Below the pieces are notes generated by a model, which did no database searches, was not told where the DNA came from, and worked only from the letters and a program-made list of their open reading frames with translations. From an uncultured bacterium (GTDB taxonomy: Bacteria; Fermentibacterota; Fermentibacteria; Fermentibacterales; Fermentibacteraceae): a DNA stretch of 64,000 nt. How positions within the stretch are numbered: position 1 is the first letter of the stretch; each line of letters begins with the position of its first letter. Below, in pieces: positions 1 to 64,000 of this stretch. The stretch spans positions 58,485 to 122,484 of the forward strand of contig CAZMTK010000003.1 of the NCBI GenBank assembly GCA_964569245.1. Reading direction: 5' to 3'. The position numbers and the translations under genes are program-made.

Positions 1-1062
1 GAAGGTGACCCTCGAATCCCCGGGAGTGTAGGAGACCCGGGCGGAGAACAGCCTGTCGTCAGACACGTCGTAGACCTCGAAGACCTCGGGCACGCCCGGC
101 GAGGTCCTCTTCCTGTCGTTCCTGTCGAACGAGCGAGCAAGGGTGAACTCCAGGTCCAGGTCGTCCATCATGCTCCACAGGAGCCTGCCGGAGATCCCGC
201 GAGCCCTCTCCAGCCTGTCCCTGGGGTCGCCGGCGACCGTCGTGTCGGCCGGATTGTCCCAGTAGCGGTTGTTCCAGGACCAGTCTGTCGAGACCTGGAG
301 ACTGAGGTTCTCCATCAGCGCAGGGGTCGTGATCGTGAGGCTGTGGCTCCAGTCCTGCTCGCGATGGCTGTACTGGGAGTCGGCGTAGGACGTGAAAACC
401 CGCGTCGCTCCGGCTGTAGCCTCGAGGGAGCCCCCTTCGAACCCCTCGGGGAACAGGTAGGTCATCCGAAGCACCAGGTCGTCGCTTCCGGTGTCGAACT
501 GGCGCCCGAGCGTGCGGTGCTCTCCGAGCGAGAGGCTCGTGCTCAGCCTGCTGAACACGCTCCTGCTCAGGCTGACAGAGGCGTTCCTCACCCCGCCCTC
601 GTCGTGGCCGGAGACGGTCGAGTCCCCCGATACGTTCTCGTAGTCCAGGAAGTGCGAGCCCAGCCCGATCTCGGTGCTGATCCACTGCGCCGGGCGGAAC
701 CGGACCTCCCCGGTGGCGGTGTTGTCCACCTGGTCGAGTATCGTCTCGCCGAAACGCTCCTCAGTCTGGATCGTGCGTGCGAGACTGGTGGCGATCTCGA
801 CGGATCTCGAAGGGGTCCAGCTTATCCAGGCTCTTCCGCTGCGGTTGTCGAGGAACCTGTCGAGGTCGTCGCTCCTGTCGGCGGAGAAGGTGGTGTTCAC
901 GTTCATTGCGATCTCGCCGGAGAGCTGCTGGGTGAGGAAGAGCGTGTTCGTGAGCCTCCTGGTGTTCTTGTACTGGTCAAGCGCCAGCGAGTAGGTGAGG
1001 TCGTAGGCCGGGACCGGCGCAGCCAGGGCGGCGAGAGCCGCAGCGATCAGAAGCCGCTTCAC
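1..1062 (-). CDS. Hypothetical secreted/outer-membrane protein, partial (3' end runs off the window)
   Basis: Manual minus-strand translation from a GTG at 1062..1060 gives VKRLLIAAALAALAAPVPA..., a signal-peptide-like N-terminus, then a long Ser/Thr/Asp/aromatic-rich region suggestive of a beta-barrel. The GTG overlaps the ksgA stop (GTGA). The gene is absent from the ORF track because it is truncated at the window edge. Track ORFs 59..685 and 343..1329 in this region are Arg-rich and spurious. Confidence 0.45.
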   Translation of the reverse strand, partial: MKRLLIAAALAALAAPVPAYDLTYSLALDQYKNTRRLTNTLFLTQQLSGEIAMNVNTTFSADRSDDLDRFLDNRSGRAWISWTPSRSVEIATSLARTIQTEERFGETILDQVDNTATGEVRFRPAQWISTEIGLGSHFLDYENVSGDSTVSGHDEGGVRNASVSLSRSVFSRLSTSLSLGEHRTLGRQFDTGSDDLVLRMTYLFPEGFEGGSLEATAGATRVFTSYADSQYSHREQDWSHSLTITTPALMENLSLQVSTDWSWNNRYWDNPADTTVAGDPRDRLERARGISGRLLWSMMDDLDLEFTLARSFDRNDRKRTSPGVPEVFEVYDVSDDRLFSARVSYTPGDSRVTF

Positions 1063-1874
1063 GAGGTTTCCAGGGAGGCCAGGCGCGCGAATCCCTCGGG
1101 GGGCACCTGCTCCGCTCTCAGGCCGGGCTCTATGCCGGCCCGCCCCAGCAGACTCACCGCCTCCTCCCGCCCCGTCAGCGAGGCGAGGTTGTTCAGGATG
1201 GTCTTCCTCCTCGAGGCGAAGCACACCCGCACCAGCCTCCTGAATGCCTGGACCCTTCCCGGTGGCACCATCGGCTCGGGCCTCCTGTCCAGGACAATGA
1301 CCCTCGAACTCACCGCAGGCTGTGGATAGAAATCTCCGGGGCCGGCGTCAAGGAGCCTGGAGACGGTGAACTCCGGCCAGAGGAGCAGAGAGAGGCGCCC
1401 GTAATCCCGTCCGCCGGATATGCAGGAAGCCCTCGCGGCGACTTCGGTCTGGAGCATGAGAACCGCCCGCTCGACTCCGGAGAACTGCGGCCCCGAGATG
1501 GCTGACAGGACAGCGGAAGAGATGCCGTACGGCAGGTTTCCGGCCACGGTGTCGAAGGGGTATCCCGGCAGGGCCGAGGGGTTCGCCGCCAGAAAGTCGG
1601 CGTTTACTACGCTGATGCCGGGCCGGAGTATGCCCGACCCGAGGTAGGCGGCGAGCTGAGCGCTGATCTCGACTGCTGTCACGGACTCGCAGTGGCCCGC
1701 CAGGCGCCTCGTCAGGATGCCGAGGCCCGGTCCGATCTCGAGCGTGCTCCTCCCGCGCGATGCAGAGGCTATCCGCTCCGCCGCATCCTCGTTCAGCAGG
1801 AAGTGCTGCCCCAGGGATTTCGAGGGTGCCACGCCGATCCGGGAAAGGGTGTCGCGCACCTCGGCAGCGGTCAC
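1059..1874 (-). CDS. rsmA: 16S rRNA (adenine1518/1519-N6)-dimethyltransferase
   Basis: Motifs SLGQHFL (SAM-binding), GPGLGILT and GNLPY. The start is taken as GTG (residue V218 of track ORF 1059..2525), which overlaps the stop of the upstream TatD-rSAM gene (GTGA). The N-terminal part of the track ORF is an over-extension. Confidence 0.85.
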   Translation of the reverse strand: MTAAEVRDTLSRIGVAPSKSLGQHFLLNEDAAERIASASRGRSTLEIGPGLGILTRRLAGHCESVTAVEISAQLAAYLGSGILRPGISVVNADFLAANPSALPGYPFDTVAGNLPYGISSAVLSAISGPQFSGVERAVLMLQTEVAARASCISGGRDYGRLSLLLWPEFTVSRLLDAGPGDFYPQPAVSSRVIVLDRRPEPMVPPGRVQAFRRLVRVCFASRRKTILNNLASLTGREEAVSLLGRAGIEPGLRAEQVPPEGFARLASLETS

Positions 1875-3244
1875 ACCGCCCCCCTCTCCACAAGCAGGAG
1901 ACCCAGGGAGGATGCGAAGCGCCTGACGGCATCCATGTCGACCCCCGGCCAGCGGACGGCCGTCAGCCTCGCCTGGGCTCCGCTCGCAGCGATCCCGCGC
2001 ACGAACTCGATCAGGCTCTCCCACGAGCCGGGGATGGAGGGCCTGCAGACGCGTCCGTAGGAATCCTCGTCGTGGGCGTTGAGGCTGACGCTGACGGAGT
2101 CGAAGAGGCGGGCGAGCCTCAGGGCCCCGTCCATTCCCATCACGGCCCCGGCAAGGCCGTTCGTGTCGAGCCTCGTTCTCCAGCCGGCAGCTCGCGCCTG
2201 CAGCGCCGCTCGCTCCAGCAGGCCGGGGCGCATGGTCGGTTCGCCGTATCCGCAGAATACCAGTTCGTCGAAACCTGCGGGATCCAGGGCTCCGATCGAG
2301 CCAAGCACCAGCCTCTCGGGGGGATCCCCTCCATCGTGCCTGAGATGGTAGCCGCCGATGCCGGCCTTGAACCTCCTGACGCAGAAGGCGCAGTCGTTGG
2401 TGCACATCCCGGTAGGATTCACGTAGGCACGCCTTCCAAGGATGTAGACTGCAGCGGCCCGCCTCCACCTTCCGCGGAGGAACGCCCTGTCCGCATTCTC
2501 CCTCAGGGTCTCGGCGGTCTTCCATGAGGGCTCCTCGCGCGACTTGGCAAGGATCTCGGCAGTGAGAGGGACCATGGCCGGCTCGGATCTGCCGCCCCTG
2601 TGTATCCCGGGAGCCATGAACGGCGCGTCCGTCTCGGAGAGAAGCCGGTCCAGCGGCAGGGAGGCGGCCGTGCGCCTCAGCTCGTGGTTCGCTCTGTAGG
2701 TCACGGCCCCGGAAAACCCGAGGAAGTACCCCCTGTCAGCGGCCTCTCGGGCCTCCCTGGAGCCCCCGGTGTAGCAGTGGAGGACTACGGCGCCGGCATG
2801 GCCGTCGAGCATGGACAGCACCCGGGACTCGGCCATCCTGCTGTGGACCACCAGCGGCAGGCCGGTCGCCTCCGCCAGAGCCATGTGGCTCCGGAACAGC
2901 CGCTCCTGCTCCGCCAGAGGTCTTTCCTCCCGTTTCAGATCCAGTCCCGTCTCGCCTATCGCGCAAACTCCGGGCTCGAAGGCGAGGCGTCCGATCTCCT
3001 TCATGTCGTCCCCGCAGTGCTCCTCGCAGGGATGCAGCCCGACTGCAGCGGCGACAGCATCGCGGCTGCCTGCCAGCGAGACTGCCCTCCTGCTCGTCGC
3101 GAGGTCCGTGCCGGGCACGATGCAGAGGTCCACCCCCGAGCGGGACGCCCGCGCCAGCACAGCCTCCAGGTCGTCCGCGAACGAGTCGAAGCACAGGTGG
3201 CAGTGCGTGTCGGCGAAGCGGACTGAGGCGCCGGCCCCGGTCAT
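1871..3244 (-). CDS. tatD: TatD-family metal-dependent hydrolase fused to a small C-terminal radical SAM domain
   Basis: The N-terminal roughly 255 aa are TatD-like (FADTHCHL, HCY, ETDAPF). The C-terminal roughly 200 aa carry a radical SAM cluster motif, C-TND-C-AF-C (CxxxCxxC), and GYGEPT. It is a single uninterrupted ORF. Confidence 0.8.
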   Translation of the reverse strand: MTGAGASVRFADTHCHLCFDSFADDLEAVLARASRSGVDLCIVPGTDLATSRRAVSLAGSRDAVAAAVGLHPCEEHCGDDMKEIGRLAFEPGVCAIGETGLDLKREERPLAEQERLFRSHMALAEATGLPLVVHSRMAESRVLSMLDGHAGAVVLHCYTGGSREAREAADRGYFLGFSGAVTYRANHELRRTAASLPLDRLLSETDAPFMAPGIHRGGRSEPAMVPLTAEILAKSREEPSWKTAETLRENADRAFLRGRWRRAAAVYILGRRAYVNPTGMCTNDCAFCVRRFKAGIGGYHLRHDGGDPPERLVLGSIGALDPAGFDELVFCGYGEPTMRPGLLERAALQARAAGWRTRLDTNGLAGAVMGMDGALRLARLFDSVSVSLNAHDEDSYGRVCRPSIPGSWESLIEFVRGIAASGAQARLTAVRWPGVDMDAVRRFASSLGLLLVERGAV

Positions 3245-4491
3245 CTCCTGTGGATGATGTCGTCGCGCTCGGGGCCAGTCGAGATCATCCCGATCCTCGT
3301 CCCGGTGCGCTTCTCGAGGAACTCCACGTAGTCACGCGCCCTGGCGGGCAGGGACTCCCACCGCCTCTCGCCGGAGATGTCGGTCTTCCACCCCGGGAGG
3401 ACCTCGTAGACAGGCACGCATCTACCGAGGGTCCTCCCCACAGGGACCGCGTCCCTCGGCACCAGAGCGTACGAGGTGCACACGGGGATCTCGTCCAGCT
3501 CGTCAAGCACGTCGAGAAGTGTGAGCGCGACCATGTCGCACCCGTTTACGCCCGCCGCGTAGCGAGAGAGGACGGCGTCGAACCAGCCGCACCTGCGGGG
3601 GCGACCGGTCGCCCTTCCGTACTCCCGGCCCCTCTCGCGTATGCGGTCGCCTGTCTCGCCCGCGATCTCGGTGGGGAACGGGCCGGCCCCGACTCGCGTG
3701 GCATAGGCCTTCATCACGCCGACGACCTCCCCCACCAGGGACGGGCCGAAGCCCAGACTGACGCAGGCGGACCCCGCAACGCAGGATCCGCAGGTCACGA
3801 ACGGGTATGTCCCGTGGTCGGGATCGATGAGGGTTCCCTGGGCGCCCTCGGCGAGCACCGTTTCGCCCCTGGCAGCCAGCTCCGCTATGACGGGTCCGGT
3901 GTCGCGGGCTTGCTGCGCGAGCCTGAGGGCCGACTCGACGAACACGGCGGCCTCGGCCTCGAGGTCGAAGGCGGAATCCATGCCCGCGACCTCCTCGACC
4001 GCGGTCTTCGAGAGTCCCTCGAGGAGGGAGCGGTCGAGCGCATCCTCGAGCCTGATCCCCCTCCTCGCGTACTTCCTTGCGTATGCGGGCCCGATGCCGA
4101 AGCCTGTCGTGCCTATCGCCCCGGGCCCGCGCGACTTCTCGTCGTATCTCTCCAGCACCCTGTAGGCGGGGTGGACGAGATGCGCCCGCGGGGACAGCAG
4201 GAGCCTCGACAGCATGTCGGAGCCCCGTTCTCCCAGGGCTTCGGCCTCGGCACAGAGCGCGGCCGGGTCGATCACGCATCCGGCTCCGACAAGGCCGAGG
4301 ACTCCATCGCGGAGGAGCCCTGTCGGGAGCTGATGGAGCACCAGGGTCTCCCCCCCGATGACGACCGTGTGCCCGGCGTTGGCGCCGCCGGAGAAGCGCG
4401 CCACTGCTGCGGCGCCCTCTCCCAGGAGATCGACCACACGGCCCTTCCCCTCGTCCCCCCAGCCGAGCCCGACTACTATGCGAACCGCCAC
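3241..4491 (-). CDS. purA: Adenylosuccinate synthetase
   Basis: GDEGKGR P-loop, GANAGHTV, TTGRGIGP-like motifs, full length (416 aa). Confidence 0.9.
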   Translation of the reverse strand: MAVRIVVGLGWGDEGKGRVVDLLGEGAAAVARFSGGANAGHTVVIGGETLVLHQLPTGLLRDGVLGLVGAGCVIDPAALCAEAEALGERGSDMLSRLLLSPRAHLVHPAYRVLERYDEKSRGPGAIGTTGFGIGPAYARKYARRGIRLEDALDRSLLEGLSKTAVEEVAGMDSAFDLEAEAAVFVESALRLAQQARDTGPVIAELAARGETVLAEGAQGTLIDPDHGTYPFVTCGSCVAGSACVSLGFGPSLVGEVVGVMKAYATRVGAGPFPTEIAGETGDRIRERGREYGRATGRPRRCGWFDAVLSRYAAGVNGCDMVALTLLDVLDELDEIPVCTSYALVPRDAVPVGRTLGRCVPVYEVLPGWKTDISGERRWESLPARARDYVEFLEKRTGTRIGMISTGPERDDIIHRR

Positions 4492-4503
4492 CTGGCCACT
4501 CTC

Positions 4504-5088
4504 CTATCGCGGGCTTTCGCCCTTGCCGAGCGCCGTCTTCAAGATCCACCTTCTGAGAGGGTCCATGCCCTCGCCTGTCCTGCAGGACACGGCCATCACG
4601 GGACCCAGCGACCCGGCCGAGGCCATGGAGCACGCCAGCTTGGCTCGGCCTGTCTTGTCCGACTTGTTGAGCACCACCAGGAACTCCCTGCCGGACTCGC
4701 GCAGCGCCTGTGCCGCCCCGGCGTCGCTCTCGAGCGAGGGATGTCTCGCATCCACCACGAGCACCACGCCCGTCAGCACCCTGCGCGTAGAGAGATACTC
4801 GCCGATCCACAGGGGCCAGCGCCTCCTGTCCTCCGCCGGAGCCTCTGCATATCCGTATCCCGGGAGATCCACGAGGACGAATCCCTCCTCTGCCCGGTAG
4901 AGGTTGAACATCCTCGTGCATCCCGGGCGCTGGCTCGTGCGCGCGGGGCTGCCTGCGGAGAGCCCGTTGATGATGGAGGACTTGCCCACGTTGGACCTCC
5001 CGGCAAGGCATATCTCCGGCAGGCCGCAGGGCGGCAGGCCCGAGGGGCCGGGGACCGACGCGACGAAGGAGAGCGAGAGGGGCCTCAT
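4504..5088 (-). CDS. engB: Ribosome biogenesis GTP-binding protein EngB/YsxC
   Basis: G1 motif GRSNVGKSS, DLPGYGY (G3), NKSDK (G4). About 194 aa, typical size. Confidence 0.8.
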   Translation of the reverse strand: MRPLSLSFVASVPGPSGLPPCGLPEICLAGRSNVGKSSIINGLSAGSPARTSQRPGCTRMFNLYRAEEGFVLVDLPGYGYAEAPAEDRRRWPLWIGEYLSTRRVLTGVVLVVDARHPSLESDAGAAQALRESGREFLVVLNKSDKTGRAKLACSMASAGSLGPVMAVSCRTGEGMDPLRRWILKTALGKGESPR

Positions 5089-6353
5089 CAGACGGCTTCT
5101 GCGGTGCGTCTTCTCCTGCGGCTCCTGCGGACTCTCATGGGCTCCTCGGCCCCCGTCACGCAGCCGGGAGTGACCACAACCTTCTCCACCCCGGCCTTGT
5201 CCGAGGGAAGGCTGTACATGGTCTCGAGAAGGATGCGCTCCATGATGGCCCTGAGCCCCCTGGCTCCGCTCTTTGTCTTGCGCGCCTCCCTTGCTATCTC
5301 GAGGAGCGCGTCACGTCCGACCTCCAGAGCCGTTCCCTCCAGCCTGAAGAAGTACTCGAACTGCTTCAGAAGGGCGTTTCGCGGCTCCGTGAGGACTCTG
5401 ACGAGGTCGTCTTCGGACAGGTCGTCCAGGGTGACCAGGACGGGCAGCCGGCCGACCAGCTCGGGGATGATCCCGTAGCGCACGAGGTCGTGCGGCTCCA
5501 CCCTGCGGATGAGCTCGGACTTCGAAGGCCTCTCGCCCGAGGGCGAGGCGGAGGACCCCGTGAAGCCGATGGAGCCGGTCGAGATCCGCCGGGCGATTAT
5601 CTCCTCCAGACCGTGGAAGGCCCCGCCGCAGATGAACAGGATGTTGCGCGTATCCACCGGGATGTTCTCCTGATAGGGGTGCTTCCTGCCCCCCTGGGGA
5701 GGTACGCTGGCCACGGTGCCCTCGAGGATCTTGAGCAGAGCCTGCTGCACTCCCTCGCCGGAGACGTCGCGCGTGATGGAGGGGTTCTCGGACTTGCGGG
5801 AGATCTTGTCGATCTCGTCTATGTAGATGATCCCCTGCTGGGCCCTCTCCACGTCCATTCCGGTCACGTGCAGGAGGCGGAGGAGTATGTTCTCCACGTC
5901 CTCTCCCACGTAGCCGGCCTCGGTGAGCGTCGTGGCGTCGGCTATGGCGAACGGGACATCAAGTATGCGCGCGAGGGTCCGTGCCAGGAGAGTCTTGCCG
6001 ACTCCGGTGGGGCCGACCAGGAGGATGTTGCTCTTGTCTATCTCGACGCCGGCGGTTTCGTCCGAGCCGGCCCTGAGACGCTTGTAGTGATTGTACACGG
6101 CTACGGATAGCACCCTCTTCGCCCTGTCCTGCCCTATCACGTACTCGTCGAGCTTCCTCTTGATCTCGTCGGGACGGGGAAGGGGCCCAGCCGATGGAAG
6201 GGGCCTGTCGGGCGCGGAGGGAGGCCTCTCGGAGATGAGCTCGTGGCAGTATCGGACGCACTCGTCGCAGATGCTCACTCCCGGGCCCTGTATGATGCGG
6301 CCGACCTCGGAGGAGGACCTGTTGCAGAAGGAGCACCTGCCCGTCCTCGACAT
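5088..6353 (-). CDS. clpX: ATP-dependent Clp protease ATP-binding subunit ClpX
   Basis: N-terminal zinc-binding CSFC...CDEC, Walker A GPTGVGKT, Walker [10 protein letters not shown], sensor motifs. Adjacent to clpP. Confidence 0.95.
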
Positions 6354-6355
6354 CG

Positions 6356-6940
6356 CTATCTCCTGGCCGAGAGGATGCTGTCCACCAGGCCGTAGGACAC
6401 CGCTTCGCGGGCGTCCATCCAGTAGTTCCGGTCCGTGTCCTCTTCGATCTTCTCTACGGTCTGCCCGGTGTTCAGCGCCAGGAGCTCGTTGAGCTCCCTG
6501 CGCAGCTTCAGAATCTCCCTGGCCTCTATCTCGATGTCGCTTGCGGGCCCCTGGACGCCGCCCATCGGCTGGTGGATCATGACCCTCGCGTGCGGCAGGA
6601 TGTTCCTCTTGCCCCTCGCACCCGCCGAGAGCAGCAGGGCAGCCATGCTGGCCGCGGAGCCCAGGCAGAAGGTCGCCACATCCGGCTGGATGAACCTCAT
6701 GGTGTCGTAGATGGCCAGACCTGCCGAGACTATTCCGCCGGGGCTGTTGATGTACATGCTGATGTCGCGCTCGGGGTCCTCCCCGGCGAGGAAGAGGAGC
6801 TGGGCAACGATGACGCTCGCGCTGGAGTTGTTGATCACGTCTCCGACGAAGACGATCCTCTCCTTCAGCAGCCTGGAGTAGATGTCGTAGGAGCGCTCGG
6901 TGTTTCCGACCCGCTCAACGACGAACGGGATTATCGACAT
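6356..6940 (-). CDS. clpP: ATP-dependent Clp protease proteolytic subunit ClpP
   Basis: Catalytic Ser context GSAASMAA, His in MIHQP, 194 aa. Conserved tig-clpP-clpX synteny. Confidence 0.95.
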
Positions 6941-6943
6941 CGC

Positions 6944-8218
6944 TCAGCCCTGCCTTTCGACAGCCCCGCCTTCCGGAGACGGGATCCTCCTCCATGTCCA
7001 CGCCGGCCTCCCTTCGGGAGGCTGGGAGCCCTCTGCAGGGACGGGCTCGGTCTCGGTGACCGCAGCCCTGTCGAGCAGGAACTTCAGAGCCTTGCGGTTC
7101 CTGAGCCGGTCGAGAGCCGACGACCTCGAGCCGGTCTTCCCCGCCTCCTCGGATAGATCAGCCTCTTCGGGCTCGAGCCCCTCCTTGAGCGCTACCGCCC
7201 TCAGGATCAGGAACTCCCTGACCTTCCTTCTGGCGACCTCTCCGGCGAAGGCCCTGCTCTCCTCGTCGGGCTCGCGCTCGAGATCCCTTATCAGATCCCC
7301 CTTCAGGTTCTCTATCATGTACGCCGGGGGCTCGAAAGGGTTCCTGTCCAGCACAAGGGTCATGACCTGCGACTCGATCAGTTCGGCCCTCTCTGCTTCG
7401 TACCTCAGCCTTATCCTCTCCCGCAGGTTCTCCCTCAGCTCGGCGACCGTAGAGAATCTGCTCACCTTCGAGGCAAGCTCGTCCGTCAGCTCCGGCAGCA
7501 CGGGCTCCCTCACCTGGACCAGAGTGAAGACGGTCGGCCTGCCCGTCTCGGGGGCTTCCCCGGAGGCCGGCGGGTCGGCAGGCTCGGTCCTGGCCGTGAA
7601 GGAGTCGCCCTTCGACAGGCCGACGAAAAGGTCGTCCAGGCCTGCCCCGAGACCGTCGTCGCCGAGGCGCAGCGCCATGTGCTCCGGCTCCCTCGTGCCG
7701 GCGTCCTCGGCCCTGACCGCGTCGATGAGGACCATGTCTCCCTGTCGCGCGGGGCGGTCGACCGCCTCGAAGCCCGTCAAGCGCTCCCTTATCGAATGGA
7801 GCGCCGCCTCCAGTGACTTCTCCTCGTCGAGCCGCGGGATCCTGACCTCGAAGGATTCGTAGCCGGTCGGCTCCGGGGTCTCGAAGAGGTCGAAGGTGAT
7901 CTCGAAGCTGTACCCGGAACCCTCGGCGGGCAGGGCGTCGTCGGGCACCGGGATGCCTGCCAGGATCCAGTCGCGCTCCTCCAGCAGGCTGTTCTGCATC
8001 CGCTCCCTCATCTCCTCGGCCACCTCGGTCCTTATGAGGTTGCCGAACCTGCTGTCGAGCATCGATCTCGGGACGTGCCCCGGGCGGAAGCCGGGGATCC
8101 TGAGCTCGCTGTTGATGCGCTTCCTTATCTTCCGGAACAGCTCGTCCACGTCCCCGGCATCCGCCGTGAAGCGGATCGTCCTCCGGGTCCCCTCTTCCTT
8201 CACAAGCTCGTATGCCAT
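6944..8218 (-). CDS. tig: Trigger factor
   Basis: [10 protein letters not shown]...FRPGHVP (ribosome-binding GFRxGxxP motif). The start is taken at M23 of track ORF 6944..8284; the upstream extension would run into the tRNA. Confidence 0.9.
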
Positions 8219-8242
8219 TCTGTCGGACTCCCCAGGCTGCAT

Positions 8243-8327
8243 TGGTGCGAGAGGGGGGATTCGAACCCCCACAGGTTTCCCCACCAGGTCCTAAGCCTGG
8301 CGCGTCTGCCAGTTCCGCCACTCTCGC
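8243..8327 (-). tRNA. tRNA-Leu (anticodon TAG), 85 nt with a long variable arm
   Basis: Reverse complement reads GCGAGAG-TGGCGGAACTGGCAGACGC-GCCAGG-CTTAGGA-CCTGG-TGGGGAAACCTGTGGGG-GTTCGAATCCCCC-CTCTCGC-ACCA. Features are a 7-bp acceptor stem, a T-loop GTTCGAATC, anticodon loop CT-TAG-GA, and CCA encoded. Confidence 0.85.
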
Positions 8328-8440
8328 TCTCGTGGGACTGATTCGATCAGCCCGGGATTATGCCTCCGCCGGGCCGGCCGGTAAAGAAGGCGCGGCGGGC
8401 GGAAGGAGGCCCTTCCGCCTTGCAGCATGCGGCGGGGAAC

Positions 8441-9130
8441 TCAGCGCACCCCCAGCGAAACCCTGGCCAGACCGGCCTCCTCGGAGCCCGGATAGTCTTC
8501 TATGAGCTCCTGCAGGATGCGGTCCCTGTCGGCCCCGGCGCCGTGAGCTGCGTAGATGGCCGCCGCCCTCGAAAGGGCGGCCGGAGCCCTCTCTGATTCC
8601 GGGAACATCAGTCTTAGGGCCACCAGCTCCTCGATCGCCTTGTGGGCCTGGCCCAGAGCCTCATGGCAGAGTGCCGCGAAGTAGAGCGCATCGTCCGCGA
8701 GCGAACCCGAGCCCGGGTCTTCGAAGACCTCCAGGAACCCCATGGAGGCCGTTCCGTAGTCTCTCTGCTGGTACTGCTGATAGGCCTCGTCGTAGATCAC
8801 CCTCGCACCTGCGCTCACGGCGGTGTCGGCCGCAGAGGGTCTGGCCTGCGTTCCGCCGCCCATTCGGCGCAGCAGCTGCTCCATCTCGTCGGTGAGCGCC
8901 GACAGCTGCTCGACGAGCTCCGCCGTTCTGGAGCCCGACTGCGCCTGCAGGCTGCGCAGGAGGGTCTCTGCAGTGGCGGCCTTTGCACGCAGGGAGTCCA
9001 CGCCTGCCTGCAGATCCGCCTGACCCGCCTCCATGCGCTCGACCCTCCCGGGCATGTCCACGAACTTCCCGCCCCAGCATGCGCAGAACAGGGCGAGGGC
9101 CAGGGGCGCGAGGAGCCTCGACCGGTCCAT
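8441..9130 (-). CDS. cpoB: Tol-Pal system protein CpoB/YbgF (coiled-coil plus TPR)
   Basis: Signal/TM N-terminus (LLAPLALALFCACW), a coiled-coil region, C-terminal TPR-like repeats, and position immediately after pal. The start is taken at M41 of the track ORF (ATG 9130), 1 nt after the pal stop. Confidence 0.6.
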   Translation of the reverse strand: MDRSRLLAPLALALFCACWGGKFVDMPGRVERMEAGQADLQAGVDSLRAKAATAETLLRSLQAQSGSRTAELVEQLSALTDEMEQLLRRMGGGTQARPSAADTAVSAGARVIYDEAYQQYQQRDYGTASMGFLEVFEDPGSGSLADDALYFAALCHEALGQAHKAIEELVALRLMFPESERAPAALSRAAAIYAAHGAGADRDRILQELIEDYPGSEEAGLARVSLGVR

Positions 9131-9131
9131 G

Positions 9132-9665
9132 CTACTGCGGGAGCACCCGGAAGTGCGCGCGTCTGTTCTGGGACCAGGCGTACTCGTCGGAGCCGATGAC
9201 GAAGGGCCTTTCCTTTCCGTAGCTGACGTACTGGAGACGGGAAGGCGCAATGCCGTAGTTCACGAGGTAGTTGTATGCGGCGAGGGCCCGTCTCTCTCCG
9301 AGTGCGAGGTTGTAGTCGATGGTGCCGCGCTCGTCGCAGTGGCCCTCCACCAGGACTTTGAAGCCGGTGTGGGCCATGATGTAGGCGGCGTCGTACATCA
9401 GGTTGTCCAGAGCCTCCTGGTCGAGGTCGCTGGAGTCGTAGTCGAAGAAGACGTCCCTCAGAGCCTGCTGGTGGATCTCGAGCCCGGTGAGCGACGAGCC
9501 CAGGGTGTCTGTCTCCCACATGCCGACCGTGCTGTCAGGGTTGAACACGAGCGTGCTGTCGGAGCCGTCTGCACCTGTATCCCTTCTGCATCCGGCCGTC
9601 CCGGCGACAACCGCCAGGCACAGGGCGACAACGAGCGTCAGCGTGAGCCTCTTCATCGTGTTCAT
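9132..9665 (-). CDS. pal: Peptidoglycan-associated lipoprotein Pal (OmpA-like domain)
   Basis: Lipobox VAGTAGC, OmpA-like C-terminal domain motifs ([19 protein letters not shown]). Confidence 0.85.
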
Positions 9666-9681
9666 CCTCCTCTCCTCCTCA

Positions 9682-10887
9682 TCACCTGGTGGAAACGGCC
9701 GGCGACCAGGTCGGGCAGTAGCACTCGCCGGAATCTGTGATCCTCTTCAGCCTCAGGCTGTTCAGCTCGAGTGCATAGATGGACCTGACGCCATCCCTGT
9801 CGCTCGAGAATGCCAGGTGCCTTCCGGTAGGGCCCCATGCGGGATCCTCGTTGAGGGTGCCGTCGAACGTCACCTGGCGCACCTCCGTCCCGTCGGACTT
9901 CATGACGAATATGTGGATGCCGCCGGAGGCGCGCGCCGCATAGGCTATCATGTCGCCCCGGGGCGACCATGCCGGGCTGTCGCAATAGGGATGCGCGTAG
10001 CTCAGCCTCTCCGCCGCCGCTCCCGTGATGTCCATCACGTAGATCTGGGGAGTGCCTATCCTGTCGGAGGTGAACACCACCTGCTGCCCCGTCGGCGAGA
10101 TGCTGGGCGAGGTTTCTATGGAGTTCCTCGTCGTGAGTCTCGTTAGTGCGTCTCCGGCGGGATCGAAGAGGTAGATGTCCGCATTGCCGCCCTCGGTGAG
10201 CATCACGGCAAGAGCCCTTCCGTCAGGGGTCCAGGCTGGCGTCGAGTTGAGGCCAGGCCGCGCGAGCGCTCTCCTCGCCCTTCCGTCATGCACTCCGTAG
10301 AGCCACAGGTCTCCGTTGTCGGATCGGAAGGCGGTGAAGGCGATCGTAGAGCCGTCGGGGCTCCACGCCGGGGTGGTGATAACCGAGGTGTCGCGCAGGA
10401 GGTAGGTGGGGCCCCTCGGATCGAAGCCGCGCGTCGCGAGGGCGTACCTCCCGCCCGAGCGGGATATGAAGCCGATCAGCGTGCTGGCTATTCCGGTTTC
10501 GCCTGTCAGGGCGTACACCGCGTCGTCGGCGATGGCGTGGACCATGGGATAGAGTTCGCCTTCGACGGCGGTGTACTCCTTGGTGAGCACGGTCTCGCCC
10601 GCTGCGCTGATGACCGCGGTCATCCTGACGCGAGAACCGGAGAGGCCCTCTATCTCCACTTCGATCCTCGCATCGGCATCGCCGGAGCAGGTCAGCAGGC
10701 CGGAGAAGTCGATGTCGTCGCGGAGCTGCGCTTCCGCAGGGCGGACGAGGCTGCGCTCGCCCTCTACCGAGACCTCCACAGGGATCAGATCGGCCCCTAT
10801 GGGCGTCATGGGGATGAAGCCGCCGGCGGAGGAGAGTGCGGCCGAAGCGGTCAGCAGGGCGAAGACGGTCCTCGAGGTCGCTCTCAT
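9682..10887 (-). CDS. tolB: Tol-Pal system beta-propeller protein TolB
   Basis: Signal peptide [19 protein letters not shown], repeated PAWSPDG/PTWSP beta-propeller motifs. The start is taken at M104 of track ORF 9682..11196 and overlaps the tolA stop (ATGA). Confidence 0.9.
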
Positions 10888-11579
10888 TCCTGCTCCGTTC
10901 CCAGGAACTCGATCCTGAGCACGGCGGGGGCGGACCTCCCCGCCGGGAAGGGCGGTATCTGGGCGACCGCCAGGGCGTGCTCCACCGCTCTGTCGAATGC
11001 GGCGTCTCCGCTGGTCCTTATCGTCTCGACCTCGACCGACCCGTCGGGATTCACGGTGTACTCTATCCTGTAGGAGCGCGGGGGCTGGACCGACGTGCGG
11101 AAGTTCCGCCTTATGGCTGTGAACACCCTGCCCTCGTACGTCACCGGCCCTGGTGCGCCTGAGCCGGCTCCGCCGCTCGCGTCCACGCTCGCCCACTGCA
11201 GGTCCGGCGGGCGCTGTTCCGCCGACGGCTCGCTGTCTGCGGGGTTCTCCACTGCTTCGGGGTTGTCCTGGACATCCTCGATCTCCTGGGTCTCCGGGGG
11301 CTCCTGCACCTCCGGCTCCTGCGTGTCGGGAGCCTCTTCCGGGACCTCCTCCGCCATGTCCTCGGGAGGCCTCTCCTGAACGTCCTCGACATCTTCCCCA
11401 ATGGTCGCGGGAGTGTCGGGAGCGCCATCGCGAGGCTGCGCCAGCGTGACCACATCGACCCAGATCGCGTCGCCGCCTCCGGTAGGCACTTCGCTCCTGC
11501 CCGCGGCCGACAGCAGCATCGTCAGCAGGATCAGACCCGCATGGACTGCGGCGGACAGCAGGAGAGTCCGCCTGTTCAC
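10884..11579 (-). CDS. tolA: TolA/TonB-family energy transducer (TonB-like C-terminal domain)
   Basis: N-terminal TM anchor, Pro/Glu-rich linker (PEEVPEEAPDTQEPEVQEPPETQE), C-terminal TonB-fold domain; located between tolR and tolB. Confidence 0.6.
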   Translation of the reverse strand: MNRRTLLLSAAVHAGLILLTMLLSAAGRSEVPTGGGDAIWVDVVTLAQPRDGAPDTPATIGEDVEDVQERPPEDMAEEVPEEAPDTQEPEVQEPPETQEIEDVQDNPEAVENPADSEPSAEQRPPDLQWASVDASGGAGSGAPGPVTYEGRVFTAIRRNFRTSVQPPRSYRIEYTVNPDGSVEVETIRTSGDAAFDRAVEHALAVAQIPPFPAGRSAPAVLRIEFLGTEQE

Positions 11580-11992
11580 GGCTGCTCGGTCCTCCTCGCC
11601 TCCTGCACGAGGCCCACGGACTCGTAGCCGCCCCTCCGCAGCTCCGTGAGCGCCGACGCCACGGCCTCGTAGCGCACGTTCCTGTCGGCTCTCAGATAGG
11701 CCTCCGTCCTCCCCGCGGCCCTGGCTGCCGTGGCGAGGTCGGCCAGCTCGCCCATGGGAACAGGCTCGCCTCCCGCACGAAGGTTGCCGAGGGAGTCCAC
11801 CTCGATCACCAGCGCGACCCCCGGGTCCAGCCTCTCTATGATCCGCCCCTGGTCGCTCGACGGAGGCCTTATGTCGGTGCTGCGGTGCATCACCGGGCCG
11901 GTCAGCATGAAGACGACGAGAAGCGTCATCGTGACGTCGACCAGATTGGTCACGTTGATGGTGGAGAACCGCTGGTGACGGGACCTGATCAA
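11576..11992 (-). CDS. tolR: Biopolymer transport protein TolR/ExbD
   Basis: Reads (M)IRSRHQRFSTINVTNLVDVTMTLLVVFML, the typical ExbD/TolR TM segment. The proposed start is a TTG overlapping the tolQ stop (TTGA); the longer track ORF is an over-extension. Confidence 0.75.
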   Translation of the reverse strand: MIRSRHQRFSTINVTNLVDVTMTLLVVFMLTGPVMHRSTDIRPPSSDQGRIIERLDPGVALVIEVDSLGNLRAGGEPVPMGELADLATAARAAGRTEAYLRADRNVRYEAVASALTELRRGGYESVGLVQEARRTEQP

Positions 11993-12654
11993 ATCGCGCC
12001 CCTCCTGCAGACGTCGACCAGCTCGGAGAGGAATCTGTCTATGTCGCCGGCCAGCGCGTCGATCCTTCCCACGACGAAATTGTGGAAGATGTTGGCGGGG
12101 ATGGCGGCCAGCAGTCCCGCAACGGTTGTGGTGAGGGCCACGGAGACTCCTGCTCCCACCACGCTCAGGTCCGCCGTTCCGGTCTCCTTCATGCCTATGA
12201 AGCTGGTGAGGATGCCCCAGACGGTGCCCAGAAGGCCGAGGAGAGGCGAGACGGAAGTGACGGTGGCGAGAAAGCCTATGTTGCGCTCGCGCTCGGAGAG
12301 ATCCTCCCCGGCCTCGCGCTCGAGGGCGCTCCTGAGAAGGGAAGCCTCGTCGGAGGAGAGCGGCCCGCTCTGTCCCCGATCGGCCCGCCTCTGCAGGAAC
12401 CTGCCTGCCTCGGCGTACATGCGGGCGAGCGGCCCCTTGTCGCGGGCGTCCCGCCAGAAGTCGCCTCCCGGCGGCTTGCCGGTGGTTCGCAGGGCATCCA
12501 TGAAAAGGCGCGAGGAGCTGAGGACCTTCCTGAACTCGCGCAGCTTCGCGAGGGCGACGGCCCACGAGCCGATCGAGAGGAAGAGGATCGCCAGCAGGAT
12601 GAGAGTAGTTACGAAATCGGACTGGCCGACGACCTCGATCACCTTCGATATCAC
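11989..12654 (-). CDS. tolQ: MotA/TolQ/ExbB-family proton channel TolQ
   Basis: Three TM helices and the conserved TolQ/ExbB C-terminal region (LGLLGTVWGI...GLLAAIPA), upstream of tolR. Confidence 0.8.
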   Translation of the reverse strand: MISKVIEVVGQSDFVTTLILLAILFLSIGSWAVALAKLREFRKVLSSSRLFMDALRTTGKPPGGDFWRDARDKGPLARMYAEAGRFLQRRADRGQSGPLSSDEASLLRSALEREAGEDLSERERNIGFLATVTSVSPLLGLLGTVWGILTSFIGMKETGTADLSVVGAGVSVALTTTVAGLLAAIPANIFHNFVVGRIDALAGDIDRFLSELVDVCRRGAI

Positions 12655-13043
12655 CCGCCACCTCCTCCGCAGAATGCCGTCGCCTGTATCTCCACCCTGG
12701 CCCCGAGGGGAAGCGCCGCCACCTGGAAGGCGGCCCTGGCCGGGAAGGGATCGGTGAAGAACTCGGAATATACCTTGTTCACTGCCGCGAAGTCGCCCAT
12801 GTCGGCCAGGAGCACGGTAGTGGTCACGATATCCGACAGGGAGCAGCCGGCCGACGCCAGCACGGCCCTGATGTTGCGCAGCGCCTGGACTGCCTGGGCC
12901 TCCGCGCCTTCCTCGAGCCTGCCCGTGAGAGGATCGATTCCGATCTGGCCCGACAGGAATACCACGTCGCCGGCCCTTACGGCCTGGCTGTAGGGGCCTA
13001 TCGGACGCGGAGCTTCATCCGAGAGAACTGGTTCCGGCTTCAT
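12651..13043 (-). CDS. ridA: RidA/YjgF/L-PSP-family reactive-intermediate deaminase
   Basis: PIGPYSQAV...GQIGIDP...FPARAAFQVAALP, hallmark RidA motifs, 130 aa. Confidence 0.7.
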   Translation of the reverse strand: MKPEPVLSDEAPRPIGPYSQAVRAGDVVFLSGQIGIDPLTGRLEEGAEAQAVQALRNIRAVLASAGCSLSDIVTTTVLLADMGDFAAVNKVYSEFFTDPFPARAAFQVAALPLGARVEIQATAFCGGGGG

Positions 13044-13560
13044 CAGGCCCCTCCGTGCGTTTCTGCTTCAGGCGTTATACATAACCAAGGAGCGAGTTGT
13101 TCCACAAACGGCGCAGGCCTGTCGCCATGGGAATCCGTTATTCCGCTTCCTATTCTGAATGCGACGGCACGAGCGGCCGCTTCCCGGGAGATTCCCGCGC
13201 CGTGCTGATGCGCCTGCATCCGGAGAGTCGTCGAGTTCTTCTCCGCACGGTACCCGGGCGAACCGGGCCGGTCGGCCATGTCCTCACGGCCTCGGCGGAT
13301 GCGTCGAGACGGAGCCGGCGCACCGATGTCCCAGTCGTCCTGCCCGGGGTCCGAGGCTCCGACGGGGCAGGCGGACGAATGCCCGAGGAACCGCGGCCAG
13401 CCATGCCGCGAGGCGAGGCCGTCCAGAAGCGTCAGCCCTCCGATCCGGGTTTGCCGGGAGGCTCGAATGAACAGAGATTAGGACATGCGGTGCACGGGAC
13501 CCGCTCGCGCGCCTCGTTTCTCCGGACGCCACCAGCGGCAGCTCGCCCAGGGAGGAGAGG

Positions 13561-14634
13561 ATGTCTCGACTGACAGCACCACCGAACAGCGTTCCGCTCC
13601 CAGCAGCAGTCCTCATGGCGGTTCTCGCTGCATGCGGCGGCGACCGCAGCACCGCCGGCCAGGTCCAGGGTCTCGTCTCTCCGGGGGGAGAATGGATCGC
13701 ATCGGTGCCGATCGAGGGCGAGCCCGGAGTCTGGGTCGTCACGATCGAGGACTCGACGGGCGGGACCGTGTTCAGGGACTCGGAGTCCGAGCTCTGCGGC
13801 AATCTGAACGTCTACTGGCTCTGGGATTCGCACGACAGGCTCTGGCTGTGGAACAGCGACGACGGGAGAACCTGGATCTGCTACCGCTTCGGCGGCGAGT
13901 GGCGCATCGGACCCTGGAGGGAGGGATGCCTGGCCGAACTGGCTTTCGGCGATCTGGAGCCTCCTGACGGGCTGGTCCCCGAAAGCCTGCGCCCGGCTGT
14001 GGTTCAGTCTCCCGAGGCCGCGAGCGACGAACTGGTCCTCGCCGATTCGGGGTCTTGGTTCGCCTACAGGGTGACGCTGCCCCCGGTCTGCCTCGAGATC
14101 CCGGCTCTGGGCGAGTCGCTGCGCAGCAGCGCCAGAGAGGATCTCCGCAGGTTCCTCGATCAGGCAGCCGAGTCGCGACAGGCGAGCGGTGTCGGCAGGC
14201 CCTCTCCGCCGGGCTTCCTTCACATCGCCGAATACTCCGAAGAGCCCTCGCCGGCAGGGCTGGTCTGCATCTCGATGGAGGGGTACGAGTTCCTAGGGGG
14301 CGCGCACGGCAGCACCTGGCACAGAGCCTTCATCTACGACCTGGAGGCGGGGGCATTCGTCCTCCCGCTCTCGCTGCTGGGAGATTCAGCGTCCCGCGAC
14401 CAGTTCAGGACCGCCGTGACGGACACGCTCGAGCGCAGGCTTGGCGCCGAAACGAGCTGGATAGAGGAGGGCACCGCCCTGGTTCCCGAGAACTACGGCA
14501 CCCTGCTTCCCCTGCCCGGCCCGGACGGCGGCATCGAAGGCTTCAGAGTGGTCTTCGATCCCTACCAGGTCGCGCCCTACGCCTGCGGCGCGCAGGAAGT
14601 GGTCGTAAGAGACCTCGGCCCGCAGTCCCGCTGA
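13561..14634 (+). CDS. Lipoprotein with DUF4163/DUF3298-like domain (RsiV/PdaC C-terminal type)
   Basis: Signal peptide plus lipobox LAACGG. C-terminal GGAHGSTWHRAFIYDLEAG...FDPYQVAPYACGAQEVVV matches my recollection of the DUF3298 signature. Confidence 0.5.
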   Translation: MSRLTAPPNSVPLPAAVLMAVLAACGGDRSTAGQVQGLVSPGGEWIASVPIEGEPGVWVVTIEDSTGGTVFRDSESELCGNLNVYWLWDSHDRLWLWNSDDGRTWICYRFGGEWRIGPWREGCLAELAFGDLEPPDGLVPESLRPAVVQSPEAASDELVLADSGSWFAYRVTLPPVCLEIPALGESLRSSAREDLRRFLDQAAESRQASGVGRPSPPGFLHIAEYSEEPSPAGLVCISMEGYEFLGGAHGSTWHRAFIYDLEAGAFVLPLSLLGDSASRDQFRTAVTDTLERRLGAETSWIEEGTALVPENYGTLLPLPGPDGGIEGFRVVFDPYQVAPYACGAQEVVVRDLGPQSR

Positions 14635-15564
14635 TCAGGCCAGCGCCGCCAGAGAGGCCTCCAGCGCCTCAGCCGAGCCGGTCCCGAGAACCCTGACTCC
14701 GCCGTAGCCCTTCAGGAGCCCCTGGAGAACCGTCCCGGGGCCCACCTCGACGAAGGTATCGAACCCGTCACGCGTCATCCTGTGCATGGTGTCGGCCCAT
14801 AGGACCGGGGAGGTGATCTGGAGGACGAGCAGCTCCCGCACCCGGCGGCCGCTCTCCGCAGGTTCTGCCGTCACGTTTGCGTAGACGGGGATCGCGGGGT
14901 CCGAGAAGGACGTCGCCTCGAACTCCGCGACCAGCCCGGCGGCGGCGTCTCGCATGAGGGGTGAATGCCAGGCGCCGGAGACCTTGAGGGGGACAATGCG
15001 CCTGATTCCCGATGCCCTGGCTATCTCCGCAGCCCTCGCGACGGCGTCCGCGGGACCGGAGAGCACTACCTGGCCCTCGGAGTTGATGTTCGCGATCCCG
15101 GCCAGGCCGTCGGGCGAGGCCTCGGCCGCTATGCGGGCGGCCGTCTCTCTGTCAGTGCCGATCATTGCGATCATTCCGCCGGGGCTGCGGTCGGCGCAGG
15201 CCTGCATCAGCTCGCCCCTGCGGCGAACAAGCCTGAGGGCGTCGGCCTCCGAGACGACTCCGGCAGAGACCAGGGCCGAATACTCTCCGAGGCTGTGCCC
15301 CGCGGCTCCGTCCGGCCTGATGCCCGCCGCGAGCAGCACCCTGAGTGTTGCGAGGCTCACCGCGGTTATCGCCGGCTGGACGTTGTCCGTCCTGGTGAGG
15401 AGATCCTCGGGCCCCGAGTCCATCAGGGCGGTGAGACCGGGCGCTCCGGCCATCCCGTCGACTCGTGAGAGGAGGTCCGAAGCCTCCCGCCTGCTCCACA
15501 GGTGCCCGGCCATTCCCACGCTCTGGGATCCCTGGCCGGGGAAGAGGAACGCCGTCCTTCCCAT
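14635..15564 (-). CDS. fabD: Malonyl CoA-ACP transacylase
   Basis: FLFPGQGSQ, GHSLGEYSAL (active-site Ser), 309 aa. Confidence 0.9.
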   Translation of the reverse strand: MGRTAFLFPGQGSQSVGMAGHLWSRREASDLLSRVDGMAGAPGLTALMDSGPEDLLTRTDNVQPAITAVSLATLRVLLAAGIRPDGAAGHSLGEYSALVSAGVVSEADALRLVRRRGELMQACADRSPGGMIAMIGTDRETAARIAAEASPDGLAGIANINSEGQVVLSGPADAVARAAEIARASGIRRIVPLKVSGAWHSPLMRDAAAGLVAEFEATSFSDPAIPVYANVTAEPAESGRRVRELLVLQITSPVLWADTMHRMTRDGFDTFVEVGPGTVLQGLLKGYGGVRVLGTGSAEALEASLAALA

Positions 15565-15610
15565 GCCACCTCCGATCGTCAGGCGCCCGGACGCCCGGGC
15601 GCGTCGCCTC

Positions 15611-18076
15611 CTATTTTCGGCCCAGCGTCCTCAGCAGCCTGGCCGGCCTTTCCCAGGACCCGTCGGCAGAGAGGGCTCTGCCTGCCAGAAGGGCAGCCTC
15701 GTCATCCATGCCTGCGGTCATCGCCTGCTCGGCAGCCGTACAAAGATAGAGCGAGAGCCACCTGCGGGAGAGTGGCGTGGCGGGCGCAGCAGCGATCTCC
15801 TCGACCGCTCCGGCGGGATCGCCCGACCAGTAGATAAGCTGTGATCGCCTGAGGGCATCCGAGCCGCCGGACATGGCGAGGAGCGTGGCTGCCCCGGGGG
15901 CGATGGTCGCCTGGGGATCGGCGGGAACGCGCCTCCTCATGAACTGGCACGGAGCCCTGTCGTCGGTGTTCAGCTCCTGCTGCGGGCGGCCGAATCTCCC
16001 GTCCCAGTCGGTCGCGAGGGGTTCGAGATAGGAGATGTCGGCCGGGGTGAACGCGCACATGGCAAGCATCCGCCGGGCCTCTGGCGTGTCGAACATCATG
16101 GCCGCGTCGAGCACCAGCGGCCCAGCCGAACCCACCAGCACGGCGTGCCTGCCGCCGGCGAGGTGGAGGGCCCTGTGCGGGAAGACGGCCGCCCACGTGG
16201 CGAGGATCCTCTCGAGGTCCTCGACGGGAAGCTGGTGGAGAGGAAGCCACTGGGCGGCTATCCCTCCGTCCGAGAGGTGCCCCAGCAGGTCCTCGTAGAA
16301 CTCCCTGGTGTAGAGCACCCAGCTGTCGGAGGAGCCCGGGTGGGTGGCGTCGCAGATGACCATGTCCCATCTGCTGCCGCTTCCTGCCACGCAGTTCCGC
16401 CCGTCGTCCTCCACCAGGGTGAACCTGGGGTCGAGATCGGGCCTGCCGTTCTCCTCCTCGAAGATCGGCGAGGCCAGCACCACGGCCGGACAGATCTCCG
16501 CGCAGACCAGCGTGTCCACGGGATGGGTCAGCACGGCACCGGCGGTGATCCCTCCTCCGAGCGCCACTACGAGCACGTCCCTGGCGTCGGGGTTGTAGGC
16601 CCAAGGAAGGTGCCCCAGGAGATTGAAGGCCTCCAGCGACGGCTGGTCGACGGGGACCTCCTCGACGCCGTTGATGCGGAGGCTCCTGTAGCCGTCCCAT
16701 TCCCTGCCGAAGACGGCTACCGTAGCCGTCCTGTCCTCCCTGAAGAACAGGAGGTCGAGTCCTCCTAACGGGGGGGAAGAGCCCGGAGGGTCCGCGAAGA
16801 CCGCCAGCAGAACCGCCGATGCCGGGAGCAGGACTGCTGGGAGCGCCGCGGACCTCCTTCGTGAGGCGGCCGCGGCTGCCAGCGCGACCGCGCCGCCCAG
16901 GGCGGCAAGAAGCGCCGCACCGTCGGTCACTCCCGCCAGGGGGAAGACCAGGCGGGTCGCCAGGAAGGGGCCCAGTCCGGCGCCCAGGGCGTTGGCCATC
17001 GACAGGACGCCCACGTCCGGACCCAGGCTCCCCGGCCTCGTGCCGGCCGCGACCATCAGGGGGAACGTCGCGCCCATGCAGGCGGCGGCGGGCATGATCG
17101 AGAAGAGAGCGAGCAAGTGGTAAGCGGCTGCCGCAGCAGCCCCGCCCAGCCCGATGGCGGAAGGGAGGCCGGGCAGGAAGAGGACGGCCGCCAGCGGCAG
17201 CATCCCTGTCAGAGCAAGGAGCGACTCGGCGGCGGCGAACATTCCCAGCGGCGCTGCCCTGCCGGCGAGCCTCCTCCCGGCGAAGCCGCCGACGCTCATT
17301 CCCGCGAGGACTGCGCTGCCCATGAGGGCGAATGCGTAGGTGCTGTTGCCGAGCAGGAAGGTGAGCTGCCTCGCCCAGACGGCCTCCCATGCGAGGGCGA
17401 TCGCCCCGCCGGAGGCGTACAGAACGCACAGCAGAACTCCGGGCGGCCCGCCAGCCGCCTTTCCGGAGGGCATGGCGTCCTCCCGCCCGCGCACGAACAC
17501 GGAGGACGCGGCCATGAGCAGCGCCGAGGCCGCGAGCGTGAGGCGGGCTCCCAGCGCCTCCAGGAGGACCAGCCCGGCCGCCAGCCCACCGAACGACGCT
17601 CCGGCCGAGTTCCAGGCATAGAGCCTGGAAATCTCCCTGCCGCCCCCCGAAGGAGCGATGACGGCCGCCAGCACCGGTATCAGGCCTCCCGCCAGGGCCG
17701 ACGGGGGAATCAGGAGCGCCGCGGACAGCAGGGCGCGCACGAGCCACTGCGGTAAGGAGCCTGCGATGAGCGAGGGGTAAAGGCCGGACAGCGGGCCGGC
17801 GAGCAGCACTGGGAGCAGGGATGCGGCACCGGAGGCTGCGGCGAGAACTCTCAGGAGAACCGTCGGCCTGGAGGATCTCCCTGCGATCCTGCCGAAGAAG
17901 CCGGAGCCCAGCGCCAGTCCGAGCATCACAGACGAGAGGACCGAGGCGGAGGCGTCCACGCTCCCGCCCACCAGCACGAGCAGAGTGCGCGACCAGGTGA
18001 CCTCCGCGGACAGCAGAGCGGCACCTGCGGCGAACGAGAAGGCCGTCAGTCCTGCATGCCTCCCGCCGCGGCTCAC
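15611..18076 (-). CDS. Spermidine-synthase-like (polyamine aminopropyltransferase fold) protein fused to an N-terminal polytopic membrane domain
   Basis: The C-terminal roughly 300 aa have VLVVALGGGITAG and ICDATHPGSSDSWVLYTREFYEDL, the SpeE-like SAM-fold. The N-terminal roughly 500 aa are multi-TM. The start is taken at a GTG overlapping the upstream permease stop (GTGA); the 1097-aa track ORF is an over-extension. Confidence 0.7.
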   Translation of the reverse strand: MSRGGRHAGLTAFSFAAGAALLSAEVTWSRTLLVLVGGSVDASASVLSSVMLGLALGSGFFGRIAGRSSRPTVLLRVLAAASGAASLLPVLLAGPLSGLYPSLIAGSLPQWLVRALLSAALLIPPSALAGGLIPVLAAVIAPSGGGREISRLYAWNSAGASFGGLAAGLVLLEALGARLTLAASALLMAASSVFVRGREDAMPSGKAAGGPPGVLLCVLYASGGAIALAWEAVWARQLTFLLGNSTYAFALMGSAVLAGMSVGGFAGRRLAGRAAPLGMFAAAESLLALTGMLPLAAVLFLPGLPSAIGLGGAAAAAAYHLLALFSIMPAAACMGATFPLMVAAGTRPGSLGPDVGVLSMANALGAGLGPFLATRLVFPLAGVTDGAALLAALGGAVALAAAAASRRRSAALPAVLLPASAVLLAVFADPPGSSPPLGGLDLLFFREDRTATVAVFGREWDGYRSLRINGVEEVPVDQPSLEAFNLLGHLPWAYNPDARDVLVVALGGGITAGAVLTHPVDTLVCAEICPAVVLASPIFEEENGRPDLDPRFTLVEDDGRNCVAGSGSRWDMVICDATHPGSSDSWVLYTREFYEDLLGHLSDGGIAAQWLPLHQLPVEDLERILATWAAVFPHRALHLAGGRHAVLVGSAGPLVLDAAMMFDTPEARRMLAMCAFTPADISYLEPLATDWDGRFGRPQQELNTDDRAPCQFMRRRVPADPQATIAPGAATLLAMSGGSDALRRSQLIYWSGDPAGAVEEIAAAPATPLSRRWLSLYLCTAAEQAMTAGMDDEAALLAGRALSADGSWERPARLLRTLGRK

Positions 18077-19320
18077 TGGTCGTGCCCCAGGGCTCTCACG
18101 GGTTCGAGCCTCGCCGCCCGGGCTGCGGGGAAGGCCCCGGCGCACACTCCCACCAGAAGGGACATCAGCAGCGCGAGGCCGACACTCCAGGTCTGGAGGC
18201 CGGCCGGGACCGGGGTCACGGTGGAGACCAGCCACGCGAGCAGAGCGCCCAGACCGATCCCGATCGCTCCTCCGGAGAGGGCCAGGATCACCGATTCCGT
18301 GAGGAACTGCACAAGTATCTGGGAGTTCCTCGCGCCCACGGCCTTCCTCAGGCCTATCTCCCTGGTCCTTTCCGTGACGCTGACCAGCATGATGTTCGCG
18401 ATCCCCACCGAGCCCACCACCAGGGCGATCCCCGAGATGGCGAGCATGGCGGCGTAGATCCCGGAGGAGATCCTGGAGTAGGTCTCCATGAGCTGGTCCG
18501 CGGTGACCAGTTCGAAGTCGTTCTCCTCGTCGATCGCCAGTCCGCGCAGCCTGCGCATCGCGTTCTCCACCTCGGCGACGAACCTCGCCATGTCCGTGCC
18601 GGGCCTCGCCTCGACTGCTATCGAGAGGCTGCGCGAGAGGCTCCTCCAGTCGCTGAAGATGGTATATGGCACCACGACGAACCCGTCCTGGGACTGGCCC
18701 ATGATCTCCCCGAGGCTGTCGGTGACTCCTATCACCGTCAGTTCCCTGCCCTCGAAGGTGGCCGTGCGCCCCACCGGATCCAGGCTGCCGAACAGCCTCC
18801 CGGCCACTCCGGGGCCGAGGACGCATACCCTCCTGCGCGAGGCGACCTCGAACGGCGTGAAGAACCTGCCGCTTTCGATGTCCCGATGGCTCACCAGCGG
18901 CCAATCCGAGCTGGACCCGACGAGATTCACGGCGAAGGCTCTCCCGTCCGGAGCCTCGGCCTGGACGAACCAGTCGGCCATCGGCACCGCGGCGAGCACG
19001 TCGGACAGGCCCGCGAGCCTTTCGGCATCGGACACCCTGAAGTCCTCCCTGCGCCAGTAGCGGCGCATCTCCCCGCCGCCGCCCGCCATTATCACGGGCC
19101 TCTTCTGAATGTACACGGTTCCGGCGCCGAACCCCCCGAGAGCGTCGGTCACCTGGTCGTTCAGGCCCTGCACCAGGCTTGCGACGCCGGTGACGGTCAT
19201 GACCCCGATGACGATGCCGATGGTCGTGAGGAGGCTTCTCATCCTGTTCGCCCAGAGAGCCCGGAGGGCTGCTGCGAGATTCTCCGATGCCAGCCTGAGC
19301 GTGCCTCCGAGCCTACTCAT
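18073..19320 (-). CDS. ABC transporter permease, FtsX/MacB family
   Basis: N-terminal TM, large periplasmic domain, C-terminal four-TM FtsX domain with ANIMLVSVTERTREIG signature. Confidence 0.8.
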   Translation of the reverse strand: MSRLGGTLRLASENLAAALRALWANRMRSLLTTIGIVIGVMTVTGVASLVQGLNDQVTDALGGFGAGTVYIQKRPVIMAGGGGEMRRYWRREDFRVSDAERLAGLSDVLAAVPMADWFVQAEAPDGRAFAVNLVGSSSDWPLVSHRDIESGRFFTPFEVASRRRVCVLGPGVAGRLFGSLDPVGRTATFEGRELTVIGVTDSLGEIMGQSQDGFVVVPYTIFSDWRSLSRSLSIAVEARPGTDMARFVAEVENAMRRLRGLAIDEENDFELVTADQLMETYSRISSGIYAAMLAISGIALVVGSVGIANIMLVSVTERTREIGLRKAVGARNSQILVQFLTESVILALSGGAIGIGLGALLAWLVSTVTPVPAGLQTWSVGLALLMSLLVGVCAGAFPAARAARLEPVRALGHDQ

Positions 19321-20539
19321 ACCGCAGGGCCTCCACGGGATCCATCCTCGCGGCCTTCCAGGCGGGGATCACTCCGAAGACGAGCCCGGTGCCAGCGGAG
19401 AACGACACGGCAAGCAGGGCCGCGAGCGGGCTTACAGCGGCAGGGACCGGGGTGAGGCTGTCGGCTGCTATCGTGAGCGCATAGCCGAGCAGAAGCCCCA
19501 GCAGGCCTCCCGCGAGACTGATGATCAGAGCCTCGGCGAGAAACTGCCGGACGATGTCGCGCCTCATCGCGCCCATCGCCCTCCTGGTGCCTATCTCGCG
19601 GGTCCTCTCCGTCACGCTCACGAGCATGATGTTCATGATCCCGATCCCGCCGACCAGGAGGGATATCGCCGCTATGCCGATCGTTATCGCCGCAGCGCCC
19701 GCCATGATCTGCTGCATCGAATCCAGGATGCCCTGCTGGGTCGTGATGTAGAAGTTGTCCGGCGCCTGGAAGGGCACGCCCCTTATCCTCCTCAGCACGA
19801 GCCGGGCCTCCTCCCGGCATTCCTCGAGGCTTACCCCCCGGCGCGGAATGACGGCGATCTCCACCTCGCTCCTGCCGTCGGAAAGCAGCTCGGACCAGGT
19901 CGTCCAGGGAACGGCCACGAAGTCGTCCAGCCCGTGCCCGAAGATGCTCCCCAGGGGCCTGGCGATGCCTATGACAGTGAAGCGGACGCCGCTCACGGTG
20001 ACATCGCCCCCGATCAGCCCGGCAGCGGTGCCCAGGTTGTCCGCCAGGTCGCTCCCCAGGACGCAGACCCTGGCCCTGGCCTCGTACTCCGCATGGGTGA
20101 AGAACCGCCCTGTGCCGACGGCGAAGCCTGCTACCTCGGTCTCCGAGGGGGCCAGGGCCCTTATCCTCGCGGACTCCACGGTGCGGTCTGCGAAGGTGAC
20201 TCTCCCGCCGGAACCGGACCTCCAGGCGACGCCGCCGGCCGTCGTCATGAGCCCTTCGAGCTCCATCGCCTGGTCAACTGTCAGCTCGGGCCATCTGCGC
20301 GATTCGAGCCATGCATCCAGGTCCTCGAATCCGCTCGAGAACCTCGAGATCTCGAACACGCGAGCCCCCAGGACCGTGTCGAACTGGTCGCTTATGTAGT
20401 TCCGTATGCCCGTCACGAGCCCCACCAGGGAGACGACTGCGGAAACGCCGATGAGCACCCCCAGCGAGGCGAGCGACGTGCGCATCCGGTTCGACCTCAT
20501 GGCCCACAGCGCCGAAACGACCACCTCGGGCGGCCTCAT
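19313..20539 (-). CDS. ABC transporter permease, FtsX/MacB family (paralog)
   Basis: Same architecture and the same MNIMLVSVTERTREIG signature; overlaps neighbours by 8 and 4 nt. Confidence 0.8.
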   Translation of the reverse strand: MRPPEVVVSALWAMRSNRMRTSLASLGVLIGVSAVVSLVGLVTGIRNYISDQFDTVLGARVFEISRFSSGFEDLDAWLESRRWPELTVDQAMELEGLMTTAGGVAWRSGSGGRVTFADRTVESARIRALAPSETEVAGFAVGTGRFFTHAEYEARARVCVLGSDLADNLGTAAGLIGGDVTVSGVRFTVIGIARPLGSIFGHGLDDFVAVPWTTWSELLSDGRSEVEIAVIPRRGVSLEECREEARLVLRRIRGVPFQAPDNFYITTQQGILDSMQQIMAGAAAITIGIAAISLLVGGIGIMNIMLVSVTERTREIGTRRAMGAMRRDIVRQFLAEALIISLAGGLLGLLLGYALTIAADSLTPVPAAVSPLAALLAVSFSAGTGLVFGVIPAWKAARMDPVEALRYE

Positions 20540-21228
20540 CCTTCGGAGTCGCTCTCTATCCTGCCGTCGCGGATGCGGACGACGCGCCTCGCCGAAGCCG
20601 CCACTCCGGCGTCGTGGGTTACGAGGAGAATGGTGTTGCCGTCGGCGTGTATCCTGCGGAAGAGGTCGAGGATCATCACGCCGGTCCTGCTGTCGAGGTT
20701 CCCGGTCGGCTCGTCGGCGAGCAGCAGCGCCGGGCGGGTGACGAGGGCCCTGGCTATGGCGACCCGCTGACGCTCCCCGCCGGAGAGCTGGTTCGGTCTG
20801 TGGCCGGCCCTGTCCGCGAGGCCGACCTGCTCCAGCATCTCCATCGCCCTCTCGCGCCTGTCGCGTCCCGATACCCGTGCATAGACGAGCGGGAGTTCGA
20901 CGTTCTCCACTGCCGATGCCCTCGGGAGCAGGTTGAAGGTCTGGAAGACGAATCCGATGAACCTGTTCCGGATCAGCGCCAGCTCGGAGTCGTCCATGCT
21001 GTCGACCCTGCGGCCCAGGAGCTCGTAGGAGCCGGCCGTCGGGCGGTCGAGGCAGCCGATTATGCTGAGGAGAGTGCTCTTCCCGGATCCGGACGCGCCC
21101 ATCATGCAGGTGAACTCGCCCTGTCCCATCCTGAAGTCGATCCCTGCAATGGCCTCCACGTCCACCTCGCCCATGCGGTAGACCTTGCGGAGCCCCTTCG
21201 CATCAACGACGGGACCTGAAGCCGTCAC
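20536..21228 (-). CDS. ABC transporter ATP-binding protein (LolD/MacB-ATPase-like)
   Basis: Walker A GASGSGKST, Q-loop, signature LSGGERQRVAIARAL, Walker B LLLADEPT, H-motif VTHD. Confidence 0.85.
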   Translation of the reverse strand: MTASGPVVDAKGLRKVYRMGEVDVEAIAGIDFRMGQGEFTCMMGASGSGKSTLLSIIGCLDRPTAGSYELLGRRVDSMDDSELALIRNRFIGFVFQTFNLLPRASAVENVELPLVYARVSGRDRRERAMEMLEQVGLADRAGHRPNQLSGGERQRVAIARALVTRPALLLADEPTGNLDSRTGVMILDLFRRIHADGNTILLVTHDAGVAASARRVVRIRDGRIESDSEG

Positions 21229-22372
21229 CGCGCCTCCCGTTTCCGGTCCTCACCGGATCTCCGTCGCGGAGGTCCCTCAGAGCCTCCAGCGGCCCCGAGA
21301 CCACGCTGTCGCCGCGCTCGACACCCGTGACCTCTATGTCCATCATGCCTGCTATGCCGGTCCTGACGGGCACGGACTCCACCCTTCCGCCGGAAATCCT
21401 GAGGACGACATCGATCTCGCGCGTGCTGTCCCCGGGGTCCTCCCGCGGAACCACGCACTGCACCGGCACGAAAAGGCATGAGTCGCGGGCTGCGGTGACG
21501 ATCTCCACCTGCGCCGACATGCCCGACCTCAGCCTGGGGTCGGCGCACGGCAGGAGGACCGTCACCTCGTACTCGGCGACCTCGTCCGCAGAGAGGCCCG
21601 CCGAAGTCGATGAGAGGCCGACGGCCGTCACCTCGCCGTCGAAGGTCGTGTCGGGAAGGGCGTCCAGCGTCACCTCAGCCGGCATGCCGGCTTCCACCTC
21701 CACGACCTCGCTCTCCACCATCCTTACCCTGACCGCCAGGGTGGACATGTCCTCTATCGTCATGAGGACGGTTCCCGGGTTGTTCATCGTGCCGACCACG
21801 GCCATCTCGCCCTGCTCGACGTTGAGCGCGGTCACGATCCCGTCCATCGGGGATGTGTATGTCCTCCTGGAGAGCTCGTTCTCCGCCATCTCCACTCCCG
21901 CCCTCGCACGCAGGACAGAGGCCCAGGCCGTCTGGGCGGCCTCCCTGGCGGCCATGAGCTGCTCCTCGCTGGCAAGGCCGGCCTCGAAGAGGGCTTCGGC
22001 CCTGTCCCTGGCGCGGTCGGCCTGCGTCCAGGCGACGGAGGCCGAGTAGGCCGAAGCCTCGGCCTCGTCCAGCGAGGCTGCGGCCTCGGCTGTCTCCAGC
22101 GCGAGCAGCAGGTCGCCTCTGTGCACCGTGTCGCCCTCGGCCACCGCGATGGTGTCGATGATCCCCATCGTGGACGCGCTTATCTCCACCCTCGAGAGCC
22201 CCTCGACCCGGCCGCTCCCGGTCGCCCGCTGCTCGAGCCTGCCGCTCTCCACGATCGCGATCTGCACCTGGCCTGCTCGGCTCCGCGGTCTGCAGAGGGC
22301 TATGCCGCCGATCATCGCGGCAGCGAGGACGAGCAATGTCCAGACGAGCCTCTTCTTCCTCTTGCGGGCCAC
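21203..22372 (-). CDS. Efflux periplasmic adaptor (membrane fusion protein, HlyD/MacA family)
   Basis: N-terminal TM anchor, coiled-coil hairpin, lipoyl/beta-barrel domains typical of membrane fusion proteins; sits between the OMF and the ABC genes. Confidence 0.75.
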   Translation of the reverse strand: MARKRKKRLVWTLLVLAAAMIGGIALCRPRSRAGQVQIAIVESGRLEQRATGSGRVEGLSRVEISASTMGIIDTIAVAEGDTVHRGDLLLALETAEAAASLDEAEASAYSASVAWTQADRARDRAEALFEAGLASEEQLMAAREAAQTAWASVLRARAGVEMAENELSRRTYTSPMDGIVTALNVEQGEMAVVGTMNNPGTVLMTIEDMSTLAVRVRMVESEVVEVEAGMPAEVTLDALPDTTFDGEVTAVGLSSTSAGLSADEVAEYEVTVLLPCADPRLRSGMSAQVEIVTAARDSCLFVPVQCVVPREDPGDSTREIDVVLRISGGRVESVPVRTGIAGMMDIEVTGVERGDSVVSGPLEALRDLRDGDPVRTGNGRRGDGFRSRR

Positions 22373-22376
22373 CTTG

Positions 22377-23657
22377 CTACTCCCCCAGACGGGGGCTCCG
22401 CCCCGTCAGAACCCAGAGCTCCGCCTCGGCCACGAGACAGCCGGCTCTGGCGCTGATCGCCGCCGCCTCGGCTTCCGTCAGGGCGGCCTGGGCGTCGAGC
22501 AGATCGATCAGACCCAGGCTGCCGAGATCGTAGCTCATCTGCGACAGCTCCAGCTGCTTGCGTGCATAGTCGAGAGACATCAGCGCGAGCTCGTAGCTCG
22601 CGATGGAGTTGAGCAGGGTCTCGCGGGCGTTGCTGGCGGAACCCGTCAGCGAGTTCTCGGCGGACCTCGCCTGGGCCTGTGCGGAGAGCTCAGCTGCGCG
22701 CGCAGCCTGGATCCGGCTCTCCCTGAGCCAGCCGTCGAAGATCTGCCATGTCAGGTTGAGCCTGACGTTCCAGGAGTCCTCGTCCGGTATGTCGCCGGGC
22801 TCGAAGCGCGTGTCGCTCCAGCTCCAGGAAGCGCTCGCGGAGAGAGACGGCAGATAGGCTCTCCGCCTGGCGGAGTGCGCCGTGGCTGCGCCCTCGGCCG
22901 AGAGTCTGGCCGCGGCGAGCGAGGGATTTCCGTCCACGGCGACCGGTATGGCCTCGGCCTCTGCCGCGCGCAGCGGCCTGAGCACCGCGGACGTGTCCAC
23001 CAGGAGCTCGCCTCGGGGGACGTCCGACACTCCGGCGACCCGGTAGAGCTCCGTGTATGCGGCGTTCAGCGCCTGCTCCCTCTGAGCCACGGCCAGCCTG
23101 TCCCTGCTCTCGCTCACCTGGGACTGGACGAGCTCTAGCCTGGTGGCTGCACCGAGGTCGTAGAGTGCACGGACCCTGTCGAGCTGGCTCCCGCTTCTCG
23201 CGAGGGAAGCGCGCGCCGACTCCACGAGCCCCATGGCCTCGACCACGCCGTAGAAAGCCCTCGCGACGGACAGCTGGAGGTCGAGCAGCGCCGCCTCGCG
23301 GTCCATGCGGGCCGCATCGAGATCGAGCCTCGAAGCCGAGAGCTCCATCCAGCTGGCGCCCCCGGAGGCGAGTATCTCCTGGGAGAGAGTCACGCTGCCG
23401 CCGTATGTCTCCTCGTCCACATCGCCGGCGAAGGGCGAGCTGTACCAGGAATGGCCGGCGCTGGCCGAGAGAGTGAGGCTTGGCAGCAGGGACGACCTGG
23501 AGGCCGAAACCCCCGAGGACGCGCTCATCACCGAAGCGTCCGCCCGCGCGAGTTCGGGCGAGTTGCCGACAGCGAGCGAGACCCAGCCCGAGAGGTCCAG
23601 CTCGTCGGCGCCTACGGCGAACGCCAGCATCGCGAGGATGACCGGTGCGAATCGCAT
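22377..23657 (-). CDS. TolC-like outer-membrane efflux factor
   Basis: Signal peptide MRFAPVILAMLAFAVGA, two tandem OEP repeats with coiled-coil regions. The start is at M279 of the 704-aa track ORF, with a GGAGGAG RBS 5-7 nt upstream. Confidence 0.8.
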   Translation of the reverse strand: MRFAPVILAMLAFAVGADELDLSGWVSLAVGNSPELARADASVMSASSGVSASRSSLLPSLTLSASAGHSWYSSPFAGDVDEETYGGSVTLSQEILASGGASWMELSASRLDLDAARMDREAALLDLQLSVARAFYGVVEAMGLVESARASLARSGSQLDRVRALYDLGAATRLELVQSQVSESRDRLAVAQREQALNAAYTELYRVAGVSDVPRGELLVDTSAVLRPLRAAEAEAIPVAVDGNPSLAAARLSAEGAATAHSARRRAYLPSLSASASWSWSDTRFEPGDIPDEDSWNVRLNLTWQIFDGWLRESRIQAARAAELSAQAQARSAENSLTGSASNARETLLNSIASYELALMSLDYARKQLELSQMSYDLGSLGLIDLLDAQAALTEAEAAAISARAGCLVAEAELWVLTGRSPRLGE

Positions 23658-23746
23658 CTGCACTCCTCCTAGAGCCGCGCATGCCGCCCCGGCAGCCCCG
23701 GGGCGGAGAAAGCGCACACTTCGGGTTCGGGCATGTCTCTCACCTT

Positions 23747-24469
23747 CTATCTCCTCCCGGCGAATGCCAGGGAGGACACCAGAACGATTCCAGCGGCATA
23801 GACTGCCGCCGCGGTGCGTATGCCCTCGAGGGGCTTCCTCGACGAGATGGCAGAGATGCCGAGCCCCCAGACTGAGACAGTGACGATGGAAGGAAGATCG
23901 ATGTTGCCGGCGGCGATCCAGAGGGCGGTTTCGAGCTGTCCGGGAGAGGCGGGGGCTCCTCCCGCCAGAGAGAGCAGGCCGGGTATCGAGGGCGAGCCCG
24001 TCAGCGTCATCATGAGAAGGGCGGATGCCGTCGCGGAGATCAGGTAGGCTCCCTGCGCGAGCGCGGCGGCGGCGATGTGAAGGCCGGGGCCCGGCCCTCC
24101 TCTCGAAGACCTGCCCAGACCCCAGGCTGCGGCGCCGGCGGCCGCCGCGACAACGCAGCGCTCCAGGAGTCTCGCGAACGGCTCGATCCTCCTGGAAAGC
24201 CTGATCGCTTCCACCTCGGCGGCGGCCGCCGAGTCGGCTTCGGCCTGAGAGGCACCGCCTTCGACCAGCTCGAGCGACCTCGCCTCCTCGTACCTCCCGA
24301 CGGCCCCCTCGAAGTCGCCGATGCCTGCCGCAGCGATCAGCATCGCGAGACAGACTGCCGCCGCAGATGCCAGCGCCAGAGCGGCGGAACCCGGGTCGGA
24401 CAGCATTCCGAAGGCCCTGCGAGGGCTCCAGAACTGGATAATGACCGCAGCGGGAGCGGAGGCTCTCAT
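23747..24469 (-). CDS. Hypothetical polytopic membrane protein
   Basis: It is the C-terminal 240 aa of track ORF 23747..25717, with several hydrophobic helices. The ATG overlaps the glgA stop (ATGA), and no family is recognised. Confidence 0.4.
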   Translation of the reverse strand: MRASAPAAVIIQFWSPRRAFGMLSDPGSAALALASAAAVCLAMLIAAAGIGDFEGAVGRYEEARSLELVEGGASQAEADSAAAAEVEAIRLSRRIEPFARLLERCVVAAAAGAAAWGLGRSSRGGPGPGLHIAAAALAQGAYLISATASALLMMTLTGSPSIPGLLSLAGGAPASPGQLETALWIAAGNIDLPSIVTVSVWGLGISAISSRKPLEGIRTAAAVYAAGIVLVSSLAFAGRR

Positions 24470-25875
24470 CTTGCGCCGGCTGCCATCGCATAGACCTCTT
24501 CGTATGCGGGAATCCTGGAAGCCCACGAGTCGTCCCGCGCCATTCCGCGCCTCATCGCGGACCTCCACGCCCTCCTGTCGATGAAGGCGTCCCCCGCACG
24601 GGAGAGGGCCGCCTCCAGATCGTCGGGGGAATCGCCGTCGAACAGGAATCCCGTGCCCCTCGTGCGCATGTCGATGACCGTGTCGGCCAGCCCGCCGGTC
24701 CTTCTGGCCACTGGAAGGCTGCCGTACCTCATGGCTATCATCTGGGTGAGCCCGCAGGGCTCGAATCTGCTCGGCATCAGGAACATGTCCGACCCCGCGA
24801 AGAGCCTGTGGGAGAAGTCCTCGTCCCATCCTGCCCTGAAGAAGACCCTGTCCGGGTAGTCGGCGGCGAGGGCTGAGATCGAGTCCTCTATCCATCTGTC
24901 GCCCGAACCCAGCACGGCGAGGGCCATCTCCCCCCTGCCGACCGGCCCTGCGGCGCCTGCCGCGAGGAGGTCCATGCCCTTCTGCGGAGTCAGCCTGGAC
25001 ACTACGGCGGCGAGGGGAATCCTGCGAGGCGCGTCCAGACCGGTCTCTGCGACGAGAGCGTCGCGGCAGAGCAGCTTCCTGCCGAGGCTGGGAGCCGCAT
25101 ACGGGGCTGCGATGAGCGGGTCGTCCTCTGGACCCCATAGTTCCGTGTCTATGCCGTTCAGTATTCCGAACAGGACATGCGCCCTGGAGCGGAGCACTCC
25201 GTCCAGGCCTTCTCCTCCGGAAGGGAGCTGTATCTCCCTCGCATAGCCGGGGCTCACCGTAGTGACCGCCCGCGAGTACACGATCCCGCCCTTCATGAAG
25301 CTGAAGTCTCCGAAGAACTCGAGACCCTCGACCGAGAACATCGCGGGGGGAAGCCCGGTCTCGGGATAGAGGGCTGCATCGAACCGGCCCTGGAACGCCA
25401 GGTTGTGGATCGTGAACACGGTCGGCGGGCCGCCGAGGTGTTCCAGCATCGGAGGAACGAGCCCGGAGTGCCAGTCGTGGCAGTGCACGACGTCCCACGG
25501 ACCGGTCGAGCCGAGCACAGCCGCCGCGGCTCGGCAGAAGAAGGAGAACCTGAGCGCGTTGTCCGGGTAGGCCTCGAATTCGCTGGGACCGTAGTAGCCC
25601 TCCCTTCCGAAGAGGCCCTCCTCTGCGACGAAGTACACGGGCACCCCTCCGGGAAGCCTCGCGGTCGCCACCCCGAAGCTCTCCCCCCTCCAGGTCCTCC
25701 ATTCGCCGGAAAGCCACTCGACATCCTGGCGGATCCTCCTCGAATAGTAGGGGGCCACCACAGCAGTCTCGTGACCGGCTTCCGCCAGAGCCTGCGGCAG
25801 CGAGCCCGCCACGCTCCCCAGCCCGCCTGTCATGGCGAACGGGTGTACCTCAGCCGAAACATGGAGTAGCCTCAT
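24466..25875 (-). CDS. glgA: Glycogen synthase (ADP-glucose type, GT5)
   Basis: MRLLHVSAEVHPFAMTGGLGSV (KTGGL-like), HCHDWHS, and the C-terminal sugar-nucleotide-binding motifs. The start is at M195 of the track ORF and overlaps the dedA stop (ATGA). Confidence 0.85.
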   Translation of the reverse strand: MRLLHVSAEVHPFAMTGGLGSVAGSLPQALAEAGHETAVVAPYYSRRIRQDVEWLSGEWRTWRGESFGVATARLPGGVPVYFVAEEGLFGREGYYGPSEFEAYPDNALRFSFFCRAAAAVLGSTGPWDVVHCHDWHSGLVPPMLEHLGGPPTVFTIHNLAFQGRFDAALYPETGLPPAMFSVEGLEFFGDFSFMKGGIVYSRAVTTVSPGYAREIQLPSGGEGLDGVLRSRAHVLFGILNGIDTELWGPEDDPLIAAPYAAPSLGRKLLCRDALVAETGLDAPRRIPLAAVVSRLTPQKGMDLLAAGAAGPVGRGEMALAVLGSGDRWIEDSISALAADYPDRVFFRAGWDEDFSHRLFAGSDMFLMPSRFEPCGLTQMIAMRYGSLPVARRTGGLADTVIDMRTRGTGFLFDGDSPDDLEAALSRAGDAFIDRRAWRSAMRRGMARDDSWASRIPAYEEVYAMAAGAR

Positions 25876-26477
25876 CTCCGCCTCCCCGCCGCCCTGACCG
25901 ACGCCAGCACGGCAAGCACGGCGAACAGGGCGGTCCAGAACCAGATCTCGTAGCTCCTCATCAGCGACTCCACGGCCCTCAGGCTGCCACCGAGCATCGA
26001 GCCGGCCACCGCGAGCAGGGCATACCAGAGAAGGGCGCTGCCGCCAGCCCAGCAGAAGGCCCTCAAGGGATTCAGGCCGGAGTAGCCCGCGACAACCACG
26101 ATGGCGGACCGGATCCCCGGGATGAACCTGCTTCCGAGCAGAACCAGGCCGCCCCTGCGCTCGAAGAGCGCTTCGGCCCTCGCGACCCTGCCCTCCCCGA
26201 GGCATCTGAGAAGGAAGGGCCTCATCCTGCTCCTCCCCAGCCTCCTGCCGAGTGCGAGGAGGGCGGCGGTACCGGCCAGACACCCGGCAGCGCCGGCGGC
26301 GCCCGATGCCGCAGCAGCCAGCGCCCCGCCGCCGCACCAGCCCGCCAGCACCACGAAGAGCACGTCCCCGGGAAAGGGCGGGAAGAGAGTCTCCACCAGA
26401 GCGGTCGCGCCGAGCACGAGGTGTATCCAGGCTCCGGGGGGATGCCGGATCAGCCATGCGAGCAGCTCGTGGATCAT
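25872..26477 (-). CDS. DedA/SNARE-associated (VTT-domain) membrane protein
   Basis: ETLFPPFPGDVLFVVLAGW and GSRFIPGIRS motifs. The start is taken at M22 of the track ORF and overlaps the ispDF stop (ATGA). Confidence 0.7.
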   Translation of the reverse strand: MIHELLAWLIRHPPGAWIHLVLGATALVETLFPPFPGDVLFVVLAGWCGGGALAAAASGAAGAAGCLAGTAALLALGRRLGRSRMRPFLLRCLGEGRVARAEALFERRGGLVLLGSRFIPGIRSAIVVVAGYSGLNPLRAFCWAGGSALLWYALLAVAGSMLGGSLRAVESLMRSYEIWFWTALFAVLAVLASVRAAGRRR

Positions 26478-27625
26478 CCGGGGCGGTTCTCCATTTCCAC
26501 GAGAGCGATGCAGGCCAGGCCCTCCCCCCTGCCGAGGCATCCCAGCGAGTTGGTCGTAGTCCCCTTGATCCAGACGGCGTCAGGCCCGACGCCCAGTATG
26601 CCCGCCAGCCTTGCGAGCATGGCCTCCCTGTGCCGGGAGACCCTCGGAAACTCCCCGATCAGGGTGATGTCGGCGGATACCACCCGCCAGCCCCTCTCGC
26701 CGGCGACGGTGAGCGCGCGCGACAGCAGAACCGAGCTGTCCGCCCCCCGAAGAGACTCGTCGGAGGGCGGGAAGAGGACGCCAATGTCTCCCGCCCTTGC
26801 GCACGACAGCACTGCATCGGCTACGGCGTGAAGCACGGCATCGCCGTCGGAGTGTCCCTCAAGCCCCCCCGACGAGGACAGCCGGCAGCCGCATACGACG
26901 AGAGGCCTCCCTTCAGATGCCGGGTGAGCGTCGAAGCCCACGGCCATGCGCCTCGCTGGCGCAGGAGCGATCTTCTCGAGGAGCCTCAGGTCCGCCTGCG
27001 ACGTCAGCTTGACCCCGAGCGGGTCTCCCTCGACTGCGGACACCTCGAATCCCGCGATTTCGAGGGCGGCGCACTCGTCCGTGAAGTCGGCCTGGGAATC
27101 CATCGCGGCTTCCAGGATGTCCCTCCTGAACCCCTGCGGAGTCTGGCTGGCCCACAGCCCGGTCCTGTCCAGAGTGCAGGCGACCCTGCCGCCCTCGAGC
27201 CTCTTCAGCGTGTCGCTCACGGGTATCACCGGCACGGCCGCTCCAGTCCGCTCCGCCGCCTCGATCACCCTCGACATCGCGTCGCCCCCAGCGAAGGGCC
27301 TGGCAGCATCGTGGACAAGGACATGGTCTATGCGGGGGTCGAGGGCGGCGAGGCCGTTCCTGACGGAGTCCTGTCTGCGGGGGCCGCCCTCCGCGAGCAC
27401 GCATGCGACGCCCTCGGGCGGCGACCATCCGCCCGCACGTCCCTGCGGGAGGACGACGACTATGCTCCTCAAGAGGCCGAGGCCGGCCAGGGCGTCGAGC
27501 GCCCAGGACAGGACATGCCTGCCGGCGACCTCCACGAACTGCTTCGGAACGTCGCCGCCGAAGCGCTCGCCCCTTCCTGCCGCAAGCAGGACGGCGCCCC
27601 AGACGGGAGAGCGTCCGTCAGTCAC
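26474..27625 (-). CDS. ispDF: Bifunctional 2-C-methyl-D-erythritol 4-phosphate cytidylyltransferase / 2-C-methyl-D-erythritol 2,4-cyclodiphosphate synthase
   Basis: IspD motifs AVLLAAGRGERFG and VLVHDAARP. IspF motifs GFDAHP, SDGDAVLHA and GDIG. The start is taken at GTG (V46 of the track ORF), with a GGAGG 5 nt upstream. Confidence 0.85.
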   Translation of the reverse strand: MTDGRSPVWGAVLLAAGRGERFGGDVPKQFVEVAGRHVLSWALDALAGLGLLRSIVVVLPQGRAGGWSPPEGVACVLAEGGPRRQDSVRNGLAALDPRIDHVLVHDAARPFAGGDAMSRVIEAAERTGAAVPVIPVSDTLKRLEGGRVACTLDRTGLWASQTPQGFRRDILEAAMDSQADFTDECAALEIAGFEVSAVEGDPLGVKLTSQADLRLLEKIAPAPARRMAVGFDAHPASEGRPLVVCGCRLSSSGGLEGHSDGDAVLHAVADAVLSCARAGDIGVLFPPSDESLRGADSSVLLSRALTVAGERGWRVVSADITLIGEFPRVSRHREAMLARLAGILGVGPDAVWIKGTTTNSLGCLGRGEGLACIALVEMENRPG

Positions 27626-28670
27626 CTTCCTCCTCTTCGAACTCGACTGCTGCTGCACTGCCCGGATCGCGCTGATCCCTCTGCTCCGCCTCCTCGTCGG
27701 AGGCCGCGGGCGTTGCGAAGACCATGGTCCCCCCGGATGCGCGGAAAGTCGTGTGCGCAACCGCCTCCAGGGTCTTCCCGATCATGTCCTCGGCCTCCTC
27801 GACGACCACCATGGTCCCGTCGGAGAGGAAGCCCACGGCCTGGCCCTTGTTCCTGCCGCGCCTTATCGGCTTTATCCTGATCCTCTCGCCGGGCAGCACC
27901 ACCGCCTTGGTGGCCGCCCCCACTTCGTTCAGCCTGATGACGCGCACTCCCTCCCGGGCGGCGGTGTCGAGGAAATCGGGGTCCGAGCTCAGCAGCGTGG
28001 CTCCCTCTCTGCGCAGCCATTCGAGCATCCTGTTCCTCTGGCGGGCGGGCTCGCCGAAGTCCCTCTCCTCCAGACCTCCGGTCCTGCCGGCCGCCTCGGT
28101 CAGCCTCTCCAGTGTTTCCGCGCTCCTCCTGGCCCGCCCCCTCAGCACCAGGTCCTTCGATTTCAGCATCGAGTCTATCGAGGCTCTCGTGCCCGCCGGC
28201 ACTACGAACGGCCCGGTGAGCAGGCCGGTGAGCGCCATGTCGGCAACCCTGCCGTCGACCAGCGCAGTGGAATCGAGAAGCATCATCCTCGATCCGGAAG
28301 GAGCCGACGACCCGCCGGGCGCGATTCCCGGCGCGCCCCTCTTCCTCCCCTTGACCAGCGCCACATGGGCGAAGGCGTAGCCGAGGGCCGCCGGCACCAT
28401 CACCATGACCGGCGCCACCTTCACCCCCGCAAGGCTCAGCGTGAGCATGATCAGCAGCCCGGCCACCACCCCGGCTGCGGCACCGGCGACTATGAGGAAC
28501 GCATCCTCAATGGGCAGCCTGACGAACAGGAGCTCGATCGCCACGGTGAGCAGGCCTGTTCCGAGGCCCACCAGGCAGCCCACCCACCAGTTCCACTGCG
28601 GGGCGAAGCTGCCCAGCACCGTGAGCAGAAGCACGAGGAGGACGCGGGCCTCCCATCCGTTCGACTTCAT
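27618..28670 (-). CDS. yacL: PIN- and TRAM-domain membrane-anchored protein (YacL-like)
   Basis: N-terminal TM helices, a PIN-like region, a C-terminal TRAM-like beta-barrel and an acidic tail. Conserved position between radA and ispD, as in Firmicutes. Confidence 0.65.
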   Translation of the reverse strand: MKSNGWEARVLLVLLLTVLGSFAPQWNWWVGCLVGLGTGLLTVAIELLFVRLPIEDAFLIVAGAAAGVVAGLLIMLTLSLAGVKVAPVMVMVPAALGYAFAHVALVKGRKRGAPGIAPGGSSAPSGSRMMLLDSTALVDGRVADMALTGLLTGPFVVPAGTRASIDSMLKSKDLVLRGRARRSAETLERLTEAAGRTGGLEERDFGEPARQRNRMLEWLRREGATLLSSDPDFLDTAAREGVRVIRLNEVGAATKAVVLPGERIRIKPIRRGRNKGQAVGFLSDGTMVVVEEAEDMIGKTLEAVAHTTFRASGGTMVFATPAASDEEAEQRDQRDPGSAAAVEFEEEEGD

Positions 28671-30046
28671 GGAAATCCTCCTACTTCACGCGGCTGCGCC
28701 CCGAGCAGTGCGCTCATGCAGTCGCGCAGGGTATCGAAGCCGGAGCAGCCGCCTTCATCGGCGCGGCTGCAATCCTCCGCGCTTCCCGCGAGTGCGGTGA
28801 AGCCGAGAAACCGGGCCTCCCTGGCCCGTCTGTCGAACGATCCCGCCGGTCGCAGCTCCCCTCCCAGACCGACCTCCGCGCAGAGCGCGGTTCCAGGGGC
28901 TAGAGGCCTGTCGAGCCTGCTCGAGGCGACCGCCATGCAGACCGCGAGGTCGGCCCCCGGATCCGAGAGCACCGCTCCGCCCGCCACGTTGACGAACACG
29001 TCCTGCGAGCCGAGATCGAGCCCGCACCGCTTCTCGATCACCGCCAGCAGGAGCGGAAGCCTCCTGGCGTCGAGCCCGCTGGAGCTCCTCTGGGGGTACC
29101 CGTACCTGGTGGGGCAGGTCAGCGCCTGGACCTCCACGAGAAAGGTCCTCGTGCCCTCGACGGCTGCACAGACGGCGCTTCCGCTCACGCCGGGGGACAT
29201 CCTGGAGATGAACCAGGCCGACGCCTCTGCGACCCCGACCAGGCCCGAGGCCGTCATCTCGAAGATGCCGAGCTCGTTCGTCGAGCCGAACCTGTTCTTC
29301 ACCGCCCTCAGCATCCTGTGGCCCCGGCCCGGATCGCCCTCGAACGTCACCACCGAGTCCACCAGGTGCTCGAGGACCTTCGGTCCCGCCAGCATGCCGT
29401 CCTTCGTCACGTGCCCGACGAGGAGCGCAGTGACGCCCGACGGCTTGCACATCCCGACGATCTCGGACGCGCAGTGCCTCACCTGTGCCACCGAGCCGGG
29501 AGCGCCCGTCAGATCTTCGGAGAAGATCGTCTGTATCGAGTCCACCACGAGTATCGAGGCGCCGGTTCCTGGAAGCGCCTCCGCGATCTCGGACAGCGCA
29601 GCAGCCGGCATTACCAGGAGGCGCTCGGCCAGGGAGCCGGTTCTCCTTGCGCGCTCGGCGACCTGCTCCGCGGATTCTTCGCCGGTGGCGTACAGCACGG
29701 TCTCGCCTGCTCCGGCCAGCGCGGAGGCGAGCTGGAGCATCAGCGTGCTCTTGCCTATTCCGGGTTCGCCTCCGAGCAGGTTCACCGAGCCCCTGAAGAT
29801 GCCCCCCCCGAATACTCGGTCCAGCTCTGCGATCCCGCTCGCGAGCCTGGAGCCGGGTGCGGCGGGGATGGCCCCTACGGGAACCGGGGGCGGCGCGGGT
29901 CTCCTCGACGCCTGGCTCCGGACCGGCTTCTCGAGACTCTCCTCGACGAGGGTGTTCCATGCTCCGCAGGAAGGGCATCTGCCGCTCCAGGAGGGATGGT
30001 CGGCACCGCACTCGGTGCAGAGGAAGGCGGTCCTCCTCCGCGGCAT
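28667..30046 (-). CDS. radA: DNA repair protein RadA/Sms
   Basis: N-terminal C4 zinc finger (CTECGADHPSWSGRCPSCGAWN), Walker A GEPGIGKST, KNRFG motif, C-terminal Lon-like domain. Confidence 0.9.
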   Translation of the reverse strand: MPRRRTAFLCTECGADHPSWSGRCPSCGAWNTLVEESLEKPVRSQASRRPAPPPVPVGAIPAAPGSRLASGIAELDRVFGGGIFRGSVNLLGGEPGIGKSTLMLQLASALAGAGETVLYATGEESAEQVAERARRTGSLAERLLVMPAAALSEIAEALPGTGASILVVDSIQTIFSEDLTGAPGSVAQVRHCASEIVGMCKPSGVTALLVGHVTKDGMLAGPKVLEHLVDSVVTFEGDPGRGHRMLRAVKNRFGSTNELGIFEMTASGLVGVAEASAWFISRMSPGVSGSAVCAAVEGTRTFLVEVQALTCPTRYGYPQRSSSGLDARRLPLLLAVIEKRCGLDLGSQDVFVNVAGGAVLSDPGADLAVCMAVASSRLDRPLAPGTALCAEVGLGGELRPAGSFDRRAREARFLGFTALAGSAEDCSRADEGGCSGFDTLRDCMSALLGAQPREVGGFP

Positions 30047-31383
30047 CAGCGGTCGGACACCTCCATGAACCTGCCCCTGTAGGCCTCGAAGACCAGGTTG
30101 ATGACCCCCCTGGGGCCGTTCCTCTGCTTGCCTATCACCAGCTTCACCTCCCTCGCGGGCCTGCTTCCCTCGTCGGGGGTGCCCTCCTCGCCCTGGGCTT
30201 CGTGGATGAACATGACCACGTCTGCATCCTGCTCTATGGCTCCGCTCTCCCGGAGGTCGCTCAGCCTGGGAGGCCCGTCGTGCGTCACGGCTCTCCTGCT
30301 GAGCTGGGAGAGGGCTACGATGGGAACGTCGAGGTCCTTCGCGAGTGATTTCATGTCTCCCGATATGCGGGCGATCTCCTGCTGGCGGTTCTCCTCGCCT
30401 CCCATGCCCCTCATCAGCTGGAGGTAGTCCACGAAGAGGGCGCTCAGCCCGTGGCTCTTCTTCAGATGCCTGGCCTTGGCCCTCAGCTCGACGGCCGAGA
30501 GCGGCGAGCTGTCGTCGATGTACATCGGAAGGCGGTGGAGCCTGTCGGATGCGTGGGCCATCTCCTGGTACTGCTTCTGAGTCAGGGTTCCCAGGGCTAT
30601 GGAGTTCATGTTCACCCCGGCGTTCGAGCAGATCATCCTCTGTGCGAGCTGGCGCCCCGACATCTCGAGGCTGAAGAATCCCACTGCACCGGGATACTTC
30701 GACGCGATGTGCTCGGCCATGTTCAGGGCGAGGGTCGTCTTGCCCACGGACGGTCTGGCGGCTATCACCACCAGCTCACCGCCGTGGAGTCCCGTCGTCA
30801 GCTTGTCCAGGCTCTCGAAGCCGGTCGAGAGTCCCGTGACGAAGGTGCCGGCGCTCGCGAGCTTCTCCAGGTCGGCCATCCCGGTGGACACCAGGTCGGC
30901 GAGCGGCACGAAATCCCTGGAGACGAGGTTCTCGCCTATCTCGAAGATCCTCTTCTCGGCCCTGTCTATTATGTCGCGGGCTGGAAGCCTGCCCTCGACG
31001 ACGTCGCCCATGTTCATCTGGCTGGCCGACAGGAGCCTCCTGAGCATCGACTTCTCCCGGACGATCTCCGCGTACTGCAGGACATTCGACAGGATCGGGA
31101 TGTCCTCGGTGATGGAGGAGACGTACTCCACCCCCCCAGCCTGGTCGAGCCACTTCATCCTCTGCAGCTCGTCGCAGACCGTGACGAGGTCTATCACGCT
31201 GTTGCGCGAGTCGAGCTGCTGGCAGGCCCGCCAGACGAGCGCATGACGCTCGTCCGCGAAGTCGTCGGCGGAGAGCTTCGTGAAGAGCTCGACCGCTATC
31301 TCCGGGTCCATGAGCAGTCCGCTCAGCACGCTCCTCTCCGCCTCGACGTTGCGCGGCGGGACGAATCCGTGGATTTCAGCCAT
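30046..31383 (-). CDS. dnaB: Replicative DNA helicase
   Basis: DnaB N-terminal domain, Walker A GARPSVGKT, the H4 motif and the arginine finger. 445 aa, with no intein. Confidence 0.9.
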   Translation of the reverse strand: MAEIHGFVPPRNVEAERSVLSGLLMDPEIAVELFTKLSADDFADERHALVWRACQQLDSRNSVIDLVTVCDELQRMKWLDQAGGVEYVSSITEDIPILSNVLQYAEIVREKSMLRRLLSASQMNMGDVVEGRLPARDIIDRAEKRIFEIGENLVSRDFVPLADLVSTGMADLEKLASAGTFVTGLSTGFESLDKLTTGLHGGELVVIAARPSVGKTTLALNMAEHIASKYPGAVGFFSLEMSGRQLAQRMICSNAGVNMNSIALGTLTQKQYQEMAHASDRLHRLPMYIDDSSPLSAVELRAKARHLKKSHGLSALFVDYLQLMRGMGGEENRQQEIARISGDMKSLAKDLDVPIVALSQLSRRAVTHDGPPRLSDLRESGAIEQDADVVMFIHEAQGEEGTPDEGSRPAREVKLVIGKQRNGPRGVINLVFEAYRGRFMEVSDR

Positions 31384-31945
31384 TCCCGCCCCTCCTGGGC
31401 AGGCCCGTCTCGGCCAGCCGCGACCTGAGCTTCTTCATGTCCTCCCATACCGGCCTTCTGAGCGCCGGTGTTCTCAGGACCGCCGACGGATGGTAGGTAA
31501 CCATCAGCGATGCGGCGCCCCTGGAGTGCCAGCCCACCCTTAGCTGGGCGATGCTGGCCCTGCTCCCGAGGAGAGCCGAGGCGGCGCTCGCACCAAGCGC
31601 GACTATCACGCCTGGTGAAATGATCTCCAGCTGCCGCTCCAGGATCCAGCGGCATGCCTCCATCTCATCGGGCAGGGGCACCCTGTTTCCGGGAGGTCTG
31701 CACTTCACCGCATTTGCGATGTAGCAGCAGGTTCTGTCGAGTTCGATGGAGGCCAGGATCCTGTCGAGAAGCTGGCCCGCCCTGCCCACGAACGGCCTGC
31801 CTGTCTCGTCCTCGGTCTGGCCGGGACCCTCGCCGACGAAGACCAGCCCCGAGTCGGGATTTCCCTCCCCGAAGACCGTCTGGTTCCTCGTCTCGGCAAG
31901 GCGGCAGGCCCTGCATTGCGCCGCCTCCGCGGCCAGCTCGGACAT
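31376..31945 (-). CDS. udg: Uracil-DNA glycosylase, family 4 (4Fe-4S type)
   Basis: CRACRL, VFGEGNPDSGLVFVGEGPG (family 4 GEGPG motif), HPSAVLR. The start is taken at M50 of the track ORF. The alternative ATG at 32092 would add an atypical 49-aa extension. Confidence 0.75.
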   Translation of the reverse strand: MSELAAEAAQCRACRLAETRNQTVFGEGNPDSGLVFVGEGPGQTEDETGRPFVGRAGQLLDRILASIELDRTCCYIANAVKCRPPGNRVPLPDEMEACRWILERQLEIISPGVIVALGASAASALLGSRASIAQLRVGWHSRGAASLMVTYHPSAVLRTPALRRPVWEDMKKLRSRLAETGLPRRGGNG

Positions 31946-32072
31946 CGCCCGGCGCAGAGAGCATGTCGCAGGCTCCGTCTCCGGAGCACTGGACGCCGTG
32001 CGGGGCGCGGCCGCCCCGGGAGGAAGATGGACGACGTCCAGGCCGAAGGTGTGGACCGCGTGCCAGAGAGGA

Positions 32073-33362
32073 TCAGACGGACGCCCGGACAAGGCGCCTC
32101 CCCATCTCGAAGGCTATCCTGAGAGCGACGAACCTCTTCGATCCGCGGGGGATCTCCACCTGCCCGCCGGATCGCAGAAGCAGCACGCCTGCGTTTCCCT
32201 CCGACTCCATGCCGGTTCCCGGCACGTCTCCCCTGTTGCAGAACACCGCCTCGCAGTTCTTCGCCTCCATCTTGCCCCTCGCGTTTTCGAGAGCGGCGTC
32301 GCCGTACTCCAGCGCGAAGGCCAGCCTGGGGCACCGGCAGTCCAGCCCGGCCAGCAGGTCGGGGACCGGCTCCATCCGGATGTCGAACGGCCCGCAGGAC
32401 CTGTGGATCTTGCCGGGAACGCGTGCTGCCGGGCGGAAGTCGGCCACCGCGGCGGCCATCGCCAGGAGGTCGCAGCCCTCACGGGTCGTCTCTTCGAGCG
32501 CCGTGCCGAGGTCCGAGGCGGAAGTGAATCCCCTCACCACGACCCCCCGGGGGGGCGGCGTCGCGCAGGGGCCCAGAAGCAGGGTCACACGGGCCCCGAG
32601 GTCCCGGAACGCGGCGGCCAGCTCGCACCCCATCAGGCCGCTGGAACGGTTCGAGACGAAGCGGACGTCGTCGATAGCCTCCCTGGTGGGACCGGATGCG
32701 ACCACGACCCGTCTCCCCTCCCAGAGCCCGGAGCAGCCCGGGAAGAGAGCCTCGTAGTCGGAGGACACGAGGCTGCCCAGAGCCGAATCCGTGCGGGCCA
32801 GCTCCGCGTCGAAGACCGACTCCAGGAGCCTCCGGGCTTCGGGGAGCCCATCGTTGACAAGGAGATAGTCGAATGCGCCGGCCCATCGGATCTCCTCGGC
32901 CGAGGCCGTGAGCCTGTTCCTGACGTCCTCCGGGCTGTCGGTCCCCCTACCTGCCAGTCTCGACTCCAGAGCGCGCATGCCGGGCGGCAGAACGAAGATC
33001 AGCACCGCGCCGGGCACCCTTTTCCTGACCGCGAGGGCTCCCTGCACATCTATGTCGAGCACGACGCTGCAGCCCGACTCCAGCGCCGACGCCACCCATT
33101 CCCCGGAGGTGCCGTATCTCTCGCCGTGGACGCGGGCCCACTCCAGGAAGTATCCCGCCTCCACCCGCCTGTCGAACTCGCACGGGGTGACGAAGAAGTA
33201 GTCGCGCCCCTCCATTTCCCCCTCTCTCGGCCGGCGGGTTGTCGTGGATACGGAGAAGCGAGTGCTGCGCCTCGCCTCCACGAGATGGCGGGCGAGAGTG
33301 GTCTTCCCCGCCCCCGAGGGACCGGCGAGCACCACGAGGATGCCCCTGCCGCTACTCGACAT
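32073..33362 (-). CDS. gmk: Guanylate kinase fused to phosphopantothenate--cysteine ligase (CoaB/DFP domain)
   Basis: The N-terminal roughly 190 aa are Gmk (GPSGAGKTT, STTTRRPREGE). The C-terminal roughly 230 aa are a CoaB-like DFP domain (VSNRSSGLMG, AAVADFRPA). It is one continuous ORF. Confidence 0.75.
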   Translation of the reverse strand: MSSSGRGILVVLAGPSGAGKTTLARHLVEARRSTRFSVSTTTRRPREGEMEGRDYFFVTPCEFDRRVEAGYFLEWARVHGERYGTSGEWVASALESGCSVVLDIDVQGALAVRKRVPGAVLIFVLPPGMRALESRLAGRGTDSPEDVRNRLTASAEEIRWAGAFDYLLVNDGLPEARRLLESVFDAELARTDSALGSLVSSDYEALFPGCSGLWEGRRVVVASGPTREAIDDVRFVSNRSSGLMGCELAAAFRDLGARVTLLLGPCATPPPRGVVVRGFTSASDLGTALEETTREGCDLLAMAAAVADFRPAARVPGKIHRSCGPFDIRMEPVPDLLAGLDCRCPRLAFALEYGDAALENARGKMEAKNCEAVFCNRGDVPGTGMESEGNAGVLLLRSGGQVEIPRGSKRFVALRIAFEMGRRLVRASV

Positions 33363-34215
33363 TGGCGACCTGCTCCTTGATGGAGGCCATCTCGTTCTTC
33401 ATCTCCACCACGGTCATGACGTCAGAGGGGTCCTCGAGCTTGGATGCCAGCGTCGAGAGCTCCCTCTGCATCTCCAGCACCAGGAAGGAGAGCTTCCTCC
33501 CTGCGTCGTCGGAGCCCTCCTGCAGCAGGGCGGCCGAGGTGGCGAGATGCGAGCGAAGGCGCTCGATCTCCTCGCTCACATCCATCCTCTCCGCGAGGAG
33601 AGCGACCTCCATCGCCAGCCTCGCCTCGTCGAGCGCAAGGTCTCCCGCCAGGCGCTCTACTCTCTCACGGGTCCTCGAGAATCTCTCATGAAGCCTTTCG
33701 CGGCAGCCCTCAGAAAGGGGCGCCAGCAGCGACTCGATCTTCGCGATCCTCTCGAGCAGGATTCCGGTGATGACTTCTCCCTCCGCCGCTCTGGAGCGGC
33801 ACAGGTCGTCCAGGCAGGCGTCCAGGCAGGCCAGAAGGCACCCTTCGTCGGGGGCTGCGGAACCCTGGCCCTCCCGCCTCACCACGCCCGGGAAGGACAG
33901 GATGTCCGACAGCGAGAGCCCGCCCGGGAGACCCAGCTCCTCGGCGACGGCCCGTGAGGCGTCCAGCGCCTGTCTGGCTCGATCGAGGTCGACGATCTGC
34001 CCTGCCGGCCCCTCGGGCACGTCTATCGCGACCGACAGGTCTATCCTTCCCCTGGATATGCGGTTCCTGACCGCCGCCCTCACCGCCTCCTCCATCGGAG
34101 CGAGCGAGGCCGGCATGCTGAGCGCTATCGAGAGCCCCCTGTGATTGACCGAGCGCGCAGTGACCACCATCCTGAGCCCTCCGGACTCGCAGGAAGCCCT
34201 TCCGAATCCCGTCAT
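33352..34215 (-). CDS. yicC: YicC-family protein (stress-induced)
   Basis: MTGFGRA N-terminus and the conserved C-terminal EMKNE...EQV region; upstream of gmk as in many bacteria. Confidence 0.7.
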   Translation of the reverse strand: MTGFGRASCESGGLRMVVTARSVNHRGLSIALSMPASLAPMEEAVRAAVRNRISRGRIDLSVAIDVPEGPAGQIVDLDRARQALDASRAVAEELGLPGGLSLSDILSFPGVVRREGQGSAAPDEGCLLACLDACLDDLCRSRAAEGEVITGILLERIAKIESLLAPLSEGCRERLHERFSRTRERVERLAGDLALDEARLAMEVALLAERMDVSEEIERLRSHLATSAALLQEGSDDAGRKLSFLVLEMQRELSTLASKLEDPSDVMTVVEMKNEMASIKEQVANVE

Positions 34216-34385
34216 CGATTCCAGGGCAGACCTCCTTCCTCCAGTCTGCGGCTTCGGCCCGGGGCCGGCCGCCGGACAGCCAGACCGTCCCGAATCGGGG
34301 CCCCGCCGCGCGGAGGGGTTCTCCGGGCTCCGCCCGGAGCGTATCCGTATATACTAAGGGTTTCAACCCCCGGGGGTGTCATTCC

Positions 34386-35972
34386 TTGGACGGCGTCTAC
34401 ATCTCCGTCGTTGCCGGCAGGCTCGCGGAGGAGCTCGCGGGAAGCGCTTGCTCGCGCGTCACCCGCCCCTTCCCTGGAGGTCTGGCTCTCGCCTTCGGAG
34501 AGCGTACGCTCCTCCTGGACGCCAGACCGCCCTCCCCGGCGGTCTGGCTGGGAGACCGCGGGGCGGACGCAGGTGACTCTACGGCGCAGCCGTGGTCGGA
34601 CCATCTGGACGGGGCGAGGCTTTGCATGGTGAGTCAGGAAGGGCTCGACCGCATCCTCGTGTTCGAGTTCTCCCAGACGAGGCGGTACGGGAATCCCAAG
34701 GCGAGGCTGATCTTCGAGATGACGGGGAGGAACTGCAACCTGGTCCTCGCCGGTGCGGGGGACAGGATACTGGCATGCACGCGGGTCGTCTCGCGCTCCA
34801 TGTCGAGAGTGAGGATCGTCTGCCCGGGCGCCGTGTACTCGGGACCGCCATCCTCGGGGGCGGGGCCGGGGTCCTGGAGGGAGGAGTCCGTGATCGAGGC
34901 GCTCGGCAGGGCGACGTCCGCGGAGGACATCCATCCCCTGCTCGAAGGAGTGGGACCGGCGACGGCGGGCGCGATTCTCGAGGAGTGCCGCGCTTCCGGC
35001 AGGAAGGTCGCCGATGTGGTCGCCGAGCTCGGGGCGGCTCTGGAGTCGCGCGAGTTCGTCCCCTGGGCCTCCGCGTACGGACCGATGCCGATCAGGCTCG
35101 GAGCGGGGGCGCCGATAGAGGATGTCCTGTCGCCGCCCTCGGGTGTCGGGGCAGATGGCGCATCCCGGGAGGCTCTGGAGGATGCCATCGCCACCAGGCG
35201 GGCCTTTCTGGCGAGAAGGCTGGAGAAGCTGGAGTCAGCCCTCGACGGAGCCCCTTCCGCGGACCTCCTGAGGCTCCGGGGCTCCATCCTCCTAGCCAGC
35301 ATCCCTTCGGTGCCCCGGGGTGCGGAGGAGGTCGTCCTGCCCGACTGGAACGGAGTGGAGCACAGGATCCCGCTCAAGCCCGGGAGGAGCGCCGTCGAGA
35401 ACGCCCAGAGATACTTCAGGAAGGCGCGGAATGCAGGAGTCGAGAGGGGAAGGCTCGAAGCCTCCATCCGCGAGACTCGGAGAGCGATCGAGGAGCTGGA
35501 TGCGGCTCTGTCCGGCGGGGACGCGCCTGGCAGGAGCACCCGCCTCGCCGGGACGGTCGGGGGGGCACGGGGAGCGGAGTCTCGCAGCCCCTTCAGCAGG
35601 GTCATGGGCGGCGGCTGGACCTGCCTGGTTGGGCGCAGCGCTCGGGAGAACGACGAGATCACCTTCAGGATCGCCGGCAGGGACGACATCTGGCTCCATG
35701 CCAGGGGGGCGGCGGGGGCGCACGTGGTTCTCCGGCACGAATCCAGGGGGCAGGCACCTCCGAGGGCGGTCCTCGAGGCCGCAGCGGCCCTGGCGGCCGC
35801 CAGCGTGAGGAATCGTCCCGACGTCGTGCCGGTGGATTATACGAAGGTCAGGTACGTGAGGAAGTTCAGGGGAGCCGAGCCAGGCGAGGTGGTCTACACG
35901 GGGGAGAAGACGCTCTTCATCAGGCTGTGCGGCGTGCGCCGCGAGGGCGTCCGTTCTGAGGAGGCCAGGTGA
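34386..35972 (+). CDS. rqcH: RqcH/NFACT-family ribosome quality-control protein (fibronectin-binding protein A-like, DUF814)
   Basis: NFACT-N (MDGVYISVVAGRLAEEL), coiled-coil middle and DUF814/NFACT-R (GGWTCLVGRSARENDEITF...AGAHVVL). Confidence 0.7.
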   Translation: MDGVYISVVAGRLAEELAGSACSRVTRPFPGGLALAFGERTLLLDARPPSPAVWLGDRGADAGDSTAQPWSDHLDGARLCMVSQEGLDRILVFEFSQTRRYGNPKARLIFEMTGRNCNLVLAGAGDRILACTRVVSRSMSRVRIVCPGAVYSGPPSSGAGPGSWREESVIEALGRATSAEDIHPLLEGVGPATAGAILEECRASGRKVADVVAELGAALESREFVPWASAYGPMPIRLGAGAPIEDVLSPPSGVGADGASREALEDAIATRRAFLARRLEKLESALDGAPSADLLRLRGSILLASIPSVPRGAEEVVLPDWNGVEHRIPLKPGRSAVENAQRYFRKARNAGVERGRLEASIRETRRAIEELDAALSGGDAPGRSTRLAGTVGGARGAESRSPFSRVMGGGWTCLVGRSARENDEITFRIAGRDDIWLHARGAAGAHVVLRHESRGQAPPRAVLEAAAALAAASVRNRPDVVPVDYTKVRYVRKFRGAEPGEVVYTGEKTLFIRLCGVRREGVRSEEAR

Positions 35973-36445
35973 GGGAGGAAGGCGGATTCGTACGCCTCAT
36001 CAGGAGGGCATACCTGTTCAGGAGTCTCAGCGACGCCGAGCTCGAGCAGTTCTCCAGGATGGCCCGGTTCGAGTCCTACGGAACCGACAGGACCATCCTG
36101 TCCGAGGGGGAGGAGGGCAGGACTCTGTACCTCGTCCTCTCGGGCAGCGTGAGGGTGACGAGGAGCATAGGCGGGGAGCACGAACAGGTGATAGGCTTCG
36201 TCAAGGCTGGAGACTTCTTCGGCGAGATGGCCCTGCTCGACAGGCGCCCGAGGAGCGCCTCGGTCCACGCGAACGAGCCGGTCGAGCTGGCGCTCTTCGA
36301 CCACGACGAGATCACGAGAGTCTTCGAGTCGAATCCCTCCATCGGATACAGGGTAGTAAGGGCCTTTGCGGAGGTCGTCTCCTTGAGGCTCAGGGACACG
36401 AACGACAGGCTGAGGGCCCTGCTGGTACTGGAGAGGAGCTTCTAG
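35969..36445 (+). CDS. Cyclic-nucleotide-binding-domain protein (stand-alone CNB)
   Basis: FGEMALLDRRPRSASV phosphate-binding cassette, 158 aa, with no effector domain. The ATG overlaps the rqcH stop (ATGA). Confidence 0.75.
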   Translation: MREEGGFVRLIRRAYLFRSLSDAELEQFSRMARFESYGTDRTILSEGEEGRTLYLVLSGSVRVTRSIGGEHEQVIGFVKAGDFFGEMALLDRRPRSASVHANEPVELALFDHDEITRVFESNPSIGYRVVRAFAEVVSLRLRDTNDRLRALLVLERSF

Positions 36446-36447
36446 CG

Positions 36448-37614
36448 GTGCCGAACAGGGCGGTCCTCCTGGTGCTGGACGGAGTGGGAGCAGGGGCTCT
36501 TCCGGATGCCGGTGCCTACGGCGACGAGGGTGCCGACACTCTCGGCAACCTCTCCAGGGCCGTCGGCGGGCTCGATCTTCCCCTCCTCGGTTCGATGGGT
36601 CTCGGGAATCTCCATCCGGTCGAGGGCGTCCCGCCCGCAGCGAGGCCGACCGCCTCATGGGGCAGGATGACGGAGAGGTCCGCCGGCAAGGATTCCACTA
36701 CTGGGCACTGGGAGCTGATGGGGCTGACGAGCCTGATTCCGTTCCCGGTCTATCCGCGCGGCTTCCCCGAGAGGATCGTGGAGGCCTTCGAGAAGGCCTC
36801 CGGACGGAGGGTCATCGGCAACGTGGCGGCCTCGGGCACCGAGATCATCGAGGAGCTGGGCCCCGAACACCTGGAAACCGGTGCGCTGATTGTCTACACG
36901 TCAGCCGACAGCGTCTTCCAGGTCGCGGCCCATACCGGCGTCGTTCCTCTCGCGGAGCTTTACGACGCCTGCAGGAAGGCGAGGGAGATCCTCCAGCCGC
37001 CGGACGGCGTGGGGCGGGTCATAGCTCGGCCCTTCACGGGCTCTCCCGGCGCCTTCCGGAGGACCCCCGAAAGGAGGGACTTCTCGCTCGCGCCCCCCGG
37101 GACGACCCTCCTCGACCTGCTCGCCGCCGAGGGGATTCCTGCAGGGGGCGTCGGGAAGGTGGACGACCTCTTCGCCCACAGGGCGATATCCACAGTGCAC
37201 GTCTCCTCGAACGCCGAGGGCCTGGACCGCCTGGAGCAGCAGGCATGCGGGCCCGGAGGAGGGCTTGTGTTCGCGAATCTGTGCGACTTCGACACGCTCT
37301 GGGGCCACAGGAACGACGCGGTCGGCTTCGCCCGCGGCCTCCGGGAGGTGGATTCCCGGCTGGGCGCGATCCTTGGCAGGCTGCGGAGAGGGGACCTCTT
37401 CATCCTGACCGCGGATCACGGGAACGACCCCACGACTCCGGGAACGGACCACACGAGGGAGTACGTCCCGCTGCTGGTCGTGTGCCCCGGCTCGACGGGA
37501 TCTCCCCTGGGCACTCGCGCGACCTTCGCGGACGTGGCCGCAACACTGGCGGAGTATTTCGGTCTGGAGGAGAGGTTCGGGGCTTCGTCATTCCTGCGGG
37601 AGGTGACGGGATGA
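36448..37614 (+). CDS. deoB: Phosphopentomutase
   Basis: VLDGVGAG, GNLSRAVGGL and TADHGNDPT motifs. GTG start with a GAGAGGAG RBS. Confidence 0.85.
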   Translation: MPNRAVLLVLDGVGAGALPDAGAYGDEGADTLGNLSRAVGGLDLPLLGSMGLGNLHPVEGVPPAARPTASWGRMTERSAGKDSTTGHWELMGLTSLIPFPVYPRGFPERIVEAFEKASGRRVIGNVAASGTEIIEELGPEHLETGALIVYTSADSVFQVAAHTGVVPLAELYDACRKAREILQPPDGVGRVIARPFTGSPGAFRRTPERRDFSLAPPGTTLLDLLAAEGIPAGGVGKVDDLFAHRAISTVHVSSNAEGLDRLEQQACGPGGGLVFANLCDFDTLWGHRNDAVGFARGLREVDSRLGAILGRLRRGDLFILTADHGNDPTTPGTDHTREYVPLLVVCPGSTGSPLGTRATFADVAATLAEYFGLEERFGASSFLREVTG

Positions 37615-37997
37615 GCGATCCCGCCGCGATGCTCTCTCTGGCGGTCGAGTCGGCCGGCCTCGCGTACGCCCCCTATTCGAAGATCAGGGTTGCCGCAGTG
37701 ATCGAAGATGCGCAAGGCCGCCTGCATGCCGGGGTGAACGTGGAGAACGCATCCTTCGGTCTCTCCATCTGCGCGGAGAGAGCCGCGGCTGCCGCCGCGG
37801 TCGCATCCGGATGCAGGGAGTTCGTGCGGCTGCTGGTGCACTCGCCCGACGTGGTGCCGGTCCCCTGCGGGGCCTGCCTGCAGGTTCTCGCCGAATTCTG
37901 CCCGCCGGAGGCGGAGATGCTGATCTCCGGACCTTCGGGAGCTGTCGAGTCGACCACGCTCGGCGCGCTCCTGCCGAGAGCGTTCAGGGTGCGGTGA
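37611..37997 (+). CDS. cdd: Cytidine deaminase
   Basis: YAPYSKIRVAAV and zinc ligands CAERAA...PCGACLQVL. The ATG overlaps the deoB stop (ATGA). Confidence 0.85.
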   Translation: MSDPAAMLSLAVESAGLAYAPYSKIRVAAVIEDAQGRLHAGVNVENASFGLSICAERAAAAAAVASGCREFVRLLVHSPDVVPVPCGACLQVLAEFCPPEAEMLISGPSGAVESTTLGALLPRAFRVR

Positions 37998-38146
37998 TTC
38001 GGCCGGGCGCACGCCCGGAAGGGATTCCGGCAGTCGGGGATGGCCCGGAAAGGCCGGCGGCCCCGGCCTGCGGGATTCCGCGGGACTTGACGACCCGGGG
38101 CGGGTTCAGTTAGCTACCCGGCCGTCTCTCCAAGGAAGGTGCGCCT

Positions 38147-38374
38147 GTGGACAAGACGATACTGGAGCTCGAGAAGGGCGAGGATCTGCTGAGGGTGGTC
38201 CTCAAGGAGTTCAGGGGCCGCCAGTACATAGACGCCAGGATGTTCTACATGTCCGAGAACGGGGAGTGGCTGCCCACGAAAAAGGGTCTTAGCATGACCC
38301 CCGAGATGGCGGCGCAGGTTTCCGAGGCGATAGGCAGGGCTCTGGCCGAGCTCGAGTCGGGAAAGAAGCCTTAG
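38147..38374 (+). CDS. PC4/p15-like ssDNA-binding protein (YdbC-like)
   Basis: RVVLKEFRGRQYIDARMFYMSENGEWLPTKKGLSMT matches the PC4 fold pattern. 75 aa, GTG start. Confidence 0.55.
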   Translation: MDKTILELEKGEDLLRVVLKEFRGRQYIDARMFYMSENGEWLPTKKGLSMTPEMAAQVSEAIGRALAELESGKKP

Positions 38375-40725
38375 CCGCACTCCGAATAGCCGCAGTTCAG
38401 CGCGCAGGAGACGCAGCCCGACTCGTACTTGAGGGGTCCGCCACAGCTCGGGCAGGCCCCCGCGTGGTTCTGGAGGTCGTCGTCCCTGAACACCTCTGGA
38501 GCCCTCGCCTGAACGGGCTCCTCGACAGTGCCCGGCAGTCCCTCGAGGCGGTTCCCGGTGTGCCACTCCAGCGTCTTTCCTATTGCATCGGCGCAGGACA
38601 GTACTCTGTCGCTCCCCTGCCAGACGACCCTGTGGCAGCTTATCCCCTTGAGCTCGCGGACCACTGCGTCGGGCGGGATGTGCGATCTCAGCGCCAGCGA
38701 CACCAGCCTGCTGAGGGCTTCCGACTGGCTGGCGGCGCAGCCGCCGGCCTTGCCCATCTGGGTGAATATCTCGACCGGGCCGAACTCGTCCTCGTTGATC
38801 GTTATGTAGAGGTTCCCGCAGCCGGTGCGGACGCGCCGCGTGATCCCCGTGGTGACCTCCGGACGGGGCCTCGGGCCGGCGGCGGGCTTCTTCTCCGCCG
38901 GACACTCAGCGGCGCTCTCCTGCTGCCTCCCGATGTTGAGGACCTGCCTGTCCCTGCTCCTGTCCCTGTAGACCGTGACCCCCTTGCACCTGAGCCTGAA
39001 CGCGAGCTTGTAGACTTCGGCCACGTCTTCGCGGGAGGCGCTCTCGGGGAGGTTCACGGTCTTCGACACGGCGTTGTCGGTGTACTTCTGGAAGGCGGCC
39101 TGCATCCTCACGTGGAACGAGGGGGGGACGTCGTGCGAGGTGGCGAATATCCTCTGGACCTCGCTCGGCACGGCATCCAGGCCCCTGCAGGAGCCCCGTT
39201 CGACGATCTTCTCGATCACTTCCGGGGTGGCGAAGCCCCTCTCCCTCGCGACCCGTGCGAAGGAGGGCACCATCTCGTGGAGCTCGTCGCCCTCGTCGAG
39301 GATGTTCCTCCGCTCGTACGCCAGGGCGAACACGGGCTCGATGCCGCTCGCGCATCCCGCGAGGATGCTTATCGAGCCGGTGGGCGCAATTGTTGTCACC
39401 GTGGCGTTCCTCATCGGAGGGAGACCCTGGCTGTCGTAGATGCTTCCCCTGAAGTTGGGGAACGGGCCGCGCTCCCTGGCCAGTTCCTCGCTGGCCTGTC
39501 TGGCCCTGTCCTCGATGAAGCTCATGAGCTGCTCGGCGAACCTGAGAGCCTCCTCGGAGTCGTAGGGGAGACCCAGATGGAACAGCATGTCGGCGAAGCC
39601 CATCACCCCGAGGCCGATCTTCCTGTTCCCCTCGACCATGCGGGCTATCTGCGGGAGGGGGTATCTGTTGACCTCGATGACGTCGTCCAGGAATCTGACG
39701 GCGTTCTTCACGGTGCGGTCGAGCAGGGCCCAGTCGACTGCGGACGATCCGTCGGGCTTCGCCGTCAGCATGGCCGCCAGGTTTATCGAGCCCAGGTTGC
39801 ACGCCTCGTATGGAAGGAGAGGCTGCTCGCCGCAGGGATTCGTGGCCTCTATCCTGCCGAGGGCGGGCGTGGGGTTGGCCTCGTTCACTCGGTCGATGAA
39901 GATGATCCCCGGCTCTCCGGACGCCCATGCGCTCTCCACGATGTGCTCGAACAGCTCGGCGGCCGGGATGCTCGATACGGGCTCACCGCTCCTTGGGTTG
40001 ACCAGATCGAAGTCCCCGCCCCTCTCCAGGGCGTCCATGAATCTGTCGGAGACAGCGACCGAGAGATTGAAGTTGTTCAGCTTCTGCATGTCGCGTTTGG
40101 CGAGGATGAAGTCGAGCACGTCGGGATGGTCGATGCTCAGCACGGCCATGTTGGCCCCTCTGCGGACACCGCCCTGCTTTATCGTCTCGGTCGCCCTGTC
40201 GAAGACCGTCATGAAGGAGATCGGGCCGCTGGATATCCCCCTTGTGGACAGGACCACGTCGTCCTTCGGTCGGATCCTGGAGAAGGAGAATCCCGTCCCG
40301 CCGCCGCTCTTGTGGATGAGCGCGGTGTTCTTGACCGCCTCGAAGATGCTCTCCATGTCGTCCTCCACCGGGAGGACGAAGCAGGCGGATAGCTGTCCCA
40401 GCTCGCGCCCGGCGTTCATCAGCGTGGGGGAGTTCGGCAGGAATTCGAGCCTCGCCATCATGTTGTTGAAGCATACGGCCCACTTCCCGGAGTCCCCCCT
40501 GAAGCGGTCCTCGGCGGAGGCCACCGAAACGGCCACGCGCCAGAGCATCTCCGAGGGGGTCTCGAGAATCTCCCCGTCGGTGGAGCGCTTCAGATAGCGC
40601 TTGTTCAGGACCACTTCGGCATTCGAAGAGAACCGGGGGGAGATCCTCTCCTCCCGGTCCTCCAGCGCCGCCTGCCTCTCGAACTGCCCGAACAGGTCCT
40701 GACCGGGAGAAGCAGCCCCTCTCAA
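38371..40725 (-). CDS. nrdJ: Ribonucleoside-diphosphate/triphosphate reductase, class II (adenosylcobalamin-dependent)
   Basis: LNKRYLKRSTDGEILETPSEMLWRVA, NPCGEQPL active site, TIAPTGSIS, and a C-terminal CPSCGG...C zinc site. The 5' end is uncertain: the track start (GTG 40803) lies inside a promoter-like element. Candidate starts are TTG 40725 (with a GAGGGGG SD) or GTG 40614. Confidence 0.8.
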   Translation of the reverse strand: MRGAASPGQDLFGQFERQAALEDREERISPRFSSNAEVVLNKRYLKRSTDGEILETPSEMLWRVAVSVASAEDRFRGDSGKWAVCFNNMMARLEFLPNSPTLMNAGRELGQLSACFVLPVEDDMESIFEAVKNTALIHKSGGGTGFSFSRIRPKDDVVLSTRGISSGPISFMTVFDRATETIKQGGVRRGANMAVLSIDHPDVLDFILAKRDMQKLNNFNLSVAVSDRFMDALERGGDFDLVNPRSGEPVSSIPAAELFEHIVESAWASGEPGIIFIDRVNEANPTPALGRIEATNPCGEQPLLPYEACNLGSINLAAMLTAKPDGSSAVDWALLDRTVKNAVRFLDDVIEVNRYPLPQIARMVEGNRKIGLGVMGFADMLFHLGLPYDSEEALRFAEQLMSFIEDRARQASEELARERGPFPNFRGSIYDSQGLPPMRNATVTTIAPTGSISILAGCASGIEPVFALAYERRNILDEGDELHEMVPSFARVARERGFATPEVIEKIVERGSCRGLDAVPSEVQRIFATSHDVPPSFHVRMQAAFQKYTDNAVSKTVNLPESASREDVAEVYKLAFRLRCKGVTVYRDRSRDRQVLNIGRQQESAAECPAEKKPAAGPRPRPEVTTGITRRVRTGCGNLYITINEDEFGPVEIFTQMGKAGGCAASQSEALSRLVSLALRSHIPPDAVVRELKGISCHRVVWQGSDRVLSCADAIGKTLEWHTGNRLEGLPGTVEEPVQARAPEVFRDDDLQNHAGACPSCGGPLKYESGCVSCALNCGYSECG

Positions 40726-40781
40726 AACAGCCCCCTCGAAGCCAGAAGACCGGCAAAAGGATGTGACCCCGCAATGCTCGC

Positions 40782-40810
40782 AGTGTATGCAGAGCAATCG
40801 CACGTGTCAA
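40782..40810 (-). promoter_or_regulatory. Sigma-70-like promoter, TTGACA-17nt-TACACT, reading toward nrdJ
   Basis: On the minus strand, TTGACA lies at 40810..40805 and TACACT at 40787..40782, with a 17-nt spacer. It sits in the divergent intergenic region between nrdJ and the ECF sigma gene. Confidence 0.45.
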
Positions 40811-40915
40811 TATGCTGGGGGTGCCCGACCCCGACCACACAACCCGTAGTTGGACCGTTCCGCACCAGGACTGCCGTTGCGCCCCGGGGCTCTGCCCCAA
40901 TAGAATACGAGCGAG

Positions 40916-41500
40916 GTGATGCGGATGCCTGGTGACCCGGCCCCTGTGAAAGACGAATTCGAGAGCGAGATCCTCCAGTTCCTCGACGGGCTCTACGGAT
41001 ACGCGTTGCACTTGTCCCGCAACAGGGACGACGCCTGCGACCTCGTGCAGGAGACCTACGCGAGGGCCTTCAGGGCTCGGAGCCAGTACCGGCTGGGAAC
41101 AAACGCGCGCGCCTGGCTGTTTGCAATACTCAGGAACACCTTCCTCAACGATCGCAGAGCCCAGGGGCGGGCTCCGAAGACCGTCCCGTGCGAATGGATC
41201 GACGAGCTGGGCGAGGGAGGCGACGGAGAGGAGCTCCCTGCGAGGAGGACCCAGGATCCCCAGAGGTGTGTCCTGAACGACATCCTCAGGGAGGACATCG
41301 ACCGGGCCCTGGAGGAGCTCCCGGAGGAGTTCAGGAGCGCCGTGGTCCTCTGCGACGTGGAGGAGATGTCGTACGCCGAGATAGCGGAGATACTCCAGAT
41401 ACCGATAGGTACCGTCAGGTCCAGGATACACAGGGGTCGGGCGATACTCAAGAGGAAGCTGAGCGACTGGCGGTCAGGCACCGGGAGGGGTGGGAGTTGA
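40916..41500 (+). CDS. ECF (group 4) RNA polymerase sigma factor
   Basis: Region 2 (LVQETYARAFRA...ARAWLFAILRN) and region 4 (SYAEIAEILQIPIGTVRSRIHRGR), 194 aa. Confidence 0.85.
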   Translation: MMRMPGDPAPVKDEFESEILQFLDGLYGYALHLSRNRDDACDLVQETYARAFRARSQYRLGTNARAWLFAILRNTFLNDRRAQGRAPKTVPCEWIDELGEGGDGEELPARRTQDPQRCVLNDILREDIDRALEELPEEFRSAVVLCDVEEMSYAEIAEILQIPIGTVRSRIHRGRAILKRKLSDWRSGTGRGGS

Positions 41501-41721
41501 GATGTTCTGATGCTGCCCGCAGGATCCACGATTACGTCTCCGGCGAGCTGGAGGGAGATGATCGGGAGAGGCTCGAGAAGCATCTCGAGACCTGCGAGGA
41601 CTGCAGGTCCTGCGTGGACGAGAACATGGCGCTCCGGAGCAGGGTGAGGGACCTCATGAGGGTTTCCGCGCCAGCTTCGCTCCGTGCCGAGGTCGTGCGC
41701 CTCTCGCAGGCGCAGGTCTGA
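41497..41721 (+). CDS. Zinc-finger (ZAS-type) anti-sigma factor, small and soluble
   Basis: 74 aa with C...H...HLETCEDC (Hx3Cx2C). TTG start overlaps the sigma stop (TTGA). No TM segment. Confidence 0.6.
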   Translation: MRCSDAARRIHDYVSGELEGDDRERLEKHLETCEDCRSCVDENMALRSRVRDLMRVSAPASLRAEVVRLSQAQV

Positions 41722-41725
41722 GGCG

Positions 41726-42199
41726 TTGCCGGGACGCGACCGGCTGCTGCCGGCAGCCCTGGCAGCCGCGTGTGCGGCGGCGCCTCCGCTTGCCGCGCTC
41801 ATTCTGTTCGGGCGTCCAGCCAGCACCATCTCCGATGCGGGCTCCCTTGCAAGGCTGGGCTGCGTGCTCGCTGCAAGCGCCGAGGCTCCCCCTGGAAGGC
41901 CGGCGCTGGACAGCCTGGCCGCGTGGGCGGGCTTCCGTCTGCCCGCCGGGGCTCTCCTGGAGCCCGGAACTTCAGGAGCGGCCTGCAGTCTCTTCCCGTT
42001 CAGGATCGCAGCCTTCTCCTTCCCTTCCGACTCCTCCGTCATGGTTCTGGTCTGCTGCCCGGTTCCCCTGGCACTTCGCGATCCGGGTCCCGGAGGGCCG
42101 AGGGTTCTGTACGGAGGCGGGAGAACTGCGGTCATCGTGCTCCCGGGCTCCGGGGATTCCGGAGCCGCCAGGGCGGCCGGATCGCTGGAGCCGGTATGA
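41726..42199 (+). CDS. Hypothetical secreted protein
   Basis: TTG start 5 nt after the anti-sigma stop, and a signal-peptide-like LLPAALAAACAAAPPLAALILF. The stop overlaps the next ATG (ATGA), which supports translation. Confidence 0.4.
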   Translation: MPGRDRLLPAALAAACAAAPPLAALILFGRPASTISDAGSLARLGCVLAASAEAPPGRPALDSLAAWAGFRLPAGALLEPGTSGAACSLFPFRIAAFSFPSDSSVMVLVCCPVPLALRDPGPGGPRVLYGGGRTAVIVLPGSGDSGAARAAGSLEPV

Positions 42200-42678
42200 C
42201 TCCGGCGCTCAGGTGGGGAGCGGCATGCCTCGCGGCCCTGCTCGCGTGCTGCTGCTCGAAGGGGGGAGGAGATGCCGCCCTGGAGCAGGCGCCGCCTGCG
42301 CCCCCGTCGCTTCCGGGAAGGTTGTTCGCCCCCGACGGAACTCCGGCGGAGGTGTCGGCTGATTCCGCGATAGTGCTGTACCTCTGGCTGCCGCTGCCGG
42401 GACATCCCGGGCCGGAGTCCGACCTCGAAGCCATAGCCGAAACAGGGACGGCCGGCAACGTGGCGGCCTTCGCAGTTCAGACCAGCCCGGCCGCGAGGAA
42501 CTCCGCACAGGAGCAGGTCAACTCCCTCGGAATAGTGCTCCCCGTCTTCCTCGCCGATTCGGCGGCAGCCAGATGCATCCCTCCAGGAGATCTCCCGGTG
42601 GCCGTGCTCTTCGGACCAGGCGGCTCTACGGAAGTGGAGACGGGATTCGGCGCTGTGGAGCGCCTGCTCTCGAAGTGA
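42196..42678 (+). CDS. Thioredoxin-fold (TlpA/ResA-like) lipoprotein lacking the CxxC active site
   Basis: Lipobox LLACC. The redoxin-like layout places VLYLW-LPLPGHP where WCxPC would be, followed by VAAFAVQTS...LGIVLPVFLAD...LPVAVLFGPGGS. Confidence 0.5.
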   Translation: MTPALRWGAACLAALLACCCSKGGGDAALEQAPPAPPSLPGRLFAPDGTPAEVSADSAIVLYLWLPLPGHPGPESDLEAIAETGTAGNVAAFAVQTSPAARNSAQEQVNSLGIVLPVFLADSAAARCIPPGDLPVAVLFGPGGSTEVETGFGAVERLLSK

Positions 42679-43475
42679 GCCTGGAGCTGGCTCCCGGCTG
42701 CAGGCCGTTCATCGCGGTGTCAGACATCCACCTCTTCCCGGAGGAGAAGCCCCATCCGGGCAGAGAGGGCTTTCTGTCCTTCCTCGGGGAGATCGCCCGG
42801 GCCAGTCCCGGCGAACTCTGGATCGTGGGAGACCTGTTCGATTTCTGGCACGAGAGGCGTGGAGCGCCCCCCGGCTTCTCCAGGGTCCTCGCAGCGCTGG
42901 CGACGGCATCCGGTGCCGGCTGGAGCGTGACGTTCCTGCCGGGGAACCACGACATGTGGGTGGGCGAAGCCTTCTCCGCGGCGACAGGCGCCAGGGTCCT
43001 GGATCGGGGGCCGGTCGAGGTCCTCGTCGAGGGCAGGAGGGTCCTGCTGGCGCACGGCGACGGACTCGGAAGGGGGGACTGGGGCTACAAGCTCCTCCTG
43101 GGGCCGTTCCTGAAGTCCGGTGTCGCGAGAGCGCTGTTCCGGGCCCTGCCGACGGGCGCCGGCGGGTTCCTCGCGGAGCTCGCGTCGGGCACCAGCCGAC
43201 GCATCCTCAGGAGGCAGTCCGACGTCGTCCCCCGGCACCTGCGCGCGTGGGCAGACGGGATGATCCGCTCAGGGATGGACATTGTGATAACAGGGCACTC
43301 TCACGTGGCAGGGGCCAGGTCCGCCGGAGGAGGGCTCCACATCTCCCTGGGAGACTGGCTCGGCGACTTCCACTACGCATCCTCCGATCCCTCCCTCGGC
43401 CTGCGCCTGGTCCGCTACGAAGCCCCCGGCATCCGGCCAGCAGGACCGCTCGTTGACCCGGGCACGGCAGGGTGA
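42675..43475 (+). CDS. LpxH-like metallophosphoesterase (UDP-2,3-diacylglucosamine pyrophosphatase family)
   Basis: IAVSDIHL, GDLFDFWH, GNHD, GHSH. The GTG start overlaps the upstream stop (GTGA). Confidence 0.6.
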   Translation: MSLELAPGCRPFIAVSDIHLFPEEKPHPGREGFLSFLGEIARASPGELWIVGDLFDFWHERRGAPPGFSRVLAALATASGAGWSVTFLPGNHDMWVGEAFSAATGARVLDRGPVEVLVEGRRVLLAHGDGLGRGDWGYKLLLGPFLKSGVARALFRALPTGAGGFLAELASGTSRRILRRQSDVVPRHLRAWADGMIRSGMDIVITGHSHVAGARSAGGGLHISLGDWLGDFHYASSDPSLGLRLVRYEAPGIRPAGPLVDPGTAG

Positions 43476-44448
43476 GATTTTCGCCTCCATGGAAGCAGGC
43501 GGAGGAATGCTGCTGAGCGTGGTCGTTCCGGCCTTCAACGAGGCCGAGAGCATTCCCGAGCTGGTAGCAGAGACTGCCGGCGCGCTCTCGGGTCGCGAGT
43601 GGGAGATGGTGATCGTAGATGACGGGAGCACCGACTCCACATGGGAAGAGATCCGCAGGGCGGCCTCCGCCTACCCCGTCACGGGCCTCAGGTTCGGGAG
43701 GAACCACGGAAAGGCCGCAGCGCTCTCGGCCGGCTTCGCCGCCGCCGGAGGGGCGATCATCGCGACGATGGACGCCGATCTCCAGGACGATCCGGCGGAG
43801 ATCCCCGCGATGGCCGATATGCTCGCAGAGTCGGGCCTTGGCGTAGTGAGCGGATGGAAGAAGGAGCGCAGGGACCCTCCGTCGAAGAGGCTCCCCTCCA
43901 AGTTCTTCAACGCCGTTGTGCGCCGCGCCACCGGGATACCCCTGCACGACTTCAATTGCGGACTCAAGGTGTACCGTGCCGAGGCGGCCAGACGCATGGA
44001 CCTGTATGGAGAGATGCACAGGTACACCCCCGTGCTGGTGTCCCAGCTTGGCTGGACAGCCGGGGAGAAGCCCGTCAACCACAGGCCGAGAATGCACGGA
44101 CGCAGCAAGTACGGCCCGGCGAGGTTCTTCCGAGGATACGCCGACCTTCTCACGGTGCTCTTCCTGCACCGCTACTCGTTCAGGCCTCTGCACTTCTTCG
44201 GAGGGATCGGCACGACGCTCTTCGCCGGAGGGCTGGGCATCTCCATCTACCTCACCATCCTCAAGATCGCAACCGGGGCCTCGATCGGCAGGAGGCCCCT
44301 CCTCCTCCTGGGCGTGTTCCTCATGATGATAGGATTCCAGTTCGTCTCGCTCGGCCTTCTCGGCGAGATGCAGCTCCGCCTGCTGCCCGGGAAGAGGCTC
44401 TACACGGTGGTGGAGACCGCGGGGCGCCCGACCGGCTCGGGGACATGA
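43453..44448 (+). CDS. GT2 polyprenyl-phosphate glycosyltransferase (DPM1/GtrB/ArnC-like)
   Basis: VVVPAFNE, DDGSTD, DAD motifs and two C-terminal TM helices. The true start may be M13 or M19, at 43489 or 43507. Confidence 0.8.
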   Translation: MTRARQGEIFASMEAGGGMLLSVVVPAFNEAESIPELVAETAGALSGREWEMVIVDDGSTDSTWEEIRRAASAYPVTGLRFGRNHGKAAALSAGFAAAGGAIIATMDADLQDDPAEIPAMADMLAESGLGVVSGWKKERRDPPSKRLPSKFFNAVVRRATGIPLHDFNCGLKVYRAEAARRMDLYGEMHRYTPVLVSQLGWTAGEKPVNHRPRMHGRSKYGPARFFRGYADLLTVLFLHRYSFRPLHFFGGIGTTLFAGGLGISIYLTILKIATGASIGRRPLLLLGVFLMMIGFQFVSLGLLGEMQLRLLPGKRLYTVVETAGRPTGSGT

Positions 44449-45551
44449 GGCTCATCGCCGCCGGCCCGTTCCCTCCTCACAGGGGCGGGATCTCCCAGTT
44501 CGGCATGAGGCTCGCCGACGCCCTGGAGGCCCGCGTTCAGGTGCTCAGGGCCGGGTTCTCGCGGCTCTATCCCCGCGCGCTCTTCCCCGGTGTCTCCCAG
44601 TTCGATCCGGCTGGCGGGGCCAGGGTGGCCACAGTCGCGACGATGGATTCCTGCAGCCCGCCGTCATGGCGTCGAACGAGGCGGGAGCTGTCCCGCCTCG
44701 GCGCCGATGCGGCAGTGGTCCAGTGGTGGCACCCGTTCTTCGCCCCCGCCCTGCACTGGAGCCTGCCCTCCGCGGGCGCGGTGCGCAGGGCGGCGGTCTG
44801 CCACAACATCCATCCCCACGAGGGCTTCCCGATGGGCAGGGCTCTGGCGAAGTGGTTCCTCGGAAAGGCGGAGGTCCTTGTCGTGCACAGCGCAGCCGAC
44901 GAGGAGAGGGCGCGGGCGCTGCTGCCCCGCGCCAGGCTCCTGAGGCTGTTCCACCCGGTCTACGACCAGTACCTGGCCTTCGACCGCGGCAGGGGCTCCG
45001 CGAGGAGCGCACTCGGCTACGGCGAGAGCGAGAGAGTCATCCTCTTCTTCGGGCTCGTGCGCCCCTACAAGGGGGTGGAGGATCTTGTCGAAGCCTTCCG
45101 GGAGATGCCTGGAGACTGCAAGCTGCTTCTCGCAGGAGAGTGCTACTCCGGCGCGGAGCCGATCAGGAAGGCGCTCGAGGGGACAGGCATCGCCCCCAGG
45201 GCTCGATGGGACGAGCGCTTCATTCCCGATGCCGAGGTCTGGGCCTACTTCAGGGCGGCCGACCTCGTAGTCCTGCCGTACAGGAGCGCCACCCAGAGCG
45301 GCGTTGCCCAGATAGCCGTCTCATTCGGCAGGCCCATGGTCCTCACGAGGACCGGCGGGCTGCCGGAGCTGATAGACGAGGGGCGAACAGGCTTCCTGGC
45401 CGAGCCCTGCTCGCCTGGAAGCCTCGCGGCAGCAATGAGGAGAGCGCTGGAGCTTCCGCAGGGAGCGGAGATGGAGGGCCGCGTGGCGCAGGTGGCGGCG
45501 AGGTTCTGCTGGGATCGCTATGCAGATTCCCTGCTGGAGGCGATCCTTTGA
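44445..45551 (+). CDS. GT4 (GT-B fold, family-1-like) glycosyltransferase
   Basis: C-terminal FGRPMVLTRTGGLPELI...GFL (EX7E region). The ATG overlaps the GT2 stop (ATGA). Confidence 0.75.
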   Translation: MRLIAAGPFPPHRGGISQFGMRLADALEARVQVLRAGFSRLYPRALFPGVSQFDPAGGARVATVATMDSCSPPSWRRTRRELSRLGADAAVVQWWHPFFAPALHWSLPSAGAVRRAAVCHNIHPHEGFPMGRALAKWFLGKAEVLVVHSAADEERARALLPRARLLRLFHPVYDQYLAFDRGRGSARSALGYGESERVILFFGLVRPYKGVEDLVEAFREMPGDCKLLLAGECYSGAEPIRKALEGTGIAPRARWDERFIPDAEVWAYFRAADLVVLPYRSATQSGVAQIAVSFGRPMVLTRTGGLPELIDEGRTGFLAEPCSPGSLAAAMRRALELPQGAEMEGRVAQVAARFCWDRYADSLLEAIL

Positions 45552-46441
45552 AGGTGTTCGTCGCCGGTGCGGGAGGCTTCGTCGGAGGCGCAGTCGCGGC
45601 TCTTCTCGAGAGCGCGGGTCACGAGGTCGCCGCTCACGTCCGCTCCCGCGACGGCGACGTCCGTCCCGGGTCGGTTCCATCGGATACCGGCCTGGTGGTC
45701 AATTCCGCCGGACGGCTTGGCGGGGCCGGAGTGGACGAGGCTGCGCTGGATGCCGGCAACGTCTCTCCTGCAAGAGTGCTGGCTCACGAGGCGGCTCGGC
45801 TCGGGATCCCTGTCGTGCATCTCGGCACGCCGGGCGTCGCAGGCCTCGTGGCAGGCGCCTCCGAGGACCTGCCGCCGGCCCCCTGGGGCGCCTACGAGCG
45901 ATCGAAGGCGCGTGCCGAGGAGATCCTCCGCTCGATCGTGCCCGAGGGAAGGCTCACGATACTGAGACCCGATTTCGTCTACGGCCCGGGCGACGTCCAC
46001 AAGGCCGCACTGTTCAGGCAGGCGGCGAAGGGCTGGTTCCCCCTGGTAGGAACTGGAGGGGCCAGGATAAGGCCCACCTATGTCCTCGATGTAGCGAGGG
46101 CCTGCATGGAGTCCATGCCGGGGGGGAGGCTCGAGGGCGGCGTCTTCCACATAGGCGGGCCGGAGGTCGTCACGGTGTCGGAGCTGATAGCGGCCGTAGG
46201 CAGGGCACTGGGAAGGCGCGTACTGCGCATTCCCGTGCCAAGGGCGGCGTTCCGCGCGGCGATCGCACTGGGGCTCTTCAGGGGAGTGCTGTCCGAGAGC
46301 CGGTATCTGCTGTTCGGGAGGGACCACTTCGTCTCCATCGAAAAGGCGTCCTCGGCCGGCTTCGTTCCCGGCACGGATCTGGCGCGGGGGCTGGAGGCCG
46401 CGGTGTCCTGGCTCAGAGCCGAAGGCATGGTGACGCGTTGA
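45548..46441 (+). CDS. NAD-dependent epimerase/dehydratase (SDR family)
   Basis: (M)KVFVAGAGGFVGG Rossmann motif and YERSKARAE (YxxxK). The TTG start overlaps the GT4 stop (TTGA). Confidence 0.8.
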   Translation: MKVFVAGAGGFVGGAVAALLESAGHEVAAHVRSRDGDVRPGSVPSDTGLVVNSAGRLGGAGVDEAALDAGNVSPARVLAHEAARLGIPVVHLGTPGVAGLVAGASEDLPPAPWGAYERSKARAEEILRSIVPEGRLTILRPDFVYGPGDVHKAALFRQAAKGWFPLVGTGGARIRPTYVLDVARACMESMPGGRLEGGVFHIGGPEVVTVSELIAAVGRALGRRVLRIPVPRAAFRAAIALGLFRGVLSESRYLLFGRDHFVSIEKASSAGFVPGTDLARGLEAAVSWLRAEGMVTR

Positions 46442-47394
46442 GCGCCTGGAGCAGGAACTTGATCGTGCGCTGGGCATCCAGGGCTGTTCTCGCAGTGCTG
46501 GTGCTCTTCGCTCTAGCTTCGGTGGCTGCGAGGTGGAGTGAGATCTCCGGTTCGTTCGAGAGGGTGAGCTGGTCTCCGGATCCGCTTGCACTCGCCGCTT
46601 CGGCGGTGATCCTGGCTGCATCGCTTGCATTCAATCCATTCGGCTGGATGATGCTCGCGAGAGAGCTGGGATCGGACACGTCCGCCGCCGGGCTGAGGGC
46701 TGCGTGGTTCGCCAGCCAGCTCGGAAGATACATGCCCGGCAAGATCTGGCTCTTCGCGGGCAGGATCGGGTTCCTGAGGAGCGAAGGGCTCTCCACTGCG
46801 CGCGCAGTCGCTGCCTCGGTCTGGGAGCTGGTCGCGGGCGCTGCGGCGGCAGGCGCCGTGGCCCTGCCCTGCATGCTGCTCTCCGGCGCCACGGACATCG
46901 CCCCTGCTGTGAGGACCGCAGCCACGGCGGCAGCCGCGGCGATGTTCCTGCTGCCCCTGCTGGGCCCCGTCCAGAAGGCTGCGTTCGCTCTGAAGGGCAG
47001 GTCCGCCTTCACGGGGATCCGGACTTCGGCAGGGCTGAGGGTGGCGGGCCTCTTCTGCACCCTCTGGGTGGCTCGCGGGCTCTCCCTCTACCTGTGGCTC
47101 ACCGGGCTGGGGCTGGAGACCCGCGGGTTCTGGCCCGTCATGGCTGCCGCGCCGCTGTCGTGGCTCGCGGGGTATATTGTCTTCGTAGTTCCCGGAGGCA
47201 TCGGCGTGAGGGAGACCGTGACGGCTGTGCTGGCGGCCCCTCCCGGCACGGCCGGCCCCGTTGTGGCCGCCTGCCTTTGCCAGACGGCGCTCATGGCCGT
47301 TCTCGAGATCCTTCTGGCGCTTCCCGCCTTCAGGGCGGCTCCTGGAGTCCGCGACACAGCGAAAGGCGGAGCAGATGGTGCGGATTCAGGCTGA
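46438..47394 (+). CDS. UPF0104 / lysylphosphatidylglycerol-synthase-TM (flippase-like) family membrane protein
   Basis: Multi-TM, with GRYMPGKIWLFAGRIGF and VVPGGIGVRET, which match my recollection of PF03706. The TTG start overlaps the epimerase stop (TTGA). Confidence 0.55.
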   Translation: MSAWSRNLIVRWASRAVLAVLVLFALASVAARWSEISGSFERVSWSPDPLALAASAVILAASLAFNPFGWMMLARELGSDTSAAGLRAAWFASQLGRYMPGKIWLFAGRIGFLRSEGLSTARAVAASVWELVAGAAAAGAVALPCMLLSGATDIAPAVRTAATAAAAAMFLLPLLGPVQKAAFALKGRSAFTGIRTSAGLRVAGLFCTLWVARGLSLYLWLTGLGLETRGFWPVMAAAPLSWLAGYIVFVVPGGIGVRETVTAVLAAPPGTAGPVVAACLCQTALMAVLEILLALPAFRAAPGVRDTAKGGADGADSG

Positions 47395-49651
47395 TCGAGG
47401 GAGCTGGCTGGCAGCGCTGGGTCTCATGGCTGCCCTGTCGGCTGCTGTGTACTGGAGCGTCCTGTCGTCCCCGCGCCTTCCGGGGGGCGATCTCAGCGAC
47501 ACCGTCCACCAGGGCTACCCCTTTCTCCAGTTCACAAGGCAGGCTCTCCTCGAATGGCGCCTGCCCCACTGGAATCCCTTCATCTATTGCGGAATCCCCT
47601 TCTACTCCTCGTTCTCCGCCCCTGTCACGTATCCGATCCGGGGCGCACTCCTGCTCGCAGGAGCCGAGGCTGCGGTCCGATTCCTCTTTCCCGTGCACCT
47701 CGTCATCGGAGGCATGTCGGCCTGGCTTCTCCTGGGGGCTGTGGGCGTGTCCCGCCAGGGGAGGCTGGCGGGTGCCCTCGCCTTCGCAGCCGGCGCCTGG
47801 GCGAACACCCTGTTCTATGCGGGGCATGGCAGCAAGATCATCTGCTGGAGCTACCTCCCCCTCCTGCTGTTCGCCTGCGAGCGATGGCTCGCCACCAGGC
47901 GGCTCTGGTTCGCAGCCCTGGGAGGCCTGTGCTTCGGCATGCAGGCGCTCTCGAGCCATCCCCAGATGCTGCTCTACAGCGGCATGGCCGCCCTCCTGTG
48001 GTCAGCGGCGAGGTCCCTGCAGTCGCGCTGCCTGCGGACGGCGGCGGCCGCCGCCGGCGGCCTGGCGCTCATGACCGTCCTCGGGCTCTCGGTCGGAGCT
48101 GTGCAGCTTCTTCCGGGGTATGATTTCTCCAGGTACTCCAGCCGGGGTGAGAACCTGTCGCTGGACCAGTCGCAGAGCTACTCCCTGCCGCCCGAGGAGA
48201 CGCTCGTCATGGTCTTCCCCCGCCTGTTCGGCTACAGGCACGGCTTCGCCGACAGCTCCGCCGGGGGCATCCCGCTCTACTGGGGGAGGCTCGGTCTGAG
48301 GCTCTCCAGCGAGTTCACCGGGGTCTCGGTAGCGCTTCTCGCGCTGATCGGCCTGCTCGCCGGGAGGTCGGCCTGCCGATGGCCCCTGCTCGCGATCCTG
48401 GTCACGGGGCTAGTCGTCTCGTGGGGCGGCTATACCCCCGTCTATTCTCTCCTCTACCGGCTGGTGCCGCTCTTCAGGAAGCTCAGGGCCCCCCACATGG
48501 CGGCGTTCCTCAGCACGTCGGCTCTCTCGCTGATGGCCGGCCCGGGCTTCGACGCGCTCCTCGCGAAAGGGGGCCGATCGTGGAAGGCGGCCCTCGTCTT
48601 CTCTGCATCGTGCCTGGTCGCCTTCATTGCGGCAGGCCCTATCGTGGAGAGCCTCCAGGCGGGATGGTGGGATAGGGCGGGGGTCGCCCCCTCCGACTGG
48701 ATCGTACAGCGGCGCATAGACATGGCTGCTGGTGACTTCCTGCGTGCCTGCGTCTCGGCCGCCTTGGTCGGGCTCGCCGGGCTGCTGGCCTCGAGGGGCA
48801 GGCTGACCCCGGGCGGCGCGCTGGTGCCTGCGCTCTTGCTCATGTCGCTGGAGCTCGTCCCGGTAGACAGGGATTTCCAGGTTTTCCTGCCGGACACCAG
48901 AATCGAGTCTGTGTGTCCGGACTATTCCCGGCTGGCCGCCGCCGCCGGCGGTGGGAGGGTTCTCCCTGGCGGAAACGAGATGATCCCGTCAGGAGTGCTG
49001 TCGGTCGCCGGGTATCACGCGGCGAGAACGCAGGCCAACGACGACATGCTGGAGCTTGTCTCCGGCGGCGGGCTGGCCGGGGCGAGGCTCACAGCCTTCA
49101 CGGTGCTCTTCGAGTCCGGCGTCGTAGTACCCTACGACTCGCTGATAGCGGCTGTCTCCGGAGGCCCGGGCGGCGTGCCGGAGGGGCTCGAGAGACCGCA
49201 GCCGAGAGTCTTCCTGGCGTCGGACTGGGCGGTGGATCCTGCATCGGCCGGGGGCTCCTTCGATCCCGGCGGCCCCCCGCCGGAGAGGCTCACGGTGCTG
49301 GACAGGGATCCCGGCATCCCGCACGGCGGCGACTCCTCCGGAACGGCCCGGATGGTTGCGGACCTGCCCGAGCTGGTCGTCGTGGAGACCTGCGCGGGCT
49401 CTCCCTCCATACTGGTCCTCGCCGACACCTGGTATCCCCGGTGGCGCGCCGAGGTCGACGGCGTCGAGACACCCCTTCTCAGGGCCAACTGCTGGCAGAG
49501 GGGCGTGGCCGTGCCTGCAGGGGAGCACACAGTGAGCTTCAGGTTCGACCATTCGGACGTGGGAATCGGCGCCCTCGCCAGCGTGACCGGGATCGCCCTG
49601 ACTGCGGGGATCGGCCTCCTCGAGCTGCTCTCGCGCCGCAGGAGGGCCTGA
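47375..49651 (+). CDS. YfhO-like large polytopic membrane protein (putative GT-C glycosyltransferase) with a C-terminal extracytoplasmic domain
   Basis: About 758 aa. The N-terminal roughly 550 aa hold many TM helices, and the C-terminal roughly 200 aa are soluble. Size, topology and the operon partners (GT2 plus flippase-like) fit YfhO/GT-C. Confidence 0.45.
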   Translation: MVRIQADRGSWLAALGLMAALSAAVYWSVLSSPRLPGGDLSDTVHQGYPFLQFTRQALLEWRLPHWNPFIYCGIPFYSSFSAPVTYPIRGALLLAGAEAAVRFLFPVHLVIGGMSAWLLLGAVGVSRQGRLAGALAFAAGAWANTLFYAGHGSKIICWSYLPLLLFACERWLATRRLWFAALGGLCFGMQALSSHPQMLLYSGMAALLWSAARSLQSRCLRTAAAAAGGLALMTVLGLSVGAVQLLPGYDFSRYSSRGENLSLDQSQSYSLPPEETLVMVFPRLFGYRHGFADSSAGGIPLYWGRLGLRLSSEFTGVSVALLALIGLLAGRSACRWPLLAILVTGLVVSWGGYTPVYSLLYRLVPLFRKLRAPHMAAFLSTSALSLMAGPGFDALLAKGGRSWKAALVFSASCLVAFIAAGPIVESLQAGWWDRAGVAPSDWIVQRRIDMAAGDFLRACVSAALVGLAGLLASRGRLTPGGALVPALLLMSLELVPVDRDFQVFLPDTRIESVCPDYSRLAAAAGGGRVLPGGNEMIPSGVLSVAGYHAARTQANDDMLELVSGGGLAGARLTAFTVLFESGVVVPYDSLIAAVSGGPGGVPEGLERPQPRVFLASDWAVDPASAGGSFDPGGPPPERLTVLDRDPGIPHGGDSSGTARMVADLPELVVVETCAGSPSILVLADTWYPRWRAEVDGVETPLLRANCWQRGVAVPAGEHTVSFRFDHSDVGIGALASVTGIALTAGIGLLELLSRRRRA

Positions 49652-49654
49652 AGA

Positions 49655-51790
49655 GTGGCGAGAAGAAAGGCTGCGGAGGCCGCCGCCGCCTGGCTGGGCG
49701 TGCTGCTGACCGCGGCTGCCGCGGCCGTCTTCGCGTTCGTCCTGTGGCCTTCGTGGAAGCCCCGGGTCGAGGCGTTCTTCTCGGGATTCGACCCCCTCGC
49801 GCGCTGGCCCCTGATAGCGCTCTCCGTGCTGTCCGCCCTGCTGAGCCAGGCGTTCGCGCCCTGCGCGTGGCAGAGGGTGCTCCGGGCGCTGTCCCTGCCC
49901 GGCTCGCACGGTTCCGACTCGAAGCGCAACTGGTACGTGACGCAGATGGGCAGCTACATCCCGGGGAAGTTCTGGATGTACATCGGGAGGGCGGCCTTCC
50001 TCGGCGCGCGCGGCGCCGGCGGCGCGAAGAGCAGCGCGGCCATCGCCCTGGAGAACATCTACCTCATGGTGTCGGTATGCCTCATGGCGCTGGTCGCTAT
50101 ACCCTTCACCGGCGGCACCCGCATGCCCGGGGGAGTCAGGGCAGCGCTCGCAGTCTCAATGGGAGCCACGCTCCTGGCGCTTCTTGCGCCCGGCATCAGG
50201 AGGGGGCTGGCGGCGCTGATCACGAGGAGGCCCGGCGGGGACCCCGGCGTACTGCCGGAGCTCTCCCTGGGCAGCCAGGCTGTCATGATAGGGTTCGACA
50301 TGCTCTCCTGGACCTTCAGGGGCGCTTCGCTCTTCTTCTGGTTCCTCGCGGCGGGTGCGGGCGCTGGCAGAGAGGTCCAGATGCTCTCCGTCTGCCTGCT
50401 GGCCATGCCCGTCTCCTGGCTCGCGGCACTGCTCCTCGTGATCGTGCCCGGGGGCATCGGTCTGCGCGAGTCCATCCAGGGGGTTCTTCTGCAGGAGTTC
50501 GCAGGAGCGTCTCTGGCCGTCGCCACTACCATCGCCCTCTCTCACAGGATCGTGCTCATCGTCTCCGAGGGAGTCTTCGCGGCCGGCGCGCTCGTCCTCG
50601 ACGGCCTCTGGAAGAGGCGCCCCTCGATGATGAGACATCTCCGCCAGTCGGCGAGGCTCGCGGCGTGCCTCCTGCGCGCCAGGCTGTTCATGATGGGCGT
50701 CGGGACCCCGCCGCCCCCTGTGAATCTCACCTTCTCGGTCACGAGGAGGTGCCAGTCGCGCTGCCGGACCTGCTACATCTGGAAGGCCCCTCCCCTCGAG
50801 GAGCTGTCGCTGGCGGAGATAGAGGCGCTCTTCCGGGAGATCGGCTGGACCTACTTCTTCAACGTCTCGGGCGGCGAGCCCTTCCTGCGGGACGACCTGC
50901 CGGAGATCGTGGGCCTCGCCTGCAGACACCTCGATCCCGCCGTCATCCACATCCCCACGAACGCCCTCCTGCCCGCTAGGATCGAGTCCATGACCGCCGA
51001 GATGCTGGAGATCGTCGCCCGCGAGGCGCCTGGAGCCGCGCTCACGATAAAGCCCTCCTTCGACGGGGTCGGGGACCTGCATGACGAGGTGCGGGGGGTC
51101 CCCGGCAACTTCGCCAGGCTCCTCGACACCCTCGAGAGGCTCCTGGCCCTGCGGGAGCGCCACCCCGAGCTGCATGTCGGAGTGGGCACGGTGATCTCCC
51201 GCGAGAACGCCGGAAGGCTCGGCGAGATCATGGAGTTCGCCGGCAGCCTCGGCGTGGACACCTACATCAACGAGATCGCCGAGGAGCGGGAGGAGTTCTT
51301 CAACCGCGGCTCAGGAATAACGCCCGACCCGGACACCTACCGCAGGATCATGCTCGGCTTCAAGGCAGCCGCCGTTGACAGGATGCGGAGCATGAAGCTC
51401 CTCGGGCGGATCACCACCGCGCTAAGGATCGTCTATTACGACCTTGTAGTGAGGATCATGCAGGAGAAGCGCCAGGTGATACCGTGCTACGCGGGAATAC
51501 TGAACGCCCACATCAACGCCGACGGAGCCCTCTGGCCCTGCGCGATAAGAGCCTACGGCTCCGAGATGGGGAGGGCGGGGCGAGAGGGCGGCTTCGCCGG
51601 AGCGTGGAAGTCCGAAAGGGCCCGCGCGATCAGGCGCTCGATCAGGAGGGGGGAGTGCGGCTGCCCGCTCGCCAACCAGGCCTATTCCAACATCCTCATG
51701 CATGCGCCAAGCCTTCTCCGCGCAGCCCGCACTGCGCTGTTCCCGGGCAGGGCCTCCGCGCGGTCTCCCCGGCAGGAAGGAGCAGGATGA
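49655..51790 (+). CDS. Fusion of a UPF0104/LPG-synthase-TM flippase-like membrane domain and a radical SAM/SPASM enzyme
   Basis: Residues 1-340 are paralogous to the gene at 46438 (SYIPGKFWMYIGRAAF, IVPGGIGLRESI). Residues 350-711 carry radical SAM motifs CQSRCRTC (CxxxCxxC), SGGEPFL and IPTNALL. A Cys-rich SPASM-like tail follows (PCYAG...WPC...ECGCP). Confidence 0.7.
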   Translation: MARRKAAEAAAAWLGVLLTAAAAAVFAFVLWPSWKPRVEAFFSGFDPLARWPLIALSVLSALLSQAFAPCAWQRVLRALSLPGSHGSDSKRNWYVTQMGSYIPGKFWMYIGRAAFLGARGAGGAKSSAAIALENIYLMVSVCLMALVAIPFTGGTRMPGGVRAALAVSMGATLLALLAPGIRRGLAALITRRPGGDPGVLPELSLGSQAVMIGFDMLSWTFRGASLFFWFLAAGAGAGREVQMLSVCLLAMPVSWLAALLLVIVPGGIGLRESIQGVLLQEFAGASLAVATTIALSHRIVLIVSEGVFAAGALVLDGLWKRRPSMMRHLRQSARLAACLLRARLFMMGVGTPPPPVNLTFSVTRRCQSRCRTCYIWKAPPLEELSLAEIEALFREIGWTYFFNVSGGEPFLRDDLPEIVGLACRHLDPAVIHIPTNALLPARIESMTAEMLEIVAREAPGAALTIKPSFDGVGDLHDEVRGVPGNFARLLDTLERLLALRERHPELHVGVGTVISRENAGRLGEIMEFAGSLGVDTYINEIAEEREEFFNRGSGITPDPDTYRRIMLGFKAAAVDRMRSMKLLGRITTALRIVYYDLVVRIMQEKRQVIPCYAGILNAHINADGALWPCAIRAYGSEMGRAGREGGFAGAWKSERARAIRRSIRRGECGCPLANQAYSNILMHAPSLLRAARTALFPGRASARSPRQEGAG

Positions 51791-52503
51791 AGCTTCTCGA
51801 GATGACGACCCACGACTTCGCGAGGCTGGAACCCTCGCTCGCCTTCCTCCCCCTCGGTACGGTGGAGGCGCACGACCTCGGCCCGCTGGGAACCGACGCA
51901 GTCGCACCCGAGCGCATAGCCTGCGACCTGGCGGGCAGGTTCGGGGCGGTCGTGCTCCCCACCATGCCATACGGGCTCGTACGCTCTCTGGCCGGCCACC
52001 CCGGCGGCATGTGGCTCACGGAGGATACCTACAGGGCCGTGGTGCTGGAGCTGATAGGCTCGATATCCCTCTCGGGCGTCTCCAGGCTGGTCGTCTTCAA
52101 CGGGCACGGCGGCAACACCGGCGTCCTCAGGGAGGTCCTGCCGGAGGCAGTGGAGAGATACGGGACGATGACGGCTCTGGTTGACTGGTGGGTCGCGGGG
52201 GGCGACATCGCACGGAGGCTCTTCGGCGGCGCCGCCGGGCACGGGGGCTCTGACGAGCTCTCGGTCGTCTTCTCGGACAGGCTGGACATGCTGCCGGAGT
52301 GGGACGGAAGCAGGTCGTGGAGGGCGGTCGAAGGGGCGTGGGCGTGGCCCGCCCCAAGGTCATCGATCAGGTACGACGACGAACCTGCAAGACCCCTCGA
52401 GCGGGGCGCGGCGGCCGAATACTACAGACTCCTGCTGGAGAGGCTGGAAGTGACGGTCGAGGGCATCCTGTCCGGCTGGGACTCGATCCCGCGCATCACC
52501 TGA
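51787..52503 (+). CDS. Creatininase-family (creatinine amidohydrolase/MftE/ArfB-fold) hydrolase
   Basis: LAFLPLGTVEAHDLGPLGTDAV and VFNGHGGN signatures. The ATG overlaps the radical SAM stop (ATGA). Confidence 0.8.
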   Translation: MKLLEMTTHDFARLEPSLAFLPLGTVEAHDLGPLGTDAVAPERIACDLAGRFGAVVLPTMPYGLVRSLAGHPGGMWLTEDTYRAVVLELIGSISLSGVSRLVVFNGHGGNTGVLREVLPEAVERYGTMTALVDWWVAGGDIARRLFGGAAGHGGSDELSVVFSDRLDMLPEWDGSRSWRAVEGAWAWPAPRSSIRYDDEPARPLERGAAAEYYRLLLERLEVTVEGILSGWDSIPRIT

Positions 52504-53161
52504 TCCTCTCCACCCCCCCGGGCACCGGGCGCAGGATGGCGGACGGGAGGGAGGGGGGCAGTCTCCCGCCGTCCAGCACGAGATCCACTCCTGCGATCAC
52601 CCCTTCGTCCACCTCGTCCACCGACAGAGCGGGTGCGCCGGCGGAGGTGTTCGCGCTAGAGGACACGAGCGGCCTTCGGGCGAGCCTCAGCAGCATCCTG
52701 CTGAGCGGATCGGCGGGAACCCTGAGGGCGACGGTCCCGTCGGGAGCCTGGACCCAGGAGGGGCAGGCGGGGCTGGATGGGAGCACCACGCTGACAGGGC
52801 CGGGCCACCATCGTGCCAGGCTGTCCATGACTTCGTCCCCCGGAGGCATGGCCAGCTCCAGGGCTGCATCCGCATCCATCCCCACCACCACGAACGGTCG
52901 CGGCAGAGAGCACCCCTTGAGCGCCGCCAGCCTCTCGGCAGCCTTCCTGTCCCGGACCGAGCAGCAGATCCCGTAGACTGTGTCCGACGGATACAAGACG
53001 ATGCCCCCCGAACGGATCGCTGCAGCCGCACGCGATACGGGCGCCTCTTCGGGCGCCTCCCGGGAAACCGGCAGCGTCCTGCCCGTCAGATGCCCCTTGC
53101 AGCCCGGACGCGGCCGGCTAGAGCAGGATCGGAGAGCGCCAGGATCTCCGCGGCGAGCCAT
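52496..53161 (-). CDS. tsaC: L-threonylcarbamoyladenylate synthase TsaC/YrdC/Sua5 family
   Basis: GGIVLYPSDTVYGIC and VSSSANTSAGAP motifs. The start is uncertain: the track ATG at 53161 overlaps the purE 3' end by 76 nt, and a start after the purE stop would have to be non-ATG. Confidence 0.65.
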   Translation of the reverse strand: MARRGDPGALRSCSSRPRPGCKGHLTGRTLPVSREAPEEAPVSRAAAAIRSGGIVLYPSDTVYGICCSVRDRKAAERLAALKGCSLPRPFVVVGMDADAALELAMPPGDEVMDSLARWWPGPVSVVLPSSPACPSWVQAPDGTVALRVPADPLSRMLLRLARRPLVSSSANTSAGAPALSVDEVDEGVIAGVDLVLDGGRLPPSLPSAILRPVPGGVERIR

Positions 53162-53541
53162 GCAGCGTTCCTGGCCCCGTGGGAGCCTATGGCGACCGCA
53201 GCCACCGGGATGCCCTTCGGCATCTGAACAGTGGAGAGGAGCGCGTCGAGACCGCCGAGAGTGCCCCCCGCGAGGGGGACTCCGACGACGGGCAGAATGG
53301 TCCTTGATGCGACAGCCCCGGCGAGGTGCGCAGCAAGCCCCGCGCCTGCGATGAGAACCCTGATGCCCCTGCCCTCCGCCTCCCCTGCGTAGCGGGCGAC
53401 CAGGTCGGGGTTCCTGTGGGCTGACATGACCGAGACCTCGCAGGGGACCCCCAGCTCCTCGAGGACGGTTCTGGCCTGGTCCATCGTCTCCCTGTCGCTC
53501 TCGCTGCCCATGAGTATTCCGACCAGCGGATGATCACTCAT
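53086..53541 (-). CDS. purE: N5-carboxyaminoimidazole ribonucleotide mutase
   Basis: VGILMGSESD, the SAHR motif and GAGLAAHLAG. 151 aa; the ATG overlaps the purD stop (ATGA). Confidence 0.9.
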   Translation of the reverse strand: MSDHPLVGILMGSESDRETMDQARTVLEELGVPCEVSVMSAHRNPDLVARYAGEAEGRGIRVLIAGAGLAAHLAGAVASRTILPVVGVPLAGGTLGGLDALLSTVQMPKGIPVAAVAIGSHGARNAAWLAAEILALSDPALAGRVRAARGI

Positions 53542-54782
53542 GTCGTCCTCCCTATGTCCTTCCTGTAGCGCGCCCCTTCGAAGCGCACCAGGGATGCGCC
53601 GCGATATGCCCTTTCGAGCGCCTCTTCCAGGTTGACGCCGGTGCCGGTGATGGAGACCACCCGCCCTCCGTCCGTCACGATGCGGCCGTCTCTCTCCGCG
53701 GTCCCGGCATGGAAGACCAGCGCCTCCCTCCCGGCCTCTTCGAGACCTTCGATCCAATGGCCCTTGGAGTACGGTCCGGGATAGCCGCCCGATGCGACCA
53801 CAACGCATGCTGCGGCGCCCTCCGCCCTGCCGACCTTCTCCGGCACGCCCGAACCGGAGGCGGCCAGGTGCAGGTCGCCGGCCAGATCGCCTTCGAGGAG
53901 CGGCAGCACTGACTGAGTCTCGGGATCCCCGAACCTGCAGTTGAACTCCAGCACCGAGACGCCCTCCTCCGAGACCATGAGCCCGGCGTACAGGATTCCG
54001 CGGTAGTCTATCCCCCTCGACGCGAGCTCTTGGAGGACGGGCAGGAACACCTCGCGCAGAACGCGCGCATCGAAGTCTGGTGCCAGGTCCGGGGGTGGGC
54101 ACACGGCTCCCATCCCTCCGGTGTTCGGTCCGGCATCGCCGTCGAAGGCCCTCTTGTGATCCCTCGAGGGAGGCAGGACGACTGCGGACGTCCCGCAGCA
54201 GATCGCCATGACGCTCGCCTCCCTCCCCTTCAGGCGCCTCTCGACAAGGAGACCGCGCACTCCCGCCGGCGAGGAGAGGATGGAATCGAGGGCGGAGGAG
54301 GCCTCCTCGAGAGTCTCCGGCAGGAAGACCCCTTTGCCGGCCGCCAGACCGTCGGCCTTGATCACCCAGTCCGACACGCGGTCGCCCATCCAGGAGAGGG
54401 CCGAGGACGCCGTCTCGAAGCGTCTGGCGTCGGCGGTGGGGACTCCGGCAGTCTTCATGACATCCTTCGCGAACCACTTGCTCGACTCGATCCTGGCCCC
54501 TGATGCACCCGGGCCGAAGCAGGCGATGCCATCCTCGCGCAGCGCCGTCGCCACATCCGCCTCGAGCGGCGCCTCGGGGCCGATGACCACGAGCCCGATG
54601 CCCGCGTCACGGCAAAGGCCCGCAAGCGCCTTTCCGTCCATGGGGGAGACCGGATGGCAGGGACCGAGCCTGGCCATGCCCGGGTTTCCCGGAGCGGAGT
54701 GCACCTCGTGCAGCCCGCAGCGGGAGAGAGCCCAGGCGATGGCGTGCTCCCTCCCCCCGGACCCTGCGACCAGCACCTTCAT
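53538..54782 (-). CDS. purD: Phosphoribosylamine--glycine ligase
   Basis: MKVLVAGSGGREHA, ATP-grasp motifs, 414 aa. Confidence 0.9.
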   Translation of the reverse strand: MKVLVAGSGGREHAIAWALSRCGLHEVHSAPGNPGMARLGPCHPVSPMDGKALAGLCRDAGIGLVVIGPEAPLEADVATALREDGIACFGPGASGARIESSKWFAKDVMKTAGVPTADARRFETASSALSWMGDRVSDWVIKADGLAAGKGVFLPETLEEASSALDSILSSPAGVRGLLVERRLKGREASVMAICCGTSAVVLPPSRDHKRAFDGDAGPNTGGMGAVCPPPDLAPDFDARVLREVFLPVLQELASRGIDYRGILYAGLMVSEEGVSVLEFNCRFGDPETQSVLPLLEGDLAGDLHLAASGSGVPEKVGRAEGAAACVVVASGGYPGPYSKGHWIEGLEEAGREALVFHAGTAERDGRIVTDGGRVVSITGTGVNLEEALERAYRGASLVRFEGARYRKDIGRTT

Positions 54783-55612
54783 CAGGAGTCGTCCTCCACG
54801 GGGGAATAGACCTGTCCGCGGGAGGGGAACCCCCCCGACCTCACCTCGGAGGCGTATGACCTCACGGCTCCGACCATTGCGTCGTAGAGCTGCGCGAATC
54901 TCCTGAGGAACCTCGGCTCGAAGCCCGGTGTGAGGCCGAGCATGTCGCTCGCGACCAGTATCTGGCCGTCCGTGAACCTCCCGGCTCCTATCCCTATCGT
55001 CGGGACGGATACCGAGGCGGTGACGTCCCTTCCGACAGACTCCTCGACGCTCTCGACGACCAGCGCGAACACCCCCGCCGCCTCCAGGGCCCGTGCCTCG
55101 CCCACGAGCCGGTCGGTGGCCTGGGCGGACGTCACACGGTACCCTCCCGTGAGCCTGACCGACTGCGGCAGCAGGCCGATGTGGCCCATCACGGGTATTC
55201 CGGACTCGACGAGAGCCGCGACTCTCTCGAGGGTTCTGGGTCCCGCCCCCTCCAGCTTGACGGCGTCGGCCCCCCCCTCGGAGAGGAAGCGAGATGCGTT
55301 CCTCACGGCGTCCTCGACGGACGCCTGGTAGGAGCCGAACGGCATGTCTCCCACCACCAGCGTTCCCGGCGCGCCCCGCCTGACAGCCCTCGCATGGGCC
55401 ACCAGCAGGTCCATGGTTGCCCCCAGAGTGGTTTCCTCGCCCATCACCGCCATGACCATGGAGTCCCCGACCAGGATGAAATCCACGCCGGCCTCCTCCT
55501 CGGCCCTTGCCGTAGGGCAGTCGTAGGCGGTCAGGGCCACGATCCTCTCCCCCCGCCTCTTCAGGTCGAGCAGGCGCTGGATGGTGCCCCTTCCTCGGTC
55601 CTCACTCCTCAT
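54782..55612 (-). CDS. panB: 3-methyl-2-oxobutanoate hydroxymethyltransferase
   Basis: TAYD, LVGDS, GHIGL(L)PQ motifs, 276 aa. Confidence 0.9.
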   Translation of the reverse strand: MRSEDRGRGTIQRLLDLKRRGERIVALTAYDCPTARAEEEAGVDFILVGDSMVMAVMGEETTLGATMDLLVAHARAVRRGAPGTLVVGDMPFGSYQASVEDAVRNASRFLSEGGADAVKLEGAGPRTLERVAALVESGIPVMGHIGLLPQSVRLTGGYRVTSAQATDRLVGEARALEAAGVFALVVESVEESVGRDVTASVSVPTIGIGAGRFTDGQILVASDMLGLTPGFEPRFLRRFAQLYDAMVGAVRSYASEVRSGGFPSRGQVYSPVEDDS

Positions 55613-56516
55613 CGCCTTCCCCTCCCTGGCGCATCGCCCCGTCGGGCAGGAGCACCCTGTAGACGAGCACGTATGCAGCGAAGCCGTAGATCAGCCCGGC
55701 CAGTATGTCTATGACGTAGTGCTCCGCTCCGTAGACCACCTCGAAGCAGATGGCGGCCACGGGCAGGGCCACCCAGGCGGCCCGCCGCCCGAACTCGTGC
55801 AGGGCGACGAGCAGGGTCATGAACGGAAGCCCCGCGTGGAGAGAGGGCATCGCGCCTCTCGGGCTGGGCTGGAAGGCGCCCTGAAGCCAGTTCGACGTGA
55901 ACCTTCCCATGGCGTCGAAGACAATCCTCTGCACTTCGGGGAAGGCTCCCTCGAGCTTCGCCATCCAGGGCGGGGTGAGAGGGAACAGCACATAGGTCAG
56001 ATAGCCCGCCATGGATATCAGCGTCACGGCCGCCGCGCCCCTCTTCATGGAATCGGGCCCCCTGCGCCAGAGGAGCACTCCCGGCAGCAGCAGGGGGAAG
56101 GCGAAGAGGGATGCGTGCAGCACTGCGAAGGCGTAGTCGTACCATCTGAAGCCGGGGGTGGGATGCAGCACGGACTGCAGCCATACTGTCGGCAGGACTC
56201 CGAATATCCGCTGCTCGAGCTCCGTCACGCCTGGGCCGTGGAACGGGTCGAACCTGGTCGAGACCACGATCCGCAGGGCCTGGTAGCTTCCCGTCAGCAC
56301 GAGGTAGTAGACCCAGCGCTTGGCAGCGTCAGGGAGGGGCTTCCACAGGTAGAGCGCGTATAGCGCGCCGAATATCAGGAGCTGGAGCGGAAACCTCGGG
56401 ACGAGCCTCGCGAAAGGCACGAGCGAGACCGCGATGGAGTACGCGCCGCAGACGGCGAGGATGAGGCTGTAGCTCCTGTCCTTGATTCCCGGCATGCTCA
56501 AGAGGCTGCGAGACAT
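55602..56516 (-). CDS. PAP2-superfamily membrane protein (PAP2_3 / inositol-phosphorylceramide-synthase-like)
   Basis: Six-TM topology with the PAP2 catalytic triad arrangement (K...RW, PSLHAG, YGAEHYVID). Overlaps the panB start by 11 nt. Confidence 0.55.
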   Translation of the reverse strand: MSRSLLSMPGIKDRSYSLILAVCGAYSIAVSLVPFARLVPRFPLQLLIFGALYALYLWKPLPDAAKRWVYYLVLTGSYQALRIVVSTRFDPFHGPGVTELEQRIFGVLPTVWLQSVLHPTPGFRWYDYAFAVLHASLFAFPLLLPGVLLWRRGPDSMKRGAAAVTLISMAGYLTYVLFPLTPPWMAKLEGAFPEVQRIVFDAMGRFTSNWLQGAFQPSPRGAMPSLHAGLPFMTLLVALHEFGRRAAWVALPVAAICFEVVYGAEHYVIDILAGLIYGFAAYVLVYRVLLPDGAMRQGGEGDEE

Positions 56517-56739
56517 TCCGCTCAGCAGCTCCTGAAGCGACGGAGGGGCGGAGCGGCTGTGGGGGGCCAGGGTCCTGAAGAATGAACGTTCGGCAGAGTT
56601 AGAGGACTTGTACGGCCTCGGCGCATCTCGCTTGGGCGGCGCGCCCCGGAGGGCGGCTGCTTCGGCTCAGCGCAAGGGCGATGCCTCCATCGGTAACCAA
56701 AGCACTCCCAGGCTGTGGCCCCCCGTGACCGAAGGTAGG

Positions 56740-57261
56740 TCATTCCGTTCCCGGTGTCAAACCCCGGGGCGGCCCCGTCCCGGAGTCGGGGCCGGGGAGC
56801 CCTCCCGACAGCGCCGGTATGACTCTCCTGGCGCACGCGTAGCGTCTGGCGTAGCCCGGCTGGTCGAGGCTGGTGATCACCACGCCCCTGTCCTGGTAGG
56901 ACGACGAGTGGATGAACTGGCCGTTTCCCAGATAGATCCCCACGTGCCCGGGATCGTCGAAGAAGACCAGGTCGCCCGGAAGGAGGTCGTCCTCACCGAT
57001 GCCGGCGCCCGCATCTCTCATGTCCCCGGCGGTCCTGGGCAGCGTCAGGCCGTTGTCGGCGAAGACGCGGAACACTAGACCGCTGCAGTCGAACCCGCCG
57101 GGCCCTGTGCCGCCGTAGACGTAAGGCGCCCCCAGAAAGGAGACGGCGTCCTCGACTATGCGGCAGGCGAGGACGGAATCCGGCAGGACCGGAATCGAGT
57201 CCGGACCCGCATCTGCCGCGGTTAGCAGGGCTGAGAGCACGACAGCGCACATCGCTAGCAT
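56740..57261 (-). CDS. NlpC/P60-family (C40) peptidoglycan endopeptidase
   Basis: Signal peptide, YVYGG...GFDCSGLV (catalytic Cys), GDLVFFD...GHVGIY (His). Confidence 0.8.
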   Translation of the reverse strand: MLAMCAVVLSALLTAADAGPDSIPVLPDSVLACRIVEDAVSFLGAPYVYGGTGPGGFDCSGLVFRVFADNGLTLPRTAGDMRDAGAGIGEDDLLPGDLVFFDDPGHVGIYLGNGQFIHSSSYQDRGVVITSLDQPGYARRYACARRVIPALSGGLPGPDSGTGPPRGLTPGTE

Positions 57262-57343
57262 CTGGCGCCCCCTCCCTTCCCCGGGGTTGCCGCGCCGGAA
57301 GCGGTAACATAAGGAATGGGAGGCGTCGGGGGCACCGACCAGC

Positions 57344-58933
57344 CTATCTGGTCGGAACCAGTATCACCGCCGCCGCGGGTCTTGGCTCGTCGGTCCAGAC
57401 AGGGTCGGCATCGGGCGGCATGCGATCCAGGCAGATCAGGCACTCGATCCCCAGCTCGCGGATGACGCTGTCTGCCTCCGGTGAGGGCCAGGAGTTCAGC
57501 ATCTCGGCAGTGCGCCGGTATCCCTCGGGAAGAGTGGTGGCATAGCCGTTTGCCATCGGGGTGAAATGGAGCATGGAGCCGTAGAGGTTCGTACATTCAT
57601 GCTCCGGAACGTCGAGCGAGGTTCCCACGGGAAGTATCGCGATGGCCTCGAAATCCTTCGATGCGAGCCACGAGTGGTACCTCCTCGGCTCAACCGGCTG
57701 GAGCCTCATCGGTCCCGGCCATACCTCCGCCAGCGACATCGCGGCTCCCAGCACTGCGATCATAGGCCTTCCTCTCATCGTGCGCCCCGCAGCCAGCATG
57801 ACGGGGAAGAGGAAGAAGACCCCCGCCCTCGCAGGCAGCCTTATCGAAGAGAAGCCCGGCAGGCCGGCGATCAGTCTCCAGGGCGCGGGCGAGACGGGCC
57901 TGCCGAAGACCGACAGCGTGGGGCCGAGGCAGAAGACTGCGAAAACAGCTGCCGAGAGAGCGAAGTACCAGCCCCATGCGATGCCGGCGGCTTCCCTCTT
58001 CCTGCGGAGGAGGAACAGGAGGGTCCCCAGAGCTGCCGCCATGCCGGGCCAAAGGGCCGCCTCTCCATGGGTCGTGGAAGGCCTCGCCCATCCGAGCAGC
58101 CTGCTGCTCTCCCAGGGCGAGAGGAAGGCCGACACGTCTGTAGAGGCCATGGAGTCGGGGCTCCAGCCTGAGGAGTGAGAGAAGTGTCCCGCAGCCAGCA
58201 GCAGGGCTGCAGAGGCGGCGAACCCCGCTCCGGCCCAGAGCGAGGTCCGCGCCAGCCCCTTCGAGCCGCCGGATGCCGCCGCCCAGGGCAGCGCGAGCAG
58301 CAGTGCGACCCCCAGGAACAGCCAGTAGTAGAGCGAGGCGCAGCACTGCAGGACCACTAGCAGCGCCAGGGGCCACCCGGCGCCGGTTCCTGAGGAGACC
58401 CTCATGGTCTGCCTCACGGCAAGGAAGGCGAATCCCGGGGACATGAGCTGGATGTGCCACAGGTGGCTCTGGAAGAACGGGGCGCAGACCATCGCCGATG
58501 CTGCGAACATGGCTCCCCAGCGGTCGAGGCCCGCCTCCCTGGCCAGCATGAAGAGGCCGAAGCCCGCGAACGCCATGGAGACTGCGAAGACGATGTTGTG
58601 GGCGGCGAGGGGCGATGCCCCCGCCAGCCTCGCAGGGACGGCGGCGGCCGACTGGGCCAGCAACAGGTCGCTCCGCCCCTGAGCGTCGGGCTGTCCCAGG
58701 AACACGGGGGGATGGAAGGGGTTCGCCAGGGTCGAGACGGCGTGGATGTTCCACTCCATGAGCCAGGTGTTGAACAGCGTGTCCGCCCTGTCGTGCGCGC
58801 CGGAGCCGGGTCTCGCGAGCATCGGCCAGGTGACGGCCGCGGCCATCGCCAGGCATATCGCCGCCGCGGCTGCGAGCTCCCGTGCGGAGACGCCCGGAGG
58901 GGCAGCCCTGCTGCGTCTAGTACGCCCTGGCAA
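57344..58933 (-). CDS. Hypothetical large polytopic membrane protein (possible GT-C-type glycosyltransferase)
   Basis: 529 aa with about 10 or more predicted TM helices and a roughly 130-aa soluble C-terminal domain; no firm family call. Confidence 0.4.
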   Translation of the reverse strand: MPGRTRRSRAAPPGVSARELAAAAAICLAMAAAVTWPMLARPGSGAHDRADTLFNTWLMEWNIHAVSTLANPFHPPVFLGQPDAQGRSDLLLAQSAAAVPARLAGASPLAAHNIVFAVSMAFAGFGLFMLAREAGLDRWGAMFAASAMVCAPFFQSHLWHIQLMSPGFAFLAVRQTMRVSSGTGAGWPLALLVVLQCCASLYYWLFLGVALLLALPWAAASGGSKGLARTSLWAGAGFAASAALLLAAGHFSHSSGWSPDSMASTDVSAFLSPWESSRLLGWARPSTTHGEAALWPGMAAALGTLLFLLRRKREAAGIAWGWYFALSAAVFAVFCLGPTLSVFGRPVSPAPWRLIAGLPGFSSIRLPARAGVFFLFPVMLAAGRTMRGRPMIAVLGAAMSLAEVWPGPMRLQPVEPRRYHSWLASKDFEAIAILPVGTSLDVPEHECTNLYGSMLHFTPMANGYATTLPEGYRRTAEMLNSWPSPEADSVIRELGIECLICLDRMPPDADPVWTDEPRPAAAVILVPTR

Positions 58934-60359
58934 CGATCGCCCTGCTGCCGGCGGGCCTGCCGGTCATGAAGCAGGGGCCCCCGGTACCGGCCTGGTCGAG
59001 AGGGATGTTGCGCACCGTGGCCTTGGTATCCTCCTGAAGACGCTCCTCGTCCTCCCTTCCGCCGGCCCACCACACGCGATAGAACCCGGGTCTCTCCTCG
59101 AACACCGCCTTGAACTCCTCGTAGGTGCGGACCTCGTAGGTCATCGCGTCGCGCCTGCGCTCGGCATCGGCGAGCATCTCCGACTGGATAGAGGCCAGCC
59201 TGGACCTGGTCTCGGCAGCCAGACCTTCGAAGGGAAGCGCGAACTTGCCCTCCCTGCCTGGGCGGATCCGCGAACTCGCTGTGACATGTCCGCCTGCGAG
59301 GTCCCTGGGACCGAGCTCGAAGCGCAGGGGCACGCCCTTTATCTCCCAGTGATTGAACTTGAATCCGGGGCTCACGGTGTCACGGTCGTCCAGCTTCGCC
59401 CTGACGCCTGCCGCGTCGAGATCAGCGGCTATCCGCTCCGCCGCCTGGAGCAGCTCGGCCTTCTCGCTCTCGCTCTTCCAGATCGGCACCACCACCACCT
59501 GCCGCGGGGCGATCTCGGGGGGCAGCCTCAGGCCGTGGTCGTCGCCGTGAGCCGTGATGACGGCGCCGACCAGCCTGGTCGAAACTCCCCAGCTGCTCTG
59601 GTGCACATACTGCTGCTCGTTGTTCTCGTCGAGGAACCGCGTGTTGAAGGCCTTCGCGAAGTTCGTGCCGAGATAGTGGCTGGTGCCCGACTGGAGGGCC
59701 CACCCGTTGCCCGACATCGACTCTATCGAGTAGCTTTCCACGGCTCCCGCGAACTTCTCCCGGTCGGTCTTCCGGCCGGCGATCACCGGCACGGCAAGGA
59801 CCTCCCTCGCGAACGCCTCGTACACCCTCAGCATCCTCACGGCCTCCTCGCGGGCCTCGGCTTCGGTGGCGTGGGCCGTATGGCCCTCCTGCCACAGGAA
59901 CTCGGTGGTCCTGATGAAGGCTCTGGGCCGCAGCTCCCAGCGCACCACGTTGGCCCACTGGTTGAGGAGCATCGGGAGGTCCCGGTAGCTGCCTATCCAC
60001 TTCGAGAAGAAGTGATTGATGATGGTCTCGGAGGTGGGCCTCACCACGAGAGGCTCCTCCAGCTTCCTCCCGCCGCCGTGCGTCACGACGGCCAGCTCGG
60101 GCGAGAAGCCCTCGACGTGCTCGGCCTCCTTCTGGAGGAAGCTCTGGGGGATGAAGAGAGGGAAATAGACGTTCTCGTGCCCCGTCTCCCTGAAGCGGGC
60201 GTCGAGCCCCTTCTGGATGTTCTCCCAGATCGCGTAGCCCCAGGGCCTGATGACCATGCACCCGCGGACGGGGGCAGAGTCGGCCAGCTCGGCCTCGCGA
60301 ATGACGTCCTGGTACCACTGGGCGTAGTCGCTCTTCTGCGGCGTGATGCTCTCAGCCAT
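58917..60359 (-). CDS. proS: Proline--tRNA ligase, archaeal/eukaryotic-type (class II, no INS domain)
   Basis: MAESITPQKSDYAQWYQDVI...VIRPWGYAIWE...FPLFIP N-terminus and the class II motifs. About 480 aa with a C-terminal zinc-binding-like tail typical of the archaeal-type enzyme. The start is taken at M22 of the track ORF. Confidence 0.9.
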   Translation of the reverse strand: MAESITPQKSDYAQWYQDVIREAELADSAPVRGCMVIRPWGYAIWENIQKGLDARFRETGHENVYFPLFIPQSFLQKEAEHVEGFSPELAVVTHGGGRKLEEPLVVRPTSETIINHFFSKWIGSYRDLPMLLNQWANVVRWELRPRAFIRTTEFLWQEGHTAHATEAEAREEAVRMLRVYEAFAREVLAVPVIAGRKTDREKFAGAVESYSIESMSGNGWALQSGTSHYLGTNFAKAFNTRFLDENNEQQYVHQSSWGVSTRLVGAVITAHGDDHGLRLPPEIAPRQVVVVPIWKSESEKAELLQAAERIAADLDAAGVRAKLDDRDTVSPGFKFNHWEIKGVPLRFELGPRDLAGGHVTASSRIRPGREGKFALPFEGLAAETRSRLASIQSEMLADAERRRDAMTYEVRTYEEFKAVFEERPGFYRVWWAGGREDEERLQEDTKATVRNIPLDQAGTGGPCFMTGRPAGSRAIVARAY

Positions 60360-60604
60360 CTCGGGATGCCTTCCGCCCGGCCCCCTCGGCCGGGTCTCTA
60401 GCGGCAGACCGCCTGCCGGCAAGGCCGGAAACTAAGCCGGCGGGGCGGGGAATGGCAACATCGGCCGCGCAGCGACAGGTCGAAGGGCGGGAGCGAGGGC
60501 TCCGAAGCCGCATCTGCCCGCGCGCTCCGAACTGGCGAAGCACTGGCCTTTCCCCGATAATCTGCACGAAGAATTCCGCGGACACTCTCTCCCGGGAGGT
60601 CGCT

Positions 60605-63094
60605 GTGTCGCTCTTCATGCTGCTGCTCTCCGCCGCTGCCGGAACCGCGCAGGCTCCGGAAGGGCCGGCATGCCTGCCCTTCGCGCTCACTCCCAGATGT
60701 CCTCTCGAGGCGAATCCCGCATCCTTCAGCGTCATCAGGGAAGCGCGCGACGACAGGGCCGACTCGGAGATCCTCGTAGTAGTGAACGCCGCCCTCCAGT
60801 CTCCGCTGGCTGCGGAGCTGACCCGCTTCCAGCAGGACCTGGAGGCGGAAGGCTACGACGTCACGATGACAGCCATGAGCGGCGGCACGGCGGCCAGCCT
60901 CCGCTCCATGCTGCAGGGGCATGCGGGGCTGGGAGGCGCAATCTTCGTGGGCTGGCTCCCCGCGGCCTGGTACGAGATGGACGAGTGGGGCGGACCGCAC
61001 GAGGAATTCCCGCTGGACCTGTACTTCATGGACCTCAACGGAACCTGGACCGACTCCGACGGCGACGGGATGTTCGACGCCCATGCCGGCAACCGGCAGG
61101 CCGAGATATGGGTCGGCAGGATCGATGCACACGCCATCGAGTTCGGCAACGAGGTCGACCTGCTCCGCGACTTCTTCGACAAGAACCACCTCTATCGCAC
61201 CGGGGGGCTGGCCGTCCCGGCGCGCGCGCTCGCATACGACGACGACGACTGGAGCGGCTACGGTGCCAGCGGGCTCGACCTCATCTACTCCTCGGTCACC
61301 GTCGTGAACGATCCCGCACAGACCACAGCGGCATACTACCGCGACAGGATGGCCTACGGCTACGAGTTCATCCACCTCATGGCGCACTCCTCTCCGTGGG
61401 GGCATACTTTCAAGAGCCCATCGGGCTATTCAGGCACCGTCATGTCTCCGGAGATAGCCGAGATCAACCCGCACACTGCCTTCGTCCAGCTTTTCGCCTG
61501 CTCCAACTGCAGGTGGACCGAGCCGAACTGCCTCGGGAACTGGTATCTTTTCGGCACCGACTACGTCCAGCTCGCCATCGGCTCGACGAAGACGGGCTCG
61601 ATGCTCGAATTCGAATCCTTCTACGGGCCCATCGGCAGCGGATCCGCCCCCGGCGTCGCCTTCAGGGCCTGGATGAACAGCGTCGGTCTCGGCGATCCTG
61701 CATGGCACTACGGGTGCGTCCTGCTCGGAGACCCCACCATCGAGCCGCAGGGAGGCGGCGCCATGGCCGGAGTCGGGTCGCACCAGGGCGGATCGGACGC
61801 CTATGTGAAGGTCTCCACCAGCACCACGTCCGACTGCTTCCCCTCCGTCGCCGTGAGCGGCGAGAACGTCTGGATCGCCTGGATGACAGGCTCCACCTCC
61901 AGGCTGGACATCGCTGCCAGGAACTTCGACGGAGACAGCTGGAGCGGCGTGATGCTCGTCGACTCCGACGAGTACTGGGATGTTTCTCCATCGCTGGCGA
62001 TCGACGGGGCGGGACAGCCCTGGCTCGCCTGGTCCAGCTTCGACGAGAACACCTACGGCTACGACATCATGCTCGCGCACGGCGCCGGCTTCGGCACCGT
62101 CCAGACCGTCACGACGGGATCCGGCTACGATGTGGACCCCTGCCTCGCATGGGCCTCGGGGAAGCTCTGGCTCGTCTGGCAGACCTGGAGGAGGGGCGAG
62201 GGCGACATCATGGTCCGCTCCACCGACGGCAGCTACGCCCCTTCCTTCCTGTCGGCCCAGGGATCGGAGGACTTCTCACCGACGGCTGCCGCCGGTCCCG
62301 ACGGCAAGGTCCACGCCGCATGGGTGCGGAGCGGCTTCCAGGGCGACCAGATCCTCTGGTCGTACGGCAGCGCGTCGGGATTCTCGAGCCCCGTCGCCAT
62401 AAGCTCCGGAGGCTTCTGCCGGGCGCCGGTGCTGGGGGTGGCGGCCGGCCAGCTCTTCGCGGCCTGGCAGCAGGACGACTCGGGCAGCAGCATCAGGGTC
62501 CGCAGGTGGGGAGGAGGCTCCTGGGAGGCCGAGCAGACAATCTTCTCCTCGCCGTCCCTCACGGCCGTCACTCCCTCGATCGGAGAGTCGCCCACAGGGG
62601 CGCCGGTGCTCGCCTGGCAGCAGGGGAAGGGGGCCGGAGCCCAGATCTGGGCAAGCACCCTGACGGGCTCGGGCTGGTCGGCGCCGGCCCAGCTCGTGAA
62701 CCCGGCGGGACCTGCATGGTCGCCGGCGCTGGCCGACGGCGTCATCGCCTGGGCAGGCACAGCGGGAACGGCCGACTGGGACATATACGTATCCCTCGAA
62801 GGCGGCCTGGGCGCAGAAGGGCCTTCGGGCGCCGGGAACTGCCTTTTCGCTCCGGTGTCCAATCCCGCGAGAGGCGACGTCCGGCTGAGGAGCGTCGGCG
62901 CATGGACCGGCCCGGCCGAAATGGGAATGGACGTGTACGACCTCGCCGGGAGGCTGGTCGTCTCGACTTCAGGCATCGTCTCGGCCGAGGGAGTCCTCAC
63001 GGTTCCGACGGGCGGCGCTCCCAGCGGCATCTACTTCGTCAGGCTCCGCTCCGGTGATTTCAACCAGGATCTTCTCGTCACGATCCTCAGGTAG
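60605..63094 (+). CDS. Secreted multidomain protein with an N-terminal clan-CD (gingipain/C25-like) cysteine peptidase domain, Trp-rich beta-propeller-like repeats, and a C-terminal T9SS-type sorting domain
   Basis: The GTG start gives the signal peptide MSLFMLLLSAAAGTAQA. His and Cys contexts (HLMAHSSPWGH; LFACSNC) are spaced as in caspase-fold proteases. More than 10 repeats follow with W-x-x-W/SGxW. The C-terminal roughly 80 aa (VYDLAGRLV...GIYFVRL...LLVTILR) resemble a Por_Secre_tail. Confidence 0.45.
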   Translation: MSLFMLLLSAAAGTAQAPEGPACLPFALTPRCPLEANPASFSVIREARDDRADSEILVVVNAALQSPLAAELTRFQQDLEAEGYDVTMTAMSGGTAASLRSMLQGHAGLGGAIFVGWLPAAWYEMDEWGGPHEEFPLDLYFMDLNGTWTDSDGDGMFDAHAGNRQAEIWVGRIDAHAIEFGNEVDLLRDFFDKNHLYRTGGLAVPARALAYDDDDWSGYGASGLDLIYSSVTVVNDPAQTTAAYYRDRMAYGYEFIHLMAHSSPWGHTFKSPSGYSGTVMSPEIAEINPHTAFVQLFACSNCRWTEPNCLGNWYLFGTDYVQLAIGSTKTGSMLEFESFYGPIGSGSAPGVAFRAWMNSVGLGDPAWHYGCVLLGDPTIEPQGGGAMAGVGSHQGGSDAYVKVSTSTTSDCFPSVAVSGENVWIAWMTGSTSRLDIAARNFDGDSWSGVMLVDSDEYWDVSPSLAIDGAGQPWLAWSSFDENTYGYDIMLAHGAGFGTVQTVTTGSGYDVDPCLAWASGKLWLVWQTWRRGEGDIMVRSTDGSYAPSFLSAQGSEDFSPTAAAGPDGKVHAAWVRSGFQGDQILWSYGSASGFSSPVAISSGGFCRAPVLGVAAGQLFAAWQQDDSGSSIRVRRWGGGSWEAEQTIFSSPSLTAVTPSIGESPTGAPVLAWQQGKGAGAQIWASTLTGSGWSAPAQLVNPAGPAWSPALADGVIAWAGTAGTADWDIYVSLEGGLGAEGPSGAGNCLFAPVSNPARGDVRLRSVGAWTGPAEMGMDVYDLAGRLVVSTSGIVSAEGVLTVPTGGAPSGIYFVRLRSGDFNQDLLVTILR

Positions 63095-63104
63095 GGAGTA
63101 TCCG

Positions 63105-63593
63105 ATGACTGGCAGGATGTTCGACGATCTTGGCAGGCTGGACATTCCCCAGCCCATCAGAGAGCGGAAGTCGCCCGCCGCGGAGAGCGTGGTCGTGAAC
63201 GCCGTCTACTGCCCCGCCGGGCACGACCTCGTATCCCTCGAGCACGAGATAGGCGGATATCCGGCGATCCTCCTGGGCTTCCGCTGCTCCGCCGGCGAGG
63301 GCCGCGTCGCCCTCTCCGCCGTTCTGGGCGACCCCTCCAGGCAGCTGGTCGAGGGGACGATCCCCGAGGGAGAGGGCGTGACTCTCTTCTGTCCCGTCTG
63401 CGGAACCCCCCTGGACGTGCTGGGGGAGTGCGACTGCTCCCCCGGAGCCGTATCCGTGCTGGCCTACCTCTACCCCAGGAGGGATCCCTACCAGGCCATA
63501 GCCTTCTGCAGCTCCCTCCAATGCGACAACTCGGCTGTGATCCGCTCGGGGGAGGCCATAAGGGCCCACACGGTGCGCCACTGGCAGGGCTGA
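63105..63593 (+). CDS. Hypothetical Cys-rich protein (possible zinc-ribbon)
   Basis: AGGGAG RBS 6 nt upstream of the ATG. Motifs CPAGH, CPVCG, CDC and LQC. No family recognised. Confidence 0.4.
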   Translation: MTGRMFDDLGRLDIPQPIRERKSPAAESVVVNAVYCPAGHDLVSLEHEIGGYPAILLGFRCSAGEGRVALSAVLGDPSRQLVEGTIPEGEGVTLFCPVCGTPLDVLGECDCSPGAVSVLAYLYPRRDPYQAIAFCSSLQCDNSAVIRSGEAIRAHTVRHWQG

Positions 63594-63620
63594 TCCCCGG
63601 CACGGCTCGAAGGAGGACTG

Positions 63621-64000
63621 GTGAACCTGCTGATCCTTGCCGCGGTCGTCTCCGGTGCCGGGCTCGCGGGCACGGCGGAGGACGGCCTCGTATGCTCGAC
63701 TTTCTCGATCGCCGCGGTGGACACCTCTACGGGCGAGTGCGGGGTGGCCGTCGCCTCGCGAGTCCTGGCGGTCGGCTGCATCGTGCCCTGGGTTGACCCG
63801 TCCGCTGGCGCGGTCGCCACCCAGGCCCTCGTCAACGTCGCACTGGGGCCGGCCGGCCTCGAGCTTCTGGCCGGGGGCATGACGGCCGGAGAGGCTCTGG
63901 ACTCGCTGATCGCCTCCGACGAGGACATCCAGCAGCGCCAGCTCGGCATGGTGGACATGGAGGGAGGATCGGCCACCTTCACCGGAGGAGGCGCCATGTC
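63621..64000 (+). CDS. DUF1028-family (Ntn-hydrolase-fold) protein, partial (5' part only)
   Basis: GTG start after an AGGAGG RBS; a signal peptide; then CSTFSIAAVDTSTGECGVAVASR, typical of the DUF1028 N-terminus. Runs off the window end. Confidence 0.5.
   Translation, partial: MNLLILAAVVSGAGLAGTAEDGLVCSTFSIAAVDTSTGECGVAVASRVLAVGCIVPWVDPSAGAVATQALVNVALGPAGLELLAGGMTAGEALDSLIASDEDIQQRQLGMVDMEGGSATFTGGGAM

Follow-up and report, generated by a model that had tools for sequence, protein, structure and literature searches.

A single open reading frame in a 64-kb stretch of bacterial DNA (the window, meaning the whole of the DNA analysed) encodes a guanylate kinase (Gmk) followed by a phosphopantothenate-cysteine ligase (CoaB). 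The flavoprotein CoaC, to which CoaB is usually joined, is missing from the locus. This raises the questions whether the fused gene is real, what its two halves do, how it came about and where CoaC has gone. The reading that we consider likely is that of a bifunctional Gmk and CoaB enzyme which originated by deletion and is served by a CoaC acting in trans.

A guanylate kinase and a CoaB domain in one gene

The fused gene, gmk::coaB, begins with ATG and ends with a stop codon at 32073-32075 (Table 1). In a database protein of 100% identity (P0001) the start is called at a GTG at 33335, 9 codons further downstream. The preliminary description had placed both domains in one frame on the strength of the motifs VSNRSSG and AAVADFRPA. 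Both motifs are found in the translation, and both domains were matched within the 429-residue product. The N-terminal half matched Guanylate_kin in Pfam (E = 2.2e-41). The C-terminal half, for which a failure to match PF04127 had been named beforehand as a possible refutation, matched this DFP domain over its full length (residues 214-394, E = 2.8e-45, model 1-185 of 186). The gene comprises a complete guanylate kinase and a complete CoaB. The CoaC flavoprotein domain (PF02441) had no Pfam match in the fused protein.

Table 1. Coordinates of gmk::coaB, its parts and its neighbours in the window.
Feature	Residues	Position	Strand	Basis
gmk::coaB fused gene	429 aa	32073..33362	(-)	ORF list, Pfam, NCBIfam
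Guanylate kinase domain	9-186	32805..33338	(-)	PF00625, TIGR03263, structure matches
P-loop GPSGAGKT	14-21	33300..33323	(-)	Translation inspected
Interdomain linker DSALGSLVSSDYEALFPGCSGL	192-213	32724..32789	(-)	AlphaFold pLDDT, spacing
CoaB (phosphopantothenate-cysteine ligase) domain	214-429	32076..32723	(-)	PF04127, Foldseek
CoaB nucleotide and substrate-binding motif GPTREAIDDVRFVSNRSSGLMG	224-245	32628..32693	(-)	Translation inspected
AAAVADFRP motif, including D308	303-311	32430..32456	(-)	Alignment, translation
Active-site flap K318-I-H-R321	318-321	32400..32411	(-)	Alignment to 1u7u
yicC (YicC-like endoribonuclease), upstream		33352..34215	(-)	Pfam PF03755 and PF08340
udg (uracil-DNA glycosylase family), downstream		31376..32092	(-)	Pfam PF03167
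dnaB		30046..31383	(-)	Conserved cluster
radA		28667..30046	(-)	Conserved cluster

In metagenome-derived sequence, a frameshift, a misassembly or a read-through gene call of two genes is a plausible source of such an architecture a priori, and a few database members of the family are frameshifted or truncated fragments (P0126, P0124, P0122). The gene itself, however, is one unbroken frame whose third-position GC is high (0.87) throughout, and the 22-residue linker leaves no space for a stop, a start or a ribosome-binding site. Independent assemblies (NCBI, ENA, Logan) yield the identical protein on 45 listed contigs. The same architecture recurs in at least 120 diverged protein clusters of similar length (413-449 aa) and 46-100% identity. 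The concern, raised at the outset, that a sequencing error had created the fusion does not survive this recurrence; the probability of an artefact is practically nil, and the fusion is a real gene.

Among the matches listed, the named cluster members belong to Candidatus Fermentibacteria, Aegiribacteria or Sabulitectum, and all of them are annotated as "guanylate kinase" only. At 50% identity the fusion clusters collapse to a single full-length representative plus fragments, and no independent Gmk-CoaB fusion was found elsewhere among 1.84 billion representatives. Other two-stretch hits had been suspected as independent fusions; those checked were tandem Gmk repeats. A 246-residue protein with DFP only (P0124) was considered as a stand-alone CoaB of a relative and rejected as a truncated call of the fusion, its N-terminus having the fusion-specific linker consensus. 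The fusion is a trait of the candidate phylum Fermentibacteria as a whole. NCBIfam holds no model for the architecture, and the literature searched yielded no mention of a Gmk-CoaB fusion or of CoA synthesis in Fermentibacteria.

Conserved residues of the two halves and the linker

The Gmk half scored 209 bits against the guanylate kinase equivalog model TIGR03263 (NCBIfam cutoff 160.45; model 2-178 of 180). It shares ∼40% identity with bacterial Gmk of solved structure (best E = 2e-42), and its AlphaFold model (pLDDT ∼90 across this half) matched E. coli Gmk (2anc) with a Foldseek TM of 0.87 and an rmsd of 2.4 Å. In 62 family members the P-loop residues G14, P15, G19 and K20 are invariant, as are S37, S39, T41, T42, R43, R46, E49, Y55, E74, Y83, G84, T85, D103, R135, R139 and R150. 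In the alignment these invariant positions coincide with conserved positions of the solved structures, and we take them to include the GMP-binding residues and the LID arginines. All catalytic features of a working kinase are kept, and the domain is predicted to be a probably active GMP kinase, converting GMP and ATP to GDP and ADP in the ordinary way. Like the monofunctional bacterial enzymes (TIGR03263; E. coli 2anc, S. aureus 2j41), it is a full-length Gmk encoded just downstream of yicC, as is the case in most bacteria. It differs from them by a 240-residue C-terminal extension, which forms a second, unrelated catalytic domain.

The CoaB half aligned end to end, over 193-205 residues, with the structures 5int, 4qji/6tgv and 1u7u, and matched E. 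coli CoaB (1u80) with a Foldseek TM of 0.91. The coaBC model TIGR00521 recognized the CoaB half only (model 185-388; 133.5 bits, cutoff 219.7). The models of stand-alone streptococcal-type CoaB, TIGR02114 and NF005231, gave 34.8 and 42.1 bits (cutoffs 217.2 and 265), with matches confined to the first ∼95 residues of the domain. The stand-alone enzymes of streptococci and enterococci and the eukaryotic PPCS (1p9o) resemble the fusion in that CoaB is uncoupled from CoaC, presumably on separate polypeptides. In contrast to these, the CoaB of the fusion is joined to Gmk, has no coaC adjacent, is of another sequence type than the streptococcal form and shows weak partial matches to human PPCS.

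In the alignment to 1u7u, whose residue numbers differ by 180 from those of E. coli Dfp, N238 falls on N210 (mutated to D in 1u7u) and K318 on K289. None of the 121 family members departs from either residue, and 44-45 of 45 canonical CoaBC proteins carry them; E. coli mutant work is reported to have identified N210 and K289 as catalytic. Indeed, all residues universally conserved in the 45 CoaBC are invariant in the fusion family (G224, T226, E228, D231, R234, N238, S240, G242, M244, G245, D308, K318, D335, E352, K364, K368, N376 and N390). Since this is so, the CoaB half, like the Gmk half, is predicted to be probably active. It would be an ordinary CoaBC-type ligase that, by analogy with bacterial CoaB, forms an acyl-cytidylate from 4'-phosphopantothenate and CTP, to which cysteine is then added.

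Common to CoaBC (E. coli Dfp, 1u7u-1u80; M. smegmatis, 6tgv) and the fusion are the CoaB fold and the motifs GPTRExIDxVRxxSNxSSGxMG and AAVAD[FY]xP. Residues 224-245, which include N238 and an unusual L243, are invariant in the 121 members apart from variable positions. Position 243 is L in 102 sequences, R in 9 and V in 7, whereas canonical CoaBC carry K or R there in 44 of 45 cases (SSG[KR]MG, as opposed to SSGLMG). The flap of the family reads K-x-x-R, with K318 and R321 invariant, and not the canonical K-x-K-K; in the 45 CoaBC its third position is K in 33, and its fourth is K in 36 and R in 7. K-x-K-K is described as a triphosphate-binding motif with "few exceptions" (PMC7794376). Further departures of the family from canonical CoaB are G378-D379, M385 for F and G392 for V. 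Such lineage-specific substitutions might conceivably alter nucleotide handling or regulation.

Unlike in CoaBC, the N-terminal CoaC is lacking and a guanylate kinase stands in its place, which makes a dodecameric CoaC core and the channelling of phosphopantothenoylcysteine to CoaC impossible within the fusion. Deprived of CoaC, the CoaB of M. smegmatis is a monomer with no activity (PMC7794376), so a CoaB that lacks this partner need not be active. The Gmk half might stand in for CoaC structurally, as an oligomerisation scaffold for CoaB, or might sense guanine nucleotides, so that the fusion would be functionally selected. The need of M. smegmatis CoaB for an N-terminal partner in dimerisation and activity (PMC7794376) fits this idea, as does the fact that the fusion was never reversed across a lineage diverged to 46% identity. 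With a pTM of 0.81, the AlphaFold model of the two-domain chain hints that the domains are held in a defined orientation to each other. However, E. coli CoaB is self-sufficient, dimerising and working alone (PMC7794376), and the linker is poorly conserved and modelled with low confidence. The Gmk half moreover keeps every kinase catalytic feature, and therefore any scaffolding would come on top of catalysis instead of replacing it. We consider a selected scaffold or sensor function unlikely.

The linker itself is ∼22 residues long, with mean pLDDT values of 53 (residues 191-200) and 70 (residues 201-210) and partly conserved positions at P197, G210 and W214. P197, conserved in the family (S in the present protein), aligns with the proline of the CoaC motif GRLAEP. 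From this proline to the glycine of GPT the spacing is 27 residues in both the fusion and the CoaBC consensus, and also in E. coli Dfp. The likeness to the CoaC tail consists of one proline and a spacing, the alignment to the coaBC HMM beginning at residue 215, and is suggestive of a possible remnant of the CoaC-CoaB connector.

Gene order and the search for CoaC

The last codons of yicC overlap the ATG of the fusion by 11 nt (8-11 nt in relatives). Downstream, udg overlaps its end by 20 nt if a TTG start is used, and relatives have the same neighbour. All nine fused loci show the order NFACT / yicC - fusion - udg - dnaB - radA - ispDF, as far as the contigs reach. In related phyla such as Gemmatimonadota the corresponding order is yicC-gmk-(rpoZ)-coaBC-udg-dnaB-radA-ispDF. 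Eight unfused loci (L011, L013, L037, L039, L049, L067, L078 and L079), which belong to Gemmatimonadota, Edwardsbacteria and uncultured organisms, have yicC - gmk - coaBC - udg - dnaB with CoaC present, and radA and ispDF too where the sequence is long enough. The strand switch at 34.2-34.4 kb was considered as a replication origin and rejected, as DnaA-box-like 9-mers are not clustered there.

The matches listed for the Gmk pattern LDIDVQGA provided 79 unfused gmk loci and one fused locus (L010) for comparison. The preliminary description held that gmk and coaBC usually lie next to each other as separate genes and that CoaB is normally fused to CoaC, and the survey agrees with both statements. 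CoaC or coaBC lies 38-587 bp downstream of gmk in 49 of the 79 unfused loci listed, and CoaB is fused to CoaC in 45 of these 49, the other four being possible split cases. In 41 of the 49 the gap between gmk and coaBC measures 265-587 bp and generally holds rpoZ, and in 8 the genes abut. CoaBC occupies the same genomic slot as the CoaB half of the fusion, between gmk and udg/dnaB. Because related phyla keep gmk-(rpoZ)-coaBC at the same position of the cluster, the fusion looks like a deletion product, and it probably arose by loss of rpoZ and the CoaC-coding part. In the ancestor of Fermentibacteria, the yicC-gmk-(rpoZ)-coaBC-udg-dnaB-radA cluster would have undergone an internal deletion that took out the stop codon of gmk, rpoZ and nearly all of the CoaC-coding part, and put gmk in frame with the CoaC-CoaB connector and CoaB. 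The fusion then probably reflects ancestral gene adjacency and not a metabolic link between GMP and CoA.

The absence of CoaC from the locus, already remarked upon in the preliminary description, was borne out by two screens. In the 64-kb window no CoaC was detected by phmmer with an E. coli Dfp query, nor with an HMM built from 49 CoaC sequences (best E = 0.5). Both screens also covered the part of the window at 13.2-22.1 kb that is without precomputed Pfam annotation. The same Dfp query finds CoaC at E values of 1e-28 to 1e-46 in the 49 control loci, and the negative result is therefore meaningful. Altogether, CoaC was found neither within ∼84 kb of the present genome nor within ∼155 kb of related loci. 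The window does contain panB, which suggests de novo synthesis of pantothenate and CoA.

These observations bear on what follows CoaB in the pathway. Fermentibacteria might do without a canonical CoaC, either through a non-homologous phosphopantothenoylcysteine decarboxylase or because the CoaB-like domain was recruited to a different ligation. The lack of CoaC in the window and in every fused locus inspected agrees with this, as do the lineage-specific changes at conserved CoaB positions (L243, K-x-x-R, G378-D379, M385 and G392). On the other hand, the inspected sequence is a small fraction of any genome, and panB speaks for a normal pathway. Other lineages are known to have coaB and coaC as split genes, and there are the four possible cases among our control loci. 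The universally conserved CoaB residues, those equivalent to N210 and K289 among them, do not vary over the 46-100% identity range of the family, the pattern expected from purifying selection on the canonical reaction. We judge a pathway that lacks canonical CoaC to be quite improbable. Just as doubtful is a scenario in which CoaC was lost outright at the fusion event, its reaction passing to a non-homologous decarboxylase or to remodelled CoaB chemistry, with Gmk as the replacement dimerisation scaffold and the five departures just named as the footprint.

Two interpretations had initially been offered, a split CoA pathway or another function of the CoaB-like domain. The family-wide invariance of the conserved CoaB residues favours the former and disfavours the latter. 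We infer that a stand-alone coaC is located elsewhere in Fermentibacteria genomes, and that its product would decarboxylate phosphopantothenoylcysteine in trans.

Consequences for annotation and CoaBC enzymology

What is new here is the domain architecture; both enzymes are textbook enzymes, and the fusion opens no new biochemistry. With the named copies labelled "guanylate kinase" only and no NCBIfam model to recognise the architecture, automated metabolic reconstructions of Fermentibacteria will overlook CoaB or report a broken CoA pathway. If the deletion took place as proposed, the locus is a clean and datable case in which a conserved, functionally unexplained cluster, gmk-rpoZ-coaBC, gives rise to a fusion in a single step. 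It also cautions that a gene fusion is not in itself evidence for a functional link. For the enzymology of CoaBC the fusion is a natural experiment on whether CoaB needs an N-terminal partner to dimerise and be active, a question that bears on CoaBC as an antibiotic target. For the lineage itself, the Gmk-CoaB fusion is a simple synapomorphy that can serve as a marker of Fermentibacteria.

Domain structure and conserved residues of the fusion protein

The preliminary description had reported a guanylate kinase (Gmk) and a phosphopantothenate-cysteine ligase (CoaB) domain in one ORF, and domain searches recovered both, the second as PF04127 (see the table). The ORF has a GC3 of 0.87, and its codon-position GC is like that of the window's real genes. 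By its sequence, the N-terminal half belongs to the guanylate kinase equivalog family (TIGR03263; 209 bits against a cutoff of 160.45, NCBIfam). It matched solved bacterial guanylate kinases with E values down to 2e-42 and is ~40% identical to them in structural alignments. The CoaB half aligned end to end with the solved CoaB structures 5int, 4qji/6tgv (M. smegmatis) and 1u7u (E. coli). An AlphaFold model computed from the 62-sequence family alignment had a mean pLDDT of 89.7 and a pTM of 0.81; the sole internal low-confidence stretch, residues 191-210, lies between the domains. The modelled halves superposed on E. coli Gmk and E. coli CoaB with TM 0.87 and 0.91, respectively. Database gene calls begin at a GTG; with the alternative ATG start, the fusion and the stop of yicC overlap by 11 nt. 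An overlap of 8-11 nt also occurs in relatives, a recurrence that speaks for the longer form and for translational coupling.

Coordinates of the features discussed (nucleotides of the window or residues of the fusion protein)
Feature	Position	Strand	Remarks
Gmk-CoaB fusion	32073..33362	-	429 aa, ATG start
Guanylate kinase domain	residues 9-186		PF00625, E 2.2e-41, complete (Pfam)
CoaB domain	residues 214-394		PF04127 (DFP), E 2.8e-45, model 1-185 of 186, complete (Pfam)
Fusion start in database gene calls	33335	-	GTG, giving 420 aa
Alternative fusion start	33362	-	ATG
yicC to ispDF cluster	26474-34215
Cumulative GC skew minimum	~32000-34400
yicC/NFACT intergenic region	34216-34385		170 bp
Ribonucleotide reductase large-subunit gene and PC4-family gene	38147-40803		PF00317, PF02867, TSCPD domain; PF02229
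Large ORF	~47261-49651	+	called as 796 aa
purD	53538-54782	-
panB (ketopantoate hydroxymethyltransferase)	54782..55612	-	PF02548
Large ORF	60452-63094	+	880-aa product

All 62 family members keep the P-loop GPSGAGKT of the Gmk half, as well as S37, S39, T41, T42, R43, R46, E49, Y55, E74, Y83-G84-T85, D103, R135, R139 and R150, and these positions align with conserved positions of the solved enzymes. The intact P-loop rules out a MAGUK-like P-loop loss. No second gmk was found within the window.

All positions universal in 45 canonical CoaBC proteins are invariant in the fusion family, including N238 (E. coli N210), K318 (K289), D308 of AAVADF, D335, E352, K364, K368, N376 and N390. Such invariance in the alignments is what one would expect if purifying selection maintains the canonical reaction. 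The 1u7u crystal form has D at the N210 position, a replacement that reportedly traps the acyl-cytidylate intermediate in E. coli CoaB. Other positions depart from CoaBC. Of the 45 CoaBC, 44 have K or R in the SSG[K/R]MG motif, which in the fusion reads SSGLMG, with L in 102 of the 121 family sequences; V/A-T/S is replaced by G378-D379, F by M385 and V by G392. The K-x-K-K flap has become K-x-x-R, its K and R being invariant; in M. smegmatis this flap comes from the partner subunit and reaches over to hold the CTP triphosphate (PMC7794376). Such lineage-specific changes may be adjustments to life without a CoaC core.

Distribution of the fusion

A sequencing error as the source of the fusion, considered in the preliminary description, is contradicted by its recurrence. 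A 100% identical protein (GTG start nine codons downstream) is recorded on 45 contigs from independent NCBI, ENA and Logan assemblies, and both Pfam domains are present in all of the best 120 database clusters (46-100% identity, 413-449 aa). Named sources of these clusters are Candidatus Fermentibacteria, Fermentibacteraceae, Aegiribacteria, Sabulitectum or 'FCB group bacterium', and the named clusters are always labelled 'guanylate kinase' or 'hypothetical protein', nothing more. Among 1.84 billion 50%-identity representatives, scanned exhaustively with HMMER, one full-length Gmk-CoaB protein (P0089) and three fragments were found. Since an independent fusion of this kind would score well within the listed range, we take the fusion to be a lineage trait confined to Fermentibacteria. 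Other multi-stretch matches were considered as further fusions, and all nine of those scanned with Pfam were tandem guanylate kinase repeats. Tandem Gmk proteins (P0121, P0123, P0125, P0128, P0141 and P0165; two or three domains, up to 1102 aa) are the next-best matches in the representative library after the fusion family.

Gene order and the missing CoaC

The absence of CoaC from the locus, noted earlier from the sequence, held up in homology searches. A phmmer search of the six-frame ORFs of the window with E. coli Dfp matched only the CoaB half of the fusion. The query itself works: in 49 unrelated control loci it picked up CoaC with E values from 1e-28 to 1e-46. An HMM built from these 49 CoaC domains found none in the window (best E 0.5), nor in ~155 kb of loci belonging to the source organism and to four relatives that also bear the fusion; the sequence covered was ~84 kb of the source genome and, in the four relatives, 10 kb to either side of the gene. 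PF02441 is likewise absent from the precomputed Pfam annotation of the neighbour genes. An rpoZ (omega subunit) HMM, which matched 48 ORFs in the control loci, found none in the window or in any of the Fermentibacteria loci (L001-L010, L090, L091); omega is either encoded elsewhere in this lineage, too divergent, or lost.

As controls, 79 unfused gmk loci from many phyla were taken from the matches listed in the genome scan. Here yicC lies upstream of gmk in 72, and the usual arrangement is as the preliminary description had assumed: CoaC follows 38-587 bp downstream on the same strand in 49 of the 79, 45 of these having an ordinary one-ORF coaBC. For 41 of these 49 loci the gap measures 265-587 bp and generally contains rpoZ (clear omega-subunit sequences), whereas gmk and coaBC/CoaC abut in the other eight. 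In those (L018, L033, L046, L056, L065, L078, L081 and L083) the gap is below 120 bp, with no room for rpoZ, and one short deletion would yield a Gmk fusion. CoaC and CoaB are separate adjacent ORFs downstream of gmk in L025 (Elusimicrobia), L031 (Nitrospirae) and L081 (Verrucomicrobiota), and CoaC alone was detected in L056 (Lentisphaeria); these four could be genuine splits or frameshifts in MAG assemblies.

All fused loci share a fixed context, NFACT (divergent) / yicC - fusion - udg - dnaB - radA - unknown - ispDF, in which yicC, fusion and udg overlap by short stretches, suggesting an operon. The order yicC - gmk - coaBC - udg - dnaB, followed by radA and ispDF where the sequence reaches, occurs in Gemmatimonadota (L011, L037, L039, L049, L078), Edwardsbacteria (L067) and unclassified MAGs (L013, L079). 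Fermentibacteria have this order too, except that the fusion takes the place of gmk, rpoZ and coaBC; proteins encoded in these loci share 31-53% identity with proteins of the window. TIGR00521, the profile of bifunctional coaBC, is matched over its C-terminal part only (model 185-388; 133.5 bits, below the cutoff of 219.7). Against 34.8 and 42.1 bits for the stand-alone streptococcal type, this score puts the CoaB half of the fusion with the coaBC type. The simplest reading of the fusion's origin is one deletion, in which the stop codon of gmk, rpoZ and about 170 CoaC codons would have been lost. Weak backing for this reading comes from the linker. Its best-conserved residue, P197 (S in the window protein), lines up with the proline in the 'GRLAEP' clamp motif of CoaC, and the spacing from that proline to the glycine of GPTRE is 27 residues in the fusion, the CoaBC consensus and E. 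coli Dfp alike. The remaining linker similarity is not significant, because the coaBC HMM alignment begins at residue 215.

The yicC-gmk-(rpoZ)-coaBC-udg-dnaB-radA-x-ispDF cluster shows unusually deep conservation with no obvious functional theme. At the yicC/NFACT intergenic region, 3 kb from dnaB, gene orientation flips (minus on the left, plus on the right), and the GC skew minimum lies close by. A replication origin there is unsupported, because this region contains none of the window's 11 DnaA-box-like 9-mers (3.4 expected). The ribonucleotide reductase gene stands tail to tail with a 75-aa PC4-family (PF02229) gene, their 3' ends overlapping, a pairing also seen in Aegiribacteria and FCB-group loci. 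Both large ORFs have normal coding statistics; no Pfam match is on record for the 880-aa product or for a 758-aa database product that corresponds by position to the other.

Proposed working and significance

The protein would be a two-headed enzyme. Its kinase head would convert GMP to GDP, and its CoaB head, which presumably dimerises via the beta-sandwich as solved CoaB structures do, would use CTP to activate 4'-phosphopantothenate and then condense it with cysteine. As the CoaC core is missing, the CoaB product must, we infer, leave the enzyme for a separately encoded decarboxylase. Besides the fusion, panB is the only pantothenate/CoA pathway gene seen in the window; its presence suggests that the organism makes its own pantothenate, and fits synthesis of CoA as well. 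It abuts purD, with purE adjacent. We saw no evidence of functional coupling between GMP phosphorylation and CoA synthesis, and ancestral adjacency is the most economical explanation of the fusion. Possibly, Gmk serves as a scaffold for CoaB: without CoaC, M. smegmatis CoaB is monomeric and inactive, but E. coli CoaB is not (PMC7794376).

In descent and in its working, the C-terminal half probably follows the CoaB half of bacterial CoaBC, while the fusion, in which the defining CoaC domain was sought and not found, is not itself a CoaBC. The literature searched made no mention of a Gmk-CoaB fusion or of CoA synthesis in Fermentibacteria, and the architecture appears to be undescribed. The fusion is systematically under-annotated; its significance is moderate to low, and would be greater only if these genomes prove to be without CoaC altogether.

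Follow-up and report, generated by a model that had tools for sequence, protein, structure and literature searches.

The 64,000-nucleotide stretch of DNA analysed here (the window) belongs to a relative of Candidatus Fermentibacteria and contains a tightly coupled operon of twelve genes, g1–g12, whose conserved core, from comparison of orthologous loci, is g3–g11. This core probably encodes an elaborated three-component polyprenyl-phosphate-sugar pathway for envelope glycosylation that is conserved across Fermentibacterota, an uncultured phylum. Its backbone resembles the CsbB/GtcA/YfhO system (PMC11898649) and the ArnC/ArnEF/ArnT system. The novelty lies in the radical SAM family represented by g11 and in its fusion to a flippase-like domain. 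A preliminary description had proposed an envelope glycosylation or tailoring pathway acting on a lipid-linked sugar, and the gene products fit this proposal. Its further suggestion that the system is not a known one holds for the radical SAM family and the flippase fusion, but not for the backbone.

Operon architecture and conservation

Codon-position GC profiling and start/stop mapping place twelve co-directional genes on the + strand at 40916–52503. A public contig of 100% identity, with genes called independently, has the same twelve genes, in agreement with the preliminary description; the one difference is the sigma factor gene, which starts at ATG 40925 there. Start/stop overlaps of 4 nt occur at seven of the eleven junctions, as TTGA (g1/g2, g7/g8 and g8/g9), ATGA (g3/g4, g6/g7 and g11/g12) or GTGA (g4/g5). 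Of the other four, g2/g3 and g10/g11 have gaps of 4 and 3 nt, g9/g10 overlaps by 20 nt, and g5/g6 either overlaps by 23 nt or leaves 13 nt free, according to which start is taken, so that the initial view of nearly all junctions as 1–4 nt overlaps was slightly overstated. Promoter-sized space is absent from every junction, and no internal promoter- or terminator-like site in the block rose above shuffle expectation. Next to the block lie a class II ribonucleotide reductase (RNR) gene in divergent orientation on one side and a convergent Sua5/YrdC gene on the other. HMM searches of Pfam and NCBIfam matched the domain labels first given to g1, g2, g5, g6, g7, g8, g11 and g12; none of the twelve proteins reached an equivalog-level cutoff in NCBIfam.

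Gene structure, homologies, folds and co-conservation are what the analysis showed. Within Fermentibacterota, g4–g11 are syntenic in every locus with enough sequence, save the rearranged L010 and L038. Synteny extends to the neighbouring RNR, Sua5 and purD genes, and part of this co-conservation is therefore uninformative, being plain phylum-level gene order. The module of GT2, GT4, SDR, flippase, radical SAM and large GT-C-like membrane protein recurs in other phyla, and the genes are co-conserved.

Cytoplasmic and periplasmic components

The g6 product (43453–44448, + strand; alternative starts ATG 43489 or 43507) is an ArnC/GtrB-type GT2 (Pfam Glycos_transf_2, 105 bits) and a putative polyprenyl-phosphate sugar synthase. 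It matches ArnC structures over its full length at 1e-48 and GtrB (sll0501) at 1e-21, scores 167 bits against the ArnC equivalog (cutoff 529), and ends in two transmembrane helices (252–270 and 283–301). The adjoining g7 (44445–45551, +) encodes a soluble GT4 glycosyltransferase of GT-B fold (Pfam Glyco_trans_1_4, 79 bits; Glycos_transf_1, 67 bits), with MshA (8e-15) and BshA (3e-11) as its nearest solved relatives. The product of g8 (45548–46441, +) is an extended SDR with GxxGxxG and YxxxK motifs, a putative epimerase or reductase for a sugar or lipid-linked sugar (Pfam Epimerase, 60 bits; RmlD_sub_bind, 48 bits). Its best NCBIfam matches, HpnA and OleD, are weak, and the closest sequences in the PDB are the NDUFA9 39-kDa SDR subunits, which are membrane-peripheral (6e-12). 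An SDR epimerase determines which sugar is transferred in one three-component system (PMC11127046), which offers a precedent. Among 26 out-of-phylum loci with a stand-alone radical SAM gene, a g7-like GT4 (~30–41% identity) lies within 6 kb of that gene in 15, and a g8-like SDR lies near it in 10. Upstream of these genes, g5 (42675–43475, +) encodes an LpxH-like cytoplasmic metallophosphoesterase (Pfam Metallophos), predicted to act as a lipid-linked pyrophosphatase.

Two proteins, membrane-anchored g3 and lipoprotein g4, would serve as periplasmic accessories. The small g3 product (41726–42199, +), membrane-anchored or secreted, has one N-terminal hydrophobic helix and no family match in Pfam or NCBIfam. 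Of 26 loci examined, 23 have a g3-like ORF that terminates where g4 begins, the sigma-less clade included, and an LF(R/G)xPAxT motif is conserved after its helix. In g4 (42196–42678, +), a periplasmic lipoprotein, the lipobox cysteine C20 is invariant, as are Y62, W64, P66, R101, N102, Q105, L133 and P134; a CxxC site and a Pfam match are both absent. A profile search of PDB sequences returned 12 matches, all of thioredoxin fold (ResA and others), at E values of 0.1–1.5, which are not significant. Of the original label, a redoxin-fold lipoprotein without CxxC, the lipoprotein and the missing CxxC stand, and these weak but uniform matches suggest that the fold is probably thioredoxin-like.

Membrane proteins and the radical SAM fusion

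The polytopic g9 protein (46438–47394, +; ~8 transmembrane helices) is UPF0104/MprF-flippase-like and a paralogue of the N-terminal half of g11. Its Pfam match is weak (LPG_synthase_TM, 25.5 bits; cutoff 33.4), and the UPF0104 label is backed by 31% identity to g11 residues 33–278 (E 2e-23); a GxYxPGKxW motif is common to both. To our knowledge, flippase activity is unproven for UPF0104 domains other than MprF.

The 758-residue g10 protein (47375–49651, +) combines a periplasmic beta-sandwich domain with a C-terminal transmembrane helix. The window protein has no Pfam match, and its assignment as a YfhO-like glycosyltransferase of GT-C fold was confirmed at the level of the predicted fold and through a bridging homologue. 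The top 21 Foldseek matches of its AlphaFold2 model (pLDDT 86.8, pTM 0.89) in the PDB are all GT-C enzymes (AftD, ArnT, STT3, AftA, PglB, AglB and PMT), at probabilities of 0.97–1.00 and modest TM-scores of 0.24–0.45. Pfam YfhO is precomputed on about one third of g10 orthologues, and a homologue from Armatimonadota (25% identity) reaches 54 bits against this model, above the cutoff of 28.5. Residue D42 is invariant, within a fully conserved stretch just past the first helix, and probably occupies the position of the GT-C catalytic aspartate.

The N-terminal half of g11 (49655–50674, +) is an MprF-like flippase-type domain (UPF0104), and its model matches MprF. The C-terminal half (50675–51790, +) is a radical SAM domain with one auxiliary-cluster region (twitch/partial SPASM), predicted to be cytoplasmic. 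Its top structural neighbour is BlsE, a sugar-acting enzyme; the peptide-modifying SkfB, anSME and SuiB are also among its neighbours, at similar scores. The radical SAM family is large and uncharacterised, and its members are found in the glycan loci of many phyla, both bacterial and archaeal. Stand-alone relatives outside the phylum (46–54% identity) lie in such loci, often in the same gene order of GT2, GT4, SDR, flippase, radical SAM and large polytopic protein. More distant fusion homologues (38–40% identity) sit in another context, where a g10 homologue follows directly with a 4-nt overlap. The radical SAM gene stays linked to the YfhO-like GT-C despite differences in gene order and context. 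Also in favour of a glycosylation role, further fusions in the family join the radical SAM domain to a WecG/TagA glycosyltransferase (one member) and, weakly, to a GT-C-like membrane domain. WecG/TagA enzymes act on lipid-linked acceptors.

Proposed pathway and alternative readings

From these components we infer substrates, step order, topology and regulation as follows. At the cytoplasmic face, g6 would move a sugar from a nucleotide sugar onto polyprenyl phosphate. The radical SAM domain of g11, probably with g8, would then alter the lipid-linked sugar; candidate chemistries are radical oxidation, decarboxylation, epimerisation or deoxygenation. The MprF-like transmembrane domain of g11 and/or its paralogue g9 would bring the product to the outer leaflet, and on the periplasmic side g10 would pass the sugar to an acceptor of the envelope. 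The host phylum is described as diderm with LPS and as strictly fermentative (PMC5030696); in such a host the acceptor would most likely be LPS/lipid A-core or another glycolipid. A variant locus in which g8–g11 stand beside a GT9 heptosyltransferase-family gene also fits the model. The LpxH-like g5 and the GT4 g7 may synthesise or process either the acceptor or a second intermediate, linked to a nucleotide or a lipid pyrophosphate. A GT4, an LpxH-like enzyme and a radical SAM are not required in the classical three-component system, and the roles given here to these three are therefore guesses.

The operon could instead belong to lipid A/LPS core synthesis proper, with g5 as the housekeeping LpxH and the glycosyltransferases building or decorating lipid A-core. 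LpxH is the only PDB homologue of g5 (2e-17), in an alignment that spans the LpxH-specific lid region; LPS is reported from the phylum (PMC5030696), the nearest relative of g6, ArnC, functions in the modification of lipid A, and in variant loci g8–g11 adjoin a GT9 heptosyltransferase-family gene. However, g5 scores only 82 and 76 bits against the LpxH models (cutoffs 134 and 190), it and all 31 orthologues read GNHD where solved LpxH enzymes read GNRD, the operon has no LpxA/C/D/B/K-like gene, and g5 is absent from the g8–g11 variant loci and from all out-of-phylum clusters, which together make this reading unlikely. Radical SAM enzymes can also modify lipids, as in GDGT/MAS, and MprF flips lysyl-phosphatidylglycerol. 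By analogy, g11 might modify a phospholipid or polyprenyl chain rather than a sugar, and its fused domain might flip the modified lipid. This we consider improbable, given that the stand-alone members are soluble and lie in polysaccharide loci with Wzx, pyruvyl-transferase and GT genes, that one member is fused to WecG/TagA, that the persistent partner is a GT-C glycosyltransferase, and that BlsE acts on a sugar.

The idea of a peptide-maturation cluster, mycofactocin-like or otherwise (radical SAM/SPASM, creatininase-family peptidase and GT2), or of a pathway to a low-molecular-weight thiol (GT4 of MshA/BshA type and amidase under a SigR/RsrA-like pair), was effectively refuted by membership tests and is barely credible. 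It draws on the RsrA-like character of the sigma/anti-sigma pair and on weak NCBIfam matches to MftC (3e-10), MftE (6e-12), MftF (9e-14), MshA (3e-18) and BshA (2e-12). These scores fall far below the cutoffs (MftE 46 against 172, MshA 66 against 462), and MftA/B/D-, BshC- and MshC-like genes are absent from the operon. Moreover, most orthologous operons lack g12, and the g7-like GT4 travels with GT2, SDR and radical SAM in polysaccharide loci.

The sigma/anti-sigma pair and the promoter

The operon is headed by g1 (40916, or ATG 40925, to 41500, +; 191–194 aa), an ECF-type sigma factor (Pfam Sigma70_r2, 51 bits; Sigma70_r4_2, 70 bits) that passes the NCBIfam sigma70-ECF superfamily cutoff (84 against 42.9 bits). 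Its best specific model is SigH_actino (159 bits; cutoff 251), and the actinobacterial SigH/SigR type appears closest. The 74-residue g2 protein (41497–41721, +) is a soluble anti-sigma factor of the zinc-binding, RsrA-like kind (ZAS) and lacks transmembrane segments (Pfam zf-HC2, 45 bits, cutoff 22; RsrA equivalog, only 43 bits, cutoff 62.5). The four zinc ligands, C3...H29-x3-C33-x2-C36, are kept in all 22 aligned orthologues, each of ~74 aa, which bears out the original identification of a soluble Hx3Cx2C anti-sigma.

A candidate sigma-70-like promoter, TTGCGC-18 nt-TAGAAT, was read directly from the sequence at 40877–40906 (+), ending 9 nt upstream of GTG 40916 and 18 nt upstream of ATG 40925; GAGG at 40913–40916 is a possible ribosome-binding site for the latter. 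The pattern TTGSSN-16..18-TA[GA]NNT was defined post hoc, and the loci compared are related to one another; it lies no more than 110 nt before the operon's first gene in 23 of the 27 orthologous loci, all five sigma-less ones among them (shuffles: mean 0.58, maximum 4). A dyad search found no ECF-type motif common to the orthologous loci.

The pair may be a positional passenger, a SigR/RsrA-like thiol/redox module that was inserted behind a housekeeping promoter and in front of the glycosylation genes, with its regulon elsewhere and the pathway constitutive rather than sigma-controlled. We give this reading substantial weight, somewhat short of calling it probable; it bears on regulation alone and does not conflict with the pathway model. 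A clade of five loci, in each of which the upstream sequence extends for 2.3 kb or more, lacks g1–g2 but retains g3–g11 immediately next to the divergent RNR gene. All five carry the sigma-70-like promoter type ahead of the operon, and the pair is therefore dispensable for the pathway, a common passenger at the operon head. The missing ECF motif and the 4-nt g2–g3 gap, into which no internal promoter can fit, point the same way. Against this, g1 orthologues (52–95% identity) hold the exact head position in 22 loci from three named genera. The pair is also coupled to g3 by that short gap, so induced sigma transcription would also raise the pathway. The post hoc pattern could itself be the recognition site of the g1 sigma, and ECF sigmas commonly autoregulate.

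Regulation of the pathway by g1 is unproven, and the initial claim that an ECF sigma leads its own pathway is not supported by the comparison of loci with and without the pair. Within the glycosylation model, g1–g2 would be co-transcribed ahead of the pathway from a housekeeping-type promoter and could add a redox-responsive feed-forward that the pathway does not need. Polyprenyl-phosphate-sugar glycosylation is already known to be tied to an ECF sigma in B. subtilis, where CsbB overexpression without YfhO activates SigM (PMC11898649).

The tail gene

The last gene, g12 (51787–52503, +), encodes a creatininase-fold amidohydrolase (Pfam Creatininase, 112 bits) and overlaps g11 at ATGA. Its membership in the pathway is doubtful, contrary to the twelve-gene pathway first described: it follows g11 only in the closest clade (L001, L020, L024, L025 and L047), and its relatives (50–56% identity) sit in unrelated neighbourhoods. 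It is probably a late, clade-specific addition.

Operon structure and boundaries

Twelve consecutive genes (g1–g12) occupy the + strand between 40916 and 52503, as the preliminary description had it. Codon-position GC profiling and start/stop mapping bear this out, and independent gene calls on a public contig of 100% identity recover the same twelve genes, the sole difference being a sigma factor start at ATG 40925. Raw ORF lists are crowded with spurious frames because the G+C content of the window is ~68%. At seven of the eleven junctions, the start and stop codons overlap by 4 nt (TTGA three times, ATGA three times, GTGA once); the other four comprise a 4-nt gap, a 3-nt gap, a 20-nt overlap and a 23-nt overlap. 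No internal promoter- or terminator-like site of the operon rises above shuffle expectation. Across 40500-53300, the scan returned a single promoter-like site, which lies on the - strand and is that of the neighboring ribonucleotide reductase gene, with terminator-like sites at shuffle level.

The operon is delimited by a divergent class II ribonucleotide reductase (RNR) gene (38371-40725, - strand) on one side and a convergent Sua5/YrdC gene on the other. In the gene calls on the identical contig, a small PC4-like (PF02229) ORF (38147-38374, + strand) directly adjoins the 3′ end of the RNR gene. The same calls place an envelope-related group on the - strand downstream of the operon (55602-58933), with genes for a PAP2 phosphatase (55602-56501), an NlpC/P60 peptidase (56740-57261) and a DUF6311 polytopic protein (57344-58933).

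The host phylum is described as diderm, LPS-bearing and strictly fermentative (PMC5030696). The g10 and g11 proteins share 99-100% identity with proteins from metagenomic contigs and 87% with proteins of a 'Candidatus Fermentibacteria bacterium' MAG, and all full-length relatives listed for them come from Fermentibacter, Aegiribacteria or Sabulitectum genomes or from metagenomic contigs. None of the twelve operon proteins reaches an NCBIfam equivalog-level cutoff.

The glycosylation backbone

The g6 protein is a GT2 glycosyltransferase of the ArnC/GtrB/DPMS type, with a PF00535 match of 105 bits and two C-terminal hydrophobic helices. Its residues 21-310 align with residues 10-298 of ArnC (1e-48), and GtrB is matched at 1e-21; against the ArnC equivalog model it scores 167 bits, below the cutoff of 529. 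The g9 protein gives a weak match to PF03706 (UPF0104) and shares 31% identity with the N-terminal half of g11.

A PDB sequence search with g10 returned no matches, and PF09586 (YfhO) is not matched even at E<5, so that the window protein stays short of the family threshold. The AlphaFold2 model of g10 (pLDDT 86.8) points to a GT-C fold: its top 21 PDB matches are all GT-C enzymes, among them AftD, ArnT, STT3, AftA, PglB, AglB and PMT, with probabilities of 0.97-1.00. An aspartate, D42, is invariant in 31 sequences and lies in a fully conserved stretch right after the first helix. On the basis of the model, g10 is a putative glycosyltransferase. A precomputed PF09586 match is present on about a third of its orthologues, and an Armatimonadota homologue (25% identity) scores 54.3 bits against the YfhO cutoff of 28.5. 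The g10 protein is best described as a divergent relative of the YfhO family.

A radical SAM domain fused to a flippase-like domain

The g11 protein combines an N-terminal UPF0104/MprF-type flippase domain with a radical SAM domain. The latter scores 49.9 bits against the PF04055 cutoff of 29.5, and its CX3CX2C cysteines (C366, C370 and C373) are invariant. The SPASM model PF13186 is narrowly missed in g11 (21.2 bits, cutoff 21.5), and the domain is called on most orthologues. Only four further cysteines are invariant, which fits one auxiliary cluster and a twitch-like arrangement; the SPASM motif has seven.

Stand-alone proteins of ~390 aa share 46-54% identity with the radical SAM half of g11. 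A genome scan found 578 matched stretches in many bacterial and archaeal phyla, and an exhaustive profile-free search grouped the relatives into 302 clusters at 50% identity (E <= 1e-30); soluble relatives occur in genomes of >570 bacterial and archaeal species. No model specific to this family exists in the June 2026 NCBIfam release, and our literature search found no paper describing either the family or the gene cluster. What is genuinely new in the system is this orphan radical SAM family with its glycan association, and the fact that it occurs fused to a flippase-like domain. Within the family, proteins P0387, P0289, P0265 and P0338 show other architectures: the radical SAM domain is joined to a WecG/TagA glycosyltransferase (172 bits), to a PTPS_related (GT-C-like) membrane domain that matches weakly, or to an FAD domain of the ferredoxin-reductase type, and one member is split by an intein.

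Co-conservation inside and outside the phylum

Genes g4–g11 are syntenic in 49 Fermentibacterota loci wherever the sequence suffices, except in two variant loci, with counts at several high-GC loci resting on tblastn. The GT2, flippase-type and GT-C gene types of a three-component system are all present and co-conserved. A g3-like ORF precedes g4 in 23 of the 26 loci examined. The variants, L010 and L038 from Aegiribacteria, lack g1–g7. In their place, at about 2600-5613 and upstream of the g8–g11 homologues, a GT9 heptosyltransferase-family gene and a GT4 gene run divergently from g8–g11, and a MetW-like methyltransferase gene lies further upstream on the same strand as g8–g11. This arrangement hints at the LPS core as the target. 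Synteny within the phylum is on its own weak evidence of function, since the synteny extends to the RNR, Sua5 and purD genes on either flank.

Stand-alone radical SAM genes of the family sit in polysaccharide loci. Among the 26 loci in which the radical SAM ORF was recovered, the 6 kb around it hold a g7-like GT4 (15 loci), a g8-like SDR (10), a g6-like GT2 (8), a Wzx-type flippase (9) or a large polytopic protein (10), and such loci also contain genes for pyruvyl transferases, methyltransferases and UDP-sugar dehydrogenases. The gene order is often that of the window: GT2, GT4, SDR, flippase, radical SAM and large membrane protein. Two distant UPF0104-radical SAM fusions of metagenomic origin (38-40% identity), at 5490-8605 of L088 and 743-4182 of L089, are each followed by a g10 homologue (~30% identity) with a 4-nt overlap. 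The L088 fusion is preceded by FabA-like dehydratase and AMP-binding genes, the context of another pathway. Taken together, the stand-alone polysaccharide loci, the distant fusion-g10 pairs and the other fusions in the family make the link between radical SAM and GT-C proteins, and its glycan context, independent of gene order in Fermentibacterota.

Proposed pathway

ArnC, ArnE/F and ArnT make up an established three-component system. We infer that the backbone encoded in the window is likewise a three-component polyprenyl-phosphate-sugar glycosylation pathway, of the kind also represented by CsbB/GtcA/YfhO (PMC11898649). In this scheme, g6 would load a sugar onto the lipid carrier, and the radical SAM domain of g11, probably together with the SDR g8, would alter the lipid-linked sugar at the cytoplasmic face. 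The MprF-like domain of g11, g9 or both would then flip it, and in the periplasm g10 would transfer it to an acceptor that is most likely LPS/lipid A-core or else a glycolipid. A role for g8 of this sort has a counterpart in Citrobacter youngae O2, where an SDR epimerase (ORF13) fixes the identity of the sugar transferred by a three-component system (PMC11127046). The overall logic would join a three-component pathway to an Arn-like tailoring of the sugar before flipping and to an MprF-like architecture in which one protein both makes and flips its product. As the UDP-sugar dehydrogenase genes of some stand-alone loci suggest, one idea for the chemistry of g11 is a BlsE-like decarboxylation of a uronic acid.

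The fusion of the radical SAM domain to a flippase-like domain in one phylum points to a lipid-linked substrate. A tentative and rather unlikely extension is that g11 is a new membrane-embedded radical SAM enzyme of MprF-like, 'modify-and-flip' design, which would carry out radical chemistry on a polyprenyl-phosphate sugar, flip the product through its own flippase domain and pass it to a dedicated YfhO-like GT-C enzyme. Were this so, the chemistry would be oxygen-independent, for example decarboxylation, oxidation/epimerisation or deoxygenation. The soluble relatives would then stand for an anaerobic route, widespread and so far unrecognised, by which lipid-linked sugar donors are diversified; in Fermentibacterota, this route would be connected to a sigma/anti-sigma pair that senses redox state.

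Three-component lipid-linked glycosylation is a general route for decorating LPS, teichoic acids and other envelope polymers, and it affects recognition by phages, antibiotics and the immune system. No radical SAM enzyme tied to it was found in the searchable literature. The present analysis associates a large uncharacterised radical SAM family, in Bacteria and Archaea, persistently with GT2, GT4, SDR, flippase and GT-C genes. For enzymology, this offers a concrete substrate hypothesis for an orphan family; for glycobiology, it offers a candidate oxygen-independent tailoring step.

Comparison with known systems

The Arn (PmrHFIJKLM) pathway, which adds aminoarabinose to lipid A, contains the closest characterised homologue of g6, ArnC, matched over its full length. 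In the Arn pathway, the lipid-linked sugar is altered at the cytoplasmic face by ArnD before it is flipped by ArnE/F and transferred by the GT-C enzyme ArnT, and ArnA provides an SDR step. The operon, however, holds no homologues of ArnA, B, D, E or F, and its tailoring enzyme would be a radical SAM protein. Arn is also controlled by two-component systems, whereas the window operon carries an ECF sigma factor and a ZAS-type anti-sigma factor.

In systems of the CsbB-GtcA-YfhO type, a GT2 enzyme with C-terminal TM helices makes a polyprenyl-phosphate sugar, which after a flippase step is transferred outside the membrane by a YfhO-family GT-C enzyme (PMC11898649). The system that glycosylates teichoic acids in Bacillus subtilis and Listeria shares with the operon this GT2, flippase and GT-C scheme as well as a link to an ECF sigma factor: when CsbB is overexpressed in B. 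subtilis in the absence of YfhO, undecaprenyl phosphate is depleted and SigM becomes active (PMC11898649). The operon differs in that its flippase candidates are UPF0104/MprF-like rather than GtcA, that it adds genes for radical SAM, SDR, GT4, LpxH-like, lipoprotein and small membrane proteins, that its host is diderm, that the sigma and anti-sigma factors lie inside the operon, and that g10 falls under the Pfam YfhO threshold.

Compared with MprF, the lysyl-phosphatidylglycerol synthase/flippase, g11 carries a radical SAM/partial SPASM catalytic domain rather than an aminoacyl-tRNA-dependent synthase. It would presumably carry a polyprenyl-phosphate sugar in place of an aminoacyl phospholipid, and flipping by g11 is predicted. 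Three-component pentofuranose systems and mycobacterial DprE1/DprE2 likewise diversify a polyprenyl-phosphate donor through an auxiliary epimerase before the GT-C step. Unlike the window system, they make their donors from PRPP via UbiA-like synthases, use MATE flippases and lack a radical SAM enzyme. Sugar-acting twitch/SPASM radical SAM enzymes (BlsE, DesII, BtrN and AprD4) are 12-18% identical to the g11 domain, and peptide-modifying radical SAM enzymes score nearly as high against it as these do. Their substrates are soluble nucleoside- or aminoglycoside-linked sugars of antibiotic pathways.

Two other readings of the gene set were weighed and rejected. As a mycofactocin pathway, the operon would draw on partial similarity to MftC (39.9 bits, cutoff 265), MftE (45.6, cutoff 172) and MftF (51.1, cutoff 280); all three scores lie far below their cutoffs, and none of the 12 genes is MftA-, MftB- or MftD-like. 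A low-molecular-weight-thiol pathway is ruled out by the family membership tests; the soluble GT4 g7 has MshA and BshA as its nearest solved relatives, both distant. By these tests, the window system, which we prefer to read as three-component glycosylation, is placed in no characterised equivalog family.

The sigma/anti-sigma pair and regulation

The g1 protein is an ECF (group 4) sigma-70 factor of 191-194 aa, with Sigma70_r2 and Sigma70_r4_2 matches and no match to region 3. It scores 84.1 bits against the ECF superfamily model TIGR02937 (cutoff 42.9), and its best specific model is the SigH/SigR equivalog SigH_actino (TIGR02947), where 159.2 bits fall below the cutoff of 251.55. The g2 protein (74 aa, soluble) is a ZAS-type anti-sigma factor: PF13490 (zf-HC2) is matched at 45.1 bits against a cutoff of 22.2, and H29-x3-C33-x2-C36 together with the upstream C3 is kept in 22 of 22 orthologues. 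Its score against RsrA (TIGR03988) is 43.4 bits, below the cutoff of 62.5.

The pair resembles SigR-RsrA and SigH-RshA of Actinobacteria in joining an ECF sigma factor to a small soluble ZAS protein whose Cys...His-x3-Cys-x2-Cys motif has the spacing of RsrA. It differs in its phylum and in the scores of both proteins, which lie under the equivalog cutoffs, and redox sensing by g2 is presumed. Such a role for the RsrA-like g2 is plausible in a strict anaerobe with an oxygen-labile radical SAM protein in the same operon.

The pair stands at the operon head in 22 loci, with a g2 fragment at the edge of a 23rd; in five loci without it, g3 is the direct divergent neighbor of the RNR gene. Upstream of g1 in the window's own sequence, no SigR-type GGAAT-N18-GTT promoter was seen by eye, and 'AAC...CGT' ECF promoter candidates, also picked by eye, were ruled out because their 20-nt spacers are too long. 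An exhaustive search of 4-mer dyads with spacers of 15-20 in the 110 nt that precede g1, across 22 loci, found no ECF-type dyad common to all, yielding only clade-specific sigma-70-like elements. In the window, such an element, TTGCGC-18-TAGAAT, lies at 40877-40906 on the + strand. In 23 of 27 loci, the five without the pair among them, a relaxed form lies no more than 110 nt ahead of the first operon gene (shuffle control: mean 0.58, maximum 4), a pattern recognised post hoc among related loci.

The preliminary description had cast the ECF sigma factor as leading its own pathway. This was not borne out, as the pathway is present without the pair, under the same type of promoter, and the loci share no common ECF motif. 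The sigma-70-like element could still be the ECF sigma factor's own promoter. We read g1 and g2 as co-transcribed with the pathway and find no evidence that g1 controls it. The pair carries lesser weight here; in this strict anaerobe it may tie envelope decoration to redox stress.

The RNR-g1 intergenic region also bears two palindromes of the NrdR-box type, which go with the divergent RNR gene. These 16-mers, acgtgtcaatatgctg and cacacaacccgtagtt, resemble the NrdR box consensus and lie within 40802-40851 with their starts 34 nt apart (32 nt in locus L004). The first overlaps the -35 element of the sole - strand sigma-70-like promoter match (40810..40782), upstream of the RNR gene. Clearer pairs, such as TATCAATATTTTGTGC ... 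CTACTACAGGTTGTAC, are kept in most sigma-containing loci, and none was seen in the five sigma-less loci.

Accessory proteins

Roles for g3, g4, g5 and g7 are guesses. Pfam and NCBIfam searches with g3, g4 and g10 gave nothing significant, even at E up to 5. The g3 protein is small and conserved, with a single N-terminal hydrophobic helix and an LF(R/G)xPAxT motif. For the lipoprotein g4, the PDB profile matches are all thioredoxin-fold proteins and non-significant; it has WLPL at the position of what we take to be the WCEPC motif of ResA. The g8 protein is an SDR with intact GxxGxxG and YxxxK motifs, and its nearest PDB sequences are membrane-peripheral NDUFA9 subunits.

LpxH is the sole solved homologue of g5, and the alignment spans the LpxH lid. 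The fold and lid are thus LpxH-like, whereas scores against the LpxH equivalogs are under the cutoffs (82.3 bits against 134 and 76.2 against 190). GNRD is a hallmark of LpxH and is present in the aligned solved LpxH; in its place, g5 (residues 89-92, window 42942-42953) and 31 of 31 orthologues have GNHD. This suggests a distinct LpxH-like subfamily that has the canonical metallophosphoesterase GNHD yet keeps the LpxH lid. UpsH (YpbG), a metallophosphoesterase under ECF (SigM) control, acts on undecaprenyl-diphosphate-linked intermediates and sets undecaprenyl phosphate free (PMC11898649). The analogy with LpxH and UpsH suggests that g5 may hydrolyse a lipid- or nucleotide-linked pyrophosphate.

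The last gene, g12, encodes a Creatininase family protein (PF02633, 112 bits, cutoff 31.3) that scores under the creatininase, MftE and IolN equivalog cutoffs. It follows g11 only in the five closest loci, and its relatives (50-56% identity) occupy unrelated neighborhoods. Because these close relatives adjoin unrelated genes, g12 probably serves a function separate from that of the operon. A role as an ArnD-like deacylase of the lipid-linked sugar, which we considered, is undermined by this clade-restricted presence and by the unrelated contexts elsewhere. One relative lies beside an RmuC gene and a weak KNTase_C match (L090), and another beside a class I aminoacyl-tRNA synthetase gene, likely leucyl, and Vut_1, presumably a queuosine-precursor transporter family (L091). 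One close relative is annotated as coming from a candidate division WOR-3 bacterium. Elsewhere in the window, distant from the operon, a tRNA gene (8246-8327, - strand) is the sole Rfam match across the 64 kb at gathering thresholds.

Follow-up and report, generated by a model that had tools for sequence, protein, structure and literature searches.

The gene at positions 42196..42678 (+) of the window, the whole 64,000-nucleotide stretch of Fermentibacteria DNA analysed here, encodes a 160-aa lipid-anchored extracytoplasmic protein with the complete TlpA/ResA architecture. TlpA, ResA and CcmG oxidoreductases have a catalytic W-C-x-x-C motif where helix alpha1 begins, whereas this lipoprotein and its relatives lack it; having no redox-active cysteines, it cannot be a thiol-disulfide oxidoreductase. 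Its family is small, undescribed and absent from Pfam and NCBIfam, and is a modest variation on a very familiar fold. The gene lies behind that of a 157-aa protein, OrfA (41726..42199, +), in an operon headed by an ECF sigma factor and a zinc-binding anti-sigma factor (ZAS).

The N-terminus of the lipoprotein, MTPALRWGAACLAALLAC followed by CCS, carries a lipobox, LLAC at residues 15-18, judged by eye against the pattern [LVI][ASTVI][GAS]C. The Cys after the hydrophobic segment is kept in all 18 family members for which the N-terminus is present (alignment A4). AF2 modeling, with a 21-sequence alignment from an exhaustive HMMER search as input, yielded a model with pLDDT 87.7 and pTM 0.74, compared with pLDDT 36 from three close homologues alone. 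The fold consists of a thioredoxin core with the N-terminal beta-hairpin and central helix-strand insert that mark TlpA/ResA proteins. The best 50 matches listed by Foldseek were all thioredoxin-fold, with SdbA first (9e-6), followed by ResA, TlpA, Etrx and DsbF.

Comparison of sequence profiles pointed to the same relatives. In a search of PDB sequences with the family profile, 11 of the 12 best-placed hits were ResA/thioredoxin-family chains aligned in register, with sub-threshold E-values of 0.07-0.4. Alignment of the family with ResA by hhalign gave a pairwise E-value of 3.4e-4 over 99 columns, at a probability of 38% and with low-confidence register in the N-terminal half. A profile of that half (residues 38-112) found no match among PDB sequences, so the sequence signal to ResA lies entirely in the C-terminal half. 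In the profile alignments, register with ResA holds for the beta2 strand (V-x-V), the insert strand (P-V-x-L-x-D) and the cis-Pro loop (LP). L133-P134, invariant or nearly so, aligns with ResA L140-P141 and puts the cis-Pro position at P134, while the invariant D76 pairs with ResA Glu80 at low confidence. The TlpA/ResA-like layout ascribed to the protein in the preliminary description is thus borne out by the AF2 model, by the Foldseek comparison, in which ResA and TlpA are among the best matches, and by hhalign.

In the hhalign alignment, ResA C74 and C77 fall on P68 and P73 of the lipoprotein, and no Cys is present between W64 and D76. CxxC was absent from all 25 family members in which it was sought, and the family alignment contains no conserved Cys besides that of the lipobox. 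The loss of CxxC noted in the preliminary description therefore stands, although not as a recent event in a single gene, because the whole family is without the motif and has invariant residues of its own. In place of W-C-x-x-C, the family displays the signature Y-x-W-[LIM]-P-[LMI]-x-x-[YH]...E-x-D-L, which reads Y62-L-W64-L-P66-L-P-G-H70...E74-S-D76-L77 in the window protein. Further invariant residues are Q95, R101, Q105, P134, G150, G152 and R156, and the invariant polar set comprises E74, D76, Q95, R101, Q105, D121 and R156. The alignment has 9 invariant and 8 nearly invariant columns, and the window protein is 27-51% identical to its distant relatives, a range that covers all relatives except one close homologue (82% identical).

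The family comprises about 25 cluster representatives, annotated as "hypothetical protein", and its named sources are all Fermentibacteria or FCB-group metagenome genomes. In these data, the candidate phylum Fermentibacteria is known from metagenome-assembled genomes alone. A betaproteobacterial histidine kinase (L014) that matched the YLWLPLPGH pattern was dismissed as a chance match. Searches of Pfam and NCBIfam with the window lipoprotein returned no match at E-values up to 1.

Frame-specific selection was analyzed in three lineages. In the proposed frames, OrfA had a dN/dS of 0.27-0.29 and the lipoprotein one of 0.16-0.27, as compared with 0.06-0.12 for the ECF sigma gene. Outside the proposed frames, values exceeded 1; the exception was the mirror antisense frame, as it was in the sigma control. 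OrfA (alignments A2, A5 and A8) is 157 aa without indels in three close lineages, and a homologous ORF occupies its slot in 10 of 10 lineages. Its GC contents at the three codon positions (0.73/0.67/0.74, versus approximately 0.62/0.46/0.84 for neighbor genes) show weak GC3 periodicity. In one lineage (L004/L009) the start position of the lipoprotein gene is CTG, and because of this the annotated protein is truncated; even so, this lineage retains signal peptide and lipobox, and a GGAG Shine-Dalgarno sequence still lies 5 nt before the start. On these comparative grounds, OrfA and the lipoprotein are confirmed as real, translated genes under purifying selection. Lack of translation of 41726..42199 had been named beforehand as an outcome that would count against the pair, and the conserved, frame-specific selection on this ORF speaks for its translation despite the weak codon-position contrast.

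The N-terminus of OrfA contains 17-23 uncharged residues forming a hydrophobic segment, preceded by about 5-11 residues and flanked by basic residues on both sides, as revealed by charge and hydrophobicity analysis. This segment resembles an uncleaved anchor in the membrane, ambiguous in topology, more than a clear cleaved signal peptide, and membrane anchoring of OrfA is more likely than the secretion supposed earlier. The motif F-x-[RK]-P-[AP]-[ST]-T is conserved, and the C-terminal domain is beta-rich and fast-evolving. OrfA gave no accepted match to Pfam, NCBIfam or PDB sequences. A profile search of the PDB did return designed repeat TIM barrels, a spurious result that summed weak repeats with no single significant stretch; a 9-sequence OrfA profile found nothing in the PDB.

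The operon opens with the ECF sigma factor (194 aa, 40916..41500, +), which matches Pfam Sigma70_r2 (1e-13) and Sigma70_r4_2 (1.5e-19) and is closest to SigH/SigR-type models, with a below-cutoff score against TIGR02947 SigH_actino (9e-47). The anti-sigma factor that follows (74 aa, 41497..41721, +) matches zf-HC2 (1.1e-11) and, below cutoff, TIGR03988 antisig_RsrA (2.7e-11, model positions 1-69 of 77), and contains C3 plus H-x3-C-x2-C. The pair has the sigma2 and sigma4 domains and the H-x3-C-x2-C motif expected of an ECF sigma/class I ZAS module. No hydrophobic or transmembrane segment was found in the 74-aa ZAS protein, which thus lacks the transmembrane link to a periplasmic domain or partner that marks membrane-spanning anti-sigma factors. 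In the other loci where length was read, ZAS is likewise a separate ORF of 73-76 aa.

A putative sigma-70-type promoter (TTGCGC, 18 nt, TAGAAT; 40877..40906, +) was read upstream of the sigma gene by comparison across loci. The pattern TTGCxx-N17/18-TAGxxT is readable at this place in most of 9 loci, the -35 being unclear in L010; a consensus scan for promoters did not call the window site. This was the sole conserved promoter found 5' of the operon, and it is sigma-70-like, not ECF-like. The only candidate for an ECF-type promoter (GGAAC/GGAAT...CGTT) had a 20-21 nt spacer and a -35 inside an NrdR-like palindrome, and was rejected.

The genes are tightly packed. The sigma stop overlaps the TTG start of ZAS (TTGA), as read from the sequence, and the ZAS TGA at 41719-41721 is separated from the OrfA TTG at 41726 by 4 intervening nt; the TTG start had been correctly placed after the ZAS stop, the spacing of 5 nt given for it being a difference of positions. 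The lipoprotein ATG (42196-42198) overlaps the OrfA TGA (42197-42199) as ATGA, a coupling already recognized in the preliminary description and read directly from the sequence. The next gene (266 aa, 42675..43475, +), for an LpxH-like metallophosphoesterase, begins with a GTG at 42675 that overlaps the lipoprotein stop (GTGA); its product matches Pfam Metallophos (1.7e-8) and, below cutoff in both cases, the LpxH models PRK05340 (2.8e-23) and TIGR01854 (2.3e-21). Domain matches then identify an ArnC-like polyprenyl-phosphate glycosyltransferase of family GT2 (43453-44448, +), a GT1/GT4 glycosyltransferase (44445-45551, +), an NAD-dependent epimerase (45548-46441, +) and an LPG_synthase_TM-like, flippase-like membrane protein (46438-47394, +). 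These are followed by a gene (47375..49651, +) for a hydrophobic protein of 758 aa whose C-terminal part includes a large non-hydrophobic region; the protein has no match in Pfam and, judged by eye, may be a GT-C/YfhO-like glycosyltransferase. Further overlaps occur among the downstream genes, and no terminator-like sites above chance were found inside the operon.

The searches for related loci included one with 5 family sequences. All 10 lineages recovered, at identities as low as 28%, share the order ECF sigma, ZAS, OrfA, lipoprotein, LpxH-like phosphoesterase and GT2, so that the pair is linked to an ECF sigma gene in each of these lineages. Where contigs extend beyond GT2, they continue with GT4, the epimerase, the flippase-like protein and a large membrane protein; the order from GT2 to the LPG_synthase_TM-like gene recurs in L001, L004 and L007, and an orthologue of the 758-aa protein (758-797 aa) sits at the corresponding position in L001, L006 and L007. 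Among the Pfam-annotated neighbors in the window, L001, L004, L007 and L008, we found no CcdA/DsbD donor or redox substrate pathway. Since each locus holds both the sigma/ZAS pair and glycosylation genes, synteny cannot tell which of these OrfA and the lipoprotein serve.

We propose, giving the idea about an even chance, that the lipoprotein is a non-catalytic ligand- or partner-binding protein that forms, with OrfA, an envelope-side accessory of a glycoconjugate pathway, the signal input being cytoplasmic via ZAS. The TlpA/ResA fold would have been turned into a Cys-less scaffold that binds a ligand or partner instead of performing redox chemistry. The invariant polar residues would surround the former active-site groove, at C-terminal strand ends and helix starts beside the cis-Pro; we infer this clustering from the fold topology and the low-confidence hhalign register, and it leads us to read the lipoprotein as a binding module. 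OrfA, as a membrane-anchored and translationally coupled protein, would be its likely partner. This partnership, the binding function and the link to glycosylation are likewise inferred. Both proteins would be co-transcribed with the ECF sigma, ZAS, LpxH-like, GT2, GT4, epimerase, flippase-like and large membrane protein genes, and would represent an output of the operon rather than a sensor, with the sigma factor probably receiving its input in the cytoplasm through the soluble RsrA-like ZAS.

The preliminary description had offered a periplasmic input or output module with a non-catalytic binding or sensor role. The output half remains plausible given the shared operon with sigma and glycosylation genes, and a binding or accessory function outside redox chemistry is the reading that fits better, while the input and sensor halves fare poorly: a ZAS without a membrane segment makes a periplasmic input role unlikely, and no more than about 11 residues of OrfA precede its anchor.

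A sensor would require a split anti-sigma factor with OrfA and the lipoprotein as its membrane and periplasmic half; the Cys-less thioredoxin fold would bind an envelope signal, and OrfA would relay this across the membrane to ZAS, which would then let go of the sigma factor. Membrane-spanning ZAS anti-sigma factors consist of a ZAS domain, one transmembrane segment and an outer domain, and ZAS and OrfA add up to 74 + 157 = 231 aa, their usual size and layout. The OrfA start lies between -8 and +13 nt from the ZAS stop in every lineage, and the sigma, ZAS, OrfA and lipoprotein genes are never found apart. Against this, ZAS aligns end-to-end with the soluble RsrA model, the 5-11 residues before the OrfA anchor are not enough to form a cytoplasmic interaction domain should the N-terminus be inside, and no homology of OrfA to known anti-sigma outer domains was found. 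The spacing varies between lineages (4-nt gap, 5-nt gap, 0 nt in frame, 4- and 8-nt overlaps), and these varying frames and gaps speak against conserved recoding or a recent split; as both ORFs are intact throughout, a single gene broken by frameshift or sequencing error was also rejected. We therefore regard the split anti-sigma as rather unlikely, and still less probable is its fullest form, a three-piece trans-envelope anti-sigma (ZAS, single-pass OrfA and lipoprotein) in which an ex-redox fold would be the ligand sensor controlling a SigR-like sigma factor and thereby also the glycosylation of the envelope. On a par with the split anti-sigma, and similarly doubtful, is a general envelope helper, the pair being a lineage-specific chaperone or structural component that shares the promoter but is functionally tied to neither the sigma nor the glycosylation genes in any specific way. 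Thioredoxin folds do act as binding or assembly scaffolds after CxxC loss in the periplasmic F-plasmid TraF, PDI b/b' domains, ERp29 and calsequestrin, of which, to our knowledge, none is a TlpA-type lipoprotein or tied to an ECF sigma operon, and neither OrfA nor the lipoprotein resembles components of glycan or sigma pathways. Yet the gene order is strictly kept among lineages as divergent as 28% identity, and the overlapping stop and start codons on either side point to a function shared with the neighbors.

Two further explanations concern whether the lipoprotein acts as an enzyme, and whether the ORFs act at all. A Cys-less catalytic or metal role, whether a Sco-like site via H70 or a peroxiredoxin-like or other activity at the polar pocket, is very improbable. 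Position 70 is Tyr in 12 of 21 members, His in 6 and another residue in 3, and being variable is not a conserved metal ligand. The lipoprotein has neither the peroxidatic Cys in P-x3-T-x2-C with conserved Arg that marks peroxiredoxins nor the CxxxC with distal His copper ligands of Sco1/SenC, and the 21 members gave no match to Pfam thioredoxin-clan models (Redoxin, AhpC-TSA, SCO1-SenC etc.) at E-values up to 10. A decaying redoxin gene, or a chance ORF in GC-rich DNA, could account for the weak codon-position contrast of OrfA, the lack of a database family and the CTG start in one lineage, but this is largely refuted and hardly credible: low dN/dS is confined to the proposed frames, no indel breaks them, both genes are kept with invariant residues in 10 lineages, and signal peptide, lipobox and Shine-Dalgarno sequence are maintained even behind the CTG.

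The proposed binding lipoprotein shares its fold, hairpin, insert and extracytoplasmic anchoring with ResA (Bacillus subtilis), TlpA (Bradyrhizobium), CcmG/DsbE, StoA, SdbA, DsbF and FetE. The sigma/ZAS pair resembles SigR-RsrA and SigH-RshA of Actinobacteria in its SigH-type sigma factor, short soluble ZAS with N-terminal Cys and H-x3-C-x2-C, and translational coupling. It differs in scoring below the equivalog cutoffs, in belonging to Fermentibacteria, in heading an operon that runs into envelope genes instead of thioredoxin-system genes, and in the lack of a recognized ECF-type promoter. Among surface lipoproteins, Etrx1 and Etrx2 of Streptococcus pneumoniae (4hqs, 4hqz, 2yp6) are described as active CxxC reductases working with MsrAB2 (PMC3914529); the protein here, by contrast, lacks the site cysteines and has no Msr partner nearby. 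A literature search turned up neither a paper on sigma factors of Fermentibacteria nor a description of a Cys-free TlpA-like lipoprotein; CxxC is present in FtDsbA1 and SrlA alike.

Nothing known is overturned, as neither a Cys-free thioredoxin fold nor an operon that starts with an ECF sigma gene is new. The annotation is corrected for a family that was listed only as hypothetical and whose copy in one lineage had been shortened. The family represents a complete conversion, throughout its clade, of a TlpA/ResA-type redox enzyme to a Cys-free scaffold with what is probably an invariant pocket of its own, and is a clean case of a bacterial envelope protein that reuses the thioredoxin fold for a non-redox purpose. 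Placed consistently between glycosylation genes and a thiol-stress-type sigma/anti-sigma pair, it provides a concrete, testable handle on the envelope biology of Fermentibacteria.

The lipoprotein gene (42196-42678, +) belongs to a co-directional run headed by an ECF sigma gene (40916-41500, +), followed by the anti-sigma gene ZAS (41497-41721, +; TTGA overlap with the sigma gene), OrfA (41726-42199, +; TTG start after a 4-nt gap), the lipoprotein gene (ATGA overlap with OrfA) and an LpxH-like metallophosphoesterase gene (42675-43475, +; GTGA overlap with the lipoprotein gene). Genes for a GT2, a GT1/GT4, an epimerase, an LPG_synthase_TM-like protein and a 758-aa hydrophobic protein continue on the + strand, all overlapping or abutting, and a class II ribonucleotide reductase gene lies upstream, divergent on the - strand. 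The junctions from ZAS to lipoprotein agree with the coordinates and couplings in the preliminary description, and no terminator-like site above chance was found within the run. Genome GC is 67%; among named relatives, hypothetical proteins from Candidatus Fermentibacteria MAGs come nearest. The sole conserved promoter-like element readable 5' of the sigma gene (TTGCxx-N17/18-TAGxxT, at 40877-40906 in the window) is sigma-70-like, which makes ECF control of the operon itself putative.

The preliminary description had raised the possibility that OrfA is not translated. GC by codon position in OrfA (0.73/0.67/0.74) does show poor contrast against about 0.62/0.46/0.84 in its neighbours, yet comparison of orthologous loci in all six frames gave a dN/dS of 0.27-0.29 in the proposed OrfA frame and 0.16-0.27 in that of the lipoprotein, with no frame-breaking indels in either across these loci. 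The remaining frames exceeded 1, except the mirror antisense frame, where the sigma control was low too. In the lipoprotein frame 5' of 42196, dN/dS was >2, placing the start at ATG 42196. These substitution patterns indicate that both ORFs are translated. In the 3' half of OrfA, nucleotide conservation at 41960-42100 is above that of the 5' half, revealing extra constraint; dS was 0.41-0.50 in the 3' half vs 0.46-0.87 in the 5' half, the latter being higher in two comparisons with the window and equal between the fetched loci L001 and L004. An antisense ATG-initiated frame, part of a long - strand ORF (41056-42405), crosses this segment, where the substitution pattern best fits the + strand OrfA frame.

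Word-indexed searches returned just three close homologues of the lipoprotein, but when 1.84 billion cluster representatives were searched exhaustively with HMMER, 22 matched at E up to 1e-3, of which three were long, multi-stretch and without the family motif. Nearly all full-length members have 157-222 aa, and the lipobox cysteine is present in all 18 aligned members whose N-terminus is intact. None of 21 members matched thioredoxin-clan or other relevant Pfam models at E up to 10, and the window lipoprotein had no NCBIfam match. AF2 reached a pLDDT of 36 on three sequences and of 87.7 (pTM 0.74) on 21, and the order of elements in the model is that of the TlpA/ResA layout. Compared with the PDB by Foldseek, the model had 67 matches with an E of 1e-3 or lower, the best 50 of which were thioredoxin-fold proteins throughout; among the matches listed, SdbA ranked first (9e-6), then PG_2175, ResA, Etrx, FetE, TlpA and DsbF. 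When the family profile was searched against PDB sequences, ResA/thioredoxin-family chains made up 11 of the top 12 matches (E 0.07-0.4), in register across beta2, the insert and the cis-Pro loop. Alignment of the family with the ResA soluble domain (sequence identical to 1st9_A) by hhalign gave a pairwise E of 3.4e-4 over 99 columns, with a probability of 38%. The thioredoxin fold proposed earlier thus holds by AF2 model, Foldseek and ResA profile matches, and the lipoprotein is a distant member of the thioredoxin superfamily, with the TlpA/ResA group nearest.

In a low-confidence part of the hhalign alignment, W64 lies opposite the first Trp of ResA F-W-G-T-W-C-E-P-C, P68 and P73 opposite C74 and C77 with G69-H70 inserted between, and D76 opposite Glu80; P134 lies opposite the cis-Pro141 of ResA. 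Since the stretch between W64 and D76 contains no Cys, the absence of CxxC is the same under any register. The preliminary description viewed this as a loss in one protein. The motif is indeed absent, but all 25 relatives bearing the family motif also lack CxxC anywhere in their sequences, so the whole family is cysteine-free at this site and a single decayed gene does not account for it. The family site reads Y62-x-W64-[LIM]-P66-[LMI]-x-x-[YH]70-x3-E74-x-D76-L77; Q95, R101, Q105, V117, P134, G150, G152 and R156 are also invariant, and D121, L133 and L138 nearly so. A betaproteobacterial sensor histidine kinase (L014, 1429-2901) carrying 'YLWLPLPGH', which equals the family signature, proved a chance match and no relative. 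From the fold topology, the conserved residues would lie where the two parallel strands end C-terminally and the next helices begin their first turn, as well as in the cis-Pro loop and the loop that follows the final strand, a face corresponding to the active-site face of redox-active relatives. An aromatic residue with Asp, Gln, Arg and Asn would be expected to suit a pocket for a polar ligand or partner, not a redox centre.

Cysteine-free thioredoxin folds occur elsewhere, as in PDI b domains and F-plasmid TraF. The lipoprotein lacks two defining features of the TlpA/ResA enzymes, the CxxC motif and significant similarity to models of that family, and is therefore a cysteine-free thioredoxin superfamily variant, not a TlpA/ResA oxidoreductase; it would work like a thioredoxin-fold scaffold. 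A limited literature search found no description of a cysteine-free TlpA-type lipoprotein family, nor of one linked with an ECF sigma operon.

Among the lineages recovered (the window and fetched loci L001, L004/L009, L007, L008, L010, L011/L017, L012, L013/L018 and L015/L016), lipoprotein identity goes down to 28%. The search for the pair beside ECF sigma genes suggested earlier bore out the association: every lineage has, in this order, the ribonucleotide reductase (opposite strand), sigma, ZAS, OrfA, lipoprotein, metallophosphoesterase and GT2, followed on longer contigs by GT4, epimerase, LPG_synthase_TM-like protein and a large membrane protein. In L004 (6471-6473) and at the same L009 site, the position orthologous to window 42196 is CTG, with a CTGA overlap with the OrfA stop, GGAG 5 nt upstream, and signal peptide and lipobox intact. 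One has to go 273 nt upstream to reach the next canonical start in frame, and owing to the CTG, public annotation cuts the protein to 108 aa without signal peptide (P0003); initiation there probably occurs at CTG through translational coupling. The 758-aa hydrophobic protein (47375-49651, +), without Pfam match, is kept 3' of the LPG_synthase_TM-like gene in L001, L006 and L007, and by eye resembles GT-C/YfhO-type glycosyltransferases. The same run ends with genes for a 711-aa radical SAM/SPASM protein (49655-51790, +) and a creatininase-family protein (51484-52503, +), a pairing reminiscent of peptide-modification systems such as mycofactocin MftC/MftE.

The intergenic region between the ribonucleotide reductase and sigma genes contains two conserved elements, 'gtgtcaatatgctgg' (40804-40818; 6 of 9 loci compared) and the palindrome CACAAC-N2-4-GTTGTG (40836-40853; 9 of 9), which resemble tandem NrdR operator boxes that would serve the divergent gene. 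The former shares positions with a strong promoter match on the - strand (TTGACA-17-TACACT, 40810-40782). The longest reductase ORF (38371-40803, -; 810 aa) covers its own predicted promoter, and the length of its orthologues, 783-823 aa, probably puts the true start some 27 codons downstream of 40803. At gathering thresholds, Rfam models matched the 64-kb window once only, at a tRNA gene (8246-8327, -).

OrfA had no relatives in Pfam, NCBIfam or PDB sequences. Ten orthologues share a short basic N-terminus, an uncharged segment of 17-23 residues, a conserved F-x-[RK]-P-[AP]-[ST]-T motif and a variable beta-rich domain with a G-x-H-x-[LIF]-[YF]-P-[YFL] core. The hydrophobic segment is long and flanked by basic residues on either side, and so resembles a membrane anchor rather than the cleaved signal peptide assigned to OrfA earlier; the surrounding charges are compatible with either orientation.

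This architecture bears on the proposal that the pair is a periplasmic input to the ECF sigma factor, which scores best against SigH-type models. ZAS has 73-76 aa wherever its length could be read off, has no hydrophobic segment and, in the window, carries C3 and H-x3-C-x2-C and aligns across a soluble RsrA model. ZAS and OrfA are separate ORFs in all lineages, with varying spacing and relative frame, so they are not one gene broken recently, and a conserved recoding signal is absent. With a soluble anti-sigma factor and at most about 11 residues before the OrfA anchor, there is no visible route by which a periplasmic signal would reach sigma, and the input reading is disfavoured. Translational coupling joins the pair to its neighbours on both sides, and the pair is found together with the GT2/flippase-like/large-membrane-protein set, which we take to resemble polyprenyl-phosphate-sugar envelope glycosylation systems of the ArnC/ArnT or CsbB/YfhO type; an ArnC-type NCBIfam match in the downstream genes falls below cutoff. 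The structural and evolutionary observation is well supported and leaves existing understanding unchallenged; as to function, the reading we favour is that OrfA and the lipoprotein form a non-redox pair with a binding or accessory role outside the membrane, which would work with the glycosylation pathway and be expressed from the sigma-headed operon.
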